A stretch of 64,000 bases of DNA from Macrostomum lignano. Lineage: Eukaryota. Of this stretch, positions 1 to 64,000 are shown piece after piece. The first letter of the stretch is position 1; each line of letters begins with the position of its first letter. The stretch is from contig NIVC01000646.1 in NCBI GenBank assembly GCA_002269645.1, positions 186,001 through 250,000 of the forward strand, read 5' to 3'. The notes below the pieces were generated by a model. The model made no database searches. It saw nothing but the letters and a program-made list of their open reading frames with translations, and had not been told where the DNA came from. The position numbers and the translations under genes were made by a program.

Positions 1-3000
1 CAGTCTGCAATCAGACAATGACCCACAGTCTGCAATCAGACAATGACCCACAGTCTGCAATCAGACAATGACCCACAGACTGCAATCAGACAATGACCCA
101 CAGTCTGCAATCAGACAATGACCCACAGACTGCAATCAGACAATGACCACAGTCTGCAATCAGACAATGACCCACAGACTGCAATCAGACAATGACCCAC
201 AGACTGCAATCAGACAATGACCCACAGTCTGCAATCAGACAATGACCCACAGACTGCAATCAGACAATGACCCACAGTCTGCAATCAGACAATGACCCAC
301 AGACTGCAATCAGACAATGACCCACAGTCTGCAATCAGACAATGACCCACAGTCTGCAATCAGACAATGACCCACAGACTGCAATCAGACAATGAATGAC
401 CACAGTCTGCAATCAGACAATGACCCACAGACTGCAATCAGACAATGACCCACAGTCTGCAATCAGACAATGACCCACAGTCTGCAATCAGACAATGACC
501 CACAGACTGCAATCAGACAATGACCCACAGTCTGCAATCAGACAATGACCCACAGACTGCAATCAGACAATGACCCACAGACTGCAATCAGACAATGACC
601 CACAGTCTGCAATCAGACAATGACCCACAGTCTGCAATCAGACAATGACACAGTCTGCAATCAGACAATGACCCACAGACTGCAATCAGACAATGACCCA
701 CAGACTGCAATCAGACAATGACCCACAGACTGCAATCAGACAATGACCCACAGTCTGCAATCAGACAATGACCCACAGACTGCAATCAGACAATGACCCA
801 CAGACTGCAATCAGACAATGACCCACAGACTGCAATCAGACAATGACCACAGTCTGCAATCAGACAATGACCCACAGTCTGCAATCAGACAATGAATGAC
901 CACAGTCTGCAATCAGACAATGACCCACAGTCTGCAATCAGACAATGAATGACCACAGTCTGCAATCAGACAATGACACAGTCTGCAATCAGACAATGAC
1001 CCACAGACTGCAATCAGACAATGACCCACAGACTGCAATCAGACAATGACCCACAGTCTGCAATCAGACAATGACACAGTCTGCAATCAGACAATGACCC
1101 ACAGACTGCAATCAGACAATGACACAGACTGCAATCAGACAATGACCCACAGACTGCAATCAGACAATGACCCACAGTCTGCAATCAGACAATGACCCAC
1201 AGACTGCAATCAGACAATGACCACAGACTGCAATCAGACAATGACCCACAGACTGCAATCAGACAATGAATGACCACAGTCTGCAATCAGACAATGACCC
1301 ACAGTCTGCAATCAGACAATGAATGACCACAGTCTGCAATCAGACAATGAATGACCACAGTCTGCAATCAGACAATGACCCACAGTCTGCAATCAGACAA
1401 TGAATGACCACAGTCTGCAATCAGACAATGAATGACCACAGTCTGCAATCAGACAATGACCCACAGTCTGCAATCAGACAATGAATGACCACAGTCTGCA
1501 ATCAGACAATGACCCACAGACTGCAATCAGACAATGACCCACAGTCTGCAATCAGACAATGACACAGTCTGCAATCAGACAATGACCCACAGTCTGCAAT
1601 CAGACAATGACCCACAGACTGCAATCAGACAATGACCCACAGACTGCAATCAGACAATGACCCACAGTCTGCAATCAGACAATGACCCACAGACTGCAAT
1701 CAGACAATGACCCACAGTCTGCAATCAGACAATGACCCACAGACTGCAATCAGACAATGACCCACAGTCTGCAATCAGACAATGACCCACAGTCTGCAAT
1801 CAGACAATGACCCACAGACTGCAATCAGACAATGACCACAGTCTGCAATCAGACAATGACCCACAGACTGCAATCAGACAATGACCCACAGTCTGCAATC
1901 AGACAATGACCCACAGTCTGCAATCAGACAATGACCCACAGACTGCAATCAGACAATGACCCACAGTCTGCAATCAGACAATGACCCACAGACTGCAATC
2001 AGACAATGACCCACAGACTGCAATCAGACAATGACCCACAGTCTGCAATCAGACAATGACCCACAGACTGCAATCAGACAATGACCCACAGACTGCAATC
2101 AGACAATGACCCACAGTCTGCAATCAGACAATGACCCACAGACTGCAATCAGACAATGACCCACAGTCTGCAATCAGACAATGACCCACAGTCTGCAATC
2201 AGACAATGACCCACAGTCTGCAATCAGACAATGACCCACAGACTGCAATCAGACAATGACCCACAGTCTGCAATCAGACAATGACCCACAGACTGCAATC
2301 AGACAATGACCCACAGTCTGCAATCAGACAATGACCCACAGTCTGCAATCAGACAATGACCCACAGACTGCAATCAGACAATGACCCACAGTCTGCAATC
2401 AGACAATGACCCACAGACTGCAATCAGACAATGACCCACAGTCTGCAATCAGACAATGACCCACAGACTGCAATCAGACAATGACCCACAGTCTGCAATC
2501 AGACAATGACCCACAGTCTGCAATCAGACAATGACCCACAGACTGCAATCAGACAATGACCCACAGTCTGCAATCAGACAATGACCCACAGACTGCAATC
2601 AGACAATGACCCACAGTCTGCAATCAGACAATGACCCACAGTCTGCAATCAGACAATGACCCACAGACTGCAATCAGACAATGACCCACAGTCTGCAATC
2701 AGACAATGACCCACAGTCTGCAATCAGACAATGACACAGTGCAATCAGACAATGACCCACAGACTGCAATCAGACAATGACCCACAGACTGCAATCAGAC
2801 AATGACCCACAGACTGCAATCAGACAATGACCCACAGTCTGCAATCAGACAATGACCCACAGACTGCAATCAGACAATGACCACAGTCTGCAATCAGACA
2901 ATGACCCACAGACTGCAATCAGACAATGAATGACCACAGTCTGCAATCAGACAATGACCCACAGTCTGCAATCAGACAATGAATGACCACAGTCTGCAAT

Positions 3001-6000
3001 CAGACAATGAATGACCACAGTCTGCAATCAGACAATGACCCACAGTCTGCAATCAGACAATGAATGACCACAGTCTGCAATCAGACAATGAATGACCACA
3101 GTCTGCAATCAGACAATGACCCACAGTCTGCAATCAGACAATGAATGACCACAGTCTGCAATCAGACAATGACCCACAGACTGCAATCAGACAATGACCC
3201 ACAGTCTGCAATCAGACAATGACCCACAGTCTGCAATCAGACAATGACCCACAGTCTGCAATCAGACAATGACCCACAGACTGCAATCAGACAATGACCC
3301 ACAGACTGCAATCAGACAATGACCCACAGTCTGCAATCAGACAATGACCCACAGACTGCAATCAGACAATGACCCACAGTCTGCAATCAGACAATGACCC
3401 ACAGACTGCAATCAGACAATGACCCACAGTCTGCAATCAGACAATGACCCACAGTCTGCAATCAGACAATGACCCACAGACTGCAATCAGACAATGAATG
3501 ACCACAGTCTGCAATCAGACAATGACCCACAGACTGCAATCAGACAATGACCCACAGTCTGCAATCAGACAATGACCCACAGTCTGCAATCAGACAATGA
3601 CCCACAGACTGCAATCAGACAATGACCCACAGTCTGCAATCAGACAATGACCCACAGACTGCAATCAGACAATGACCCACAGACTGCAATCAGACAATGA
3701 CCCACAGTCTGCAATCAGACAATGACCCACAGACTGCAATCAGACAATGACCCACAGACTGCAATCAGACAATGACCCACAGTCTGCAATCAGACAATGA
3801 CCCACAGACTGCAATCAGACAATGACCCACAGTCTGCAATCAGACAATGACCCACAGTCTGCAATCAGACAATGACCCACAGTCTGCAATCAGACAATGA
3901 CCCACAGACTGCAATCAGACAATGACCCACAGTCTGCAATCAGACAATGACCCACAGACTGCAATCAGACAATGACCCACAGTCTGCAATCAGACAATGA
4001 CCCACAGTCTGCAATCAGACAATGACCCACAGACTGCAATCAGACAATGACCCACAGTCTGCAATCAGACAATGACCCACAGACTGCAATCAGACAATGA
4101 CCCACAGTCTGCAATCAGACAATGACCCACAGTCTGCAATCAGACAATGACCCACAGTCTGCAATCAGACAATGACCCACAGACTGCAATCAGACAATGA
4201 CCCACAGTCTGCAATCAGACAATGACCCACAGTCTGCAATCAGACAATGACCCACAGTCTGCAATCAGACAATGACCCACAGTCTGCAATCAGACAATGA
4301 CCCACAGTCTGCAATCAGACAATGACCCACAGACTGCAATCAGACAATGACCCACAGTCTGCAATCAGACAATGACCCACAGACTGCAATCAGACAATGA
4401 CCCACAGTCTGCAATCAGACAATGACCCACAGTCTGCAATCAGACAATGACCCACAGACTGCAATCAGACAATGACCCACAGTCTGCAATCAGACAATGA
4501 CCCACAGACTGCAATCAGACAATGACCCACAGTCTGCAATCAGACAATGACCCACAGTCTGCAATCAGACAATGACCCACAGACTGCAATCAGACAATGA
4601 CCCACAGTCTGCAATCAGACAATGACCCACAGACTGCAATCAGACAATGACCCACAGACTGCAATCAGACAATGACCCACAGACTGCAATCAGACAATGA
4701 CCCACAGTCTGCAATCAGACAATGACCACAGTCTGCAATCAGACAATGACCCACAGTCTGCAATCAGACAATGACCCACAGTCTGCAATCAGACAATGAC
4801 CCACAGACTGCAATCAGACAATGACCCACAGTCTGCAATCAGACAATGACCCACAGACTGCAATCAGACAATGACCCACAGTCTGCAATCAGACAATGAC
4901 CCACAGTGCAATCAGACAATGACCCACAGACTGCAATCAGACAATGACCCACAGACTGCAATCAGACAATGACCCACAGACTGCAATCAGACAATGACCC
5001 ACAGTCTGCAATCAGACAATGACCCACAGACTGCAATCAGACAATGACCACAGACTGCAATCAGACAATGACCCACAGACTGCAATCAGACAATGAATGA
5101 CCACAGTCTGCAATCAGACAATGACCCACAGTCTGCAATCAGACAATGAATGACCACAGTCTGCAATCAGACAATGACCCACAGTCTGCAATCAGACAAT
5201 GACCACAGTCTGCAATCAGACAATGACCCACAGTCTGCAATCAGACAATGACCCACAGACTGCAATCAGACAATGACCCACAGACTGCAATCAGACAATG
5301 ACCCACAGTCTGCAATCAGACAATGACACAGTTGCAATCAGACAATGACCCACAGACTGCAATCAGACAATGACCCACAGACTGCAATCAGACAATGACC
5401 CACAGACTGCAATCAGACAATGACCCACAGTCTGCAATCAGACAATGACCCACAGACTGCAATCAGACAATGACCACAGACTGCAATCAGACAATGACCC
5501 ACAGACTGCAATCAGACAATGAATGACTCACAGTCTGCAATCAGACAATGACCCACAGTCTGCAATCAGACAATGAATGACCACAGTCTGCAATCAGACA
5601 ATGAATGACTCACAGTCTGCAATCAGACAATGACCCACAGTCTGCAATCAGACAATGAATGACCACAGTCTGCAATCAGACAATGAATGACTCACAGTCT
5701 GCAATCAGACAATGACCCACAGTCTGCAATCAGACAATGAATGACCACAGTCTGCAATCAGACAATGACCCACAGACTGCAATCAGACAATGACCCACAG
5801 TCTGCAATCAGACAATGACACAGTCTGCAATCAGACAATGACACAGTCTGCAATCAGACAATGACCCACAGACTGCAATCAGACAATGACCCACAGACTG
5901 CAATCAGACAATGACCCACAGTCTGCAATCAGACAATGACCCACAGACTGCAATCAGACAATGACCCACAGTCTGCAATCAGACAATGACCCACAGACTG

Positions 6001-9000
6001 CAATCAGACAATGACCCACAGTCTGCAATCAGACAATGACCCACAGTCTGCAATCAGACAATGACCCACAGACTGCAATCAGACAATGACCCACAGTCTG
6101 CAATCAGACAATGACCCACAGACTGCAATCAGACAATGACCCACAGTCTGCAATCAGACAATGACCCACAGTCTGCAATCAGACAATGACCCACAGACTG
6201 CAATCAGACAATGACCCACAGTCTGCAATCAGACAATGACCCACAGACTGCAATCAGACAATGACCCACAGACTGCAATCAGACAATGACCCACAGTCTG
6301 CAATCAGACAATGACCCACAGACTGCAATCAGACAATGACCCACAGACTGCAATCAGACAATGACCCACAGTCTGCAATCAGACAATGACCCACAGACTG
6401 CAATCAGACAATGACCCACAGTCTGCAATCAGACAATGACCCACAGTCTGCAATCAGACAATGACCCACAGTCTGCAATCAGACAATGACCCACAGACTG
6501 CAATCAGACAATGACCCACAGTCTGCAATCAGACAATGACCCACAGACTGCAATCAGACAATGACCCACAGTCTGCAATCAGACAATGACCCACAGTCTG
6601 CAATCAGACAATGACCCACAGACTGCAATCAGACAATGACCCACAGTCTGCAATCAGACAATGACCCACAGTCTGCAATCAGACAATGACCCACAGTCTG
6701 CAATCAGACAATGACCACAGTCTGCAATCAGACAATGACCCACAGTCTGCAATCAGACAATGACCCACAGACTGCAATCAGACAATGACCCACAGTCTGC
6801 AATCAGACAATGACCCACAGACTGCAATCAGACAATGACCCACAGTCTGCAATCAGACAATGACCCACAGTCTGCAATCAGACAATGACCCACAGTCTGC
6901 AATCAGACAATGACCCACAGACTGCAATCAGACAATGACCCACAGTCTGCAATCAGACAATGACCCACAGACTGCAATCAGACAATGACCCACAGTCTGC
7001 AATCAGACAATGACCCACAGTCTGCAATCAGACAATGACCCACAGACTGCAATCAGACAATGACCCACAGTCTGCAATCAGACAATGACCCACAGACTGC
7101 AATCAGACAATGACCCACAGTCTGCAATCAGACAATGACCCACAGACTGCAATCAGACAATGACCCACAGACTGCAATCAGACAATGACCACAGTCTGCA
7201 ATCAGACAATGACCCACAGACTGCAATCAGACAATGACCCACAGTCTGCAATCAGACAATGACCCACAGTCTGCAATCAGACAATGACCCACAGTCTGCA
7301 ATCAGACAATGACCCACAGTCTGCAATCAGACAATGACCCACAGACTGCAATCAGACAATGACCCACAGTCTGCAATCAGACAATGACCCACAGTCTGCA
7401 ATCAGACAATGACCCACAGACTGCAATCAGACAATGACCCACAGTCTGCAATCAGACAATGACCCACAGACTGCAATCAGACAATGACCCACAGACTGCA
7501 ATCAGACAATGACCCACAGACTGCAATCAGACAATGACCCACAGACTGCAATCAGACAATGACCCACAGACTGCAATCAGACAATGACCCACAGACTGCA
7601 ATCAGACAATGACCCACAGACTGCAATCAGACAATGACCACAGTCTGCAATCAGACAATGACCCACAGACTGCAATCAGACAATGAATGACTCACAGTCT
7701 GCAATCAGACAATGACCCACAGTCTGCAATCAGACAATGAATGACTCACAGTCTGCAATCAGACAATGACCCACAGTCTGCAATCAGACAATGAATGACA
7801 CAGTCTGCAATCAGACAATGACCCACAGTCTGCAATCAGACAATGACCCACAGACTGCAATCAGACAATGACCCACAGACTGCAATCAGACAATGACCCA
7901 CAGTCTGCAATCAGACAATGAATGAATCACAGTTTGCAATCAGACAATGACCCACAGACTGCAATCAGACAATGACATACAGACTGCAATCAGACAATGA
8001 CCCACAGACTGCAATCAGACAATGACCCACAGTCTGCAATCAGACAATGACCCACAGACTGCAATCAGACAATGAACCACAGACTGCAATCAGACAATGA
8101 CCCACAGACTGCAATCTGACAATGAATGACTCACAGTCTGCAATCAGGCAATGACCCACAGTCTGCAATCAGACAATGAATGACTCACAGTCTGCAATCA
8201 GACAATGAATGACTCACAGTCTGCAATCAGGCAATGACCCACAGTCTGCAATCAGACAATGAATGACTCACAGTCTGCAATCAGACAATGAATGACTCAC
8301 AGTCTGCAATCAGACAATGACCCACAGTCTGCAATCAGACAATGAATGACTCACAGTCTGCAATCAGACAATGACCCACAGACTGCAATCAGACAATGAC
8401 CCACAGTCTGCAATCAGACAATGAATGAATCACAGTCTGCAATCAGACAATGAATCACAGTCTGCAATCAGACAATGACCCACAGACTGCAATCAGACAA
8501 TGACCCACAGACTGCAATCAGACAATGACCCACAGTCTGCAATCAGACAATGACCCACAGACTGCAATCAGACAATGACCCACAGTCTGCAATCAGACAA
8601 TGACCCACAGACTGCAATCAGACAATGACCCACAGTCTGCAATCAGACAATGACCCACAGTCTGCAATCAGACAATGACCCACAGACTGCAATCAGACAA
8701 TGAATGACCACAGTCTGCAATCAGACAATGACCCACAGACTGCAATCAGACAATGACCCACAGTCTGCAATCAGACAATGACCCACAGTCTGCAATCAGA
8801 CAATGACCCACAGACTGCAATCAGACAATGACCCACAGTCTGCAATCAGACAATGACCCACAGACTGCAATCAGACAATGACCCACAGACTGCAATCAGA
8901 CAATGACCCACAGTCTGCAATCAGACAATGACCCACAGACTGCAATCAGACAATGACCCACAGACTGCAATCAGACAATGACCCACAGTCTGCAATCAGA

Positions 9001-12000
9001 CAATGACCCACAGACTGCAATCAGACAATGACCCACGTCTGCAATCAGACAATGACCCACAGTCTGCAATCAGACAATGACCCACAGTCTGCAATCAGAC
9101 AATGACCCACAGACTGCAATCAGACAATGACCACAGTCTGCAATCAGACAATGACCCACAGACTGCAATCAACAATGACCCACGTCTGCAATCAGACAAT
9201 GACCCACAGTCTGCAATCAGACAATGACCCACAGACTGCAATCAGACAATGACCCACAGTCTGCAATCAGACAATGACCCACAGACTGCAATCAGACAAT
9301 GACCCACAGTCTGCAATCAGACAATGAATGACTCACAGTCTGCAATCAGACAATGACCCACAGTCTGCAATCAGACAATGACCCACTGACTGCAATCAGA
9401 CAATGACCCACAGTCTGCAATCAGACAATGACCCACAGACTGCAATCAGACAATGACCCACGGTCTGCAATCAGACAATGACCCACAGTCTGCAATCAGA
9501 CAATGACCCACAGTCTGCAATCAGACAATGACCCACAGACTGCAATCAGACAATGACCCACAGTCTGCAATCAGACAATGACCCACAGACTGCAATCAGA
9601 CAATGACCCACGTCTGCAATCAGACAATGACCCACAGTCTGCAATCAGACAATGACCCACAGACTGCAATCAGACAATGACCCACAGTCTGCAATCAGAC
9701 AATGACCCACAGACTGCAATCAGACAATGACCCACAGTCTGCAATCAGACAATGAATGACTCACAGTCTGCAATCAGACAATGACCCACAGACTGCAATC
9801 AGACAATGACCCACAGTCTGCAATCAGACGATGACCCACAGACTGCAATCAGACAATGACCCACTGACTGCAATCAGACAATGACCCACAGACTGCAATC
9901 AGACAATGACCCACAGACTGCAATCAGACAATGAATGACTCACAGTCTGCAATCAGGCAATGACCCACAGTCTGCAATCAGACAATGAATGACTCACAGT
10001 CTGCAATCAGACAATGACCCACAGACTGCAATCAGACAATGACCCACAGTCTGCAATCAGACAATGACCCACAGACTGCAATCAGACAATGACCCACAGT
10101 CTGCAATCAGACAATGAATGAATCACAGTTTGCAATCAGACAATGACCCACAGACTGCAATCAGACAATGACCCACAGACTGCAATCAGACAATGACCCA
10201 CAGACTGCAATCAGACAATGACCCACAGTCTGCAATCAGACAATGACCCACAGACTGCAATCAGACAATGAACCACAGACTGCAATCAGACAATGACCCA
10301 CAGACTGCAATCTGACAATGAATGACTCACAGTCTGCAATCAGGCAATGACCCACAGTCTGCAATCAGACAATGAATGACTCACAGTCTGCAATCAGGCA
10401 ATGACCCACAGTCTGCAATCAGACAATGAATGACTCACAGTCTGCAATCAGACAATGAATGAATCACAGTCTGCAATCAGACAATGACCCACAGACTGCA
10501 ATCAGACAATGACCCACAGACTGCAATCAGACAATGACCCACAGTCTGCAATCAGACAATGAATGAATCACAGTTTGCAATCAGACAATGACCCACAGAC
10601 TGCAATCAGACAATGACATACAGACTGCAATCAGACAATGACCCACAGACTGCAATCAGACAATGACCCACAGTCTGCAATCAGACAATGACCCACAGAC
10701 TGCAATCAGACAATGAACCACAGACTGCAATCAGACAATGACCCACAGACTGCAATCTGACAATGAATGACTCACAGTCTGCAATCAGGCAATGACCCAC
10801 AGTCTGCAATCAGACAATGAATGACTCACAGTCTGCAATCAGACAATGAATGACTCACAGTCTGCAATCAGGCAATGACCCACAGTCTGCAATCAGACAA
10901 TGAATGACTCACAGTCTGCAATCAGACAATGAATGACTCACAGTCTGCAATCAGACAATGACCCACAGTCTGCAATCAGACAATGAATGACTCACAGTCT
11001 GCAATCAGACAATGACCCACAGACTGCAATCAGACAATGACCCACAGTCTGCAATCAGACAATGAATGAATCACAGTCTGCAATCAGACAATGAATCACA
11101 GTCTGCAATCAGACAATGACCCACAGACTGCAATCAGACAATGACCCACAGACTGCAATCAGACAATGACCCACAGTCTGCAATCAGACAATGACCCACA
11201 GACTGCAATCAGACAATGACCCACGGTCTGCAATCAGACAATGACCCACAGACTGCAATCAGACAATGACCCACAGTCTGCAATCAGACAATGACCCACA
11301 GTCTGCAATCAGACAATGACCCACAGACTGCAATCAGACAATGAATGACTCACAGTCTGCAATCAGACAATGACCCACAGACTGCAATCAGACAATGACC
11401 CACAGTCTGCAATCAGACAATGACCCACAGTCTGCAATCAGACAATGACCCACAGACTGCAATCAGACAATGACCCACAGTCTGCAATCAGACAATGACC
11501 CACAGACTGCAATCAGACAATGACCCACAGACTGCAATCAGACAATGACCCACAGTCTGCAATCAGACAATGACCCACAGACTGCAATCAGACAATGACC
11601 CACAGACTGCAATCAGACAATGACCCACAGTCTGCAATCAGACAATGACCCACAGACTGCAATCAGACAATGACCCACGGTCTGCAATCAGACAATTACC
11701 CACAGTCTGCAATCAGACAATGACCCACAGTCTGCAATCAGACAATGACCCACAGACTGCAATCAGACACTGAGCCACAGTCTGCAATCAGACAATGACC
11801 CACAGACTGCAATCAAACAATGACCCACGGTCTGCAATTAGACAATGACCCACAGTCTGCAATCAGACAATGACCCGCAGACTGCAATCAGACAATGACC
11901 CACAGTCTGCAATCAGACAATGACCCACAGACTGCAATCAGACAATGACCCACAGTCTGCAATCAGACAATGAATGACTCACAGTCTGCAATCAGACAAT

Positions 12001-12163
12001 GACCCACAGTCTGCAATCAGACAATGACCCACTGACTGCAATCAGACAATTACCCACAGTCTGCAATCAGACAATGACCCACAGACTGCAATCAGACAAT
12101 GACCCACAGACTGCAATCAGACAATGACCCACAGACTGCAATCAGACAATGAATGACGCACAG
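1..12163. repeat. 25-bp tandem satellite (CAG[T/A]CTGCAATCAGACAATGACCCA)n, runs off the left edge
   Basis: Directly visible 25-nt period with a T/A dimorphic site and AATG-insertion or deletion variants; no ORF in the track. Confidence 0.98.
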
Positions 12164-13116
12164 TTAGCAAGTGCCACTATAAGTAAGTCTTATAAAACAT
12201 CAGCTAAATTAGCCATTACGGACAAAAAGCTAATAAGTGGATCGTTTCGAAGCACTAAAGAATTCCCACGCAGTGGTTGACTGACAGTCCCTGCTTGGCA
12301 GTGTGCGAATCAGTGCACCTGCACTCTAGGTGGCTAGCCGCAAAAACTTCAGGAAATAAGAGGCTGTGGCCGAACTTTGAATTTTTCATGACTCCAGAGG
12401 CTCGCTGGCGCGTGAAGAATGAGCTCCTGGCCAGCTGTTATTATCATCGGTCGAGCGTGTCGGTTCCGATAACTCCCTGCCTTGCTTGCGCCCGTCGGGT
12501 TTTTTAAAGCGAATTTTTAAGTATTCTGAGACTTTTTTGCTACATTCAGCTGCGGGGACTCCGCCGGCGCTTCTGGGTCTCTGCCGGCCTGCCCCTGCCT
12601 CTGGTGGATAAAATACTATCCGATGTTTTGTCTAGATCCACTGCTTCCTAACCACTGTCCTTCTTACTGACTACCTCTCTCCTCTCATCTCTCCCCTCAT
12701 ACAAGTGTCCTTCACACCTCTCGTCTCGTCTCCTCTCCATCACCTTCCTTTCTCTCTCTCCCTTCCCCTCTCTCTCTCCCTTCTCCCCTCTCCCGTCTCC
12801 CCCTCTTACCATCACCCACACTGCCGTCTCTAAAAACGTTTCGTTGGTCAGCCTATCGGCATCCTAAACCGTGTCCATACGGTTAACTAGGGCAGGCATC
12901 AATTATAGATCGCAGCGGCAACAAAAGAGTAACAGGGAGAAAGAGAAGGAGAGGGTGAGAGACCGGTTTCAAGTCTCTAAGCTTTTTGTCAGGCCAAAAA
13001 TATTAAAACATTAATTACAATATTGAATAACTTAAGTGAATATTTGATTTAACGAGAGGGAGACAGGTAGAGACGGAGAGGCCTATCCCCTGAAAACGGC
13101 TGCCTCCCCGCAGAGC

Positions 13117-16080
13117 ATGGGCCAGCTGCTGTCATTCGAGCAGTCAGTGAACCAGACGGTGGACCTCATCAAGCACCACAAGTGCCGCAATCCGATCTGC
13201 GAGACCCAGCTGTGGAAGCTGCGCCACGAGCTGGACTCCGCCAAGCGGAAGGTGCAGAAACTCGAGACACTGATCTGCTCCCGGCTGGACCCCGGCACCT
13301 CGGCGATGGAGCTCGAGGGACGCTGGGCTGGCTCCGATGACGATTACCTGCCAATCACAGACTGGTGAGCCGCTTGGCAACTAGCTGCCGATGCAGACAC
13401 AAAAATGCTCACAAAATCGTTGTCGCAACAAGGACGTGCCTTTGTAGCATTTCTGCTGGGTCTTGTCGAGGCGGAGAGAGTTCCATGCCGCTGTGCAGCC
13501 TGTGTGAGCGTGCGTGTGCTCAGGGGTCAACGCCATGTACATCTCTGTGCCTCGGGAGTTGGTCTGCATGGGCGGGAATCGCGCAACAGCCATAGACAAT
13601 TTTTTGTGCACAAGCCATGTACATCTCTGTGCCTCGGGAGTTGGTCTGCATGGGCGGGAATCGCACAACAGCCATAGACAATTCTTTGTGCACAAGCCGA
13701 ATCGAACCCTGGGTCTTGCTTTGCGAAATTCGGACACCCGTTAACCATGCCCCTAATAGCTGCCCTAATACAGTAGTGTCTACTACCAGTAACCAGATTG
13801 GCTTATCAACATTGCTGCTACTTTTCCGCAGCACGGAAGCGGAAATTTCCAATCGGTTGCGATTCGATTCTGAGGAGGCGGCGGTGCATCATCATCATGC
13901 GCATCATGAACATCCTCAGCAGCACGCGCGCAGGCGGCAACAGCAGCTGCATCATCATCAGCAAAGGCAGCAGCTGGAGAAGCTGCCGGAGCTACCTCTG
14001 CTGCAATACGGCAGCGAGAGCGAGGTACCCGTGGCGGGCGGCTTCGGCAGCCGGCGCTGCCCAGAGTGCAGCAGCCACGGGGTGGAGGCTGCAGGAGTCG
14101 GGGAGTCGGGGTTGCCAGCGGCTGGTAGCGAATTCGGCAGTGAAGAACTGCAGGTACGCATTGAAGTGTTGATGCCTGACTGACGGCATTACAATGAAGG
14201 CCTGCTGAATCTCAACCTGACTTCTCAGTCTCACTGAATCTAAACCTGACATCTCAGTCTCACTGAATCTCAACCTGACATCCCAGTCTCACTGAATCTC
14301 AACCTGACATCTCAGTCTCACTGAATCTAAACCTGACATCTCAGTCTCACTGAATCTCAACCTGACATCTCAGTCTCACTGAATCTCAACCTGACATCCC
14401 AGTCTCACTGAATCTCAACCTGACATCTCAGTCTCACTGAATCTAAACCTGACATTTCAGTCTCACCGAATCTCAACCTGACATCTCAGTCTCACTGAAT
14501 CTCAACCTGACATCTCAGTCTCACTGAATCTCAACCTGACATCTCAGTCTCACTGAATCTTAACCTGACATCTCAGTCTCACTGAATCTCAACCTGATAT
14601 TTCATTGAATCTCAACCTGATATTTCACTGAATCTCAACCTGATATTTCATTGAATCTCAACCTGATATTTCACTGAATCTCAACCTGACATCTCAGTCT
14701 CACTGAATCTCAACCTGACATCTCAGTCTCACTGAATCTCAACCTGACATCTCAGTCTCACTGAATCTCAACCTGACATCTCAGTCTCACTGAATCTTAA
14801 CCTGACATCTCAGTCTCACTGAATCTCAACCTGATATTTCATTGAATCTCAACCTGATATTTCACTGAATCTCAACCTGATATTTCATTGAATCTCAACC
14901 TGATATTTCACTGAATCTCAACCTGATATTTCATTGAATCTCAACCTGATATTTCACTGAATCTCAACCTGATATTTCATTGAATCTCAACCTGATATTT
15001 CACTGAATCTCAACCTGACATCTCAGTCTCACTGAATCTCAACCTGATATTCCACTGAATCTCAACCTGACATCTCAGTCTCACTGAATCTCAACCTGAC
15101 ATCTCAGTCTCACTAAATCTCAACCTGACATCTCAGTCTCACTGAATCTCCACCTGATATTTCATTGAATCTCAACCTGATATTTCACTGAATCTCTACC
15201 TGATATTTCACTGAATCTCAACCTGATATTCCACTGAATCTCTACCTGATATTTCACTGAATCTCAACCTGATATTCCACTGAATCTCAACCTGATATTT
15301 CACTGAATCTCAACCTGATATTCCACTGAATCTCAACCTGACATCTGTCTCATTGAATCTCAACCTGATATTTCATTGAATCTCAACCTGATATTTCACT
15401 GAATCTCAACCTGATATTTAACTGAATCTCAACCTGACATCTGTCTCACTGAATCTCAACCTGATATTCCACTGAATCTCTACCTGGTATTCCACTGAAT
15501 CTCTACCTGATATTTCACTGAATCTCTAACTGATATTTCAATGAATCTCAACCTGACATCTCAGTCTCACTGAATCTCAACCTGATATTTCATTGAATCT
15601 CAACCTGATATTTCACTGAATCTCAACCTGATATTTCATTGAATCTCAACCTGATATTTCACTGAATCTCTACCTGATATTTCACTGAATCTCAACCTGA
15701 TATTTCACTGAATCTCAACCTGACATTCCACTGAATCTCTATCTAATATTCCACTGATTCTCAACCTGACATCTCAGTCTCACTGAATCTCAACCTGATA
15801 TTTCACTGAATCTCAACCTGACATCTCAGTCTCACTGAATCTCAACCTGATATTTCATTGCATCTCAACTAACAATGAACTGAATTTCAATCTGACGAGT
15901 TCTGACATCACCTGACAACCATTGCAGAGGCTGCATCAGCAGCAGAGGCGGCCCGCAGAGATTCTCTACAAGCACCCCAGCATTCGCAGCCGCCGCAGGC
16001 CATCCGATCTCATCGATAACAGCGAAGCCGGAGGCCAGCCGCCCTCCGGGGCTCCTGTGGAGAGAGAATCCGCACTCTGA
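13117..16080 (+). CDS. Predicted 3-exon gene, 240-aa protein of unknown function (N-terminal coiled-coil-like segment, His/Gln-rich tract)
   Basis: Exons 13117-13364, 13832-14153, 15928-16080. Donor TG|GTGAGC (phase 2) matches acceptor TTTTCCGCAG|C; donor CAG|GTACGC (phase 0) matches acceptor CATTGCAG|AGG. Total 723 nt, open to TGA at 16078-16080. An acceptor-like CCCCGCAG sits 3 nt before the ATG, so an upstream exon is possible. Confidence 0.7.
13455..13765 (-). mobile_element. tRNA-derived SINE copy (minus strand, with internal 82-bp tandem duplication) abutting a plus-oriented fragment of the same family, in intron 1
   Basis: Minus strand has a B-box GGGTTCGATTC; the body resembles 39040-39130 and 59640-59820; the 82-bp unit repeats at 13532 and 13614. 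Confidence 0.6.
14205..15870. repeat. Intronic minisatellite with 29-bp (CTGAATCTCAACCTGACATCTCAGTCTCA) and 23-bp (CTGAATCTCAACCTGATATTTCA) units
   Basis: Visible tandem units sharing the core CTGAATCTCAACCTGA; fills predicted intron 2 (14154-15927). Confidence 0.95.
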
Positions 16081-16369
16081 TGTCTAGATAGTACAGTATG
16101 CAATTCCAACTGGCCATGTCGCATCAATCAATAATTATTGAATTTGCTACTAGGAAAGTTCCTTATAATACTGATTTCCACTGCGTCTACATGCAACACA
16201 AAGCAGCCCTGATACGCCCTCTTGTGATTACTGACTTCTTATTTTGTCAGATCGGTGTGCACTTTGTTTCAATTGGGCTACGTAATGCATGCACTATGAA
16301 GGGATTAATGAAAATGAGCAATGCAAGTTTTGCTTGCTTGTATCGAGGGGAAGCCGTCATTTGCAGTAA

Positions 16370-17062
16370 TGACTGCCAGTGACATTTGACTGCCAGTGAC
16401 ATTTTGACCGTCAGTGACATTTGACTGCCAGTGTCATTTGACTCCGATTGACATTTGACTGCCAGTGACATTTTGACCGTCAGTGACATTTGACTGCCAG
16501 TGACATTTGACTGCCAGTGAAATTTGACTGCCAGTGACAATTGACTGCCAGTGACAATTGACTGCCAGTGACAAGTTGACTGCCAGTGTCATTTGACTGC
16601 CAGTGACAAGTTGACTGCCAGTGACATTTGACTGCCAGTGACATTTTGACCGTCAGTGACATTTGACTGCCAGTGTCATTTGACTCCGAGTGACATTTGA
16701 TTGCCAGTGACATTTTGACCGTCAGTGACATTTGACTGCCAGTGACATTTGACTGCCAGTGAAATTTGACTGCCAGTGACAATTGACTGCCAGTGACAAT
16801 TGACTGCCAGTGACAAGTTGACTGCCAGTGTCATTTGACTGCCAGTGACAAGTTGACTGCCAGTGACATTTGACTGCCAGTGACAATTTGACTGCCAGTG
16901 ACAAGTTGACTGCCAGTGACATTTGACTGCCAGTGACAATTTGACTGCCAGTGACAATTTGACTGCCTGTGACATTTGACTGCCAGTGACATTTGACTGC
17001 CAGTGTCATTTGACTGCCAGTGACATTTGACTGCCAGTAACATTTAACTGCCAGTGACATTT
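16370..17062. repeat. 17/18-bp minisatellite (GACTGCCAGTGACATTT)n
   Basis: Visible tandem repeat; the short ORFs here are repeat translations. Confidence 0.95.
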
Positions 17063-17397
17063 TACCGCCATTTGCCGGACTGAATTGCATACAAGCAAAG
17101 CAAAACACTTTTTTTTCAACTATTCTTTTAACTTGGACACTATTCCAGGAATTGTTGATGCCAAACAACTCCTTAATTAATTTATGCAGCAACAGCAGCT
17201 GGGACAGGCAAGTAATGGTGAAACCGATCGATCCTCCCACCTAAGAATGGCGTGAAGTGTTGTGTTAAAAACTTATATTTAGCATACACTATAAATAAAT
17301 GGTTTACTGTTCGGCGCACAGCTGACATGGTACACCCACAGATTCTACAATGACTAGATGGGTCACTAAAAGCATGTATGCTTAGTAAAAACACTTT

Positions 17398-17744
17398 CTA
17401 CTTTCAGTTCAGTAGCAAAGAAGAATATATAAGCTATTTCTTTAGAAATAAAGGCAGCTGAAATAACTTTGATAAGTTCAGAAGCCCAAAGCTTGCAGGC
17501 GTAAACAACTTGCTAATTGGTTCAGCAGTAATGTACATTAGCCAGTCCACTGAAATGTACATGGCAGCTTTAGGCTGGAATTCCGAGAAAGGCAATAAAA
17601 TTTAGGCTGGGACGGGGCGGGGGTAGTGTGGAAAGGCGCGGCTGGAGGGTTTAAGCTTGGGGGGTAAGAGCCAATTGAGCCAATTTTAGGCTTTAAAAAT
17701 GTATTAAAATGCGTCAGTTTAACTTGCTACTGAACTGAAAGTAG
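17398..17744. mobile_element. MITE-like element with perfect 21-bp inverted repeats
   Basis: CTACTTTCAGTTCAGTAGCAA at 17398 and its exact reverse complement ending at 17744; imperfect inverted similarity continues outward; a related inverted copy lies at ~30760-31046. Confidence 0.7.
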
Positions 17745-18361
17745 CTTACAAGCAAATGTGCTGAGTGGCCCATCTAGCTATTCTAGTATCTGTGGTATAG
17801 CTACTCCATCAAACTAAGAATGATGCATTCACTGCAGAAACTACTGACAAAATTGAGTTCAGTAGTTGATATTCGCGCTGTCGCGAGTTGCAGAATTTTT
17901 TACATTAGCTTCTATGGCCACATAAGCGGTTAAAATGAGTGGCCCATCTTGTGTATATATGATCTTTGGGATAGCCTATTAAATTTCTATGCTCGTGCTC
18001 CTCAAATCAGATTTTAAATCAAATCTGTGATTTTACCGATCAGAAAAAATTAACAACGCAAGTAAGTTAGGCCAAAGCCTGGCAATAATTACAAACGTAA
18101 ATGGGTCTAGAAGAACTTACGAGTAAAAGATGCAACTTTAATAGAAATTATTGCTGGTGTATTAGAACCAGGGGAAATGCACAGCTTGGTAAAAAAAAAC
18201 TAAAAAATAGAACGGCTACCTGTACTATGAGCTAAACAAAGGCGACAGAGATTTTTTTTATTAATTTTGGTCTTTTCAAAAGATTTTTTGGCAAAGAGAA
18301 AAAATGCAAATCAGCAAACCGGAAGTTTCAGTTTATTATTGGCAAAACAAGCCAGACAAAC

Positions 18362-21332
18362 TCAATCCCAATCGTCAGCGGTGACCGGCTGTGTAGCCAC
18401 CGGGTTGGCACGGAACATCCTCTCGGCGAAGTCGCCCTCGTCGGGCTGCTCGCGGAACCGGTCTCTGGCGACGCTGCGCCTCATGTCGCGATTGCTGCCT
18501 ACAAAGCCGCCGAAGCCGCCGAAGCCGCCGCCGCAGGACTGGTCCGCGTAAACGTCGAGCCAGTCTGGCACGGACTGACCGGACTTCTCCAGATTCTGGC
18601 GCAACTTGAGGGCCAGGGCCGAGTCGCGTCCGTGGTCGTAAAACGAGATCGACTTTCCCGGGTTGCCGCAGCGACCTGTGCGACCAATGCGATGCACGTA
18701 CATGTCGAAGTCATTCGGCAGGTCCATGTTGATCACCAGCTCGATTCCGTTGATGTCAACGCCGCGAGCCGACACGTTTGTGGCGACCATAATCGGCAGC
18801 CTGCCACGCTGGAACGAGCGCAGGGAGATTTCTCTTTCGCGCTGCAGCCGGTCCCCGTGAATTGTGGTGCACGGGAAGCCGCCGTCAGATAGCATGAGGC
18901 CGACATAGTCGGCTCTGCGCTTTGACTCAACAAAGATCAGAATGCGATCGTCCGCCTGGCTGGGGTCGCTGCGCCAACGCTTGAGAATTTCAATCAGAGC
19001 GGCCTGCTTGTCGTCCTGCTGCACCTCGCGAACTTCCTGAGTCACGTCGGGATTGGCTGCGCCCACCTGACCCACAGTCAGGTACAAATAGTTCTGCAGG
19101 TACTGCTGAGCCAAAGCTTGAATCTGACTAGGGAACGTGGCCGAGAACATCACAATCTGCCTGTCAGAAGGCATCTGCTCCAGCGTCCAGGTCACCGAGT
19201 CCAGGAAGCCCCTGTCAAGCATCTGGTCGGCCTCGTCAAGCACAAGGAAGCGGGTCTTGTTCAGGCTGACAATGTTCCTCTCGGCAAAGTCCTTCAGCCG
19301 GCCGGGAGTGGCCACCAGAATGTGGCAGCCGTTAGCCAGTTCCGCGCGCAAGTAGTCGGTCTTGGGACCGCCGTACACGCGCTTGACGCGAATATTTGTG
19401 CCAGCCAGAAATCCCCTGGCAGAAGGAATGAGATGAAGAGCGATCGCTATAGCATCGCTTCAAATACAATCCCAAAATTTTGCCTATTAATAATTACGTA
19501 CTTTAAATTGTACATTTAGTACCGTTTATATCGATTGACCCTAAAATGCCGGTTTGACACTTACTCATTTACCCTGGCACTTGGTCTCTGTCAGGACGAA
19601 CAGAAAGTTGGAAAGCTTACCTAGCGAAATCATAAATTTGATTGCACAGCTCTCGGGTGGGAGTCAGTATAAGAGCGACCGGGTAGGTGGTGTACTGAGC
19701 AACAGTAGAATCGCTGGTGTCCAGCTCGGCGATCATCTTTGCCAGAGGTAGCAAAAAGGCCGCAGTCTTGCCCGAGCCCGTCTGGGCGCAGGCCATCACA
19801 TCTCTTCCTTTGAGGATGATGGGGATGCCGTACTTCTGCACCGGCGTGAGCTTGTTGTAGTTGTACTTGCGGAGAATGTTATCCAGCATCACGCTGGGCA
19901 GCCCGATGGCATCGAAGCTGGTCAGGTAGCCCGGCTTGTCGGTTCCCGACACCTCTACGTTGATTTGCTCGTACTTGTCGAAATTGATGCCCGTGTGGAC
20001 GGTCCGGCTGTAAATCTCGTCTAGCTGAGACTCTTCAGGCACGTGAGCAGTCGAGGCACCGGGGGCATCACCGGCGGCGACATTCGGGCAGTCGGCAGAG
20101 ATGTGGCCCGTCTCCTTACAGCGGAAGCAGGCACGTGCGTCCGCGTTTGGACATTCGCGAGCAAAATGGCCACTCTGGTTGCACTTGTAGCATACAGACC
20201 CGCCACCGCCGCCTCCAGCTTCAGCGTTTGGACACTCGCGGGCAAAATGGCCACTCTGGTTGCACTTGTAGCAGACAGAACCGCCACCGCCGCATCCAGC
20301 GCCATCATCAGCGGAGGCTCGAAAGCCACCTCGGCCTCCTCCGCGGCTGCCAAAGCCACCACCGCGGCTGCCGAAGCCACCTCCACCACCTTCAGCGCCA
20401 TCATCAGCGGAGGCGCCAAAGCCACCTCGGCCTCCTCCGCGGCTGCCAAAGCCACCACCGCGGCTGCCGAAGCCACCTCCACCACCATCAGCGCCATCAT
20501 CAACGGAGGCTCCGAAGCCACCTCGGCCTCCTCCGCGGCTGCCGAAGCCACCTCCGCCACCATCAGCGCCATCATCAACGGAGGCTCCGAAGCCACCTCG
20601 GCCTCCTCCGCGGCTGCCAAAGCCACCACCGCGGCTGCCGAAGCCACCTCCGCCACCATCAGCGCCATCATCAACGGAGGCTCCAAAGCCACCTCGGCCT
20701 CCTCCACGACTGCAGAAGCCACCACCACCGCGGTTGCTGAAGCCACCACCACCACCGCGGCTGCCGAAGCCACCTCCGCCACCTTCAGCGCCATCATCAG
20801 CATGGGCTCCGAAGCCGCCACGGCCTACGCCGCGGCTGCCGAAGCCACCTCCGCCACCATCATAAGCGGAGGCTCCGAAGCCGCCACGGCCTCCTCTACG
20901 AGTACGACTGCCGAATCCGCTATCACCGCGGCTGCTGAAGTCATCACCACCACCGCGGCTGCCGAAGCCACCTCCGCCACCTTCAGCGCCATCATCAGCA
21001 TGGGCTCCGAAGCCGCCACGGCCTACGCCGCGGCTGCCGAAGCCACCTCCGCCACCTTCAGCGCCATCATCAGCATGGGCTCCGAAGCCGCCACGGCCTA
21101 CGCCGCGGCTGCCGAAGCCACCTCCGCCACCTTCAGCGCCATCATCAGCGGAGGCTCCGAAGCCGCCACGGCCTCCTCCGCGGCTGCCAAAGCGACCACT
21201 GCGACCAGTCTCGCTTCTGCCAGTCTCACCTGCATTACGGTCGGCTTCAAGGGTCAGCTTTGAAAAATCATCAGTCAATGGCGCCCATTCGTCTTCGTTG
21301 GCGTCTTTAATAAGGAATCTCTTGCCAGCCAT
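18362..21332 (-). CDS. vasa: Vasa/DDX4 DEAD-box RNA helicase, copy A (921 aa, 2 exons, 3 CCHC knuckles)
   Basis: Exons 21332-19621 and 19415-18362 with a phase-2 GTAAG..CAG intron. RGG/FG repeats, motifs [38 protein letters not shown] and acidic C-terminal Trp (DDWD). Confidence 0.95.
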
Positions 21333-21851
21333 ACGCTGCTGTTTTAGATTGCCAGAAGCATAAGAGTTTTAATGCGATCGGTGACATCGGTGACAAACTC
21401 TATAAGTTTCTTTATAAATGGTGAACACTAAATGTACCCATGCGTTAATAGGTGTTAATAGAAAATCAGAGGGCGCCTTGGTTCTACATGTAGATTGGGG
21501 GCATCAATGATTACTGTACTCGTACCATAGACATTTTAGCTCAAGCTACACCCCGAGAGTGAGGGACGGGGTGTGGGGGCGAAGCCCTACCCACTACCAT
21601 AGACTAATTTGTTTTCTAGTAAATAAACTTCACAAATTTGCAGCCGGTTAATAGACCTTCGGCCATAGACAGCTCGTTTTATATCTATTTAACCTTAGAT
21701 TCTAAACACTTATTTTTTCAGCCAAATTGAGGATTGCAATTTGGCAGCAGTAGATTATGGTCTTGCCAAAAGGCAAGCGAGTTTATAAAAAGTAACCAAT
21801 TTGATAATTCTGATCTTAACTACATGGAAGTCGGTGTTTAAGCATGATTTC

Positions 21852-22073
21852 TATTGGGTAAAACAGAAATTTTTCGCAATTTGGAAAGTTAAGCCTACAG
21901 AAATTTCTAGAGGCTTCTAGAAGGTTTTGTGTGCAGAGGTATATAAATGCCTTAGACCGACGCAGAGCAACCCAAATTCAAGTTTGAGCTACAGTGCTAC
22001 AGTACTATTACATGTACAGTACTTAATTTCATAGAAAGCTTCACAAACCGCGAGAACTCTGTTTTACCCAATA
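21852..22073. mobile_element. Small putative MITE with 15-bp inverted repeats (possibly TA-flanked)
   Basis: TATTGGGTAAAACAG at 21852-21866 and CTGTTTTACCCAATA at 22059-22073. Confidence 0.45.
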
Positions 22074-22802
22074 CAAGAGCCGTTGCTGCTGGCATTCTTA
22101 TTTGTGCTGATGTCTATGGCCTAATTATCAACTTGTTTGCCTTTTTTCCGTCTGCCTGTTTATGAGCAACATCATATCTACTTGCTACCAAATGGTTTAG
22201 TTTCCCGTACTTTTACTTGTACTGCGTGTATGTATGTACGTATGAAATTGAATGAAGTTGTATAATAGATATCTTACTGAGCTTTCCGTACTCAGTGATA
22301 TTACTGAATTTATTATTTAATTTAGATTTCCCTACAAGCGTATAACGCAAAAAGTAATATTTAAACCACAGATACTAGACTAACTACGAGCAGAAACGTC
22401 AATCGTAAAAATGGCTTAACTACTCTTACTTCAGTAGCAAAACTAGCGTTTTGCCTTTGCAATAAGATTATAAAACCAGCATTTTGTTTTTTTAATAATA
22501 CAAGATATTTTAAAGCTGCAACATTGTCTCTGCCTTTTCAACAAGCAGATCCATTTGAGTAACGTATTTATCCTGTTTTTCTGTTATCTTGTTAAGCGAC
22601 ACCAGAAAGCCACAGATTCTAAATTATTAAAAAAATAATTTGACGGAGGAAAACTTAAAAGTAAAACCCCAAAACCAGTGCATGTGCAAAGCGAAAAAGA
22701 AAAAGGGGTGGCGTCCCAGCCCCAGTCAGGCCGATAACAGTTAACTGTTTAGGCTTTTCTCTTGCCCGCTTGCGCCTGACTTTGGCCTCACTCCTTACTA
22801 TT

Positions 22803-23053
22803 CTCATTGGCTGAGCTAGATTGGGCCTTCCCCAACCCTAGGCTCTGACTTTGACCTCTCTCCTTCTGCTCTCTCATTGGCTGAGCTAGATTGGGCCTGC
22901 CCCAACCCTAGGCTCTGACTTTGACCTCTCTCCTTCTGCTCTCTCATTGGCTGAGCTAGATTGGGCCTGCCCCAACCCTAGGCTCTGACTTTGACCTCTC
23001 TCCTTCTGCTCTCTCATTGGCTGAGCTATATTGGGCCTGCCCCATTGGCTGAG
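22803..23053. repeat. 70-bp tandem repeat (~3.5 copies) carrying CCAAT boxes
   Basis: Units start at 22803, 22873, 22943 and 23013; each contains CTCATTGGCT (AGCCAATGAG on the minus strand). Confidence 0.9.
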
Positions 23054-24624
23054 TTTCGTCCGTCTTGTGAAGTTGTGTTCACTTGTGCACATAAAGTTAA
23101 ATGCATGTTGTTATTTCTTAATTAACCCTATATTCTCAAGAGGCTGCAAACGCCGAGCAAGGAAAGGAAATTTTAGATGCCACATTAAATTTAAGTGATT
23201 CGGCATAGACAAACTACAGAAAAGGAGTCGACGCTCTACTTTTGACAGCTTTAATTGCGAGTGACATCTACTAGCTATGCTGATAGTTATTCTAGTATCT
23301 GTGATTAAAACCAAGGAGTGTTGAGAGCGTGTTGCATGCCAAGGCTCATTAACATTAAGCATTGTACGCTCGTATTTTCTGGGATGTTAATTGCTTTAAT
23401 TAACTTGTCCGAGTGAGTATGGACTCCTTTTGATGACCTTTCCCTATTTATCAGTAAGGTTTTTAAGGTTGGAAACAGCTATTTAGACCAACACATGGAC
23501 AAGTTTCCCTACATCAAATAAGAAAAAACTAAAGAAAAAGAGCAGCCAAATTTGAACAAAATAAAATAACCAAAGGATCGAAAGCCGATTTATTAAATGC
23601 ATCTTGCGAAGCGGACCGCGGAGCACAATGATAATTTCACAAAGGCGTTTCTTTAATCAACTGCAACACGAATGAATCACCAAATAAAAATAATTGGTGA
23701 ACGGGGCTTTATTGCTGTGGCCTTACAAATTGCAAGATATCGGAGGCAGCCTTATATTTTGAATCTAATTAAGGAAGCATATTTGCCCCTTGGTTCGATT
23801 CGATTTCATAGCACAGTAATACAGATAGCACAACAGTGTGCAGACAGCACAGCAATACAGTGAGCAGACAGCGTGTTATGCTACTAAAATGAGCAAACTG
23901 TACCATTGAATCGAATCATGAGACGCGGCTCAATGGGGGCGGGGTACTGGGTAAGCTAACCTGAAGTCTAGTAGTGATAAAGCTACTCTATAAACTAGGC
24001 TTTGAAACGATATTAAAAAGTAGAATATACAAATATAATAATAATAATAATAGTTAGTTTGGCTTAAACGGAAGTAGTATAAAGACGCGATATATAGATT
24101 AGCACCAGTTAGCACCAGGTGTGTATAAAAATGCAGCTTGTAAACAAATATTGCAGCATCGAGATTCCATCGCTGTCTCCTTCAGCTGTGAAAATCATGA
24201 GGACAGGAGCATCTGCAGCAAGCTAGCGCTAAACAGCAGAGTGCACAGGAGCTCAATCGATTCTATTACACATATAGGTTTATTTAGAACCACCGGAGGA
24301 CCCTGAGCACGCACTGCTCATTTTTGGAAAAAAAATTGGGCCATCGCAAATGTAATTAGGACTATTAAGAAATGACAGGGCCTATTTTTAAAAAAAAAGA
24401 TTGCAAAAATAATAAATTTGCCGAGACGATACAAAGCGTTTTAATAAAAATGTTTCAACGCAGATCGAGCACCAAGACAGCGAATTACCAGAGATCTGAC
24501 TCGCAGTGAATGGGAAAAGAAATAAACACGAAATGGCAACAAAAAGTCAAACAAGTACGAACACCGTGCAGTAAAAATTGTTTCTGCATGAAAACTTTCA
24601 GACACAGGTCGAGCAGCGCGGACC

Positions 24625-27600
24625 TCAATCCCAGGCCTCTTCTTCGGCTGCCGGAGCAGCGGCTGGGGCAGGACGGAACGCGCTCTCGGCGAAGTCGCCC
24701 TCGTCGGGCTGCTCGCGGAACCGATCTCTGGCGACGCCGCGCCTCATGTCGCGATTGCTGCCGCCTACGAATCCACCGACGCCACCCATGTCGCCGCCGC
24801 CGGACTGGTCCGCGTAAACGTCGAGCCAGTCGGGCACGGACTGACCGGACTTCTCCAGATTCTGGCGCAACAGGAGGGCCAGGGCCGAGTCGCGTCCGTG
24901 GTCGTAAAACGAGATCGACTTTCCCGGGTTGCCGCAGCGACCTGTGCGACCAATGCGGTGCACGTACATGTCGAATTCGCTCGGCAGGTCCATGTTGATC
25001 ACCAGCTCGATTCCGTTGATGTCGACGCCGCGAGCCGACACGTTTGTGGCGACCATGATTGGATTCTTGCCCCTCTTGAAATCCCTGATAGCAGTCTCGC
25101 GCTCGCGCTGCTGTCGGTCTCCGTGAATTGTGGTGCACGGCAGCTGCTTCTTCTGTGTCAGAGCCAGTCCGACAAAGTCCGCCTGTCGCTTTGTCTCCAC
25201 GAAGATGAGAATCCGGTCGCTCTTTCGAGCCGGATCCGAATGCCACTCATCGATGACTGACTCCAGAGCGGCCTGCTTGTCGTCCTGCTGCACCTCGCGA
25301 ACTTCCTGAGTCACGTCGGGATTGGCTGCGCCCACCTGACCCACAGTCAGGTACAAATAGTTCTGCAGGTACTGCTGAGCCAAAGCTTGAATCTGACTAG
25401 GGAACGTGGCCGAGAACATCACAATCTGCCTGTCAGAAGGCATCTGCTCCAGCGTCCAGGTCACCGAGTCCAGGAAGCCCCTGTCAAGCATCTGGTCGGC
25501 CTCGTCAAGCACAAGGAAGCGGGTCTTGTTCAGGCTGACAATGTTCCTCTCGGCAAAGTCCTTCAGCCGGCCGGGAGTGGCCACCAGAATGTGGCAGCCG
25601 TTGGCCAGTTCCGCGCGCAAGTAGTCGGTCTTGGGACCGCCGTACACGCGCTTGGCGTGAATATTTGTGCCAGCCAGAAATCCCCTGACAGAAAAAAAAG
25701 GGGTGAAAATGCTTACATAAAACACAACGCTATAGTTCCAATTTGAAAAAATATTTGCTATATAGGAAACTAACAAAACTTGTCTTTATAGTCGATATTA
25801 TTGAAACGAACCTTTTAAACATCATAAGGATAGACGTTTTCACGCATAATGGATTGACAGTAATGGACTTGAATATTAAGCTATTTTTTTTTCAGTTTTT
25901 CGAAACCATATCGGGTCGTCTAGCGGAAGAATAGCTACTTGATAAGGTCAGGAATCAGGGATGATGGGATCTTCAATTATAGAACAACATCTGGAGATGG
26001 GATATCTAATTATAAAACAATACCTGTATGATAAGAAGTTCCGACAAAGTGAAATTTTACGTGAAAGCGGCCCGTGCTGTTAAAATATTTGACGGAACTC
26101 TGAGAACAGTTGGTGAATCCATTTAAAGTTGACAGTCACAAGAGCTGCAGCAAATGGTGTGGGTGATGCATGGTAACGAGTGATTTAAATCACACAGCGT
26201 GATCAGGACTTTTTGGATTGTAAAAGAAGGAAAAGTGCAGTTTAGAAATTTGTCTGCCAGATACCCGATCGGGTGGCAATATAACACCAAAGACCTCAGA
26301 CGCGCTTTTCCTAGGCATGGATGCCGTGGCACTTACTTTCCAATGAAACGTTCACCGTCAGCGTTACCATAAAACAGCGTGCAGCAAGGTCCAGGCGATC
26401 CAGAGAAGGGAACTCAATGGACTGCGCTTGAGTGTCATTCCTCAGCCAAATCCTGAATTTCGCATCGCATCCGTGGTTCCAGCAGAGTAAGTGGACCTCA
26501 TGTTGAATAGGTGAATAGGTGTACCTTCATTGTCAGCTGGTCCAGCTCCGAGGGTGCAATCGTAAGTCTACGATTCTTTTAAGTCCACGAAGTCTAAGTC
26601 TTCGTGCAATCAAGTATCGACCATATACATGTATGGGGGCTGCTGCTTTGAGCTTTGACAAGACCAATACATAGGCTATGGTCAAATCCTTAAGTTTTAG
26701 AAAGTTTGAATGCTCCTAGCGCTGTGCAGAGAACTCCAAAACAACAAATATTCAGCAAATTACCTGACGGACTCGTAAATAATGGAAACGGAGTCTTTAC
26801 TCCATCGACGTAATCGTGCGTCGGAATTCCTGCTGCACAAGTACATAGCGTACGGAGACAATATCATGTTCCAGCGGGCTGCGTAAAAGTGGTACAACCG
26901 CTTTAAAGGAGAATCATCAACTGATGATGAACCTCGCTCTGGAAGACCGAAACAAACCAGGACGACAGAGAAAAAGAATTTGTTGGATTGACCATCGATG
27001 GACTTGCGAACTATCCAACATTTATCAACCAGCGTCTATCGGATTTACATGAAGGCCCTTGGAAACGGCAGGTAGGTACTGCAGGTGGGTTAGAGCCTGG
27101 CTCTCGGATCCTCACCCAACAGCCATTTGGTGTCCGAACCGGCGCCGATTTTCGCCAACGGAAAATTGATAGTAGCAATCTGGATTCTGGAAGTCCATTC
27201 GGTAGATATGATTCTCAGCGAGTACAGTACTCTAACAGTCTAACATTCTGCTTATGGATTTTGTGAACAAGCAGTGTTTCCCAGCTGAAACTTTATCTTG
27301 TACTTCTGTAAAAGACGCTGGATATGGAAAACAAATTGCTAATCGAGTCGTCGTGTCCTGAAGAGCATGCCTTATGCCCTGTCATGGATTCGAGCGTTGG
27401 ATGCAGCCGCATCATTGTATCTCGACTAAGCTGTTCAACAAAGTATGCTGCAAAGTATACTTCACTGCTTCTCGAGTCGCACTAGGTAGGGCAGTAGCTC
27501 CAACCAGCACGTTGGCACATTCTTCCAAGAATGTGTGCGTGGCCACCTTCAGCGCCATGTGAAGGGCTTCGAACTTCTTTGTCCGATTTGAGCTCTTGGA

Positions 27601-30215
27601 AAAGTAGGCGTGAATATCCTCACACAGAGATGCAGCAGAGGAAAAGTGCGTATCGATAGTATAGCGATCACCATTTGCCACAACATCAAGGGGTGCCGCC
27701 ACCAATATTAAAAAGGTGCTGCAGTTCAGGCTCCGATCGCAGACACTTGACTACTCTGGGATGCACTGCGCGCATAACGTTGCAGTTGTCCGAAAAGTCA
27801 AAATTCCACTTGTGGTATGACAGCGCATGACGTTTTTGAATGCGTGTAAAAATTTGCTGAAAGCAACACTGGATAGATCGAGCTGGAAAAGCTCAACAAT
27901 CACTGACACTAAGATGCTATATTATTTGAAATAAATTGTTATATGCAATACATACAGCCATCCTCTCTAAGAATATTTAGCTTCATTTTTTCAGTTAAAG
28001 GCCATCGATTATCGAATAAAATTGAACAAGCTATATAAACTCAATTCAACTTATTACCATTGTGTTTGAGCTATTAAAGATTAATCAATAGCAAAATTAT
28101 TTACCGACAAAGAACTTACCTAGCGAAATCATAAATTTGATTGCAGAGCTCTCGGGTGGGAGTCAGTATAAGAGCGACCGGGTAGGTGGTGTACTGAGCA
28201 ACAGTAGAATCGCTGGTGTCCAGCTCGGCGATCATCTTTGCCAGAGGTAGCAAAAAGGCCGCAGTCTTGCCCGAGCCCGTCTGGGCGCAGGCCATCAGAT
28301 CTCTTCCTTTGAGGATGATGGGGATGCCGTACTTCTGCACCGGCGTGAGCTTGTTGTAGTTGTACTTGCGGAGAATGTTATCCAGCATCACGCTGGGCAG
28401 CCCGATGGCATCGAAGCTGGTCAGGTAGCCCGGCTTGTCGGTTCCCGACACCTCTACGTTGATTTGCTCGTACTTGTCGAAATTGATGCCCGTGTGGACG
28501 GTCCGGCTGTAAATCTCGTCTAGCTGAGACTCTTCAGGCACGTGAGCAGTCGAGGCACCGGGGGCATCACCGGCGGCGACATTCGGGCAGTCGGCAGAGA
28601 TGTGGCCCGTCTCCTTACAGCGGAAGCAGGCACGTGCGTCCGCGTTTGGACATTCGCGAGCAAAATGGCCACTCTGGTTGCACTTGTAGCATACAGAACC
28701 GCCACCGCCGCCTCCAGCTTCAGCGTTTGGACACTCGCGGGCAAAATGGCCACTCTGGTTGCACTTGTAGCAGACAGAACCGCCACCGCCGCATCCAGCG
28801 CCATCATCAGCGGAGGCTCGAAAGCCACCTCGGCCTCCTCCGCGGCTGCCAAAGCCACCACCGCGGCTGCCGAAGCCACCTCCGCCACCTTCAGCGCCAT
28901 CATCAGCGGAGGCGCCAAAGCCACCTCGGCCTCCTCCGCGGCTGCCAAAGCCACCACCGCGGCTGCCGAAGCCACCTCCACCACCATCAGCGCCATCATC
29001 AACGGAGGCTCCGAAGCCACCTCGGCCTCCTCCGCGGCTGCCGAAGCCACCTCCGCCACCATCAGCGCCATCATCAACGGAGGCTCCAAAGCCACCTCGG
29101 CCTCCTCCGCGGCTGCCAAAGCCACCACCGCGGCTGCCGAAGCCACCTCCGCCACCTTCCGCGCCATCATCAGCGGAGGCTCCAAAGACACCTCGGCCTC
29201 CTCCGCGGCTGCCAAAGCCACCACCGCGGCTGCCGAAGCCACCTCCGCCACCATCCGCGCCATCATCAGCGGAGGCTCCAAAGCCACCTCGGCCTCCTCC
29301 GCGGCTGCCAAAGCCACCACCGCGGCTGCCGAAGCCACCTCCGCCACCTTCAGCGCCATCAACGGAGGCTCCGAAGCCACCTCGGCCTCCTCCACGGCCG
29401 AATCCGCCACCTCCACGACTACCAAATCCACCACTAGAACCTTGTCCTTCAGCATTCGGGCAGTCTCGTGCCATATGGCCACTTTCGTTGCACTTGAAGC
29501 AAGCAGAGGAGCCGCCACGGCCTCCACCACCGAAGCCGCCACGTCTTTCTTGAGAATCAGCATTCGGGCAGTCTCGTGCCATATGGCCACTTTCGTTGCA
29601 CTTGAAGCAAGCAGAGGAGCCGCCACGGCCTCCACCACCGAAGCCGCCACGTCTTTCTTGAGAATCAGCATTCGGGCAGTCTCGTGCCATATGGCCACTT
29701 TCGTTGCACTTGAAGCAAGCAGAGGAGCCGCCACGGCCTCCACCACCGAAGCCGCCACGTCTTTCTTGAGAATCAGCATTCGGGCAGTCTCGTGCCATAT
29801 GACCGCTCTCGTTGCACTTGAAGCAAGCAGAGGAGCCGCCACGGCCTCCACCTCGACCACCCCCGAATCCTCCACGGCTTCCGAAACCAACGCTATCATC
29901 GTTCTGAGTGTCTTCATTCCGGCTTCCAAAGCCACCGCGGCCGCCACCGAAACCACCACGACCTTCAGAACCTCCTCTGTCTCCATTTTGCGCACCGCTG
30001 CCAAAGCCACCGCGACCTCCACCAAACCCACTGCGGCCACTGCCGAAACCTCCTTCTCCATTAGCCGTGTCCCCACTTTGAGAGTTCGAAGCGCCACCGA
30101 AGCCGTTGCTGCCGTTAGAAGCTCCAAAGCTCATCTTCTTGAAGTCATTATTCAGATTTCCCGACGACCATTCGTCTTCAACGTCGCCTTTGGGCAAAAA
30201 TCCTCGGCCAGCCAT
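24625..30215 (-). CDS. vasa: Vasa/DDX4 DEAD-box RNA helicase, copy B (1051 aa, 2 exons, 7 CCHC knuckles)
   Basis: Exons 30215-28120 and 25684-24625 with a 2435-bp phase-2 intron at the same position as copy A; all helicase motifs intact; C-terminus EEEAWD. Confidence 0.93.
26340..27800 (-). pseudogene. Degenerate hAT-like transposase fragments inside the vasa B intron
   Basis: Minus-strand peptides in the expected order: FSDNCNVM (~27796-27773), [19 protein letters not shown] (~27630-27575) and [16 protein letters not shown] (~26418-26345), broken by stops and frameshifts. Recognised from memory of hAT motifs; no HMM was run. Confidence 0.5.
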
Positions 30216-30759
30216 TTTTAATGCAACTTTTGGTAATTTTGAAAACAGTACATAAACAAATATTTTATCATAGCAAAAGTCAATAATTGAGCAGCGAAAA
30301 TTTCATTTACGACAATTAGCCAAGTACATGTAATTCTCCTACAGACGTAAGGAAACAGATAGAAAGAAATGGAAAAATAATTGTCGATTAGTAACAAAAA
30401 AGACTCTATCTACACTTATTGCACAATTGTGGCACAGTCATAACTGTTTCACAACTGTTTCATAGCACAGTAATATGCTGATTAGCATAATTGTGTCATA
30501 GCTGTGCTAACTGTGCCAAAAGGACGGTCGAAAACAATAATAAATGATCTAATTGGCACGTTTGGCAGAATTTTAGATTCTGCTAGGACAATGGTTTCCC
30601 ACCTGGACTATGGCCTAAAAGTTTGACTGGTGAGCAAAGACATAATCTTAGTCCATTTTCCTCCCCTTTGGATCTTGATTCCATTCTTATTATTGTTTGT
30701 GCGGACGATAGCACAGCCTTTAGCAAAAATGCTTTAAACAGAAGCATTTTAATGTATGT

Positions 30760-31046
30760 TTAAAGCCATGGCTCATTTATTGGCTCTTACCCCCAGCTTA
30801 AACCCTCCAACCGCGCCTTTCCACACTACCCCCCGCCCCTCCCCAATTTTTATTGCCTTTCTCGGAATTCCAGCCTAAGGCTGCCAAGTACATTTCAGTG
30901 GCTGGCTAATGTACATTACTGCTGAACCAATTAGCAAGTTTTTTACGCCTGCAAGCTTGGCTTTTGAACTTAAAGTCATTTCAGCTGCATTTTATTTCTA
31001 AAAAAATAGCCTATGTATTTTCTTTTGCTACTGAACTGAAATTAGC
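30760..31046 (-). mobile_element. Inverted copy of the 17398-17744 MITE-like element
   Basis: Reverse complement aligns by eye with ~17400-17700, including TTGCTACTGAACTGAAA at ~31025-31041. Confidence 0.75.
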
Positions 31047-32623
31047 TGTTTTGCTAAGTATATATGCCTGAATGGCCCATCTTGCCATTTTAGGATCTGG
31101 GGGCATAATAGGGAATCTTAACACTAATTTTACTGAACATCTTGGCTGCAAAGCTGATTTTAGTTTAATGAAATTTACACAAGAAGAACATGACAGTAAA
31201 ATTAGCAAGGCAATCTTAATTAACTTTATATTTTACTTAGTATACAACATAGAAAAGATCTTGATTGATTCTTTGCATTGTGAACCACAATGCAAATATG
31301 TTATCGCGTCGAAATCTTAGGATTAGATGCAGATTTAATCAGCAAATACACATCAATAGAGTCAGGCTAGTTACTTCGCAAGGGGTCTTGGGCACTGTCG
31401 CAAATCAAGAAGGCTAGCAGTTATGCCGATTCTGCTGACCTCTGAGCACGCACAAAAAATAATAAAGGTTCGTTCTGAGCGTCAAAAAGCAAAAATGACA
31501 AAAAAACAATAATAACGTGTACTAAAAACCCTAATAAAAACAGAAAAAACTACCCGTAACCGAAGCGAAATTATGAAAGACCTGAGTTTTTGCTTTGCGT
31601 AGCAACTAATAAGATTTCATCAAAAAATTTAGGATAGATTTAATCATTTAAGATAATGTTTGTCACTAAAAGCACATAACTAGTGAATGAAACCGATCAA
31701 TTAGAGTTCAGTATAGCATGCACATATAACATAGTGAAAATAATAAAACCAATAATAAAATAAGCAATGTAGGTGTAGCGTATAATGAATATAGTTTAGC
31801 GTTTGACCAATTAGTGGCAAAAAGCTAAAACATTTGGTGGCCAAACTTTTAGTGACTAAAAAAATCTACAGAAATTATCTGTACCTTAGAGCCTCAAATG
31901 TTTTGTTTTTCTTATTCTTTCGTTTCTCTCTTTGAAGATGTATCCCACCGTCTATGCGCTTCTAATCAATAAATCAAGTCGAAGGTTCAGTAGGTTTCTC
32001 TCGATTTTTAACCCTCAACATGGATGTTTATTTCTAATTCCTGATGGTTGCAGTTTCGAATAGACAATAAACATGCAATGTTTTTAAAGCAATTCAGTGA
32101 AATAAAAAGGGGGCTACTTATCTATATTGGTGCACTTCGATCCGGAAGTCTCTAGATGGTCTCTTCGTTTGATTAGCATATTGGAGTTTCCTTGTCAGTC
32201 TTTTGAGTCTAGGTGGTGTTGGATAATAACTCTGGATGGAGGGCGGAGCAGGAGTAGAGGAGCAGCGGGAGGGGCAAAAGGACGGGAGCTTCATTCTCAC
32301 TAAACGCTAGTATATACATGATTTCTATAACGCATTTTATAGGTGGTCGCTTCACGCAATAGGTTCTTTACTGCCGCAAAAGCATGTGCTGTACTCTCCA
32401 GATAAAAAACCGTCCGAAGTTCGCATTAGACTAAAAAATAGCGTTGGGCATATGTTTAAATTAAGATCACTATATGCAGCAGTAGATGTCTTTAATCTAC
32501 GATTCCAAATCTTGTCAAGCCAAGTCGGGGGAAGAAATCTGAATCAAACAATCGAATTAACCAAAAATACTACCAATTACTGATGTGCAGTAGCGGGATT
32601 ATACAAAAAAACAGATTTAATCA

Positions 32624-35600
32624 TTAATCCCATGGATCGTCGTTGGATAGCTGAGCAGCGGCTGGGGCAGGACGGAACGCGCTCTCGGCGAAGTCGCCCT
32701 CGTCGGGCTGCTCGCGGAACCGGTCTCTGGCGACGCCGCGCCTCATGTCGCGATTGCTGCCGCCTACAAAGCCACCGACGCCGCCCATGTCGCCGCCGCA
32801 GGACTGGTCCGCGTAAACGTCGAGCCAGTCTGGCACGGACTGACCGGACTTCTCCAGATTCTGGCGCAACAGAAGGGCCAGGGCCGAGTCGCGTCCGTGG
32901 TCGTAAAACGAGATCGACTTTCCCGGGTTGCCGCAGCGACCTGTGCGACCAATGCGGTGCACGTACATTTGAAAGTCGCTCGGCAGGTCCATGTTGATCA
33001 CCAGCTCGATTCCGTTGATGTCAACGCCGCGAGCCGACACGTTTGTGGCGACCATAACCGGCTTCTTGCCCCTCTTGAAATCCCTGATAGCAGTCTCGCG
33101 CTCGCTTTGGAGCCGGTCTCCGTGAATTGTGGTACAGAGCAGCTGCTTCTTCTGCGTCAGAGCCAGTCCGACAAAGTCCGCCTGTCGCTTTGTCTCCACG
33201 AAGATGAGAATCCGGTCGCTCTTTCGAGCCGGATCCGAATGCCACTCGTCGATGACTGACTCCAGAGCGGCCTGCTTGTCGTCCTGCTGCACCTCGCGAA
33301 CTTCCTGAGTCACGTCGGGATTGGCTGCGCCCACCTGACCCACAGTCAGGTACAAATAGTTCTGCAGGTACTGCTGAGCCAGAGCTTGAATCTGATTAGG
33401 GAACGTGGCCGAGAACATCACAATCTGCCTGTCAGAAGGCATCTGCTCCAGCGTCCAGGTCACCGAGTCCAGGAAGCCCCTGTCAAGCATCTGGTCGGCC
33501 TCGTCAAGCACAAGGAAGCGGGTCTTGCTCAGACTGACAATGTTCCTCTCGGCGAAGTCCTTCAGCCGGCCGGGAGTGGCCACCAGAATGTGGCAGCCAT
33601 TGGCCAGCTCATTACGCAGGTAGTCCGTCTTGGGTCCGCCATAAATTCGTTGAATTCGAACGCCCGTTCCAGCTAGAAAGCCTCTGTAAGTGATGTGAGA
33701 ACAAATGCTTGCTTTTATCTAGCAGAAACTAAAAACAAGATTAAAAGTAACACTAGACTAATGGAATATATTTGATTCAAGAATAGCAATGAACTTACAG
33801 GCCGAATTCAAACGTCTGGTTGCAGAGTTCTCTGGTCGGTACCAAGACAAGAGCAACCGGATAAGTAGTATAACCTCCACCAGTGCTGATATCGCCTATC
33901 TCAGTGATTAACTTTGCCATAGGCAGTATAAAAGCCGCCGTCTTCCCGGACCCTGTCTGTGCACAGGCCATTAAATCGCGACCTTTAAGTACAATCGGAA
34001 TAGCGTATCTCTGCACGGGTGTTAGCTTTGTATACTTGAACTTCTTAGAAATATTGTCCATTAGGACAGGGGACAAGCCAATTTCATCAAATGATTGCAA
34101 GTAGCCGGGTCGGTCAACACCTGAAACTTCGACATCAATTTTTTCGTAGTTGTCAAAGTTAATGCCGGCATGGACAGTTTGGTTGTATATCTCATCAAGT
34201 TCCGACGTCTCCGGGATATGAGCAGCTGATGGACCATCTCTGCTAGTGCGTTGAGTGTTCGGACATTCTGCGGCAAAATGGCCAGACTCACCGCAGTTAA
34301 AACAAGCAATCGCGCCAGAATTAGTGCATTCTCGCGCAAAGTGTCCTGGTTGCTGACACCTGAAGCAGACGCTATCACCATTGTTATTTGCATTATCCCG
34401 ACGATAAAAGTCTCTACTTTCGAATCCACCTCCGAAGCCTCGATTGCTCCTTTCGAACTCTTCACCACTTTGATCTTCTCTACTTAACGATCTAAAGCCG
34501 TCCATGTCTCTCGATCCCCGACCACGACCGCCGAAGCCTCCTCGGGATCGTTCGTTTCTGCCGCCATCAAAGTCGCTTTCTTGATTGCCACCAAAACCAC
34601 CTCTTTGACCAAGGCCTCGGCTACCACCAAAGCCTCCTCGAGGTTCTGCGTTTCTGTCAAATTGGAAATCGCTCTCTTGATTACCACTGAACCCACCTCT
34701 TTGGTCACGGTCACTGCCGAAGCCACCACGGCCTCTACCGCTATCAAAGCCTCTACGAGCTTCAAAGCCACCACGGGCTCGACCGCTACCGAAGCCACCT
34801 CGAGGCTCTTCATTTCCGCCGTAATCGAAGTCGCTCTCTTGATTGCCACCGAACCCACCTCTTTGACTACGGTCACTGCCGAAGCCACCACGGCCTCGAC
34901 CGCTACCAAAGCCGCCTCGGGGTTCTTCGTTTCTGTCGTTACCAAAGCCTCCACGGGCTCCAAAGCCACCACGGCCCCGACCGCCATCAAAGCCTCCATG
35001 GGGTTCTTCGTTTCTGTCGTTACCAAAGCCTCCACGGGCTCCAAAGCCTCCACGGCCCCGACCGCCATCAAAGCCTCCACGGGCTCCAAAGCCTCCACGG
35101 GCTCGACCGCTACCAAAGCCGCCTCGGGGTTCTTCGTTTCTGTCGCTATCAAAGCCTCCACGGGCTCCAAAGCCTCCACGGGCTCGACCGCTACCAAAGC
35201 CGCCTCGGGGTTCTTCGTTTCTGTCGCTATCAAAGCCTCCACGGGCTCCAAAGCCACCACGGCCCCGACCGCCATCAAAGCCTCCACGAGGTTCTTCGTT
35301 TCTGTCGCTACCAAAGCCTCCACGGGCTCCAAAGCTACCACGGCCCCGACCGCCATCAAAGCCTTCACGAGGTTCTTCGTTTCTGTCGCTACCAAAGCCT
35401 CCACGGGCTCCAAAGCCACCACGGCCCCGACCGCCATCAAAGCCTCCACGAGGTTCTTCGTTTCTGTCGCTACCAAAGCCTCCACGGGCTCCAAAGCCAC
35501 CACGGCCCCGACCGCTACCAAAGCCACCTCGGGACTCTTCATTTCCGCCGTAATCGAAGTAGCTCGCTTGATTGCCACTAAGATGTCCTTGGTTTCTGTG

Positions 35601-35768
35601 GCTACTGGATCCTTGAACACGATTACCGCCAACATCGATATTTAAATGTTCACTACTCCAGTCGCTAGTGCCTTGCTGATTGATATCATCTCCTGATGCT
35701 GGTTCAGCAGCCCATTCGTCATTAAAATCAGCGACTGCTGGCTGGATAGGCCGGCCTCGACCAGCCAT
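32624..35768 (-). CDS. vasa: Vasa/DDX4 DEAD-box RNA helicase, copy C (1009 aa, 2 exons, 2 CCHC knuckles)
   Basis: Exons 35768-33799 and 33683-32624 with a 115-bp phase-2 intron at the homologous position. Start MAGRG chosen by homology to copies A and B; C-terminus DDPWD. Confidence 0.93.
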
Positions 35769-36918
35769 TAGAACAGCATGCATGTAATTAAAATATTAAA
35801 AAGTTGTTTTTATCGCCGATTTTGTAATAGAAAAATAAAAATAATGTTCACTTAAAAGATGTTTGGTTCACACAATTTAGCTAGCCCTATTTAGGTCTTA
35901 GGGCTGGGACAGGTATTTTCACAGTGTTTAATCTTGGATCGTTAATCTAAAAATCCGATAAGCCACTACGTGACATTCATGTACGCAGCCCGGTGTAACG
36001 CTTTAGCCTAAACTTAAAACGAGGATCGCATTATTAGTACCGCATAAAATAAAAACAGTTTGACGTATTTGCTTCGACCGAAAAATATTTTTTCAAGTTT
36101 TATTTTTCCCAAAAAATAGACAGGCCGATTTTTCGCCCAGTGTATAGAAATATGCATTTAATAAATATATTTTAATTGGTTGTTAAACTTATGGAACACA
36201 TTGTGCATAACGAGAAGAGAACGAGAGAAACAAAAGCAAGCACGCTACATTAAACGAATTAAACTTAAGATATTATACCGGGGAATTAAAAAGAAACACG
36301 GGTCAATGTGCAAAGACACAAAGAGACACGGACAAGTACGCGAGAAAATAAAGCACAACAAAGACCGACAAAGTCGTGCAGGTTTGAATGAATTTTATCA
36401 TTGACTTACCAGTATATTAGAGAGAATAAAAAACATTTCAGACATTGAAAATTATTTGAAGGGTCAAGAAGCAGAGTTAGGACAAAAAGAATCGTAGCAA
36501 GTTCCTAGCAAGTGTCAATGAAACAGCTCAATGCGCAAGGTTAGACTAACATTCGAGGTCACTACTGTAGCGTTATTATTAAGCGAAGAAGTTATCAGAG
36601 AGAAGAATCCACGGTGCTGTTGCGGCTTCATTAGCAATAAATGAGTGTAAAAAGCACAATGGTTTTTGCTGCTACGTCTTCAGTACATTAATAAAGATGA
36701 GCCGCTACTACACCCAGCTACAAATAGGAACAAGTTTGAATATAAATTATTATTTTTATAGCGCATAATTAATTGCGTTAAAACTGATTAATAAGTCAAG
36801 TATGGCCAATTACTAGCTCCATTTCAACCAAAGTAAGGGAACAAAATATTAAATTGTCCCAGCTAGTCTCCTTGCTCAGGCCGCAAACAGGCGTCGCTAT
36901 CAAGCAGTTGCCGCAATC

Positions 36919-37787
36919 TTACAAATCTTCATCGTCGTCAGGCAGGGGAGCCTCGGCGGCAATTTGAATCTCCTGCTCATATCGTTGAGCGAGGCTCGGG
37001 TCCATGGCCAGTTCGGGAGGCGCCAGGGCCGGCATCTCAACGAACTCCAGGTGCGCGTCGCCGACAAGCTTCCTAGCTAGCCAAAGGAACGGCTTCTCAA
37101 AATTGTAGTTGGACTTCGCGCTAATATCGTAGTATTGCAAGTTCTTTTTCCTGTGAAAAGTGATGGTCTTCGCTTTCACCTTGCGATCCTTAATATCCAC
37201 CTAAGTATGGCAAAGTTGGGGTTTTCAAAGATATTATATTGAGCTAGATGTTGTAAGTGTAATTTCATATATAAAGGTTTATGGCGGCCGGCTAAAGATA
37301 CCTTATTTCCAACCAGAACGATTGGGATGTTTTCGCACACTCGCACCAGATCTCTGTGCCAATTAGGCACGTTCTTGTAAGTGACGCGAGACGTCACATC
37401 GAACATGATGATAGCGCACTGGCCCTGGATGTAATAGCCATCGCGAAGTCCGCCGAATTTCTCCTGGCCAGCTGGAAACAAGCAAACAAGCATTCATTTC
37501 AGCACTAACCGTTGCGCAACACAATTAAACATAGAACCGTTTGCATTTTAGCACATCTTACTGAAAAACTCATCTTAAATAACAGCCTTACCTGTATCCC
37601 AAACGTTGAAGCGCATCTTTCCACGAGTAGTATGAAAGTCCAACGGGTGAACTTCAACGCCAAGAGTGGCTACGTACTTCTTTTCGAATTCGCCAGTCAG
37701 GTGACGCTTAACAAAGGTAGTCTTGCCAACGCCGCCATCGCCAACGAGGACCAGTTTGAATTGGGCGATCACGTTTGTGTTGTCCAT
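36919..37787 (-). CDS. Ran: Ran GTPase (215 aa, 3 exons)
   Basis: Exons 37787-37592, 37471-37302 and 37200-36919; [20 protein letters not shown] and SAK motifs; acidic tail DDDEDL. Confidence 0.97.
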
Positions 37788-38900
37788 GGCAAGGGAGAGT
37801 GCAACTTCTGCAAAATTTGAGACGCAAAAGCTAATACAGCTCTGAGAAAATTCGGTCTAATGTAGGATAACTTCGGTAACAAATGTAGGATATTTTAATC
37901 CCATGAAAGCCAATTATAGCGACCATAGAGCGACGAAAGAATGTGTACTCCAAGCTTTTCATGCGAATTTTATTACCATAGTTGGGCTGGGCTCGAACCC
38001 AATGGGTTAAAGCACATCCTTACAATTACATAGAAAACCTTATGTGCCTATATTAGCTTTCCATGATAATTAAGCTGAAAACACAGACGACTGACAGTTG
38101 TGTGCTTATTCAGGTCAATTTTTTCAATTTCATTCTTAAATTCAATTGCTGATAAGTCAAACTATAGCTAGAGGTTGTATAGGATTGTTTGTTGGAATTA
38201 CAGAAATGGGACTGGCATCCCAATTTGCCAGGATTCCGGAATTTTAGGAACAGGATTGAACCACTGTCATACCTCTAACTGCAAATAACACTTGAACTTC
38301 ATATTCAAAACCTTATACAAATTAATATTTATAAAACAAACTATAGGATCTTAGCAACTATCAGACTATGATTTCTAATTTTAAATGAACATTATATCCT
38401 TATAATTCTATTTGAAAAATTCTAATAAAATAAACATTTAAGTCTATTTTTCAACAGTTCAAAATTAGCAAAATACATATAGATGTATAATCATTAAACT
38501 TCCCTAGGCTTTGGTATATGCCAGCAATGTTTCATCATAATCTAATTTACTAGTTTGTATATTTAATCTATAAGTCTGTAAATATCAAACAAAAATTTAG
38601 ATTACTAACCTATCAGATAATCCTTATATCTTAGAATACAAGCCTAATTAGTAGGTCGAATTATACTTTTAACTTTTTATTATACATATTAGCTTAAAAT
38701 AAATACCTTACTAAATGAAACGACAAACTAATTTTGATTAATAAATCAAATACATAACATAATGTATACATTTATATGCTCACTCTAATGGGTCAACACT
38801 TTACCCCATACATTATACCATTTTTATTAATTTTCAACAACTTTGCAAGTCATATGTACTAAACATATTAGGGATGCTTTATAATGCAAATTGAGATTGA

Positions 38901-39290
38901 GGGGGCTGTAGCCCAGCGGTAGCGCAGCTGCTCTGGTGTGCCAGCAACCTAGGCTTGATTCCAAGTGCAGTCACATTAATTTGGGGCTGAATTAGAATCT
39001 CGGCTTAGCTTTTCTCATGCAATTAACAGTCTTGAGAGCCAACCCCCAAGGCGCAGTGAAGTGTACATGCCTAACGATAATATAAAGTTAGGGCCCCTGT
39101 ACACTCCTGTGAGTGTGTGCCTGCGTACATATCCACGCGCTTGTATGCCTGCTCAGGGGAGTCAGCGGAATGGGCAGTAATGCCTCTTGCCAGTTGTGTG
39201 CCTATGTTGCTTAAAGTGCGCCAGGGTGCAAACAACCCCCTGCCTCTAATAATAAAATAATGGGGACTAGATTGGTAGGCTTTTGGTATT
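38901..39290 (+). mobile_element. tRNA-derived SINE flanked by a 53-bp direct repeat
   Basis: tRNA-like head GGGGCTGTAGCCCAGCGG with degenerate B-box GGCTTGATTCC; body resembles 59700-59920; direct repeats at 38842-38894 and 39367-39419 (1 mismatch). Confidence 0.7.
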
Positions 39291-42200
39291 AGAGGTTACT
39301 AACCTCAATATATTAAAACTGATATTGTTTGTATGTGTGTATGTTCAATAACTTTTCACTAGACTATTTGCAAGTCATATGTACTAAACATATTAGGGAT
39401 GCTTTGTAATGCAAATTGATAGATAACATACAAACCTTAGAGATTTAGTATATTTAGAAAGTACAATATTTAAAATACAATAAGTATTTTTACTTACTTT
39501 TAAGTAAACAAGTACTTTTAAGTGACTTAAATAGACTTACAATAAGTAAGTACATATTTTAAGTACACAAGAACTTTTTGACTTTACTCAATACTTGAAC
39601 ATTAGGAAATATAATTAAAAATTCTTTAAGATCAAATATTTGAGTATTCATCAAGTTTTCAATTTAATTGAATATGAATTTAAATATTTATTCTAATATA
39701 TGTAAAAAACTGTATATAAATGCATATGCTAAAAATTTCTTTTAATATATATATTTAAAACTATAAACTATTTATATTTATCTGAAAATTTTAACAAAAG
39801 TAGCAATGGTATATAAATATATAAAAAACTATAGCCTTTTTCCTAATAAATAATAAATAATAAATAATAAATAAATAAATTGCTATTTTTGTATGTTTTA
39901 CTACTTTATTGCTAGCTATTATTTTTATTAGACCAGTGGTATAGCCAAAAAAAGAGGTCTAATGGGCCCCTTGAAATTACCCCTCCTTAATTCTCAAGAA
40001 AAAATCCCCCCAAGCCAAAATTTTCTGCTTATGAAAACATCCCTTTATCTAGATGCTTATTGAGCCCATGAAATAAATTCCTAACTATTCCATTGCATTA
40101 GATACAATAGGAGATGAAAATGTAATATAATTCTAGTTTCTCGCATCAAATTATTTTAAGAATTATTTTTTATTTGATTTTTTTTAAGAATTTTTTTAAG
40201 AATTATTTTTTTAACTGATTTGGCAGCCAACCAAGGAAGTTGCAAAAATGCCCATCCAAAAAAACACCTAAGTAGTAGTACTAAGTAGCTGATGAGGCAT
40301 TTTGGCTTAAAAGACAATCATAGTTACTTTTGCCATTTACCCAAAGTTGCGTTAATTTTGCTTTAGGATTTTTTTACATGTAAGCTGCATTTTTTTACCA
40401 AAAACTACATTGCATTTTTGTTAAACTAAGTTGCATGGCCAACCAAATTTTGGAGGTTGTGTATGTATGCACTTTACTATAAAGTTTTAGCTTATTTTCT
40501 GACTATTTTCAAAGTGAACTAAAAGATAGCAGAGTTTTAAACTAAAAATGCTTATGAAATGTATAAATATTGATCTATTATTTTAACTTTTGATCTAATC
40601 CAAATTTTACTTAAGTTTTTAATGTTACTGCATATTAGTGCTTTAGCTGTATATAAATCAAAATGTAAGAATGTAGTCTTAAAAAATAAAAAAATGAAAT
40701 TAAAAATTATATTGTAGCTTTGCATAATGTGTACTCCAAAATTATGCTGAAATATATTCCCACACATGTGACACCTTCCTGAGTATGGATTCATGGCCAT
40801 CAAAAAATTGAAACTAAGGTTGACAATTTTTCTTTTTTATTCATTAAATTATTTTTCATTTGAAATGAGACAGGCATCAATAATAGCTTTAATACTTTTA
40901 AATTTTACTCATTTTAGGTTTGCCTTTCTTAGAAAAAGCTTATTCAAATTTGCGCGAAATATTGTTTGTTTGAATGTTGTGGTTTGCAAAAATATTTCTG
41001 TAATTATTATTTTGTTTAAACTGTAACGAATTTTGGGTATAAATAGACGTGCTGAGCAGACTTGATGAAGCAACTGTTTGCTGCCTCTTGGTTTTTGATA
41101 AGCAAATTTAGTTCATTCTAAATATTGAAATTGCTTAAAGACTTAATCATTTCTTAGAGTATAAGAACCCCAATTGGGAGTATCAGAAACCGCTACTAGC
41201 AAGAAACCGCCTCAGGGCAGTAAATTGTAAATTCGCCTCAGGGCAGGAGAACCGCTTCATAGCGAGAGAAGATCGCCTCAGGGCATAAAGGGAGCATAAG
41301 CTGTGACCCTCTGATCCAGGGAACGCCCAGGACTGAGAGAATAATATTTTTAGGGGAAGTATAGGAATAGAATAGACAGTGCTATTAGACCGCTCAGGCC
41401 AGAAAATACAATAGAAGTACATACGCTACCAATAGAAGTACATACGCTACCAATAGAAGTACATGCACTACTAGTAGAAAGACAATTAATAACCAGTATA
41501 ATTGTTAAGGAGAAATAACTTTATTACAACTTTGGTGGCATTTAGTGGTATTCTAGGTGCACAGGAATCCCCCCTGTAACAACTGTGGTGGCAGCTAATA
41601 TGGCTAGCAAAAGAATAATTAAGAGCCCTGGGACAGCTTTTGGTGGCATAACGGTGGAATTCTCAGAGAGCCAAAAGGCCTGTAACAACTTGGTAACAGC
41701 AGTGGGATATTATTAAGAAGGAAGCAAAACCTCTAGTACAACTTAGTGACAGCAGTGAAATCATTTGTAGGGACAGAAGTTAACCCCTAGTAAAGAAATA
41801 AAATAATTATGACATAAAACTACTAAAAATAATGAAATTAGGTCACAAAGACCTAATGCTCAAAAAACTTAGAACAATTTAGAACTCAAAAAACAACTGT
41901 CTATGTTCAAAAAGAGTGATAGAATTAAAGCAAACAACTTTGAAATTTCAGTTTTATGGTTCAGTTTAACTTGTGCAATTTAGCTTAGGTCTATTTAAAT
42001 TGATTCTGTTGCATTTATATGTGCAACCCTTTGACTGACATTGACTATATAACTTACTTTTTGACCAAAAAATGTGACTTACTTTAATTAATTTTATTTT
42101 AAATTAATTTATTAATTTTCATTTAATTTTTTTATATTAAACTTCTATATGCTTAAAATCTTTTTTACAGTTTTTTTTTACAATTTTTAATGTAGAAAAA

Positions 42201-42419
42201 ACTGATTTTAACTTTGTGTTCTATATGCAAAACTACATGTAAAGAGAGAAAATTTTAATAAGAAATTAAGAAATAAAAAATTAAAGAAATTAAATAAGAA
42301 AGTTAGAACATTAGTTAGAGGATTAGATAAATGAGAATGCTACTAACATAGAGTAGATATGCTACCAACAGTGGTCTTAGCAAGTAGGTCATTGATTTTT
42401 TGCACCATTCTATTTTTTG

Positions 42420-44450
42420 CACCTAGCTTAAAGTCACGTGGCATGCATAACCTGCATAACTTGCAGGCGCGCTGTTTTTTTTTACTGGCTGCTGCTCTAG
42501 CAAATACATATACATGGAAATGGGTATAATACCTCTGTTGAAGGGGCTTATACACTTGTAATTTATTAAGCTTAGAGATGTTCCAAAAATTCAATTTCAA
42601 TTTTCCAAAATTTGAAATTTTTTAGAGCGAATTTCAATTTAGAAAAAAATTTAGAAGTGAAAATTTTGGTAGTGTCTAAAAAGTCACTAAAAATAAACTA
42701 CTTTCTACTTTCTACTACTTATACATATATTACTTTTTACTTTTTGTAAAAAAGTGAGTGTTAATCATACTAAACTTTGTTTTTCTGAATTATGATTTCG
42801 GGAAATTTCAATTTTGATTTTGGAAAGTTAGCGAATTCTGATTTTGACGAAGCTGCAGATCTTTTGGAACATCTCTAATAATCTTAAAGCGTGGTAAAAT
42901 AGTTTGACTCTTTTCTAAAGCGCGCGTCCGTGGGTTTTTAACATTTATTCCAATAGGGAAAATGCAAACTGCATTGATGATTGATGCAACTACAACTACC
43001 TGACAGCAAAATTTAGCATACATGTATCTCCTATACTGCTTTCAGAAATTAATAATTTCAGCAGACAAGGATTACAAATAAAATATTAGTAGCATTTTAG
43101 TTTGAACTATTTGATTAAAATAAAAAAATTAGAACAAAATGTGAGGAACTGCAAAAAATAGCAAGAAGTCAGACAAGACCTACTGCTAAATTAACAATAA
43201 AACATAATTAATCTGTTTTATTAATGAAATTTGATTTTAACAGCCTATGCAGACTAAATAACAGACTTTAACAGACTAAATAATTTAAAATTTGAAGATT
43301 GAAAAGTGTTAGACATTAATATATTAATTCCATTTCAATTTAAGTAGTGCTAAATAAAATTTCAGCATTTAAACCATAGATTGCATTTGGTCTTGATCTG
43401 GGCAGAGGCAAAGAGTTCTATAAGTAGCAACCTAGAGTGGAAACGAGTTTTTCAGTTTTACCTCATAAGGCCAGACTAGCATAGACAAAGTCAGACAGAG
43501 CCATAGACATTCAGTGCTGGCTTTTATCTTCACAATTGGCATGGCCTCATGAAGTAAAACTCGCTTCTGCTCTAGATTGCTAATTATAGAACTCCTTGGC
43601 AGCTGCTACTTAGCATTAGCAATGCTTACACCATTTTACCTCCTTTTCTGAACAATTTTTTCTTGCATTTTACTGGCTCCATTGTCCCTTCATAATGTAC
43701 TATGGATTAAAGAAACTGTTTTTTTTTCCAATCGGAGTTACTTAGCTCTAATTTTGCACCAATCAGTTGTGAAAAATTTGCACCATACAGTGGCGAAAAA
43801 TTTGTGCCATTGCTCTAAAATTTGCACATTCATGCCTCATTTCTGCCAGGCGCAAATTTGCATTTCACTGGGACCACTGGCTACCAAAATATACCCTATT
43901 AGAATAAATGTTGAAAATCTGTAGACACATGTTTTAGAATAGAGTCAAATTATTTTACCACACTTTAGCATCATTAGAAATGTTTAAAAGAGTATTTTCT
44001 GTTGAAATTAAAACTTAATAACTTTCTAAAATCAAAATTGAAATTTTCCAAAATTAAAATTAGAAAAATAAAGTTATAATACAAACAAAACTCACTTTTT
44101 TACTTTTGATTTATTGCTTATACAAAACAAAACAAATGTATATGTAGCAGAAATTAGTTTATTTTTAGTCATTTTAGACACTTACAAATTTTTGACTTGA
44201 AAATTTTTAAAAAATTGTAATTCACTCATAAAAATGTCAAATTTAGGAAAATCAAAATAAAAATCTTATAATATTTTTAAGTATTATAAATGACAAGTGT
44301 ATAAGCCCTTTTTACAGATATTAGGCCCCTTCCATATATATTTGTTTGCTAGAGCAATAGCCGTTAAGAAGGAACAGGGCACGCACATAGGCGCGCAGCT
44401 TGTTTACACTGCACTTTAGAAAAATTTTAAAAGTGCACCAGACACCATCT
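42420..44450. mobile_element. Foldback-like element with long diverged inverted arms
   Basis: ~42430-42960 aligns as reverse complement to ~43895-44420; a nested inverted pair lies at ~43405-43478 and ~43541-43610; no ORF. Confidence 0.6.
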
Positions 44451-46682
44451 GCAGTTTTACAACTTTTTCCTTTAGGGCCAATATAAGGGATTTCTAATGC
44501 TTAGAATAATATTCAGAAAAATACTCAAAATAATACTAAAATAAATATTACAACTTATACCAAGATTAATTCTTAGACTAATATTTAAACAAAAACTTAG
44601 ATAATTACTTAGACAAATTCTAAGTTAGAAAACTAAAGCCCTTGCCTTAGTAACAACTTGGTAATAGCTTTGTAAGACATTTACAGAGATAAAAACAAAC
44701 CTTTTATTACACTTTTAATGATAGGTAAAGAATCATTTATTAAGATAGAAGAAACTCTACATCAACTTTGATGGTATTAATAAGATATAATCATTAGAGG
44801 TAAAAAAACCCTATGACAACTTTGGTGGCAACAATGGGATTATTATTAAAGACAGAAGTTTACCCCTTTTACACTAGGCCCATACATGTTTTCTATAATT
44901 TAAGACCATTTAATTTAGTTTAAGATTAGTATAAACAGAGATAGAGAACTTAAAAAAATAAAAATCATATACTTTCATTCTATTCTAATATATGATCTTA
45001 ACTTTAAAGCTATAACCACACTCCAGATCAAGTAGTATATGCCTGAAAATTTGGGCGTGCATTGGCCTTGCACGCCAAAATTGGGCATGCACAGTTGGCG
45101 TGCATTATTGCTGAGAAAAAAGTATGCGTACACACCTGGCATGTACTTTATAGAATAATGCGTAAGAGTTATTGTAAAGTAGAAAAAAGATGAAAAAAGT
45201 TCATTTTAGGTGCAAATTTCAAGCTTTCCAGTTTTTTCCAGCTTGTAAAAGAGTATTTAAACAAATCTTTGCGGGTATAAACTTTCCCAACTTGCAACAA
45301 ACTTGCCCAAAAAGCCTTTAAAACAACAAAAATTATTTAATAATAAGGCTCTATTATGAAATTTAAAAAAGGTATTTTATTGTCACAATGTAAAAAGGTC
45401 ATTTATTGTTGCAAAACCGACGTGTTTTTGAGAATAGGCGTGCACTAATTTTTTTGGCATGCATTTGTAATTATTCTGAATATTCAATTTTTGTTCGGGC
45501 GTGCACCCAGCATGATCTGGACTATGGAGCTATAAGTATAACTCTATATGAAAAAAAAATTATTAGGCCTATGCAAATATATTCAATTTAATTAAAGCTG
45601 AAAAAATCTAAAAAATGATATTAAAGTAAACTTAATAAGCATTAATAAATCTTTTAACTAAAAATATTTAGTTAAAAATTCTTATTTTAATAAATTATGT
45701 TACATTCTTTAATATATTTTTGAGTTAAAAAATATCTTTGACAAAAATGTTTATAACTTTTCATTACAAAACAAAAATAATAGGTAAATCATTTTGTAAT
45801 CATGTTATTATCTTCTTTGATATTTGATAAAAATCTCTAAAATTATAAATTATAAACTTTCAAAATCTCACTGAAGTCTCTATAAAAAGCATAAGATTTT
45901 TGCTATTTGAATTTTATAAGCAGCTTTTTTGGTTTTTCAAAGCAGTTTTCATTTGTAATAAAACATGTAAAAATACATTTTATAGACCCTTGTTCTTTCT
46001 TTAATGACAATGTTATTATAGTGTTTAGTGGCTTTGCTTTTAAATGCAACATTTTTTTACATATAACAAGTGCAATATGCAACATATTCCATCCTGACTA
46101 TATTAGTGATACTAGTAATGGCAATGCTGCAATATCTAGTCTAGTCTAGGATTCTAAAACTAAAGTGTCTTAAAATCTAATATTGACCTAACGATATTAC
46201 GATTTAGTAAGAAATATTAATATTTAATATGTTAACTTAATTAATTATTAATCAAGCAAATTCACGCTTAGAAATAAATAATCCGAGATAGGGCCAGGGC
46301 CCCAGTTCATTACCTTACGTACCGTTGCGTCGATGACAGAACCTGTCCTTCGCAAACAAAATGGACAAACCAGAACAATAAAAATTAAATAGGAAAAGGT
46401 AAAACAAAAACGACTATTATTATTGATGATTATATTATTTTTTGACATTATTTGTCTAAATTGAAAAATATTTTCACAAGACGAAAATGACTCTTTTCTG
46501 TATTTTTTATTTACTTTTTGAGGTGCTCTGTTACAAAAAACGCGATTAATGGCTAATGTGCATGGGTCAAATCGAACATTAGTTGAATGTTTTTCACAGC
46601 GTCGTTCTTGATCAGACCAAGAAAAAATTATTTAATTGCTTCACTTTTTATTCTTTACTTTACTACTAACCAACTTCGGTAT

Positions 46683-46734
46683 ACTCTGACCAAGGACCAC
46701 TAGAACGTAACTTCTAGTGGTCCTTGACTCTGAC
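46683..46734. mobile_element. 36-bp perfect hairpin flanked by an 8-bp target-site duplication
   Basis: ACTCTGAC (46683-46690) + CAAGGACCACTAGAA-CGTAAC-TTCTAGTGGTCCTTG + ACTCTGAC (46727-46734). Confidence 0.75.
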
Positions 46735-47225
46735 ATGTATACAGTCGAAGTTGTAACATGTAAAGCTACATGTAATGACACGTAGCTTTATTTTCATCCG
46801 ACTCAAAATTTATTCTTATCGTTGTAAAGTGTACATAAATGTTAAGTGTAAAGGTTAAGGTAGTCTGTGAGCATCCGACAACCGACAACCCTTCTAAGGA
46901 TAAAACGCATCCAAAATTTTTACACAAATCAAGCAATAAAGCGGAAATACCTTTATGAATATTAAAAAAAATATTTCTTTGAAAATATTGTCATTGTGCC
47001 GCGAAATGAATTCAAAATGTTCGTATCTCGATCCGCTACAGTATTTCTCACATCCGTGGCTATATTGTGCGGCGCTATTGAAATTGTACTCTGTTTTTCT
47101 CACGTACATGTACACAGTGTTAGCGTGCGCGTGCCAACCCTGCCAACGCATCTGTATGGTTCCTAACCCTCCGAGCTACATGTAGTTACTCGTACATGTA
47201 CATACACAATCTCCCCGAATAGGGT

Positions 47226-47395
47226 GGGGGTTGTAGCCTAGTGGTTTGAGCGTCGGACTCACGACATGAAGGTCGGGGGGTTGGATTCCCGATTTCCCTG
47301 GAACAATTTGTGTTCTTAAGCAAGACAAACTCTCTGAATAATTGCTTCAGTTCAGTACCTAGCGGTAAAATGGTTACCAGCATTAGCTAGGGTGT
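47226..47395 (+). mobile_element. tRNA-derived SINE of a second family
   Basis: A-box TAGCCTAGTGG and degenerate B-box GGTTGGATTCC, followed by TTGTGTTCTTAAGCAAGACA resembling conserved SINE core sequences. Confidence 0.6.
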
Positions 47396-47922
47396 TCCAT
47401 AGACTGAACAGCGCCGTACGCAGCCTTCAGATGCGCCGCGCAATAGCTGCGGCTGAGCTGTCGGTTGCATATCTGGCCCAATCGGGGTAGGTGTAATCAA
47501 TTATTATTATTGTGTACATATTCAAGTTACAGTGTACTCGTACATCTTGAAGCATTTTCTCGAATCTCGAAATGTCCCGAAAATGTGAATTGCAATTCCA
47601 ACTGTACCTTTAGTGTTGCCGCTATCCAAAAACTTGGTTAATTTGGAAGTTCAGCAGGTGAGAATCGAAATTCGCTTCAATCGATCATGGGTTTTCAATC
47701 GAAAAAAATGCAACTAAACGATCAATAAAGAGAAATTTCTGTTAGTGGTTTAAATTTCAAGACTTTATTTTACTTTTGAATGCTGAAAGCAGGAGCTAAA
47801 CTGTTTGCATTCGGTTCCTCGCAGGACGAGTCCAGCAGCGTGTTAACCGGCCATGGCTTAGCATTCGAACTTCAAATGAAGCGTCTCTGCAAGTGAGGAT
47901 CAGTCCGTATTTCGGCTGATGC

Positions 47923-48953
47923 TTACACCTCGCACTGAAATTCGCAGTACTTCCGGACCTCCCAGCAGGCCCGGGAGCGTCTCCAATCACTTGCTGAACA
48001 GCCGAGGATCTTCCGGCAGGCTTTGAATTCGCTTACACAGCAGTTCTGGCAAGCTGCCGGGCCAGCCCTCTCCAGACCCCCTCTCTGGCTGCACGGGGTC
48101 ACCTCAACGCCATGCCCCTCGACGGTGGCGATGGCAACAAGCAGCGACAAGAGCGCGCAGTTGAAACTGAAAATTCAGTTTAGCAGAGATACATTTACAA
48201 CAATGAGATTTTCGACTCTGTACAGAGGTTATTGGGGCACCCAGCGCTCTGCTGTCTCAGATTCTTGGTCATTTGGGGCACCCAGCGCTCTGCTGTCTCA
48301 GATTCTTGGTCATTTGGGGCACCACTTCCAGGGCTCTGCGGTCTCAGATTCTTGGTCATTTGGGGCACCCAGCGCTCTGCGGTCTCAGATTCTTGGTCAT
48401 TTGGGGCACCCAGCGCTCTGCTGTCTCAGATTCTTGGTCATTTGGGGCACCCAGCGCTCTGCTGTCTCAGATTCTTGGTCATTTGGGGCACCACTTCCAG
48501 GGCTCTGCGGTCTCAGATTCTTGGTCATTTGGGGCACCACTTCCAGGGCTCTGCGGTCTCAGATTCTTGGTCATTTGGGGCACCACTTCCAGGGCTCTGC
48601 GGTCTCAGATTCATAGTCATTTGTTGCGTCAGTCCCAGGGCTCTGCGGTCTCAGATTCTTAGTCATTTGTTGCGTCAGTCCCAGGGCTCTGCGGTCTCAG
48701 ATTCTTAGTCATTTGTTGCGTCAGTCCCAGGGCTCTGCGGTCTCAGATTCTTAGTCATTTGTTGCGTCAGTCCCAGGGCTCTGCGGTCTCATATTCTTAG
48801 CCATTTGTTGCGTCAGTCCCAGGGCTCTGCGGTCTCATATTCTAGTTGTTTTTTTCGACCGCTAAGTCTTTGGCATTAAGTTTCGTTGCTTATTAAGCTA
48901 AGAGATTATTGAACTTACACAAACTTAGAGGCTCCAGACGAGAATAAAGCCAT
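47923..48953 (-). CDS. Small secreted cysteine-rich peptide precursor (92 aa, 2 exons)
   Basis: Exons 48953-48919 (ATG..GT|GTAAGT, phase 2) and 48166-47923 (TTTTCAG|T). Protein MALFSSGASKFVFNCALLSLLVAIATVEGHGVEVTPC...CEFQCEV: hydrophobic signal-like N-terminus and 9 Cys in the predicted mature part. Confidence 0.75.
48231..48842. repeat. Intronic minisatellite of 41-47-bp related units
   Basis: Units share GCTCTGC(T/G)GTCTCAGATTCTT; the variant type changes progressively along the array. Confidence 0.93.
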
Positions 48954-49169
48954 GGATGCGAAGTATCTGCTGATAAGAATCAGGTCAAGCTATCAGTTTA
49001 TGGATCGTAGCAGGCGTCCTACTCCGCGTTCCAGCTGAATTAAAAATCATGCATCTCGTGTCCGAATTGAGATATTATGTGCAAGAAAACCGAACCCTCA
49101 TTGGCTGGCTTAAAACCAATTCGGGCTGGATTTTGGAATAGAAGTCCAGTACTATCCAGGACACTGTGG

Positions 49170-49562
49170 ACCACCAGTGTCTATGGGACACCAGTGTCTA
49201 TGGGACACCAGTGTCTATGGGACACCAGTGTCTATGGGACACCAGTGTCTATGGGACACCAGTGTCTATGGGACACCAGTGTCTATGGGACACCAGTGTC
49301 TATGGGACACCAGTGTCTATGGGATACCAGTGTCTATGGGACACCAGTGTCTATGGGATACCAGTGTCTATGGGACACCAGTGTCTATGGGATACCAGTT
49401 TCTATGGGACACCAGTGTCTATGGGACACCAGTGTCTATGGGACACCAGTGTCTATGGGACACCAGTGTCTATGGGATACCAGTTTCTATGGGACACCAG
49501 TGTCTATGGGACACCAGTGTTTGGGACACCAGTATCTATGGGACACAAATGTCTATGGGACA
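49170..49562. repeat. 17-bp minisatellite (CCAGTGTCTATGGGACA)n
   Basis: Visible tandem repeat. Confidence 0.95.
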
Positions 49563-49976
49563 GTCTACAGAATGTCCAATGTCTAGGCAGTGTGATGATA
49601 GAGTTATTTAGCACAGATGTCTAGGAAACTCGGGTGTTTTAGCCATATGCAAAACTGTTGCTCAATTTAATTATTCTTGTGAATCAAAAATGTTTTGACC
49701 GTTATGGTATCCCGCCACCAAATATAAGATAAAAGTGTAGAAAATTGTGTTTTTCAAACTGATTTGGCAATCCAAATACAAGTTTTTATGGAGTAAAACA
49801 GTCTTCAGAATAACAGTGCTCATTCAGTCCTCTAGGCCAGAAGCTTTTATCAATAATTCTCACTACAGCTCGTACAGCTGCCTGTCTCAGTTTAGAGACA
49901 GGCTGGCAAAGTCACGCAAAGACACCACTTGGATTACACCGAATCAATAATTAAATAAGAGCGTCAAGCTTTCCTA

Positions 49977-52008
49977 TCAATAGCGACAAACGCGTTTGCA
50001 CAGTTTAAGTTTGCGCTTGACCATTCGTCTGCGCGCCCGCATGTAGGCCAACTTGCGCCTGAGGAACCAACGGCCAGCGTGCCACTTCAGGTGACGCCGG
50101 CTGCTCTTCTTCTCGTTGGTCTTCTTCCTGGCTTTGAGCTTTTTCAGCATCGATTGAATTCGCTTCTCGGCCCGTTTGATTCGTGAGAGCAGCTTGCGAA
50201 TCTTGTCGCAGCCTGGGGCGGAGCGATTCGGGCGAATGCGTTTCGTGCAGTGGGACAGGAACAGACTCCCTTGGGTCAGGAACTGAGACAGGAACAGACT
50301 CCCTTGGGTCAGGAACTGAGACAGAAACAGCCTACTTATGGGAGGTACAGGAACTGAGACAGTGTACTGAGACTCATGAGACAGGAACAGTTTACTCATG
50401 AGACAGGAACAGTTTACTCATGAGACAGGAACAGTTTACTCATGAGACAGGAACAGTTTACTCATGAGACAGGAACAGTTTACTCATGAGACAGGAACAG
50501 TTTACTCATGAGACAGGAACAGTTTACTCATGAGACAGGAACTGAGACAGGAACATAGTAGGAAAACTGACCCCGACGGCACTTGAAGCAGAAACGGAAA
50601 CGTCGCCTCAACTTGTTGAGCTTCCGCTTCAGCCGGAGTTTCCTATGCCGGAAGTGCTTCCTTCGCCAGTAGCCGTAGCTGTGCTTGGCTAGTCGGCCGT
50701 AGCGGACAATGAGCTGCACAAGTTTGGCCTGGAGTAAAACAACCCGACGGCAGGCCCGGAACACGCAGGTGTACCGGACGCGCAGGTAGGGCCGCTCCTT
50801 TGAGCTGCACGGCTTGCCGAAAATTTTCTTGCTCGCCTCAAGCCGGCAGCGCCGCTTGCCCTGGCAGAGACGGCGCGCTTCGTTCCGGCTGTTTTTAGCG
50901 GAGCAGCGCGCGATGCGACTGTCCAACTTTCGATGGCCGTGCTTGAACCTAAGCTTCGGACAGATGCGAGCGGAGTAGCGACCGTAGAAGGCGTCCAGGA
51001 CGCGGATTTTATAGCCGTTGCGGCAGCCGAGACGCAGGGTGCGGCCATGACAGGCGGTGCGAACGCGGACCCGATGCCGTCGGTGGTGACCATGGTGGCG
51101 ATGGGGCCGGTGCGGGCGGCGATCGCGCTGACGATGGGGCCGGTGCGGGCGGCGATCGTGCTGACGATGGGGCCGATGCGGGCGGCGATCGTGCTGACGA
51201 TGGGGCCGGTGCGGGCGGCGATCGTGCTGACGATGGGGCCGGTGCGGGCGGCGATGGCTGTGTTGACGCAACTCGAGGCGGTTGTGCGAGCGTTGACGGT
51301 CGTTGCCCTTGTCGTCGGCTGCGGAAAAACGTTGAAAAGCTAGGAAGGTATCTCAAAGTGACTTGCCAATGTACTTCGTTGGCTTCTGATTGTTAGCTCA
51401 ATCAGAATTGCAGGTAAAAGGCATATGAAACTATTGACGCTACAAACTCACCAGAGGCAAGAGGGCTATTGCAGCTAGCAAGCAGCTACAAACTCACAGA
51501 GGCAACAGCTATTGCAGCTAGCAAGCAGCTACAAACTCACCAGAGGCAACAGCTATTGCAGCTAGCAAACAGCTACAAACTCACCAGAGGCAACAGCTAT
51601 TGCAGCTAGCAAACAGCTACAAACTCACCAGAGGCAACAGCTATTGCAGCTAGCAAACAGCTACAAACTCACCAGAGGCAACAGCTATTGCAGCTAGCAA
51701 ACAGCTACAAACTCACCAGAGGCAACAGCTATTGCAGCTAGCAAGCAGCACAGCACACACAGAGGCAACAGCTATTGCAGCTAGCAAACAGCTACAAACT
51801 CACCAGAGGCAACAGCTATTGCAGCTAGCAAACAGCTACAAACTCACCAGAGGCAACAGCTATTGCAGCTAGCAAGCAGCTACAAACTCACCAGAGGCAA
51901 CAGCTATTGCAGCTAGCAAGCAGCTACAAACTCACCAGAGGCAACAGCTATTGCAGCTAGCAAGCAGCACAGCACACACAGAGGCAGTACTGCTCGAAAT
52001 CCGGCCAT
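49977..52008 (-). CDS. Secreted, highly cationic protein with His/Arg repeats and a SUEL (galactose/rhamnose-binding) lectin domain (351 aa, 3 exons)
   Basis: Exons 52008-51936 (signal peptide MAGFRAVLPLCVLCCLLAAIAVAS, GTGAGT donor), 51318-50572 and 50212-49977; both junctions phase 1; total 1056 nt. Eight-Cys SUEL pattern with YGR, FGKPC and YLRVRYTC. The second donor (GTCAGT) is weaker. Confidence 0.8.
50240..50550. repeat. Intronic repeats: 33-bp duplication and 22-bp (CTCATGAGACAGGAACAGTTTA)n
   Basis: Visible tandem units filling predicted intron 2 of the lectin gene. Confidence 0.9.
51440..51965 (-). repeat. 44-bp tandem repeat derived from the 3' end of the signal-peptide exon plus its splice donor
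   Basis: Minus-strand unit CTG(C/T)TTGCTAGCTGCAATAGCTGTTGCCTCTG|GTGAGTTTGTAG; 11 GTGAG donors counted, including the genuine one at 51935. Confidence 0.92.
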
Positions 52009-52504
52009 TACTGGACTTGAATTTGCAATGTTACGCCTAAGGTCAGAAAGAAATGAAAATCAAACAAAGCCTCGCTCTAGCGCCAATATTTTTATCCTCA
52101 AATTTGGCTCGGAAGGAAAAAACAGGTGCCCTCTCAGTGACGGATATCCAGCTCGAATGCTTCTCTCACTCGCAGTTGAATTGCTGCAAAAGACTGATGC
52201 CAAGGTGAGGCTTGTTGAGTTGCTTGCTGTGCTGTAGCTGTGTTGCAGATATATCATGGCTAGGAAAGCTTGACATTTGGACACAAAAATTGAATGCAAT
52301 TCGAATGCCAGGCAGCTGCAATGGGCTCCGCGTTTCACCTGCTATAGCAACAAGCAGTTCCAGCGGCATGACTGTTGTAAATTATTTTCGTAGCTCATAT
52401 TTTGGAATTGCCAACATTCTAGCTGTAGTTTTGTAATATTTCACTGCGAATGCATAGGGCAATGATTTATAGGGCTTAATGATTTTTGTCAACGGATATG
52501 GCTT

Positions 52505-52612
52505 AGGGTAGGGGTTAGGGTTATTGCATGTTAAAGTTAGGGCTAGGGCTAGGGCTAGTGCTAGGGTTAGGGATAAGGCTAATGTTAGGGCTAGGGCTAG
52601 GGCTAAGGGTTG
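52505..52612 (+). repeat. Degenerate interstitial telomere-like (TTAGGG/CTAGGG) tract
   Basis: GGGTTAGGG and CTAGGG hexamers visible. Confidence 0.7.
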
Positions 52613-52954
52613 AGGAGAATTTACCAGCAAAATTGTCATATGAAAGAAATATCACGGCAATAGAGGAATTTTTATAGACTTTCTATAGACTTTCCATGCT
52701 TGTTTTTTGAATAGAAAATCAATTTATTTTGTGTTGTCCCACATTTCCGTGATGGCCATCAGTTTAAGTTAGCAAAATGTCTGTCAGCTGTCAGAGCTGA
52801 CGCCAAGGCCAGGGTGTTGATTGGTCTGACAAAAAAGTCAATCAAGTAACTGTCACTCAAATATCCTCCTAATAGCAAGCTCTGTCAGCTCTCATGTCCG
52901 ACAGATTGGATTTTTGTCTTCGATTTCTATTCAGTGCATATTTGTGTTGTGTTT

Positions 52955-53785
52955 ATTGCTCATAGTCTGATGTACAGTGTCTATTGCTCATAGTCTGATG
53001 TACAGTGTCTATTGCTCATAGTCTGATGTACAGTGTCTATTGCTCATAGTCTGATGTACAGTGTCTATTGCTCATAGTCTGATGTACAGTGTCTATTGCT
53101 CATAGTCTGATGTACAGTGTCTATTGCTCATAGTCTGATGTACAGTGTCTATTGCTCATAGTCTGATGTACAGTGTCTATTGCTCATAGTCTGATGTACA
53201 GTGTCTATTGCTCATAGTCTGATGTACAGTGTCTATTGCTCATAGTCTGATGTACAGTGTCTATTGCTCATAGTCTGATGTACAGTGTCTATTGCTCATA
53301 GTCTGATGTACAGTGTCTATTGCTCATAGTCTGATGTACAGTGTCTATTGCTCATAGTCTGATGTACAGTGTCTATTGCTCATAGTCTGATGTACAGTGT
53401 CTATTGCTCATAGTCTGATGTACAGTGCCTATTGCTCACAGTCTGATGTACAGTGTCTATTGCTCATAGTCTGGTGTACAGTGTCTATTGCTCATAGTCT
53501 GATGTACAGTGCCTATTGCTCACAGTCTGATGTACAGTGTCTATTGCTCATAGTCTGGTGTACAGTGTCTATTGCTCATAGTCTGATGTACAGTGCCTAT
53601 TGCTCACAGTCTGATGTACAGTGTCTATTGCTCACAGTCTGATGTACAGTTTCTATTTCTCGCAGTCTGATGTACAGTGTCTATTGCTCATAGTCTGGTG
53701 TACAGTGCCTATTGCTCACAGTCTGATGTACAGTTTCTATTTCTCGCAGTCTGATGTACAGTGTCTATTTATAACAGTCTGATGT
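52955..53785. repeat. 28-bp minisatellite (CTCATAGTCTGATGTACAGTGTCTATTG)n
   Basis: Visible period of 28; homogeneous left part and diverged right part. Confidence 0.96.
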
Positions 53786-54234
53786 CACAGGAATGCTTCT
53801 GATAGTACAACCGATGGCAGATGGTATTCATACCAAACTAAAATGAATAAAGCACAACAGCTTCATAGAAGTGCGGGCTACCAGGGTGCGCCAAGTACAG
53901 CACTATGCAGTCTGCAGCCTATTATTGATGTTGAATGCATTATTAGTTAGTCATCCCCCAGCTAGCGGGGTTAACCCCCCCCCGCATTATCGGGTATAAC
54001 AAATTTTTTGGCGGCAATATTTTTCATTTATTGCGTTTCTCTTCTTACAAACGTGCAGCCGACTGCAGTCTGCCTTCCCGTCTCCCCCTACTGGCTCCTG
54101 TCTCCTTCCAGCTGCCTCGCGCCCCATCACGATCGGAATTCCCTAGTGACGTGTTAGTTCTTTCTTAACATGTCTCTCTGTGCAGCTTGCCGCGAAATCC
54201 TTGGAAGTAAAATGTGTCAGCGAAACTCCAAGTC

Positions 54235-54530
54235 GATCTCTATGCTTCGATTAAATTGTGTCTGTACAGCAATCCAGATCTCTATGCTTCGATTAAATTG
54301 TGTCTGTACAGCAATCCAGATCTCTATGCTTCGATTAACTTGTGTCTGTACAGCAATCCAGATCTCTATGCTTCGATTAAATTGTGTCTGTACAGCAATC
54401 CAGATCTCTATGCTTCGATTAACTTGTGTCTGTACAACAATCCAGATCTCTATGCTTCGATTAAATTGTGCCTGTACAACAATCCAGATCTCTATGCTTC
54501 GATTAAATTGTGTCTGTACAGCAATCCAGA
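54235..54530. repeat. 42-bp minisatellite (~7 copies)
   Basis: GATCTCTATGCTTCGATTAAATTGTGTCTGTACAGCAATCCA repeated. Confidence 0.95.
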
Positions 54531-54798
54531 GAAATGTTTTTCATCGGCAGCAAACTTAGTTAAAATGCTGCTGATAATTTCTCCCCATCCGCAGTCTCCC
54601 CCCCTTTTCTCCCCGGCCCTCAGCTGAAGTGGCGACTGCATCAAGCCAGGCCCCCGCTATTGGCCCGCCAGCTTTCCCCGGCAGAGACAAAAACTCAATT
54701 TCAGCATAGAAGATATATTCTAATGCTCAACTCACTAACGGGCAAGCAGACTGTATTCAATATGCTATCTGTTTTATAGCCTGATAATCCAGGCCGCC

Positions 54799-56055
54799 AT
54801 GGACCCGGACAGCACCGGTTCCGACGCCTACAGGGTGTGGCTTGCCCGCCTCAACCTGCTCAACGTGCCCCTGGTGGCCCTGGGCATTGCTGGTAATTTC
54901 GTCAACTGTCTGTCCTTCTCGCAGCGAGCGGTGTGGCGGCACAGCCTCACGGCTGCTCTGTTCGCTCTGTCGCTAAACGACCTGCTGCTGCTGGGCACCT
55001 TCACCACCGTGGCCAACTCCGGGCTGCAGATCGGCAGCGCAGTCGGCTGCTTTGTTACGCAGTTCCTCTACGGCAGCCTGTCGATGCTCAGCCCCTGGCT
55101 ACTCGTCGGCATCACCATGGATCGACTGTTGCACGTTTCCGACTCGCCGCTGGCCAGGCGATTCCGTCCCGGTTGCGTCGTGGCCTCCCTGGCCGCCGTG
55201 AGCGCCGGGCTGAACCTGCACGTGGCCTACAGCATTGTGTACCTGCCCGACCCCATCCACAACGGCACGATGAACTGCATGCCGAGGCGTGGCGCCGAGA
55301 TATTCGCTCTGGCCGACGCTGTGGCCTCAGCCCTGCTGCCCGGAGCTCTACTCGTGCTGCTCAACGCCGCAGTGTACCACGTGGCCAGGCGGGCCGGCCA
55401 GCTGCGCCCGAACGGCGGCAGCGCCGGAGTCGGCGGACAGCAGGCCGGACAGAGCCAGACAGTTCGGCCGCGCTACCAGCTCAGCCGGATGCTGCTGAGC
55501 TTCTGCCTGGCTTACCTGCTGCTCAACCTGCCCAACTATGCCATCATCTGCGCCGGCCTGCTGCTCCAGCGAAGCCGCGTCAGGATCAACGGCGAGCACT
55601 TCAACCTGGTGCGCAGCGCCTGCCAGACTCTCTACTTGGTGCACTTCTCCACCAACGGGCTCATCTACGCCTACTGCAACCGCAAGTACCGGGTGGCTCT
55701 CGCCCTGCTAGGCCGCAAAGCGCGCCAGCGACTTGGCCGCCTGCTCCGATTGTTCCGCCGACTGTTCAACCGCCTGCGGCAGCGCGCCAGACCGCGATGG
55801 CCGATTAACGGTGACCAACGGTTCGTCACCTTCGTGCCGTTGGAGGCAGCCGCGGCAGCCGCGCTTGCTGTTGGCCAGGAAGCCGAAAACGAAGCTTCAA
55901 ACGAGCATGTCGGCAACGCCTGCCGCTGCGGCCGCTGCGAGCACCAGATCAAACTGCCGGTCGGCGCTGCCGCCGATGCTGGCGCCGATGCTGGCGCTGA
56001 ACCTCGCGGCGACCTCGCCAGATGCCAATTGATGAAGCCGGCCAGTTTTGGCTGA
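54799..56055 (+). CDS. Single-exon class A (rhodopsin-like) GPCR, probably of the peptide-receptor type (418 aa)
   Basis: Seven hydrophobic segments; TM1 GN, TM2 LSLND, TM3 Cys and DRL, TM6 NLP, TM7 NGLIY followed by basic helix 8. Confidence 0.88.
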
Positions 56056-56109
56056 CAAATTATTGGCTGATTGATCTGACTGTTGATTGATCCAAGTAAA
56101 AAATAATCT

Positions 56110-56502
56110 TGGCGCCAATCGCTAGCAATGACGGGTTCCATTGGCGCCAATCGCTAGCAATGACGGGTTCCATTGGCGCCAATCTCTAGCAATGACGGGT
56201 TCCATTGGCACCACCCTCCAGCAATGACGGGTTCCATTGGCGCCACTCTCTAGCAATGACGGGTTCCATTGGCGCCAATCTCTAGCAATGACGGGTTCCA
56301 TTGGCGCCACTCTCCAGCAATGACGGGTTCCATTGGCGCCACTCTCCAGCAATGACGGGTTCCATTGGCGCCACTCTCTAGCAATGACGGGTTCCATTGG
56401 CGCCACTCTCAAGCAATGACGGGTTCCATTGGCGCCACTCTCTAGCAATGACGGGTTCCATTGGCGCCACTCTCTAGCAATGACGTGTTCCATTGGCGCC
56501 AT
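56110..56502. repeat. 32-bp minisatellite (~12 copies)
   Basis: GCAATGACGGGTTCCATTGGCGCCACTCTCTA repeated. Confidence 0.95.
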
Positions 56503-57183
56503 CAAGCAAGCACAGTATCCAATGCATAATCCGTTTTAAATCCATTTTTTATCTTTCAAAAGCCAATATAAAGAGGTATATGGGCCCCCGGAAAGCGCTA
56601 AAGTCACACAGATCACCCCGGCCATTCTTATCTTAATCTTCTTTTAGTCACTCTTTGTTTCACTTGCTTTAATTTACCAAAGCTTTTTTGTACCATAAAT
56701 TTCTCCTGTTTTTTGTTGTTGTTATATAAAGTTGCACCAGTAGAAGCAATAAGGGTCCTGTCACTCTCACCACCCCTTACTCTGTTATTTCACCACCCAG
56801 ACAGTCAGTTATAGCTCTCATGGTAACTGTGAATATACAAAATATAAGAAAATAGAAACAATAAATTGTATAGACAACAATAATAGCCTGTAAAATTTGT
56901 CTGTCCGTCTGCCTGTCAATTAACAAGCCGAAGGCACATTCGCACAGCACCGTTAAGCCAAGAGCCATGCTAACATATGCTAAATATTCAATTCTAAATG
57001 TCGCGGCAGTTAAGTCTGCACTGCAGTAGTAGTGTGTCACTAACTCATACGAGCCGTAGGAATTACAGTTAGCAAATTTCAAACTCTGAATTTTAACTAA
57101 CTGAATAATTTGAGGTTTGATAGTACTCTTTAAACTCTTAAACTTGCACTCGCAATAAATAACAAGCATGCAAAACATTGAAG

Positions 57184-57570
57184 ATTCATTCCCCACTTGG
57201 GTCTGGCCATTGACTACAGAAACGTATTCATTCCCCACTTGGGCCAGGCCATAGACTGCAGAAACGTATTCATTCCCCACATGGGCCAGGCCATAGACTA
57301 CAGAAACGTATTCATTCCCAACATGGGCCAGGCCATAGACTACAGAAACGTATTCATTCCCCACTTGGGCCAGGCCATAGACTACAGAAACGTATTCATT
57401 CCCCACTTGGGCCAGGCCATAGACTACAGAAACGTATTCATTCCCCACTTGGGCCAGGCCATAGACTACAGAAACGTATTCATTCCCCACTTGGGCCAGG
57501 CCATAGATTACAGAAACTTATTCATTCCCCCTACTTGGGCCAGTCCATAGACTGCAGAAACTTAATCCCC
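57184..57570. repeat. 42-bp minisatellite (~9 copies)
   Basis: TATTCATTCCCCACTTGGGCCAGGCCATAGACTACAGAAACG repeated. Confidence 0.94.
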
Positions 57571-58014
57571 ACTGAGGAATAAACACACTTTTCCCGCATG
57601 TTTCATTTATCATGACCGCAAACGACTGAGGACTCGTTTATTGGGCGAGAGCAGAACAGGAACGAAAACAGAAATGAATGTTATAATATTCAATTCAACA
57701 TTTTATATTAATTTTTATGTACAACGCACAAAACTAGCTTATAAAAATAGGAAATTCAGAAGCAGAGCAAGTAGCTGAAAACTACAGTAAAAGTGTTATC
57801 GGAGCTCGGCAGTAAAATCAAGGAGGGAAGATCGCCGTAGATAGGACAAAGGGAATATTCGCAAAAAGTACAGGCCAATCCCTTCACCAAATTGCAGTGC
57901 GTGCCACTCAGTATCCATAATCAGTATAATCACAAGCCGTGAAAGCAAAGTGCTTGCTTCCAGAATTCGATATCAGCTTTTGAGAAATATTGTCATGCGT
58001 GTAAGTTGCGTGGT

Positions 58015-58968
58015 AGAGAGACAGGTGAGAGAGACAGGTGAGGGGAGAGATACAGGTGAGAGGGAGAGAGACAGGTGAGAGGGAGAGAGACAGGTGAGAG
58101 GGAGAGAGACAGGTGAGAGGGAGAGAGACAGGTGAGAGGGAGAGAGACAGGTGAGAGGGAGAGAGACAGGTGAGAGGGAGAGAGACAGGTGAGAGAGACA
58201 GGTGAGAGAGACAGGTGAGAGAGACAGGTGAGAGAGACAGGTGAGGGGAGAGAGACAGGTGAGAGAGACAGGTGAGAGAGACAGGTGAGAGAGACAGGTG
58301 AGGGGAGAGAGACAGGTGAGAGAGACAGGTGAGGGGAGAGAGACAGGTGAGAGGGAGAGAGACAGGTGAGAGGGAGAGAGACAGGTGAGAGAGACAGGTG
58401 AGAGAGACAGGTGAGAGAGACAGGTGAGAGAGACAGGTGAGAGAGACAGGTGAGAGAGACAGGTGAGAGAGACAGGTGAGAGAGACAGGTGAGAGAGACA
58501 GGTGAGAGAGACAGGTGAGAGAGACAGGTGAGAGAGACAGGTGAGAGAGACAGGTGAGAGAGACAGGTGAGAGAGACAGGTGAGAGAGACAGGTGAGAGA
58601 GACAGGTGAGAGAGACAGGTGAGAGAGACAGGTGAGAGAGACAGGTGAGAGAGACAGGTGAGAGAGACAGGTGAGAGAGACAGGTGAGAGAGACAGGTGA
58701 GAGAGACAGGTGAGAGAGACAGGTGAGAGAGACAGGTGAGAGAGACAGGTGAGAGAGACAGGTGAGAGGGAGAGAGACAGGTGAGAGAGACAGGTGAGAG
58801 AGACAGGTGAGAGAGACAGGTGAGAGAGACAGGTGAGAGAGACAGGTGAGAGGGAGAGAGACAGGTGAGAGAGACAGGTGAGAGGGAGAGAGACAGGTGA
58901 GAGAGACAGGTGAGAGAGACAGGTGAGAGAGACAGGTGAGAGAGACAGGTGAGAGAGACAGGTGAGGA
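58015..58968. repeat. 13-bp purine-rich minisatellite (ACAGGTGAGAGAG)n
   Basis: Visible repeat with GAGG-insertion variants. Confidence 0.96.
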
Positions 58969-58997
58969 GACACGCGCAGGCTGAGACAGCTGAGTGC

Positions 58998-59432
58998 TCA
59001 TCGCTGCTGCACCCCAGCAGCAGACGGTGAATCTGCAGCGCCAGCCACCGGAAGCGAACTTCGGCGACGCGATCCGGAAGTCGCCGCCGCTGCAGCCGCG
59101 GATGCGGCAGCCGCCTGCCGGCGCCAGGCGTCATAAGCGGCGCGCATTTCGCTGGCGGCGGCGCGCATCCGCTGGACGCTCTCCAGGTGCGCCTCCTCGG
59201 CCCTGTTCAGGCGGTCGATGTTGTCGCTGTGGAGCTGGGCTCGGCCGGACTCGGACATGGCGCGGTAGCGCTGCACCGCGGCGCGACACTCCGGCTCCTG
59301 GCCGGCCTCCTGGCGCGCGGTGCGCAGCTCGGCCTGCAGGCGGGCGTCGGCGATGGCGCCGGCTGCAGCGCCAGAGCGCTCTATGAGTCGGATGACGGAG
59401 TCCAGCTTGAAGGAGCGAAAAATCCGGCCTGT
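58998..59432 (-). CDS. Probable terminal coding exon, Ala/Arg/Glu-rich helical protein of unknown function
   Basis: GC-rich coding-like stretch preceded by acceptor CACGTTTCAG(ACAG); reading frame [16 protein letters not shown]...AGVQQR-stop. Upstream exons not identified. Confidence 0.55.
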
Positions 59433-59440
59433 CTGAAACG

Positions 59441-59632
59441 TGGATTGGATGGGCTGGACTGTGGATTGGATAGGCTGGACTGTGGATTGGATGGGCTGGA
59501 CTGTGGATTGGATAGGCTGGACTGTGGATTGGATGGGCTGGACTGTGGATTGGATGAGCTGGACTGTGGATTGGATTGGCTGGACTGTGGATTGGATAGG
59601 CTGGACTGTGAATTGGATGGGCTGGACTGTGA
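59441..59632. repeat. 21-bp minisatellite (TGGATTGGATGGGCTGGACTG), 9 copies
   Basis: Visible repeat immediately upstream of the 59432 acceptor. Confidence 0.95.
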
Positions 59633-59639
59633 ACCTCCA

Positions 59640-59930
59640 TTTGAGGCTTGTGTGCACAAAAATTGGCCTGGAGGAGTGTCGTGCGATTCAACAGCCGTGA
59701 GGGCCAACCCCAAGGCACAGAGAGTGTACATGCCTGACGATTAGGAAGTCAAAGGGCTGCTGTACACCCTGTGTGAGCGAGTGTACGAGTGCGTGACAGC
59801 GTACAGTGCTCAGGAGTCAGTGGAATGGGCAGAATTTCCATCAGCATTGATTGTGGGACGATGTGGCTGAAGGTTTTGCACCAGGGCGCCAACAGGCCTC
59901 CTGCAACTAATATTATGATTAATATTATTA
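59640..59930 (+). mobile_element. 5'-truncated copy of the 38901 SINE family
   Basis: GCCAACCCCAAGGCACAGAGAGTGTACATGCC...GGAATGGGCAG aligns by eye with 39040-39250. Confidence 0.65.
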
Positions 59931-60474
59931 GTATCAAGTTAGGATGGGCAGCAAACAGTTTTATTTAGTCATTCTATACAATATTACTCAGCACCAATGC
60001 GATGCGCCGGCCACAGCTCTGCATGGGATTCCGTCTGGCGGTAAAACTCCTGCTGATCCCCCATGTCCCTATCAACCCCCGGCCGGGTGAAAAAAGAGAA
60101 GGGCTTCAATTCTCCCAGCAATGTCCCCGTACTAAGGCAATTAAAAAGCGGCAACTGCCGGGACCTAGAGCAAGGGCCTCTTCATCTGACATCTGGACTA
60201 GAATAGAACATTAGAAACTTTTGCTGTGACAGCCGTTGTGGAGTCGAGAAAAGAGCTCACAGTAGTCCATGATCATGCATGAGCAGATAAATGACAAAAA
60301 TAATATTGATGATTGTAGAATTAATCCGCAAAGTTGTAAATTATTTGGCCTGAACCAAGAATAATAGGATTAAAACCAGCACATCCTATATTTGGGGTTG
60401 TAAATTTCACTTAGCTATGTTGCTCCAGTATGGAAATTGTTGATTTTCATGTTTTACCGGAAACAAAAGAAAAG

Positions 60475-60747
60475 AGAGCCGCTGCACCCTCAGTGAGAGC
60501 CGCTGCACCCTCAGTGAGAGCCGCTGCACCCTCAGTGAGAGCCGCTGCACCCTCAGTGAGAGCCGCTGCACCCTCAGTGAGAGCCGCTGCACCCTCAGTG
60601 AGAGCCGCTGCACCCTCAGTGAGAGTCGCTGCACCCTCAGTGAGAGCCGCTGCCGCCTCAGTGAGAGCCGCTGCACCCTCAGTGAGAGCCGCTGCACCCT
60701 CAGTGAGAGCCGCTGCACCCTCAGTGAGAGCCGCTGCCCCCTCAGTG
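60475..60747. repeat. 21-bp minisatellite (GAGAGCCGCTGCACCCTCAGT), 13 copies
   Basis: Visible repeat; reads (TEGAAAL)n on the minus strand. Confidence 0.95.
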
Positions 60748-61146
60748 AAATCTCCAACAAAATTGCTTAGCTGCAAACCGGAAACTGGCGTATGAGGACC
60801 TCCTCGTCCGCTCCCAGGAACTCAGGGATATCAATAATCAATGCAATAAGAATAGGCCTTGATACTGGTATATGTACTTCATGTATTGATTATTTATTCA
60901 TTATATAGATTATTAATTGCCGTTGCCACCCAGAAGAATCTTTGCAATGACGCTTGCATTAGACACCAGACAGTGAGCGGATGGACGGCAAATCTAATAA
61001 ATACGATATTAATAGATGATCACTGATTGGATTTGAGGCTCGCCTAGTGTGGCTAGCATGTAATCTTTTTGTCCGTCTGGACCCGAGGGGTCAAACTGGC
61101 TTCGACAAGGGGACAAAAAAATTAGGTAAAAGTTCTAGTTAGGAGT

Positions 61147-64000
61147 CTATATGGAATCTAGTTTAGCGTCTATGGAATCTAGTTTAGCGTCTATGGAATC
61201 TAGTTTAGCGTCTATGGAATCTAGTTTAGCGTCTATAGAATCTGATCTAGCGTCTTTGGAATCTAGTTTAGCGCCTATAGAATCTACTTTAGCGTCTATA
61301 GAATCTAGTTTAGCGTCTATGGAATCTAGCTTAGCGTCCATAGAATCTAGTTTAGCGTCTATAGAATCTAGTTTAGCGTCTTTAGAATCTAGCTTAGCGT
61401 CTATAGAATCTAGTTTAGCGTCTATAGAATCTAGTTTAGCGTCTTTAGAATCTAGCTTAGCGTCCATAGAATCTAGTTTAGCGTCTATAGAATCTAGTTT
61501 AGCGTCTATAGAATCTAGCTTAGCGTCTATAGAATCTAGTTTAGCGTCTATAGAATCTAGTTTAGCGTCTTTAGAATCTAGCTTAGCGTCCATAGAATCT
61601 AGTTTAGCGTCTATAGAATCTAGCTTAGCGTCTATAGAATCTAGTTTAGCGTCTATAGAATCTAGTTTAGCGTCTATAGAATCTAGTTTAGCGTCTATAG
61701 AATCTAGTTTAGCGTCCATAGAATCTAGTTTAGCGTCCATAGAATCTAGTTTAGCGTCTATAGAATCTAGTTTAGCGTCTATAGAATCTAGTTTAGCGTC
61801 TATAGAATCTAGTTTAGCGTCTTTAGAATCTAGCTTAGCGTCTATAGAATCTAGTTTAGCGTCTATAGAATCTAGTTTAGCGTCTTTAGAATCTAGCTTA
61901 GCGTCCATAGAATCTAGTTTAGCGTCTATAGAATCTAGTTTAGCGTCTATAGAATCTAGCTTAGCGTCTATAGAATCTAGTTTAGCGTCTATAGAATCTA
62001 GTTTAGCGTCTTTAGAATCTAGCTTAGCGTCCATAGAATCTAGTTTAGCGTCTATAGAATCTAGTTTAGCGTCTATAGAATCTAGTTTAGCGTCTATAGA
62101 ATCTAGTTTAGCGTCTTTAGAATCTAGCTTAGCGTCCATAGAATCTAGTTTAGCGTCTATAGAATCTAGTTTAGCGTCTATAGAATCTAGTTTAGCGTCT
62201 ATAGAATCTAGTTTAGCGTCTTTAGAATCTAGCTTAGCGTCCATAGAATCTAGTTTAGCGTCTATAGAATCTAGTTTAGCGTCTATAGAATCTAGTTTAG
62301 CGTCTATAGAATCTAGTTTAGCGTCTTTAGAATCTAGCTTAGCGTCTATAGAATCTAGTTTAGCGTCTATAGAATCTAGTTTAGCGTCTTTAGAATCTAG
62401 CTTAGCGTCCATAGAATCTAGTTTAGCGTCTATAGAATCTAGTTTAGCGTCTATAGAATCTAGCTTAGCGTCTATAGAATCTAGTTTAGCGTCTATAGAA
62501 TCTAGTTTAGCGTCTTTAGAATCTAGCTTAGCGTCCATAGAATCTAGTTTAGCGTCTATAGAATCTAGTTTAGCGTCTATAGAATCTAGTTTAGCGTCTA
62601 TAGAATCTAGTTTAGCGTCTTTAGAATCTAGCTTAGCGTCCATAGAATCTAGTTTAGCGTCTATAGAATCTAGTTTAGCGTCTATAGAATCTAGTTTAGC
62701 GTCTATAGAATCTAGTTTAGCGTCTTTAGAATCTAGCTTAGCGTCTTTAGAATCTAGTTTAGCGTCTATAGAATCTAGTTTAGCGTCTATAGAATCTAGT
62801 TTAGCGTCTTTAGAATCTAGCTTAGCGTCCATAGAATCTAGTTTAGCGTCTATAGAATCTAGCTTAGCGTCTATAGAATCTAGTTTAGCGTCTATAGAAT
62901 CTAGTTTAGCGTCTATAGAATCTAGTTTAGCGTCTATAGAATCTAGTTTAGCGTCCATAGAATCTAGTTTAGCGTCTATAGAATCTAGTTTAGCGTCTAT
63001 AGAATCTAGTTTAGCGTCTATAGAATCTAGTTTAGCGTCTATAGAATCTAGTTTAGCGTCTTTAGAATCTAGCTTAGCGTCCATAGAATCTAGTTTAGCG
63101 TCTATAGAATCTGATCTAGCGTCTATAGAATCTAGTTTAGCGTCTATAGAATCTAGTTTAGCGTCTATAGAATCTAGTTTAGCGTCTATAGAATCTAGTT
63201 TAGCGTCTATAGAATCTAGTTTAGCGTCTTTAGAATCTAGCTTAGCGTCTTTAGAATCTAGTTTAGCGTCTATAGAATCTAGTTTAGCGTCTATAGAATC
63301 TAGTTTAGCGTCTTTAGAATCTAGCTTAGCGTCCATAGAATCTAGTTTAGCGTCTATAGAATCTAGCTTAGCGTCTATAGAATCTAGTTTAGCGTCTATA
63401 GAATCTAGTTTAGCGTCTATAGAATCTAGTTTAGCGTCTATAGAATCTAGTTTAGCGTCCATAGAATCTAGTTTAGCGTCTATAGAATCTAGTTTAGCGT
63501 CTATAGAATCTAGTTTAGCGTCTATAGAATCTAGTTTAGCGTCTATAGAATCTAGTTTAGCGTCTTTAGAATCTAGCTTAGCGTCCATAGAATCTAGTTT
63601 AGCGTCTATAGAATCTGATCTAGCGTCTATAGAATCTAGTTTAGCGTCTATAGAATCTAGTTTAGCGTCCATAGAATCTAGTTTAGCGTCTATAGAATCT
63701 AGTTTAGCGTCTATAGAATCTAGTTTAGCGTCTATAGAATCTAGTTTAGCGTCTATAGAATCTAGTTTAGCGTCTATAGAATCTAGTTTAGCGTCTTTAG
63801 AATCTAGCTTAGCGTCTTTAGAATCTAGTTTAGCGTCTATAGAATCTAGTTTAGCGTCTATAGAATCTAGTTTAGCGTCTTTAGAATCTAGCTTAGCGTC
63901 CATAGAATCTAGTTTAGCGTCTATAGAATCTAGCTTAGCGTCTATAGAATCTAGTTTAGCGTCTATAGAATCTAGTTTAGCGTCTATAGAATCTAGTTTA
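61147..64000 (-). repeat. 21-bp tandem array (~135 units, runs off the right edge) with an uninterrupted (LDSIDAK)n reading frame; coding status uncertain
   Basis: Unit CTATAGAATCTAGTTTAGCGT; the 918-aa ORF in the track stops at 61147; no indels seen. Confidence 0.95.

Follow-up and report, generated by a model that had tools for sequence, protein, structure and literature searches.

Three tandem vasa genes downstream of Ran

The window analysed here is a stretch of 64,000 nucleotides from the Macrostomum lignano assembly Mlig_3_7 (contig NIVC01000646.1, 186001-250000); all positions below are those of the window, and its part 8362-31338 matched the GenBank contig NIVC01000646.1 at 100% identity. 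It holds three intact vasa/DDX4 genes of two exons each, here called A, B, and C, which lie downstream of the Ran GTPase gene in the order Ran-C-B-A (Table 1). The interval 18362-35768 is bounded exactly by the stop codon of gene A on one side and by the conserved MAGRG start of gene C on the other. For this interval, a sequence-only reading had proposed three intact paralogues on the same strand that retain all helicase motifs, a common intron position, and an acidic C-terminal Trp while differing in their disordered N-terminal regions, and the gene models bear this out. All three genes are on the minus strand, and each spliced coding sequence is divisible by three with only the one terminal stop codon. 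The introns are GT-AG, in phase 2, and interrupt the same codon, flanked by DFAR/GFLAG in A and B and by EFGL/GFLAG in C.

Table 1. Coordinates of genes, repeats, and near-identity tracts in the window
Feature	Position	Strand	Description
vasa A exon 2 (macvasa type)	18362..19415	(-)	motifs GG, Ib, II-VI; A-specific acidic-Trp tail; stop included
Tract near-identical in A, B, and C	18995..19330	(-)	336 nt; = B 25264-25599 = C 33263-33598; motifs Ib to III
vasa A intron	19416..19620	(-)	205 nt, GT-AG, phase 2
vasa A exon 1	19621..21332	(-)	MAGKRF..EDEW start, GRG/FG repeats, 3 CCHC knuckles (20088-20273), Q motif, motifs I and Ia
A/B near-identity tract, A side, exon 1	19621..20726	(-)	ungapped over 1106 nt; 98.8% identity with B 28120-29225
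vasa B exon 2, chimeric	24625..25684	(-)	initial 420 nt A-like, remainder C-like
B/C similarity tract, B side	24625..25599	(-)	95%; = C 32624-33598; ends at stop codon
vasa B intron	25685..28119	(-)	2435 nt, GT-AG, phase 2; unrelated to A and C introns
vasa B exon 1	28120..30215	(-)	unique N-terminus, then A-like GRG repeats, 3 knuckles, helicase domain 1
B-specific tandem array	29449..29852	(-)	108-nt units, 3.7 copies, 98% alike, one CCHC zinc knuckle per unit
vasa C exon 2	32624..33683	(-)	C side of the B/C tract at 32624-33598
vasa C intron	33684..33798	(-)	115 nt, GT-AG, phase 2
vasa C exon 1	33799..35783	(-)	81-nt RGGFG..DRNEEP repeats, 2 knuckles, divergent helicase domain 1
Ran GTPase gene	36919..37787	(-)	upstream neighbour; synteny anchor common to second array

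The predicted proteins comprise 921 residues for A, which matches GenBank PAA79236.1 at 100%, 1051 for B, and 1014 for C when counted from the first in-frame ATG (35783), or 1009 from the conserved Met (35768). All three are DEAD-box RNA helicases (SF2), with Pfam matches to DEAD (PF00270, 153-158 bits), Helicase_C (PF00271, 98-100 bits), and zf-CCHC. Motifs Q, I (AQTGSGKT), Ia (PTREL), GG, Ib (TPGR), II (DEAD), III (SAT), IV, QxxR, V (ARGVD), and VI (HRIGRTGR) follow in order in each, and the tails end in ADDWD (A), EEAWD (B), and DDPWD (C). A further acidic-Trp motif lies near the N-terminus (EDEW in A and B, NDEW in C).

The main difference among the copies is in the region that precedes the core, which varies in length (437 residues in A, 565 in B, 529 in C), repeat type, and number of CCHC zinc knuckles (3, 7, and 2, respectively). 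These regions are 28-38% glycine, with 23-32 RGG and 23-31 FG occurrences. Gene A combines GRG repeats with acidic spacers and three knuckles, B carries an extra array of four knuckles, and C combines RGGFG-DRNEEP repeats with two knuckles. Long open reading frames that cross the GRG repeats on the plus strand, such as 20043-21263 and 28542-30221, were rejected as mechanical products of GC-rich repeats. A tblastn search found no further vasa fragments in the window, and Rfam and tRNA scans of the window gave no matches. A fourth, divergent vasa paralogue is located elsewhere in the M. lignano genome.

The three genes belong to the Vasa/DDX4 class

PL10/DDX3/Belle, the sister family of Vasa, has the same helicase core at 47-50% identity, and the phylogeny that the sequence-only reading had suggested as a check was run. 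A neighbour-joining tree of 33 cores, including human DDX3X and two M. lignano PL10 sequences taken from a supplement, placed A, B, and C on the Vasa side of the split from PL10 in 300 of 300 bootstraps, with the M. lignano PL10 sequences as outgroup; the tree is distance-based, and the branch that carries A-C is long. The separate PL10 genes of M. lignano, with which A, B, and C do not cluster, have no knuckles and end in DWW, and they are 72-73% identical to DDX3X versus only 47% for A, B, and C.

The best database matches agree with this placement, 119 of 120 being Vasa-type proteins with the acidic-Trp C-terminus and the other a duplicated DDX3 model; almost all of the Vasa-type best matches end like A, B, and C. 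Among structures in the PDB, Bombyx Vasa scored highest (404 bits), followed by Drosophila Vasa (379) and DDX3X (363). A glycine-rich RGG/FG region with CCHC knuckles at the N-terminus is typical of invertebrate Vasa and absent from PL10, and such a region is present in all three proteins. A, B, and C classify as bona fide members of the Vasa/DDX4 class and not as PL10. The published maximum-likelihood tree likewise has M. lignano sequences in the Vasa clade (PMC8191739).

A second array and the published macvasa

A second contig (NIVC01004514.1) carries the same genes in the same order, Ran-C'-B'-A', collinear over ~25 kb at 90-98% identity. In the ML2 assembly, models Mli0008330 and Mli0008817 each contain three cores in series, again in the order C-B-A. 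The second array differs in detail: the 108-nt array contributes two knuckles to B' versus four to B, and a frame change occurs within the GRG repeats of exon 1 of both A' and B', so that not every copy is demonstrably intact. The second array probably derives from the duplication that the genome recently underwent or from the additional large chromosome of line DV1, or else represents a diverged haplotype.

Gene A is of the published macvasa type (UniProt A9J0E2; Pfister et al. 2007/2008), with 96% core identity, the same 16-residue N-terminus, and the same 11-residue tail. The macvasa cDNA is closer to A' and contains B- and C'-type patches, and the reverse primer of the published in situ probe matches A and A' only. 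The macvasa of the literature is a single gene 'with two isoforms', whereas at this locus it is one of three tandem genes.

A mosaic of near-identical tracts confined to exons

B matched A at 98.8% along 1.5 kb of mRNA. The tract in exon 1 resumes in exon 2 (A 18995-19415 = B 25264-25684), on either side of unrelated introns, and it is split 25-28 nt into exon 2 by a paralogue-specific island (RV vs HA) that is kept in both arrays. The breakpoints of the mosaic, at core nt ~485 and 822, are sharp. The A and B cores differ at 5 positions in the first 822 nt versus 130 in the remaining 636 (Fisher p = 1e-43), and the B and C cores at 168 positions in the first 480 nt versus 42 in the remaining 978 (Fisher p = 1e-52). 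Unconverted coding patches differ at 35-40% of nucleotides with saturated synonymous sites; in helicase domain 1 of C the protein difference is 25%, with dN 0.22 and saturated dS. Self-BLAST detected no similarity among A, B, and C outside the exons, that is, in introns, UTRs, and spacers.

Because introns, UTRs, and spacers have no detectable similarity and the unconverted patches are 35-40% apart, the duplications should be old. Together with the mosaic tracts, such divergence indicates, at the level of sequence, old duplicates whose exons evolve in concert via interlocus gene conversion. In the resulting patchwork, B corresponds to A across the GRG repeats and as far as the end of helicase domain 1 and to C in domain 2, and all three genes are near-identical at motifs Ib to III.

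The comparison between arrays gives a relative date for the exchange. In segment 1, dS is 0.009 for both A-B and A'-B' versus 0.083 for both A-A' and B-B', and the sites that vary among these four genes are contig-specific in nine cases and paralogue-specific in two. Paralogues within an array are therefore closer than their counterparts in the sister array and, with sharp breakpoints and non-homologous flanks, display the pattern of concerted evolution. On these counts, A-B conversion appears to have occurred independently in each array after the arrays split. Conversion mediated by cDNA was considered for the A/B identity across introns and judged unlikely, since the RV/HA island kept in both arrays splits the tract.

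Taken together, the locus is very probably the macvasa family itself, three tandem co-oriented Vasa/DDX4 genes that are old duplicates with exons held in concert by repeated gene conversion, in an array that is present twice.

Selection, expression, and possible specialisation

Between the arrays, dN/dS is 0.15 for A, 0.04 for B, and 0.25 for C, and by these sequence measures all three genes are intact and under purifying selection. Together with the intact motifs, this indicates that they encode working helicases. Support for transcription comes from the A-type cDNA (A9J0E2) and from the GenBank annotation, which was built on an RNA-seq-guided transcriptome and has gene models for A, B, A', B', and C'. 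The macvasa in situ probe stained testes, ovaries, and eggs, and macvasa protein was reported in neoblasts, in both cases with the paralogues not told apart. After macvasa RNAi, piRNAs were essentially undetectable (PMC4604429). This phenotype and the homology to Vasa suggest that in germ cells and neoblasts A-C may act as ATP-dependent RNA clamps and unwinders, located in nuage or chromatoid bodies, and may support piRNA amplification. A single hint bears on an individual paralogue: the 'neoblast, stringent' set (PMC5816591 supplement) includes a DDX4 transcript cluster rich in zinc knuckles, whose knuckle Pfam score (131 bits) and length, the two properties used, suggest that it is B-type. 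For A and C, no expression data specific to the paralogue were found.

The subfunctionalisation of the three copies that the sequence-only reading had suggested is plausible. Since gene conversion homogenised the helicase cores, catalytic function should be shared, and specialisation, if any, would be limited to the N-terminal modules, the C-terminal tails, and regulation. We tentatively entertain a common helicase 'chassis' kept by conversion, with three N-terminal condensate and RNA-binding modules each used in a cell type of its own, namely neoblasts and the male and female germ lines. If so, M. lignano would offer a natural experiment on the way in which the identity of a granule is set by Vasa's disordered region, and the two macvasa isoforms would be separate genes.

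The array could also serve dosage or redundancy only, its copies being co-expressed and interchangeable and their N-terminal differences neutral repeat drift, an explanation that is possible but which we doubt. The homogenised cores are compatible with it, as is the single coherent piRNA phenotype under pan-vasa RNAi, and repeat counts vary between arrays too (seven knuckles in B versus five in B'; 921 residues in A versus 860 in the cDNA). However, each N-terminal module is particular to its gene type and is conserved from one array to the other, C remains 25% different in protein in its helicase domain 1 under purifying selection, and the neoblast-stringent list has only one DDX4 cluster.

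Origin of the chimeric gene B

A single crossover is an unlikely source of B. In such a scheme B would be a Lepore/anti-Lepore-type product, formed when A and C of an ancestral C-A pair misaligned and crossed over unequally to give C-(A 5'/C 3')-A, with no ongoing conversion. As this predicts, the genes are arranged C-B-A and the B core is A-like at the 5' side and C-like at the 3' side, but these are the only features that fit. Neither A nor C resembles B at its 5' end (N-terminus and four knuckle repeats), in its intron and 3' UTR, or in the spacers on either side, so that flanks, intron, and UTRs are not shared with the presumed parents. Moreover, a tract common to three genes needs more than one crossover, and the A-B identity of segment 1 is younger than the array split and arose in both arrays. 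Recent conversion is thus required in any case, and an ancient crossover followed by conversion is a possible origin of B. A homologue search with the N-terminus unique to B, aimed at the second deposited cDNA (A9J0E5), was dominated by low-complexity glycine-rich matches and did not recover even B' itself.

Assembly and polishing as sources of the pattern

Mlig_3_7 was polished with Pilon using both RNA-seq and DNA reads, a procedure that might in theory make paralogues look more alike within their exons. If multi-mapping Illumina and RNA-seq reads had overwritten the exons of one paralogue with those of another, the near-identity tracts would be artefacts; the end of identity at exon borders, the use of RNA-seq in polishing, and the collapse of repeats in the GenBank models would all accord with this. 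We consider it improbable nonetheless, as polishing cannot make such tracts from 35% divergence and the RV/HA island would not have survived it in both arrays. The contig-specific state, in which A=B differs from A'=B' (nine versus two sites), also argues against polishing as the source of the identity, and the independently cloned macvasa cDNA is likewise mosaic.

That the three copies are haplotypes or homeologues misassembled in tandem, with one gene per haploid set, the outcome named beforehand as a refutation, is effectively refuted itself: the DV1 genome is highly duplicated (180 Mb in blocks of at least 95% identity), but the copies have different N-termini, UTRs, and spacers and introns unlike in both length and sequence, parts of their cores are 35-40% apart, the true second copy lies on a separate collinear contig with the same three genes in the same order after Ran, and C-B-A recurs in the ML2 models.

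Implications and comparison with known systems

Amplification of the vasa family in M. lignano is already known, and our analysis of the locus is a clarification, not a discovery. Fontenla et al. 2021 listed nine VASA entries (PMC8191739), among which BOX15_Mlig023312 is A, Mlig005423 is B', and Mlig027829 is A'. Two of the 'four genes' in that paper (Mli0008330 and Mli0008817) join the whole C-B-A array into one model by read-through, and the paper does not describe the tandem arrangement, the gene structure, or the mosaicism. The GenBank locus tags and the names Mlig-vasa and Mlig-ddx4 were absent from searchable main texts.

For work on this species, macvasa is a tandem trio in at least two genomic arrays and not one gene. 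The published qPCR primer sites fall inside the 336-nt three-gene tract; these primers and the in situ probe, and probably also the dsRNA, cannot separate the vasa copies. The reported two isoforms may be paralogues. These points affect the reading of macvasa expression and of the mild RNAi phenotype. A knock-out design would need a deletion of ~17.4 kb per array. Known Vasa biology is unchanged by these findings, and the locus provides a clear case of concerted evolution restricted to exons within a family of germline helicases.

The premise of the sequence-only reading, that most animals have one vasa, holds loosely and overlooks well-known lineage-specific vasa families, as in Mnemiopsis, Sycon, and M. 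lignano. Five paralogues occur in Mnemiopsis and two in Sycon (PMC5381599), cnidarians have lineage-specific vasa1/2, and subfunctionalisation was proposed for the Sycon copies (PMC5381599, PMC5731801). Like those of M. lignano, the vasa genes of Mnemiopsis, Sycon, and cnidarians form species-specific clades; for them, no report of a tandem array whose middle gene is a chimera was found.

GLH-1 to GLH-4 of C. elegans are lineage-specific Vasa-like helicases of the P granules that are partly redundant. Like A-C, they differ in the number of CCHC knuckles and in their glycine-rich FG repeats, but the GLH genes are dispersed whereas A-C are in tandem, and we know of no report of exon-limited concerted evolution among them. 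The textbook families with Lepore/anti-Lepore globins, opsins, and RHD/RHCE have sharp breakpoints and paralogues that are closer within an array than copies between arrays, as here. Unlike in those families, the flanks and introns of the M. lignano genes are fully diverged and exchange is confined to the exons.

Gene structure and family assignment of the tandem vasa genes

The locus is that of the macvasa family, named for the published M. lignano vasa, and consists of an old tandem Vasa triplet that undergoes concerted evolution and occurs in two or more arrays. The sequence-only reading had placed three intact, same-strand vasa copies at 18362-35768, and both description and coordinates proved correct when the ORFs, splice sites and in-frame coding sequences were assembled. 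All three genes, here called A, B, and C, are interrupted once, by a GT-AG phase-2 intron that lies at the same codon shortly past motif Ia, and their spliced coding sequences are in frame with one terminal stop each. Vasa C would have 1009 aa if started at the conserved MAGRG at 35768. The helicase motifs, common intron position, and acidic C-terminal Trp that had been proposed for all copies were likewise confirmed: motif inspection identified the full set of DEAD-box motifs in each gene, Pfam recognized DEAD and Helicase_C domains along with three, seven, and two CCHC zinc knuckles in A, B, and C, and the C-termini read ADDWD, EEAWD, and DDPWD, respectively. The N-termini open with a related MAGR..(E/N)DEW motif, and B alone has a 5' module, including four 108-nt knuckle repeats, upstream of the A-like stretch of exon 1. 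No further vasa fragments were detected by tblastn in the 64-kb window.

Features of the window and of the second contig NIVC01004514.1 (L001)
Feature	Coordinates	Strand	Description
Vasa A	exon 1 19621-21332, exon 2 18362-19415	-	921 aa; intron 205 nt; six-frame ORFs and splice-site sequences
Vasa B	exon 1 28120-30215, exon 2 24625-25684	-	1051 aa; intron 2435 nt; six-frame ORFs and splice-site sequences
Vasa C	exon 1 33799-35783, exon 2 32624-33683	-	1014 aa; intron 115 nt; six-frame ORFs and splice-site sequences
B intron	25685-28119; L001 12069-15772		2.4 kb in window, about 3.7 kb in second array
ORF in B intron	27412-27705		97 aa
A' and B' exon 1	L001 10001-12068, 20262-22023		frame change inside GRG repeats
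Ran GTPase	36919-37787	-	three exons
Satellite	1-12152		25-bp unit, consensus CAGTCTGCAATCAGACAATGACCCA, about 480 copies, 93% matches
Minisatellites	14205-17070, 48240-49562, 50372-54530, 56109-64000		more than 12 further arrays, periods 13-46 bp
Terminal minisatellite	61150-64000		21-bp unit, 136 copies, runs past window end
AT-rich stretch	38000-47000		about 9 kb, GC 0.26-0.32, between Ran and next repeats
Lectin ORF	50528-51271	-	SUEL galactose/rhamnose-binding lectin domain, 56.8 bits
GPCR ORF	54799-56055	+	intronless, 418 aa, rhodopsin type, 7tm_1 31.8 bits

The best database match of vasa A was M. lignano GenBank BOX15_Mlig023312g1 (100% protein match), followed by other M. lignano proteins that include the cloned macvasa cDNA A9J0E2 at 96%. 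Genomic sequence surrounding this best match, on contig NIVC01000646.1 of Mlig_3_7 (GCA_002269645.1), agreed at 100% with window 8362-31338, which sets the window at contig positions 186001-250000. The GenBank protein for A, PAA79236.1, has 850 aa and looks like a repeat-collapsed transcript model because it lacks 73 aa of glycine-rich N-terminal (GRG) repeats that the genomic sequence encodes in frame.

Among the 120 best database matches, 119 were of Vasa/DDX4 type and ranged from sponges to chordates, with the acidic-Trp end in nearly all of them; the one other match was a DDX3 model from a sturgeon, in duplicated form. In the comparison with solved structures, both Bombyx Vasa (404 bits) and Drosophila Vasa (379) outscored DDX3X (363). 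Vasa membership was tested in a tree that included M. lignano's own PL10 proteins, taken from the supplement of Fontenla et al. 2021. In this DDX4 versus DDX3/PL10 phylogeny, which had been suggested as a check, human DDX3X and two M. lignano PL10 proteins were split from all Vasa proteins, A, B, and C among them, in 300/300 bootstraps. Identity to DDX3X was 72-73% for the M. lignano PL10s versus 47% for A, B, and C. The three genes group with their second-contig counterparts and the cDNA in a single species-specific clade (100%), which sits on a long branch. Sister to this clade is Mli0003381, a fourth, very divergent vasa-clade helicase located elsewhere in the genome, with 48% identity to the A-C core, TVGR as motif Ib, an EDDWS C-terminus, and no knuckle adjoining the core.

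A second array and an exon-confined mosaic

The contig NIVC01004514.1 holds Ran and the counterparts C', B', and A' in the order and orientation of the window, and is collinear with window positions 39807-14205 at 90-98% identity. The Ran gene directly upstream of vasa C also lies upstream of C' and encodes an identical protein there, so it can be used as a synteny anchor. The intron of B differs in length between the arrays, a sign of insertions or deletions in which a mobile element may have been involved; the ORF within this intron had no Pfam match.

We compared the six helicase cores in a codon alignment numbered from DEIY, with statistics calculated per segment. Over codons 1-160, A and B are almost identical (99.2% nucleotide identity, dS 0.009) and C is far off, with 65% nucleotide identity to both, saturated dS, and dN of 0.22. 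Codons 161-274 are nearly identical in all three genes (98-99.7% in the window, 95-99.7% with the L001 copies included). From codon 275 to about 340, B goes with C, and A differs from both at ~38% of nucleotides; over the whole block to codon 428, B and C share 95.5% identity (dS 0.125), versus 79% (dS about 0.5) for A against either. Both breakpoints are sharp: between A and B, only 5 differences fall in the first 822 nt but 130 in the following 636 nt (p = 1e-43), and between B and C the counts are 168 for the first 480 nt versus 42 for the following 978 nt (p = 1e-52). Toward the 5' end, exon 1 of A (20726-19621) aligns with that of B (29225-28120) without gaps over 1106 nt at 98.8%.

In segment 1, the first part of the core where A and B are near-identical, dS between A and B of one contig is 0.009, well below the 0.083 of A versus A' and of B versus B', and among these four genes nine sites are contig-specific and two paralogue-specific. 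This pattern is the signature of gene conversion that postdates the separation of the arrays and took place in both of them. The paralogue-specific pair makes up an island at 25-28 nt of exon 2, with RV in A and A' but HA in B and B'. This island favours two separate tracts of DNA-level exchange, over a single event mediated by cDNA, as the source of the A/B identity flanking the intron. The B/C likeness in domain 2 mostly predates the array split, with 14 paralogue-specific versus 3 contig-specific sites. An anti-Lepore crossover as the origin of B would yield the order C-B-A with B composed of an A 5' part and a C 3' part; however, B has its own 5' module, intron, UTR, and spacers, which are at odds with a simple or recent crossover.

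Misplacement of haplotypes in tandem, one outcome that would have undone the earlier reading, is untenable because the second array is collinear, similarity among the three gene units within the window is absent from introns, UTRs, and spacers, fused gene models of the earlier ML2 assembly carry three helicase cores in the order C-B-A, and Mlig_3_7 was assembled from PacBio reads with Canu. Mlig_3_7 was Pilon-polished with RNA-seq and genomic reads, and the exact level of tract identity is provisional; the large-scale mosaic and the contig-specific pattern are beyond what polishing can make. The frame changes in exon 1 of A' and B', which the annotation spans with an extra 'intron', are probably long-read indel errors, which tend to survive in such repeats, but may reflect real decay.

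The window is very rich in tandem repeats, including the 12-kb satellite at its start, which fits the published genome description. This satellite has strong strand asymmetry (GC skew -0.3, AT skew +0.44), and the minisatellite arrays yield many spurious long ORFs. The AT-rich stretch contains no ORF of at least 110 aa.

Selection and expression

Between arrays, dN/dS was 0.15 for A, 0.04 for B, and 0.25 for C. The GenBank annotation, built from an RNA-seq-guided transcriptome, includes gene models of A, B, A', B', and C'. One DDX4 transcript cluster of the neoblast and germline data sets is classed as 'neoblast, stringent', a class in which an earlier transcriptome likewise lists just one DDX4 entry. 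The cluster, which is trans-spliced, measures 3.9 kb and reaches 131 bits for zinc knuckles; as the Pfam scores are 70 bits for A and 50 bits for C, we infer that it is probably of B type. Subfunctionalization through the divergent N-terminal modules is a plausible hypothesis.

Published reagents and relation to earlier work

The forward primer for macvasa in situ hybridization matches A, B, A', and B', and the reverse primer has its sole match in the tail shared by A and A', with a predicted product of 1076 nt from window A and 1067 nt, as published, from the cDNA allele. The probe shows ~90% identity with B and 87% with C, near-identical over long runs, and the qPCR primers of Zhou et al. 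sit in a tract common to all copies. Because these reagents match several copies, published expression, knock-down efficiency, and phenotype are family-level rather than single-gene data. The cDNA A9J0E2 is itself A-type with patches of B type (His-Ala at core 143-144) and C' type (Met205, Asp213) and eight private changes, and represents either a further allele altered by conversion or a composite made during RACE/PCR.

Publications of 2007/2008 introduced macvasa as a marker of germline and stem cells, reportedly with two isoforms. RNAi against macvasa removed piRNAs and derepressed transposons with no early stem-cell phenotype. No description of the tandem arrangement, common gene structure, or mosaic was found in the surveyed papers mentioning macvasa or by targeted searches. 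Expansion of the vasa family in M. lignano is already published, as Fontenla et al. 2021 reported amplification to '4 genes after clustering' and listed nine locus tags of the BOX15 series, those of A, A', and B' among them. Two of these four genes, Mli0008330 and Mli0008817 (ML2, labelled Vasa in supplementary file 29), are read-through fusions of the entire array: in each, three cores follow one another as C, B, and A, with GRG repeats translated in an antisense frame between them. New here are the arrangement of the genes in tandem, the conversion mosaic limited to their exons, and the warning about probes and gene models now in use; this type of locus is known.

Follow-up and report, generated by a model that had tools for sequence, protein, structure and literature searches.

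Three intact Vasa-like genes lie in tandem, in the order C-B-A, on the minus strand of the window, the stretch of 64,000 nucleotides of Macrostomum lignano contig NIVC01000646.1 that we analysed (Table 1). The gene models place a single phase-2 intron at the same position in A, B and C, so that each has two exons. The products comprise 1014 aa with 2 CCHC knuckles (C), 1051 aa with 7 (B) and 921 aa with 3 (A); the published macvasa cDNA is of the gene A type. Exon 1 of C gave no blastn match to A or B, and in the helicase core C differs from both at 35% of nucleotides (pS 0.86).

Table 1. The vasa array and the segments of gene B (positions in the window; suffixes 1 and 2 denote gene copies in the window and at a second locus).
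Feature	Position	Strand	Remarks
Gene C (upstream copy, gamma type)	32624-35783	-	exon 1 35783-33799, intron 115 nt, exon 2 33683-32624
C-B spacer	30216-32623	-	not homologous to B-A spacer 21333-24624
Gene B (middle copy, mosaic)	24625-30215	-	exon 1 30215-28120, intron 28119-25685 (2435 nt), exon 2 25684-24625
B's own N-terminal region	29420-30215	-	40-mer identity 0.5-0.8 to A, 0.5-0.7 to C
A-type block of B (RGG repeats, three knuckles, N-terminal half of RecA1)	28120-29400	-	40-mers 0.95-1.00 identical to A
Intron of B	25685-28119	-	unrelated to A and C introns
A-type 5' end of B exon 2	25600-25684	-	differences: A1-B1 3/85, B1-C1 29/85
Tract III (motifs Ib to III, including DEAD and SAT motifs)	25264-25599	-	near-identical in A, B and C; B changes from A to C type within it
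C-type module of B, Seg IV (RecA2 start, motif IV, alpha2 helix)	25057-25263	-	differences: B1-C1 14/207, B2-C2 9/207
Rest of RecA2 and C-terminal extension of B	24654-25056	-	mostly alike in A, B and C
Terminal 8 codons peculiar to B (PAAEEEAWD) and stop codon	24625-24653	-	matches neither A nor C
Gene A (downstream copy, alpha type)	18362-21332	-	exon 1 21332-19621, intron 205 nt, exon 2 19415-18362

In the product of gene B, Pfam detected DEAD (E = 4.1e-45, residues 624-799), Helicase_C (9.2e-29, residues 851-950) and seven stretches of zf-CCHC (4.6e-49); N-terminal RGG repeats are present, and the acidic C-terminus ends in Trp-Asp. These features are shared with the Vasa/DDX4 proteins of known structure, BmVLG and Drosophila Vasa, although the number of knuckles varies within M. 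lignano. The top named homologues in a protein search were DDX4/vasa, and the best PDB matches were Bombyx BmVLG (4d25, E = 5.6e-123) and Drosophila Vasa (2db3, 3.2e-111), both ahead of DDX3X. Judged by this ranking of sequence matches, B would stand nearer to Vasa/DDX4 than to PL10/DDX3. Above ~55% identity, the protein search returned five sequences, all from M. lignano, whose clusters are single-member.

The similarity of B to its neighbours was mapped along the gene, and the comparisons cover six copies (A, B and C at two loci) from M. lignano alone. The N-terminal region of B contains a 108-nt tandem unit, repeated 3.7 times at 29449-29852, which encodes four knuckles; these are 75-80% identical to the knuckles of A versus 57-65% to those of C. 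A weak protein similarity to the N-terminus of A also remains (MAG..FL.K...EDEW), and at the protein level this part of B is closer to A than to C. As the original prediction had it, B is then A-like from the RGG/knuckle region into RecA1, with ~100% identity from ~29400 to 28120 and again from 25684 to 25600. Two B-specific codons (His-Ala), common to B1 and B2, lie in this A-type 5' part of exon 2, and gene-specific sites are found at 25658 and 25655. In tract III, the six copies differ from one another at 0-15 positions per 336 nt (dS 0-0.08). The C-likeness of B begins at 25263, with residue E840 directly following QAAL, in agreement with the predicted change to C type at ~25262; in Seg IV, A differs from B or C at 83-88 of 204 sites (86 for A1-B1; dS >1.8). 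The 40-mer map shows a short A-like patch inside this module of B (~25140-25100), and C-type patches lie further on at 24820-24770 and 24700-24654. The part of B after QAAL had been described as C-type; this holds from 25263 but ends at 24654, ~27 nt short of the stop codon, where the last codons of B are its own, and its 3' UTR and 3' flank are likewise unique. On the same map, at least five homology junctions are present in B (~29400, 28120, ~25700, 25383-25263 and 24654), and small patches add more.

These data confirm that B is an A-5'/C-3' mosaic located between C and A. In the triplet test, the ratio of A-type to C-type informative sites in B was 182:2 to the left of the breakpoint and 14:108 to the right, and the MaxChi value of 243.6 was reached in 0 of 2000 permutations (p<=0.0005). 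Runs of concordant sites were significant for the A-B, B-C and A-C pairs (p<=0.0002), and the segment trees of the three genes were incongruent. Since A, B and C are identical across 25383-25263, the switch is resolvable only to this interval. The motif pairs SLNKT/SLSKT and FPSQ/FPNQ, previously used to tell the A type from the C type, turned out not to be paralogue-specific, as they fall in a tract homogenised among the three genes. Variants of tract III are shuffled across paralogues and loci. At the second locus A2 carries SLSKT/FPGP, B2 SLNKT/FPNQ and C2 SLNKT/FPGP, FPGP being common only to A2 and C2 there.

The second locus (contig NIVC01004514.1) is collinear with the first (Ran, C, B, A) and diverged from it, with 88-98% identity. 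It carries the same mosaic, with the B-specific N-terminus, long intron and C-terminal tip, and has its own SNPs and indels; its B intron measures 3704 nt and is ~92% conserved, with indels. Over the 428 nt that precede the exon 1 donor (28120), the number of differences is 2 between A1 and B1 and 0 between A2 and B2, compared with 10 for A1-A2 and 10 for B1-B2. A single PacBio-based assembly supplied both loci, and its consensus polishing could in principle exaggerate A-B identity within a contig. In the last 600 nt of exon 1, 14 sites sort by locus and 0 by gene, and the neighbour-joining trees of exon 1 grouped A1 with B1 (84%) and A2 with B2 (99%). This grouping of A and B by locus, and not by gene, indicates that conversion continued after the loci split. 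A further variant, GNTGK (alignment nt 1185-1190, corresponding to 24927-24922 in B1), is limited to B2 and C2.

Synonymous divergence between A and C is high in Seg I+II (pS 0.86) and in Seg IV (dS >2), but falls to a dS of 0-0.15 in tracts III and V-VII; dS is 0.016 for A-B and 0.08-0.20 for B-C. GC3 is 0.46-0.48 in the 5' half of C, which has no conversion partner, and 0.68-0.83 in every tract that has one. This contrast would fit GC-biased conversion, but the argument is weak, as Seg IV of A, also partnerless, reaches 0.71.

Neither neighbour matches B in the promoter, the N-terminus, the intron of 2.4 kb, the final 8 codons or the 3' flank. The N-terminus, intron and flanks had been considered unrelated to those of A; this was borne out for the intron, the flanks and the 3' end, but has to be softened for the N-terminus, which keeps the weak protein similarity mentioned above. 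No blastn match was found between the B intron and the introns of A or C. A C-type ancestry of this intron, whose ends look C-like by eye (GTAAGTTC..., AAGCATTT), was considered and rejected: local alignment against shuffles gave mostly p values of 0.1-0.7, and the few nominal values were equal for A and C and covered just the splice/polypyrimidine tract. The open reading frames of the B intron had no Pfam match, and neither an Rfam family nor a tRNA was detected across 12000-40000. Between the C-B and B-A spacers, blastn (word size 7) returned just one marginal match of 39 nt. The same type of search revealed a dispersed repeat that occurs both in the C-B spacer and downstream of A. Given that spacers and other non-coding DNA align at 90-94% between the two loci at a dS of ~0.09, any copies of flanks left by a crossover should be readily visible at the dS of A-B and B-C.

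The grouping by locus, together with near-identical tracts inside synonymous-saturated sequence, indicates that the present similarities were made by repeated gene conversion. We consider it probable that B is a third paralogue of long standing, which ectopic gene conversion is still homogenising in patches. The mosaic with its boundaries, the saturated divergence beside near-identity, the grouping by locus and the lack of homology in the flanks are what the data show; conversion as the mechanism, and when and in which direction each transfer took place, we infer from them. B would be an old member of the tandem C-B-A array with its own promoter, knuckle repeats, long intron, C-terminal tip and flanks, and conversion would be restricted to exonic stretches similar enough for pairing. 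The exchange between A and B would involve the last 1.3 kb of exon 1 and be recent and ongoing, while the sharing of the RecA2 start and most of the tail between B and C would predate the split of the two loci, and the catalytic motifs would have been homogenised among all three genes. The divergent 207-nt module could be transferred in a tract beginning and ending in the flanking identical tracts. Ectopic gene conversion is a known, ordinary process, and the vasa array implies no new mechanism. One caution is that the A-5'/C-3' order fits the anti-Lepore geometry, which under pure conversion is a 1-in-2 coincidence.

That geometry speaks for an ancient anti-Lepore crossover between A and C, followed by divergence or replacement of the flanks, intron and termini, with conversion by the matching parent maintaining each half. 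The N-terminus and knuckle units of B, more A-like than C-like, agree with such an origin, and conversion would be expected to tie each half to the parent that it already resembled. However, an A-like N-terminus would be expected just as much of an old A duplicate that received its 3' half from C by conversion. No trace of a duplicated spacer or parental intron is left, which makes the crossover an added assumption, and later conversion is needed anyway for every present similarity; we regard this origin as rather unlikely. A recent single unequal crossover at ~25300, of which B would be the little-altered direct product, is very improbable. The sharp switch at 25383-25263 does lie in a tract over which A and C do not differ, an ideal crossover site, but one such event predicts a single junction with homology running outward, paralogous spacers and an A- or C-type intron. 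Instead, junctions are multiple, homology halts inside the coding sequence at ~29400 and 24654 without reaching non-coding DNA, the C-B and B-A spacers are not paralogous, the B intron is of neither type, and the mosaic arose before the two loci separated. Of the anti-Lepore crossover originally proposed, the hybrid with an A 5' part and a C 3' part between C and A is retained, but the single junction, duplicated spacer and continued homology are not. Repeated conversion of exon pieces fits the pattern better than one unequal crossover, and the patchwise conversion first invoked as an additional requirement emerges as the main process.

A-B identity is lost no more than ~5 nt from the donor and regained no more than ~10 nt from the acceptor. 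This coincidence of homology with exon borders would also be accounted for if a spliced mRNA or its cDNA had served as the conversion template. This template is highly improbable: the recent A-B tract of exon 1 does not cross the splice junction, differences separating B1=B2 from A1=A2 occur 26-29 nt into exon 2, and unrelated introns would halt a DNA-templated tract at the same borders. The location of the switch in a tract identical among paralogues could, in turn, suggest an assembly chimera of A-type and C-type reads, the neopolyploid M. lignano genome being rich in repeats, with subgenome copies that are near-identical and number up to three, and with acknowledged errors in the Mlig_3_7 assembly (PMC10733133). 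The same mosaic was nevertheless found on the separate, collinear and diverged contig with its own SNPs and indels, and the unique intron and flanks of B bind both halves to one locus, which makes a chimera scarcely credible.

A selective interpretation of the array may also be considered. Seg IV of B, shared with C but not with A, contains the alpha2 helix, which in Drosophila Vasa contacts the eLOTUS domains found in Oskar, TDRD5 and TDRD7. The key aromatic residues F504/F508 of this helix in Drosophila correspond to Y/M in A and to F/A in B and C. It is possible, but doubtful, that the array is a selected modular set and not a by-product of conversion; the catalytic motifs would be kept identical by conversion, three N-terminal disordered modules (2, 3 or 7 knuckles) and two alternative RecA2 entry modules would be kept apart by selection, and B would be a retained domain-swapped Vasa. 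If so, B would join the RNA- and granule-targeting front end of A to the partner-binding surface of C, a combination conserved in both subgenome copies.

These observations bear on the use of macvasa, a standard marker of the germline, neoblasts and the piRNA pathway in M. lignano. The paralogues share identical stretches, so probes, dsRNA, qPCR primers and antibodies directed at the helicase core will match all of them; the published macvasa qPCR reverse primer is a perfect match to A, B and C. Macvasa has been treated as one gene with 'two isoforms', and germline and stem-cell expression was reported for A-type macvasa (PMC4604429); these isoforms and the mild RNAi phenotype may in part reflect the paralogues. 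In this neopolyploid, annotation and orthology calls are also affected, as segment histories differ within a single gene.

One of the closest known cases is macvasa itself (Pfister et al. 2008; UniProt A9J0E2), from the same species and family, whose cDNA-derived protein is A-type over the diagnostic segments. Against its description as a single gene, the genome has three tandem paralogues per locus at no fewer than two diverged loci; the literature that we found contained no description of paralogues B and C, nor of conversion at the locus.

In the haemoglobin anti-Lepore variants (Hb Miyada, P-Nilotic), a beta-5'/delta-3' hybrid lies between delta and beta, with one junction and a duplicated spacer, and homology runs on into introns and flanks. 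B likewise combines the 5' part of the downstream gene with the 3' part of the upstream one, between its two parents, but differs in its several junctions and in having its own intron, termini and spacers. The array also resembles the concerted evolution of tandem paralogues by ectopic gene conversion, as in human fetal globin HBG1/HBG2, RHD/RHCE and the red/green opsins, where near-identical tracts, synonymous sites included, stand within diverged sequence. As in those systems, paralogues within one genome copy are closer than the same gene across copies, segment trees are incongruent and tracts are bounded by loss of homology. The vasa array differs in that three paralogues take part, two of them synonymous-saturated outside the tracts, and in that B partners a different neighbour in each half; it illustrates cleanly how concerted evolution can stay confined to conserved parts of exons.

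We found three vasa-like genes, A, B and C, in the window, all on the minus strand and with intact reading frames, each composed of two exons separated by one phase-2 intron at the same codon position; in the direction of transcription, their order is C, B, A. The database proteins closest to them are all from Macrostomum lignano, among them macvasa, the product of the published vasa cDNA (A9J0E2). The B protein contains seven CCHC knuckles, a DEAD domain (residues 624-799) and a Helicase_C domain (851-950), and when compared with solved structures it is best matched by Bombyx and Drosophila Vasa, with DDX3X behind.

Features of the window and of gene B (window positions; L001 is contig NIVC01004514.1; segments of B are from a 40-mer scan against A and C)
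Feature	Position	Strand	Remarks
Ran-type small GTPase exons	36919-37493	-	directly upstream of C; Pfam Ras 2.8e-18
Gene C exons	35783-33799, 33683-32624	-	intron 115 nt; 1014 aa
Gene B exons	30215-28120, 25684-24625	-	intron 2435 nt; 1051 aa
Gene A exons	21332-19621, 19415-18362	-	intron 205 nt; 921 aa
Rhodopsin-family GPCR ORF	54799-56055	+	intronless; 7tm_1, 1.3e-07
SUEL-type lectin domain ORF	50528-51271	-	domain after His/Arg/Pro-rich repeat; 2.9e-15
B segment	30215 to ~29420	-	own sequence
B segment	29400-28120	-	A-matching, ~100%
B segment	28119-25685	-	own intron
B segment	~25700-25600	-	A-like
B segment	25600-25300	-	A = B = C
B segment	25300-25070	-	C-like (A just 53-78%), brief A-like patch ~25140-25100
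B segment	25060-24830	-	A, B, C alike
B segment	24820-24770	-	C-like
B segment	24760-24710	-	A, B, C alike
B segment	24700-24654	-	C-like
B segment	24653 onward	-	own: last eight codons and 3' flank
Segment IV, with RecA2 alpha2 helix	B 25263-25057, A 18994-18794, C 33262-33056	-	module in which A differs from B and C
macvasa qPCR primer sites	19139-19209, 25408-25478, 33407-33477; L001 6427-6446		tract III, common to A, B, C

The rest of the window is rich in minisatellites. Positions 1-12152 are occupied by a 25-nt unit (consensus CAGTCTGCAATCAGACAATGACCCA, ~480 copies, 93% match) with a strong strand skew (GC skew ~-0.3, AT skew ~+0.44), and further arrays with periods of 23/29, 17 and 70 nt are present at 14205-15869, 16370-17070, 22776-23044, 48.0-49.6 kb, 56.1-59.7 kb and 61.1-63.9 kb. 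Among the long ORFs of the right half, several are just translated tandem repeats, such as the 918-aa 'DAKLDSI' ORF at 61147-63903.

Informative sites for B were counted on a codon alignment of the helicase core, and the breakpoint was located by MaxChi with 2000 permutations. The ratio of A-type to C-type sites was 182:2 to the left of the best breakpoint and 14:108 to its right (MaxChi = 243.6, reached by 0/2000 permutations); the B copy of a second locus, described below, gave 184:2 and 15:110. These counts confirm at both loci the original prediction that B is a mosaic with an A-type 5' part and a C-type 3' part. The predicted switch at ~25262 is present and sits between the two RecA domains, but this position is only the 3' edge of a 120-nt interval within which it cannot be placed, since A, B and C are identical between the last A-type site (25383) and the first C-type site (25263). 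The motifs SLNKT and FPSQ, proposed as A-type markers, turned out not to be diagnostic, as they lie within a shared tract and are shuffled among the paralogues at the second locus. Inside the C-type block, six sites in ~40 nt (25140-25100) match A and not C in both B copies; this patch may reflect micro-conversion from A or be left over from A-type ancestry.

Contig NIVC01000646.1 of assembly GCA_002269645.1 (Mlig_3_7) contains the window without differences, and contig NIVC01004514.1 is collinear with the window across Ran, C2, B2 and A2 (88-98% identity; the numerals denote the locus), a collinearity anchored by the Ran-type neighbor, found at 2024-2908 of the second contig. The polyploidy of M. 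lignano is recent and hidden, and the reference assembly contains as many as three paralogous versions of most regions, with ~2% SNP divergence (PMC10733133; PMC5704211); this contig is thus most likely a haplovariant or a further subgenome copy. B2 has all the distinctive features of B: its own N-terminus with CFKCNESGH knuckles, an A-type exon 1, a C-type RecA2 start, a long unrelated intron (3704 nt) and the same private C-terminal tip. The presence of the same mosaic on a separate contig rules out an assembly chimera at the switch and shows that the mosaic arose before the loci split.

The two loci also differ in several respects. There are three N-terminal CFKCNESGH knuckle units in B2 and four in B1, and the RGG repeat counts vary too. 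At ~10900-11100 (B2) and ~20600-20700 (A2) of the second contig, the reading frames shift within RGG repeats, stretches that the deposited annotation jumps; this could be long-read indel error or true disruption. Divergence between loci is patchy (window 31942-39807 vs 18278-31944, each against the second contig), being ~2-3% across Ran, gene C and the sequence downstream of A, and 6-10% across B, the B-A spacer and A. Within the exon 1 core, the two C copies disagree at 1/425 positions, compared with 10/428 for both A1-A2 and B1-B2.

A and C differ at 35% of the nucleotides in the exon 1 core and exon 2 start (pS 0.86) and at 42% in Segment IV, a 207-nt module of exon 2 (dS >2). The exon 2 stretches preceding and following this module, tract III (336 nt) and tracts V-VII (372 nt), show a dS of just 0-0.15 across all six copies. 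Synonymous differences cannot be removed by purifying selection acting on the protein, and we therefore regard these shared tracts as conversion tracts. Their positions match those of the best-conserved helicase motifs, at which residual similarity would permit continued conversion. Over the last 428 nt of exon 1, two differences separate A1 from B1 and none A2 from B2, against 10 for A1-A2 and 10 for B1-B2. In the last 600 nt, 14 sites group the copies by locus (A1 and B1 share one state, A2 and B2 another), no site groups them by gene, and NJ trees of exon 1 join A1 with B1 (84%) and A2 with B2 (99%), suggesting that concerted evolution of A and B went on after the loci split. Further locus-private variants are shared by B2 and C2 (GNTGK) and by A2 and C2 (FPGP). 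Segment IV and the tail cluster by gene, and their B-C dS (0.08-0.20) is larger than the between-locus divergence, which makes that transfer the older one. The segment trees are plainly incongruent; the congruence named beforehand as counter-evidence was not found.

B had been interpreted as the anti-Lepore-like product of an unequal crossover. In that model, a misaligned A x C crossover yields the order C - (A5'/C3') - A, with one junction, a paralogous pair of spacers, and homology extending outward into the promoter, intron and 3' flank. The location of an A5'/C3' hybrid between C and A agrees with the model, but the junction, spacer and flank predictions all fail: the C-B and B-A spacers share just a 39-nt marginal match, the intron of B has no convincing similarity to those of A and C, and the outer homology edges of B fall within coding sequence. 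As a calibration, non-coding DNA of the second locus still aligns at 90-94% (dS ~0.09); thus, flanks duplicated at the age of the A-B (dS 0.016) or B-C similarity would be obvious. The lack of flank homology despite this calibration indicates that the present similarities are not the direct footprint of a crossover and require conversion. The crossover interpretation is partly supported. Two other elements of the original prediction were borne out, namely that the intron and flanks of B are unrelated to those of A and that patchwise conversion is also needed.

Regarding its ultimate origin, B may be an ancient crossover hybrid, or it may be an old A duplicate later converted by C; under pure conversion, its crossover geometry would be a 1-in-2 coincidence, and the somewhat A-like N-terminus and private knuckles of B are expected under both origins. 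Around the array, we found a single substantial non-coding similarity, a dispersed repeat of ~390 nt (84% identity), inverted, at 31103-30734 (C-B spacer) and 17335-17722 (downstream of A).

We propose that the three tandem paralogues undergo recurrent ectopic gene conversion, in which tracts would begin and finish in exonic sequence that has stayed similar and halt where introns and termini are unrelated. If anchored in tracts III and V, such a tract would carry the divergent Segment IV along, which would suffice to give B its C-type RecA2 start. GC3 is 0.46-0.48 in the partnerless 5' half of C and 0.68-0.83 elsewhere, a contrast that fits GC-biased conversion without being decisive. Conversion templated by cDNA is unlikely, because the recent A-B tract stops short of crossing the splice junction.

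In Drosophila Vasa, the RecA2 alpha2 helix binds eLOTUS domains via F504 and F508 (PMC5458760). Alignment to 2db3 places Tyr and Met at these positions in gene A, and Phe and Ala in B and C; the F508 equivalent has been described as always aromatic in species from insects to humans. We infer that B may join the front end of A to the C version of a partner-binding surface known in Drosophila Vasa.

The published macvasa qPCR primers (PMC4604429) fall in tract III; the reverse primer has no mismatches to A, B and C, and the forward primer is free of mismatches only in C2. Macvasa is said there to have 'two isoforms', and these may be paralogues; in the literature open to search, we found no description of macvasa paralogues. 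Compared with the six genomic copies, A9J0E2 is A-type overall, carries a B-specific His-Ala at the exon 2 start and a C2-specific Met and Asp in tract III, and has several private substitutions; the cDNA represents a third homeologous copy of A or, alternatively, a PCR chimera. This locus is relevant to flatworm stem-cell and germline work, and it represents a well-documented case of concerted evolution by gene conversion, a process already known.

Follow-up and report, generated by a model that had tools for sequence, protein, structure and literature searches.

On the minus strand of a 64-kb stretch of Macrostomum lignano DNA, hereafter the window, a small two-exon gene very probably specifies a ~65-residue secreted peptide in which two helices are joined by disulfides. 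We consider an unannotated two-exon gene for a secreted cysteine-rich peptide to be the best explanation of the evidence as a whole, and a reasonably probable one. The first-pass annotation of this DNA had proposed a splice across a minisatellite-filled intron, and the sequence supports this with an in-frame join, canonical sites and the sole canonical solution within 3.3 kb. The spliced coding sequence is 279 nt long, in frame, and specifies a 92-residue precursor, MALFSSGASKFVFNCALLSLLVAIATVEGHGVEVTPCSQRGGLERAGPAACQNCCVSEFKACRKILGCSASDWRRSRACWEVRKYCEFQCEV. The predicted gene and its surroundings comprise the following features.

48953-48919, minus strand: exon 1, coding part, 35 nt, ATGGCTTTATTCTCGTCTGGAGCCTCTAAGTTTGT, with the ATG at 48953; its 11 2/3 codons give MALFSSGASKF-V, the predicted n-region of the signal peptide
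48919/48918, minus strand: donor, TGT/GTAAGT (GT/GTAAGT)
48167-48918, minus strand: intron, 752 nt, GTAAGT...TTTTCAG
48240-48843: 46-bp minisatellite inside the intron; copy number 13.6; 93% matches; sub-variants of 41 bp and 46 bp
48167/48166, minus strand: acceptor, ...GAATTTTCAG/T, TTTTCAG; exon 2 begins at 48166
47923-48166, minus strand: exon 2, coding part, with the hydrophobic core of the predicted signal peptide, the entire cysteine-rich mature peptide and the stop
48115-48166, minus strand: remainder of the predicted signal peptide, residues 12-29, h-region FVFNCALLSLLVAIA
47926-48114, minus strand: predicted mature peptide H30-V92, with 9 Cys
47925-47923, minus strand: stop codon TAA
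47769-47764, minus strand: AATAAA polyadenylation signal, 154 nt past the stop codon
49977-51271, minus strand: SUEL-lectin gene upstream of the peptide gene, context and not part of it

The coding character of exon 2 is evident in several measures. Its frame opens only from the acceptor, with a TGA three codons upstream and no internal Met, and local codon usage places it first among the six. GC3 in the peptide coding sequence reaches 0.69, as against a GC content of 0.45 in the flanks, and resembles that of the neighbouring genes. The exon 1 donor conforms to GT[G/A]AG, the motif of cis donors in M. lignano, and the exon 2 acceptor TTTCAG agrees with the acceptor motif [T/C]TNCAG / CAG (PMC8629364). 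Exon 1, the weaker part of the model, is the sole ATG-started exon with a phase-compatible GT[AG]AG donor in the 3.3 kb upstream. Taken alone it exceeds chance only weakly: in random sequence of the same composition, an exon of this kind arose in ~8% of trials at the length of the 328-nt non-repeat stretch and in ~50% at that of the 1-kb stretch.

An exhaustive phmmer search over 1.84 billion (1.84e9) proteins returned only one relative (E=1.8e-5): UniProt A0A1I8G1Y5 of M. lignano, named 'SUEL-type lectin domain-containing protein', whose last 82 residues (273-354) are the part homologous to the peptide. Pairwise BLASTP against this C-terminus gives 6e-15 with 31/82 identities (identity range 38-47%). 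The similarity covers the leader core as well as the whole cysteine-rich domain: LSLL.AIA in the h-region is conserved, the paralogue keeps eight aligned cysteines, the pattern CX3CX6C...CX6CX3C and the loop LGC-x3-DWR, and both sequences terminate two residues beyond the last Cys. The scaffold C-x2-CC-x6-C-x5-C-...-C-x6-C-x3-C is common to both, the sole difference being Arg75 in the window peptide versus Cys in the paralogue. Overall, the A0A1I8G1Y5 C-terminus has 10 Cys, a spacer of x9 rather than x13 after the first of them and, unlike the window peptide, a KR site in its pro-region.

The rest of A0A1I8G1Y5 has a different origin. Its SUEL match (residues 212-270) lies upstream of and apart from the peptide part and stops at profile position 60/80, exactly at the junction with the peptide, and its N-terminus is the tail (final 115 positions) of an OATP transporter. 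Because the SUEL domain is cut at the junction and an OATP tail stands at the N-terminus, the protein is a chain of fused neighbours. Our analysis thus flags UniProt A0A1I8G1Y5 as a mis-fused gene model made of an OATP tail, a truncated SUEL lectin and the peptide.

Comparison with the paralogue also bears on alternative splicing. Two donor-like GTAAGC sites lie within exon 2, at 48036 and 47926, and alternative isoforms through them are possible. Removal of the stop by splicing at 47926 is unlikely, as the paralogue shares the end residue and the AATAAA comes after it. We rejected an acceptor at the in-frame AG 48119/48118, which has no pyrimidine tract and would cost the peptide its signal sequence.

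The precursor would enter the secretory pathway by a classical signal peptide, with the n-region supplied by exon 1 and the h-region by exon 2. Hydropathy peaks at 2.5 over residues 16-26, and the hydrophobic core of 15 residues is preceded by a Lys (K10) and followed by AIA/VEG. Candidate cleavage sites by the (-3,-1) rule are AIA/T and VEG/H, with an n-region that rests on the predicted exon 1. Judged from these sites, cleavage is likely to fall after A25, leaving a mature peptide of 67 aa, or after G29, leaving one of 63 aa; either would release a mildly basic product (net charge of the peptide +2, pI about 8). Strongly cationic antimicrobial peptides would typically carry a higher net charge than +2.

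Cysteines occupy positions 15 (in the leader), 37, 51, 54, 55, 62, 68, 79, 86 and 90 of the precursor. The translation reproduces exactly the mature spacing given in the first-pass annotation, C-x13-C-x2-CC-x6-C-x5-C-x10-C-x6-C-x3-C, and the mirrored halves described there are real, with residue positions C51-x3-C55-x6-C62 and C79-x6-C86-x3-C90. C54 falls within the x3 of the first half.

We used AlphaFold2 in single-sequence mode to predict the structure of the window peptide, obtaining a pLDDT of 74.6 and, over an input of 64 aa, helices that span positions 19-38 and 49-62. In precursor numbering, the elements of the predicted hairpin are as follows.

Residues 47-66: predicted helix 1, carrying C51, C54, C55 and C62
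Loop: C68 and the conserved LGC...DWR
47977-47979, minus strand: codon CGC (Arg75), a single transition from TGC; the paralogue has Cys here (DWRC)
Residues 77-90: predicted helix 2, carrying C79, C86 and C90

A helix-loop-helix was predicted independently for the paralogue (pLDDT 69). Confidence is moderate in both models, which together support the helical hairpin that had been suggested from the cysteine pattern. The mature peptide would fold as an antiparallel helix-loop-helix in which CX3CX6C...CX6CX3C places three cysteines on a single face of each helix, so that three inter-helix disulfide rungs, C51-C90, C55-C86 and C62-C79, could staple the hairpin. C37 probably links the N-terminal arm to C54, and C68, at the hairpin turn, would be left without a partner as a free thiol or as one end of an intermolecular bridge. 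Such a disulfide-stapled helical hairpin with three rungs would represent a not yet described family. The odd ninth cysteine noted earlier is confirmed in number: the count is odd because Arg75 stands where the paralogue has a Cys. Since the paralogue carries a Cys at the position of window residue 75, Cys68 in the hairpin loop is probably the orphan thiol. Dimerisation, which the odd cysteine had been taken to allow, is possible, with no other indication pointing to it.

No known family accounts for the peptide. Pfam gave no matches at E<=10, including none to SUEL (PF02140) within the peptide, and phmmer against PDB sequences gave none. The only hit of a PDB profile search, to the RanBP2-type zinc finger of RBM5 (E about 1), we attribute to cysteine composition. 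Structural comparison by Foldseek likewise yielded no significant family match, in PDB with both models or in BFVD with the window model: every hit had E>4, at chance level, and we discounted copper storage proteins, the bc1 hinge protein and phage ORFs among these neighbours accordingly. Saposin-like, insulin-like, ShK, knottin and other catalogued cysteine-rich families were without a profile or structure match in Pfam, PDB and Foldseek searches. Literature searches on A0A1I8G1Y5 or on Macrostomum with SUEL, and on Macrostomum secreted cysteine-rich, antimicrobial or toxin peptides, found nothing relevant, and the supplement text of the M. lignano prostate/seminal-fluid screen (Mlig-pro1-76) contained no matching sequence strings and no lectin terms. 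The earlier view that the peptide belongs to no recognised family therefore stands as regards characterised families; the peptide is not a singleton, given the paralogue hidden in the A0A1I8G1Y5 C-terminus. Sequence comparison suggests an undescribed, fast-diverging family of at least two members, known so far only from Macrostomum.

Other searches added no members. Word-index searches of the protein collections with the precursor, and with the two-sequence alignment as query, gave no match; because A0A1I8G1Y5 itself was not recovered by either, this method is insensitive for a short cysteine-rich query. Within the 64-kb window, tblastn of the peptide and of P0121 detected no second copy, the other cysteine-dense ORFs were only repeats and vasa zinc knuckles, and Rfam returned no matches; a scan of the window for bacterial promoters and terminators, irrelevant to a eukaryote, found nothing. 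Scanning metagenome contigs with the conserved motifs produced 33 pattern matches, none of them confirmed, and neither the neighbouring GPCR ORF nor P0121 had an exact match among the contigs of the assembly collection. A vasa exon in the window is 97% identical to M. lignano A0A1I8JLJ9, which assigns the DNA to this species or one very closely related.

Several known hairpin peptides resemble the predicted structure. Plant alpha-hairpinins are, like the predicted peptide, small and secreted with a helix-loop-helix, and they are defence peptides with two or three inter-helix disulfides. They are defined by CX3C-X4-20-CX3C or CX3CX3C-X4-20-CX3CX3C, in which X is not Cys and a CC doublet is excluded (PMC11591084). 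The outer pairs of the window peptide, C51x3C55...C86x3C90, are in the CX3C...CX3C register and its inner loop C62-x16-C79 lies within the range of 4-20, whereas the CC doublet formed by C54 in the first CX3C places it outside the group (PMC11591084). The outer pairs are also 30 residues apart and the middle rung has a spacing of x6 instead of x3; the window peptide, moreover, comes from an animal, has no sequence relationship to the alpha-hairpinins, is ~2x longer and has three further Cys. Cs-alpha/alpha peptides (scorpion kappa-KTx, cone-snail framework XIV) have 4 Cys in 20-35 residues. As predicted for the window peptide, they form a disulfide-stapled antiparallel hairpin in the CX3C...CX3C register and are secreted from glands; PDB sequence and fold searches revealed no similarity to this group.

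CHCH twin-CX9C proteins are helix-loop-helix proteins with paired cysteines on facing helices, as predicted for the window peptide. They are reported to have no signal peptide and to be oxidised by Mia40 in mitochondria (PMC3848088). The window peptide instead has a twin CX10C (C51-x10-C62 and C79-x10-C90), a predicted extra middle rung and a hydrophobic, putatively secretory N-terminal leader. We therefore rejected CHCH membership on the CX10C spacing with its extra internal Cys, the leader and the absence of a Pfam CHCH match; the bc1 hinge protein was a non-significant Foldseek neighbour at chance level (E=9). Aplysia attractin, a water-borne peptide pheromone of ~58 aa, has two antiparallel helices and six Cys in three disulfides. 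It carries a C-x6-C-x5-C stretch, as the window peptide does, in a different overall cysteine order, and no attractin-type match appeared in the PDB sequence or fold searches.

The SUEL-lectin gene upstream raises the question of whether exon 2 is a terminal or alternative terminal exon of that gene, in which case the hydrophobic stretch would be internal or transmembrane and the cysteine-rich part a C-terminal domain. The sole database model with the domain, A0A1I8G1Y5, does join it to SUEL; the SUEL-then-peptide order on the same strand holds at both loci, on the paralogue side as given by that model; and the gap between the two genes in the window is ~1 kb, of which 391 nt are minisatellite. 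However, the cut SUEL domain and OATP tail of A0A1I8G1Y5 point to chained neighbours, and the SUEL domain in the window is complete (51052-50816, Pfam SUEL_Lectin 2.9e-15, profile positions 1-80/80) and followed by a very basic K/R-rich ORF (50399-49977) that terminates at a stop of its own (49977); an ATTAAA lies at 49671. Neither SUEL ORF contains a GT[AG]AG, GTAA or GTGA donor of the right phase, and the 15-residue hydrophobic core has the length of a signal peptide rather than of a transmembrane segment. We therefore regard a fusion as very improbable. It is also unlikely that the window carries a true family member in the form of a silent or decaying copy, with the lost cysteine (Arg75) reflecting relaxed constraint. 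The odd cysteine count does arise from a single-base difference from the paralogue, no annotated protein corresponds to the gene in any collection searched, and M. lignano has many duplicated genes and hidden polyploidy. Against decay stand an intact frame, intact start, stop, splice and polyadenylation signals, the conservation of every other cysteine and of the loop motif, and a retained codon bias; annotation, moreover, routinely overlooks short two-exon peptide genes.

The gene could also be real with a different 5' end, either through an unexamined upstream exon or through spliced-leader (SL) trans-splicing downstream in an operon with the lectin gene, an arrangement that we think unlikely. 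Operons in M. lignano are recognised by a repeat-adjusted spacing of <1 kb (PMC8629364). In favour of a different 5' end are the exon 2 acceptor TTTCAG, which suits the trans-splice motif, the pyrimidine-rich ...TCTTATCAG found ~20 nt before the ATG, and the statistical weakness of exon 1. The M. lignano SL ends in ATG (PMC8629364), but when joined at 48166 this ATG is out of frame and reaches a stop after ~20 codons, so we rejected it as the start codon for exon 2. With no in-frame Met of its own, exon 2 needs a cis exon, for which the exon at 48953 is the sole canonical candidate and gives a fitting n-region, and an SL added ahead of the ATG in that exon would not alter the proposed coding sequence. 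The two-exon gene thus remains the reading that we prefer.

As to function, we infer that the product is most likely a protease-resistant extracellular binding peptide from gland or epidermal cells. Our first guess, a tentative one, is mucosal or epidermal defence alongside the neighbouring lectin, followed by a slightly more doubtful part in reproduction-related secretion; a signalling peptide or pheromone is unlikely, and a predatory or defensive toxin more so. In a more far-reaching scenario, to which as a whole we attach little probability, the three-rung hairpins would form a new Macrostomum-restricted family in which each member is paired with a SUEL-lectin gene in a conserved cassette of two genes that might be an operon resolved by the SL. 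Glycan targeting would fall to the lectin and the effector role to the peptide, in defence or post-mating manipulation, and the Cys75-to-Arg change would free the loop thiol, turning a monomer into a covalent dimer or a lectin adduct.

Invertebrate genomes encode many secreted orphan peptides rich in cysteine, and because such lineage-specific peptides are common the find is a modest one, a routine gain for annotation rather than a surprise. It indicates that annotation of the M. lignano genome overlooks short peptide genes of two exons whose intron is filled with repeats. The repeated adjacency of lectin and peptide offers a testable hypothesis of co-deployment. The stapled helical hairpin, which arose independently in plants (in defence), venoms and mitochondria, is an attractive stable peptide framework. 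RNAi, transgenesis and in situ methods exist for M. lignano, and, if expressed, the gene would add a taxonomically restricted family of secreted peptides to this tractable flatworm model.

The minus-strand candidate at 48953-47923 is probably a real, unannotated gene encoding a secreted, disulfide-stapled helical-hairpin peptide that belongs to a fast-diverging, Macrostomum-restricted family. Read in the sequence, it runs from the ATG at 48953 to the final base of the TAA at 47923:

48953-48919, minus strand: exon 1, 35 nt, with its 3' end at a TGT/GTAAGT donor
752 nt, minus strand: intron, mostly 46-bp minisatellite
48240-48843: intron minisatellite, 46-bp unit, 13.6 copies, 93% matches
From 48166, minus strand: exon 2, after acceptor GAATTTTCAG
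47769-47764, minus strand: AATAAA, 154 nt 3' of the stop

The spliced coding sequence (279 nt) specifies MALFSSGASKFVFNCALLSLLVAIATVEGHGVEVTPCSQRGGLERAGPAACQNCCVSEFKACRKILGCSASDWRRSRACWEVRKYCEFQCEV. Its post-leader cysteine spacing, C-x13-C-x2-CC-x6-C-x5-C-x10-C-x6-C-x3-C, is identical to that in the first-pass annotation, and the mirror-image halves described there are present as C51-x3-C55-x6-C62 and C79-x6-C86-x3-C90 (precursor numbering). Two minus-strand GTAAGC donor-like sites within candidate exon 2, at 48036 (in the CC-V-S codons) and 47926 (overlapping the stop codon), may give alternative isoforms or read-out beyond the stop.

Exon 2 is the strong part of the gene model. Its frame opens three codons 5' of the acceptor, with a TGA just upstream, remains open to the stop and ranks first of six when scored against codon usage in neighbouring genes; GC3 is 0.69 versus 0.45 GC in both flanks. 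At its 5' end the exon encodes a hydrophobic core of 15 residues, which peaks at a hydropathy of 2.5, and AIA/T and VEG/H cleavage-type motifs come next. The first-pass interpretation is supported in part: the proposal of a gene for a secreted peptide with a putative secretion signal holds in silico, as judged from the hydrophobic core, the cleavage-type motifs, the coding-frame statistics and a homologue.

Because exon 2 has no Met, a 5' exon is required. Within 3.3 kb upstream, exactly one ATG-started exon has a GT[AG]AG donor in the needed phase, and it is the exon 1 of the first-pass annotation. It supplies a fitting n-region with a Lys at its end, and its donor and the TTTCAG acceptor agree with published M. 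lignano splice motifs (PMC8629364). Among random stretches, ~8% of those 328 nt long and ~50% of those 1 kb long contain such an exon, so we grade exon 1 as a parsimonious, not proven, solution; a real gene with a different 5' end is improbable, although of the rival readings it deserves the most weight. The M. lignano spliced leader (SL) has ATG as its 3' end (PMC8629364), but it cannot substitute for exon 1, since joining it at 48166 enters another frame that terminates after ~20 codons.

Exon 2 might instead be the terminal exon of the SUEL-lectin gene that sits directly upstream on the same strand:

49977-51271, minus strand: SUEL-lectin gene (ORFs and Pfam)
51052-50816, minus strand: complete SUEL domain (Pfam 2.9e-15, positions 1-80 of 80)
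50399-49977, minus strand: strikingly basic K/R-rich tail ORF, without Pfam match
51099-51255: 33-bp minisatellite, in or beside the 5' coding part
50372-50542: perfect 22-bp minisatellite, x 7.8, intron-like, between the two ORF blocks
49671, minus strand: ATTAAA of the SUEL-lectin gene
49172-49562: 17-bp minisatellite between the SUEL-lectin and peptide genes

The SUEL-lectin ORFs contain no canonical in-phase donor able to feed exon 2, and we consider this arrangement very unlikely. The two genes are also separated by 218 nt of unique sequence, a putative promoter in which CCAAT and ATAATAT motifs occur. Their repeat-adjusted spacing of <1 kb would fit the operon criterion published for M. 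lignano (PMC8629364), should the peptide mRNA acquire the SL by trans-splicing.

Searches of Pfam, PDB sequences and a word-index protein collection with the peptide gave no match. Exhaustive phmmer over 1.84 billion representatives returned a single protein, UniRef100_A0A1I8G1Y5 (M. lignano, 354 aa, E=1.8e-5), named solely after its SUEL lectin domain. The window precursor aligns with its last 82 residues, hereafter the paralogue, from leader core to C-terminus (BLASTP 6e-15). Both keep LSLL.AIA, C-x2-CC-x6-C-x5-C, the loop LGC-x3-DWR, C-W-E-x2-K-Y-C-x-x-Q-C and a terminus two residues past the last Cys. The rest of A0A1I8G1Y5 is a chain of neighbours: an OATP transporter, represented by its last 115 profile positions, and then a SUEL domain that breaks off at profile position 60/80, precisely at the start of the peptide part. 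We read the entry as a mis-fused automatic gene model and do not take it to show that the peptide is a lectin domain. Its name, 'SUEL-type lectin domain-containing protein', conceals the peptide family. The order SUEL then peptide recurs in this fused model, and the pair would therefore have been co-duplicated or its adjacency maintained. The large collections searched include the UniProt M. lignano set but evidently neither Macrostomum RNA-seq assemblies nor the gene set of this assembly, so the missing self-match is uninformative on expression.

AlphaFold2 predicts helices at precursor residues 47-66 and 77-90 from the single mature sequence (pLDDT 74.6). For the paralogue, folded separately, it predicts the matching two helices and a short N-terminal helix bearing the first Cys (pLDDT 68.6). 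The suggested helical-hairpin scaffold is thus borne out by prediction for both. C51, C55 and C62 lie at i, i+4 and i+11 of helix 1 and C79, C86 and C90 at i, i+7 and i+11 of helix 2, each triplet on a single helical face. Because this mirrored spacing suits antiparallel helices, we propose that three disulfide rungs, C51-C90, C55-C86 and C62-C79, staple the pair. The product would be a compact, protease-resistant hairpin that turns its conserved LGC...DWR loop and the aromatic/basic surfaces of its helices towards an extracellular target.

The peptide would work like the disulfide-stapled helix-loop-helix plant alpha-hairpinins, animal Cs-alpha/alpha peptides and CHCH proteins, but is a member of none of these. 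It is not an alpha-hairpinin because its CC doublet, x6 inner spacing and 30-residue separation depart from that motif (PMC11591084); its secretory leader and CX10C spacing set it apart from CHCH proteins. Foldseek gave chance-level matches (E>4) against PDB and viral models, and a PDB profile search only a zinc finger at E ~1. The earlier statement that no family is recognised stands in silico, with no Pfam, PDB-sequence or fold match and only the M. lignano paralogue; the sole demonstrable membership is of a new two-member Macrostomum family.

The odd cysteine had been suggested to allow dimerisation. The paralogue has ten post-leader cysteines, the extra one within DWRC, where the window peptide has DWRR; the window codon, CGC (47979-47977, minus strand), is one transition from TGC. 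Most simply, a small disulfide in the paralogue would close the loop at the hairpin turn, joining the counterparts of C68 and position 75; C68 of the window peptide would then lack a partner. The dimerisation idea is therefore refined: a free loop thiol at C68 is plausible, but tolerated loss of the tenth Cys, or a first sign of decay, is plausible too, and two sequences do not allow the ancestral state (Cys or Arg) at position 75 to be called. That the window copy is a silent or decaying duplicate is unlikely overall.

The window is eukaryotic and rich in minisatellites, and besides the peptide gene it contains vasa-like DEAD-box, Ran-like GTPase, SUEL-lectin and rhodopsin-type GPCR genes:

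1-12152: 25-bp satellite, x 480 copies, strong strand asymmetry (GC skew -0.3, AT skew +0.44)
18362-35783, minus strand: three tandem vasa/DDX4-like DEAD-box genes, two large ORF blocks each
21332-19617 and 19378-18362, minus strand: first vasa-like gene
30215-28116 and 25776-24625, minus strand: second (middle) vasa-like gene
35783-33795 and 33583-32624, minus strand: third vasa-like gene
36919-37493, minus strand: Ran-like small GTPase exons
54799-56055, plus strand: rhodopsin-family GPCR, single-exon ORF, 418 aa (7tm_1, 1.3e-7), without exact match in the assembly collection
61150-64000: 21-bp satellite, x 136 copies, extending past the window end

The two large satellites flank the window's ends, and the 21-bp one yields a spurious 918-aa 'DAKLDSI' ORF. 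The N-terminal GGRGGF and CCHC zinc-knuckle arrays of the vasa-like genes are encoded by 75-108-bp tandem repeats, with knuckle number varying among the copies (seven in the middle one). Exon 34634-33798, the first of the third copy, shares 97% identity with M. lignano A0A1I8JLJ9, the next-best matches outside Macrostomum being ~50%; this places the window in M. lignano or a very close relative. The large protein collections contain no near-identical vasa matches beyond the UniRef M. lignano entries. Only this first exon reaches 97%, against 78% for the second, a difference suggestive of gene conversion or of a chimera in the database model. Between GC-rich, gene-dense flanks, ~38000-47700 (almost 10 kb) has a GC content of just 26-32% and no notable ORF, and its end falls shortly 3' of the AATAAA of the peptide gene; an old transposon and an AT-rich spacer are candidates. 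Across 48844-64000 nearly every intron or intergenic gap has its own unrelated minisatellite (units of 17, 22, 33, 44, 28, 42, 32, 42, 13 and 21 bp). In the repeat with 44-bp units (51439-51968), every unit carries a consensus GTGAGT donor, and 52538-52605 is a short run of (TAGGGC)n.

As to role, epidermal or mucosal defence alongside the neighbouring lectin is our leading, tentative suggestion, with reproductive secretion a slightly weaker one. Macrostomum reproduction-related genes are reported to be fast-evolving and often without homologues (PMC7336406); no link of the peptide to the M. lignano prostate screen, a survey of seminal-fluid candidates, was found. A signalling peptide or pheromone seems unlikely, and a toxin more so. 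Cys-rich secreted peptides confined to one lineage are common, so the significance is modest; the three-rung scaffold and the repeated pairing of peptide with lectin have some follow-up value in this tractable model animal.
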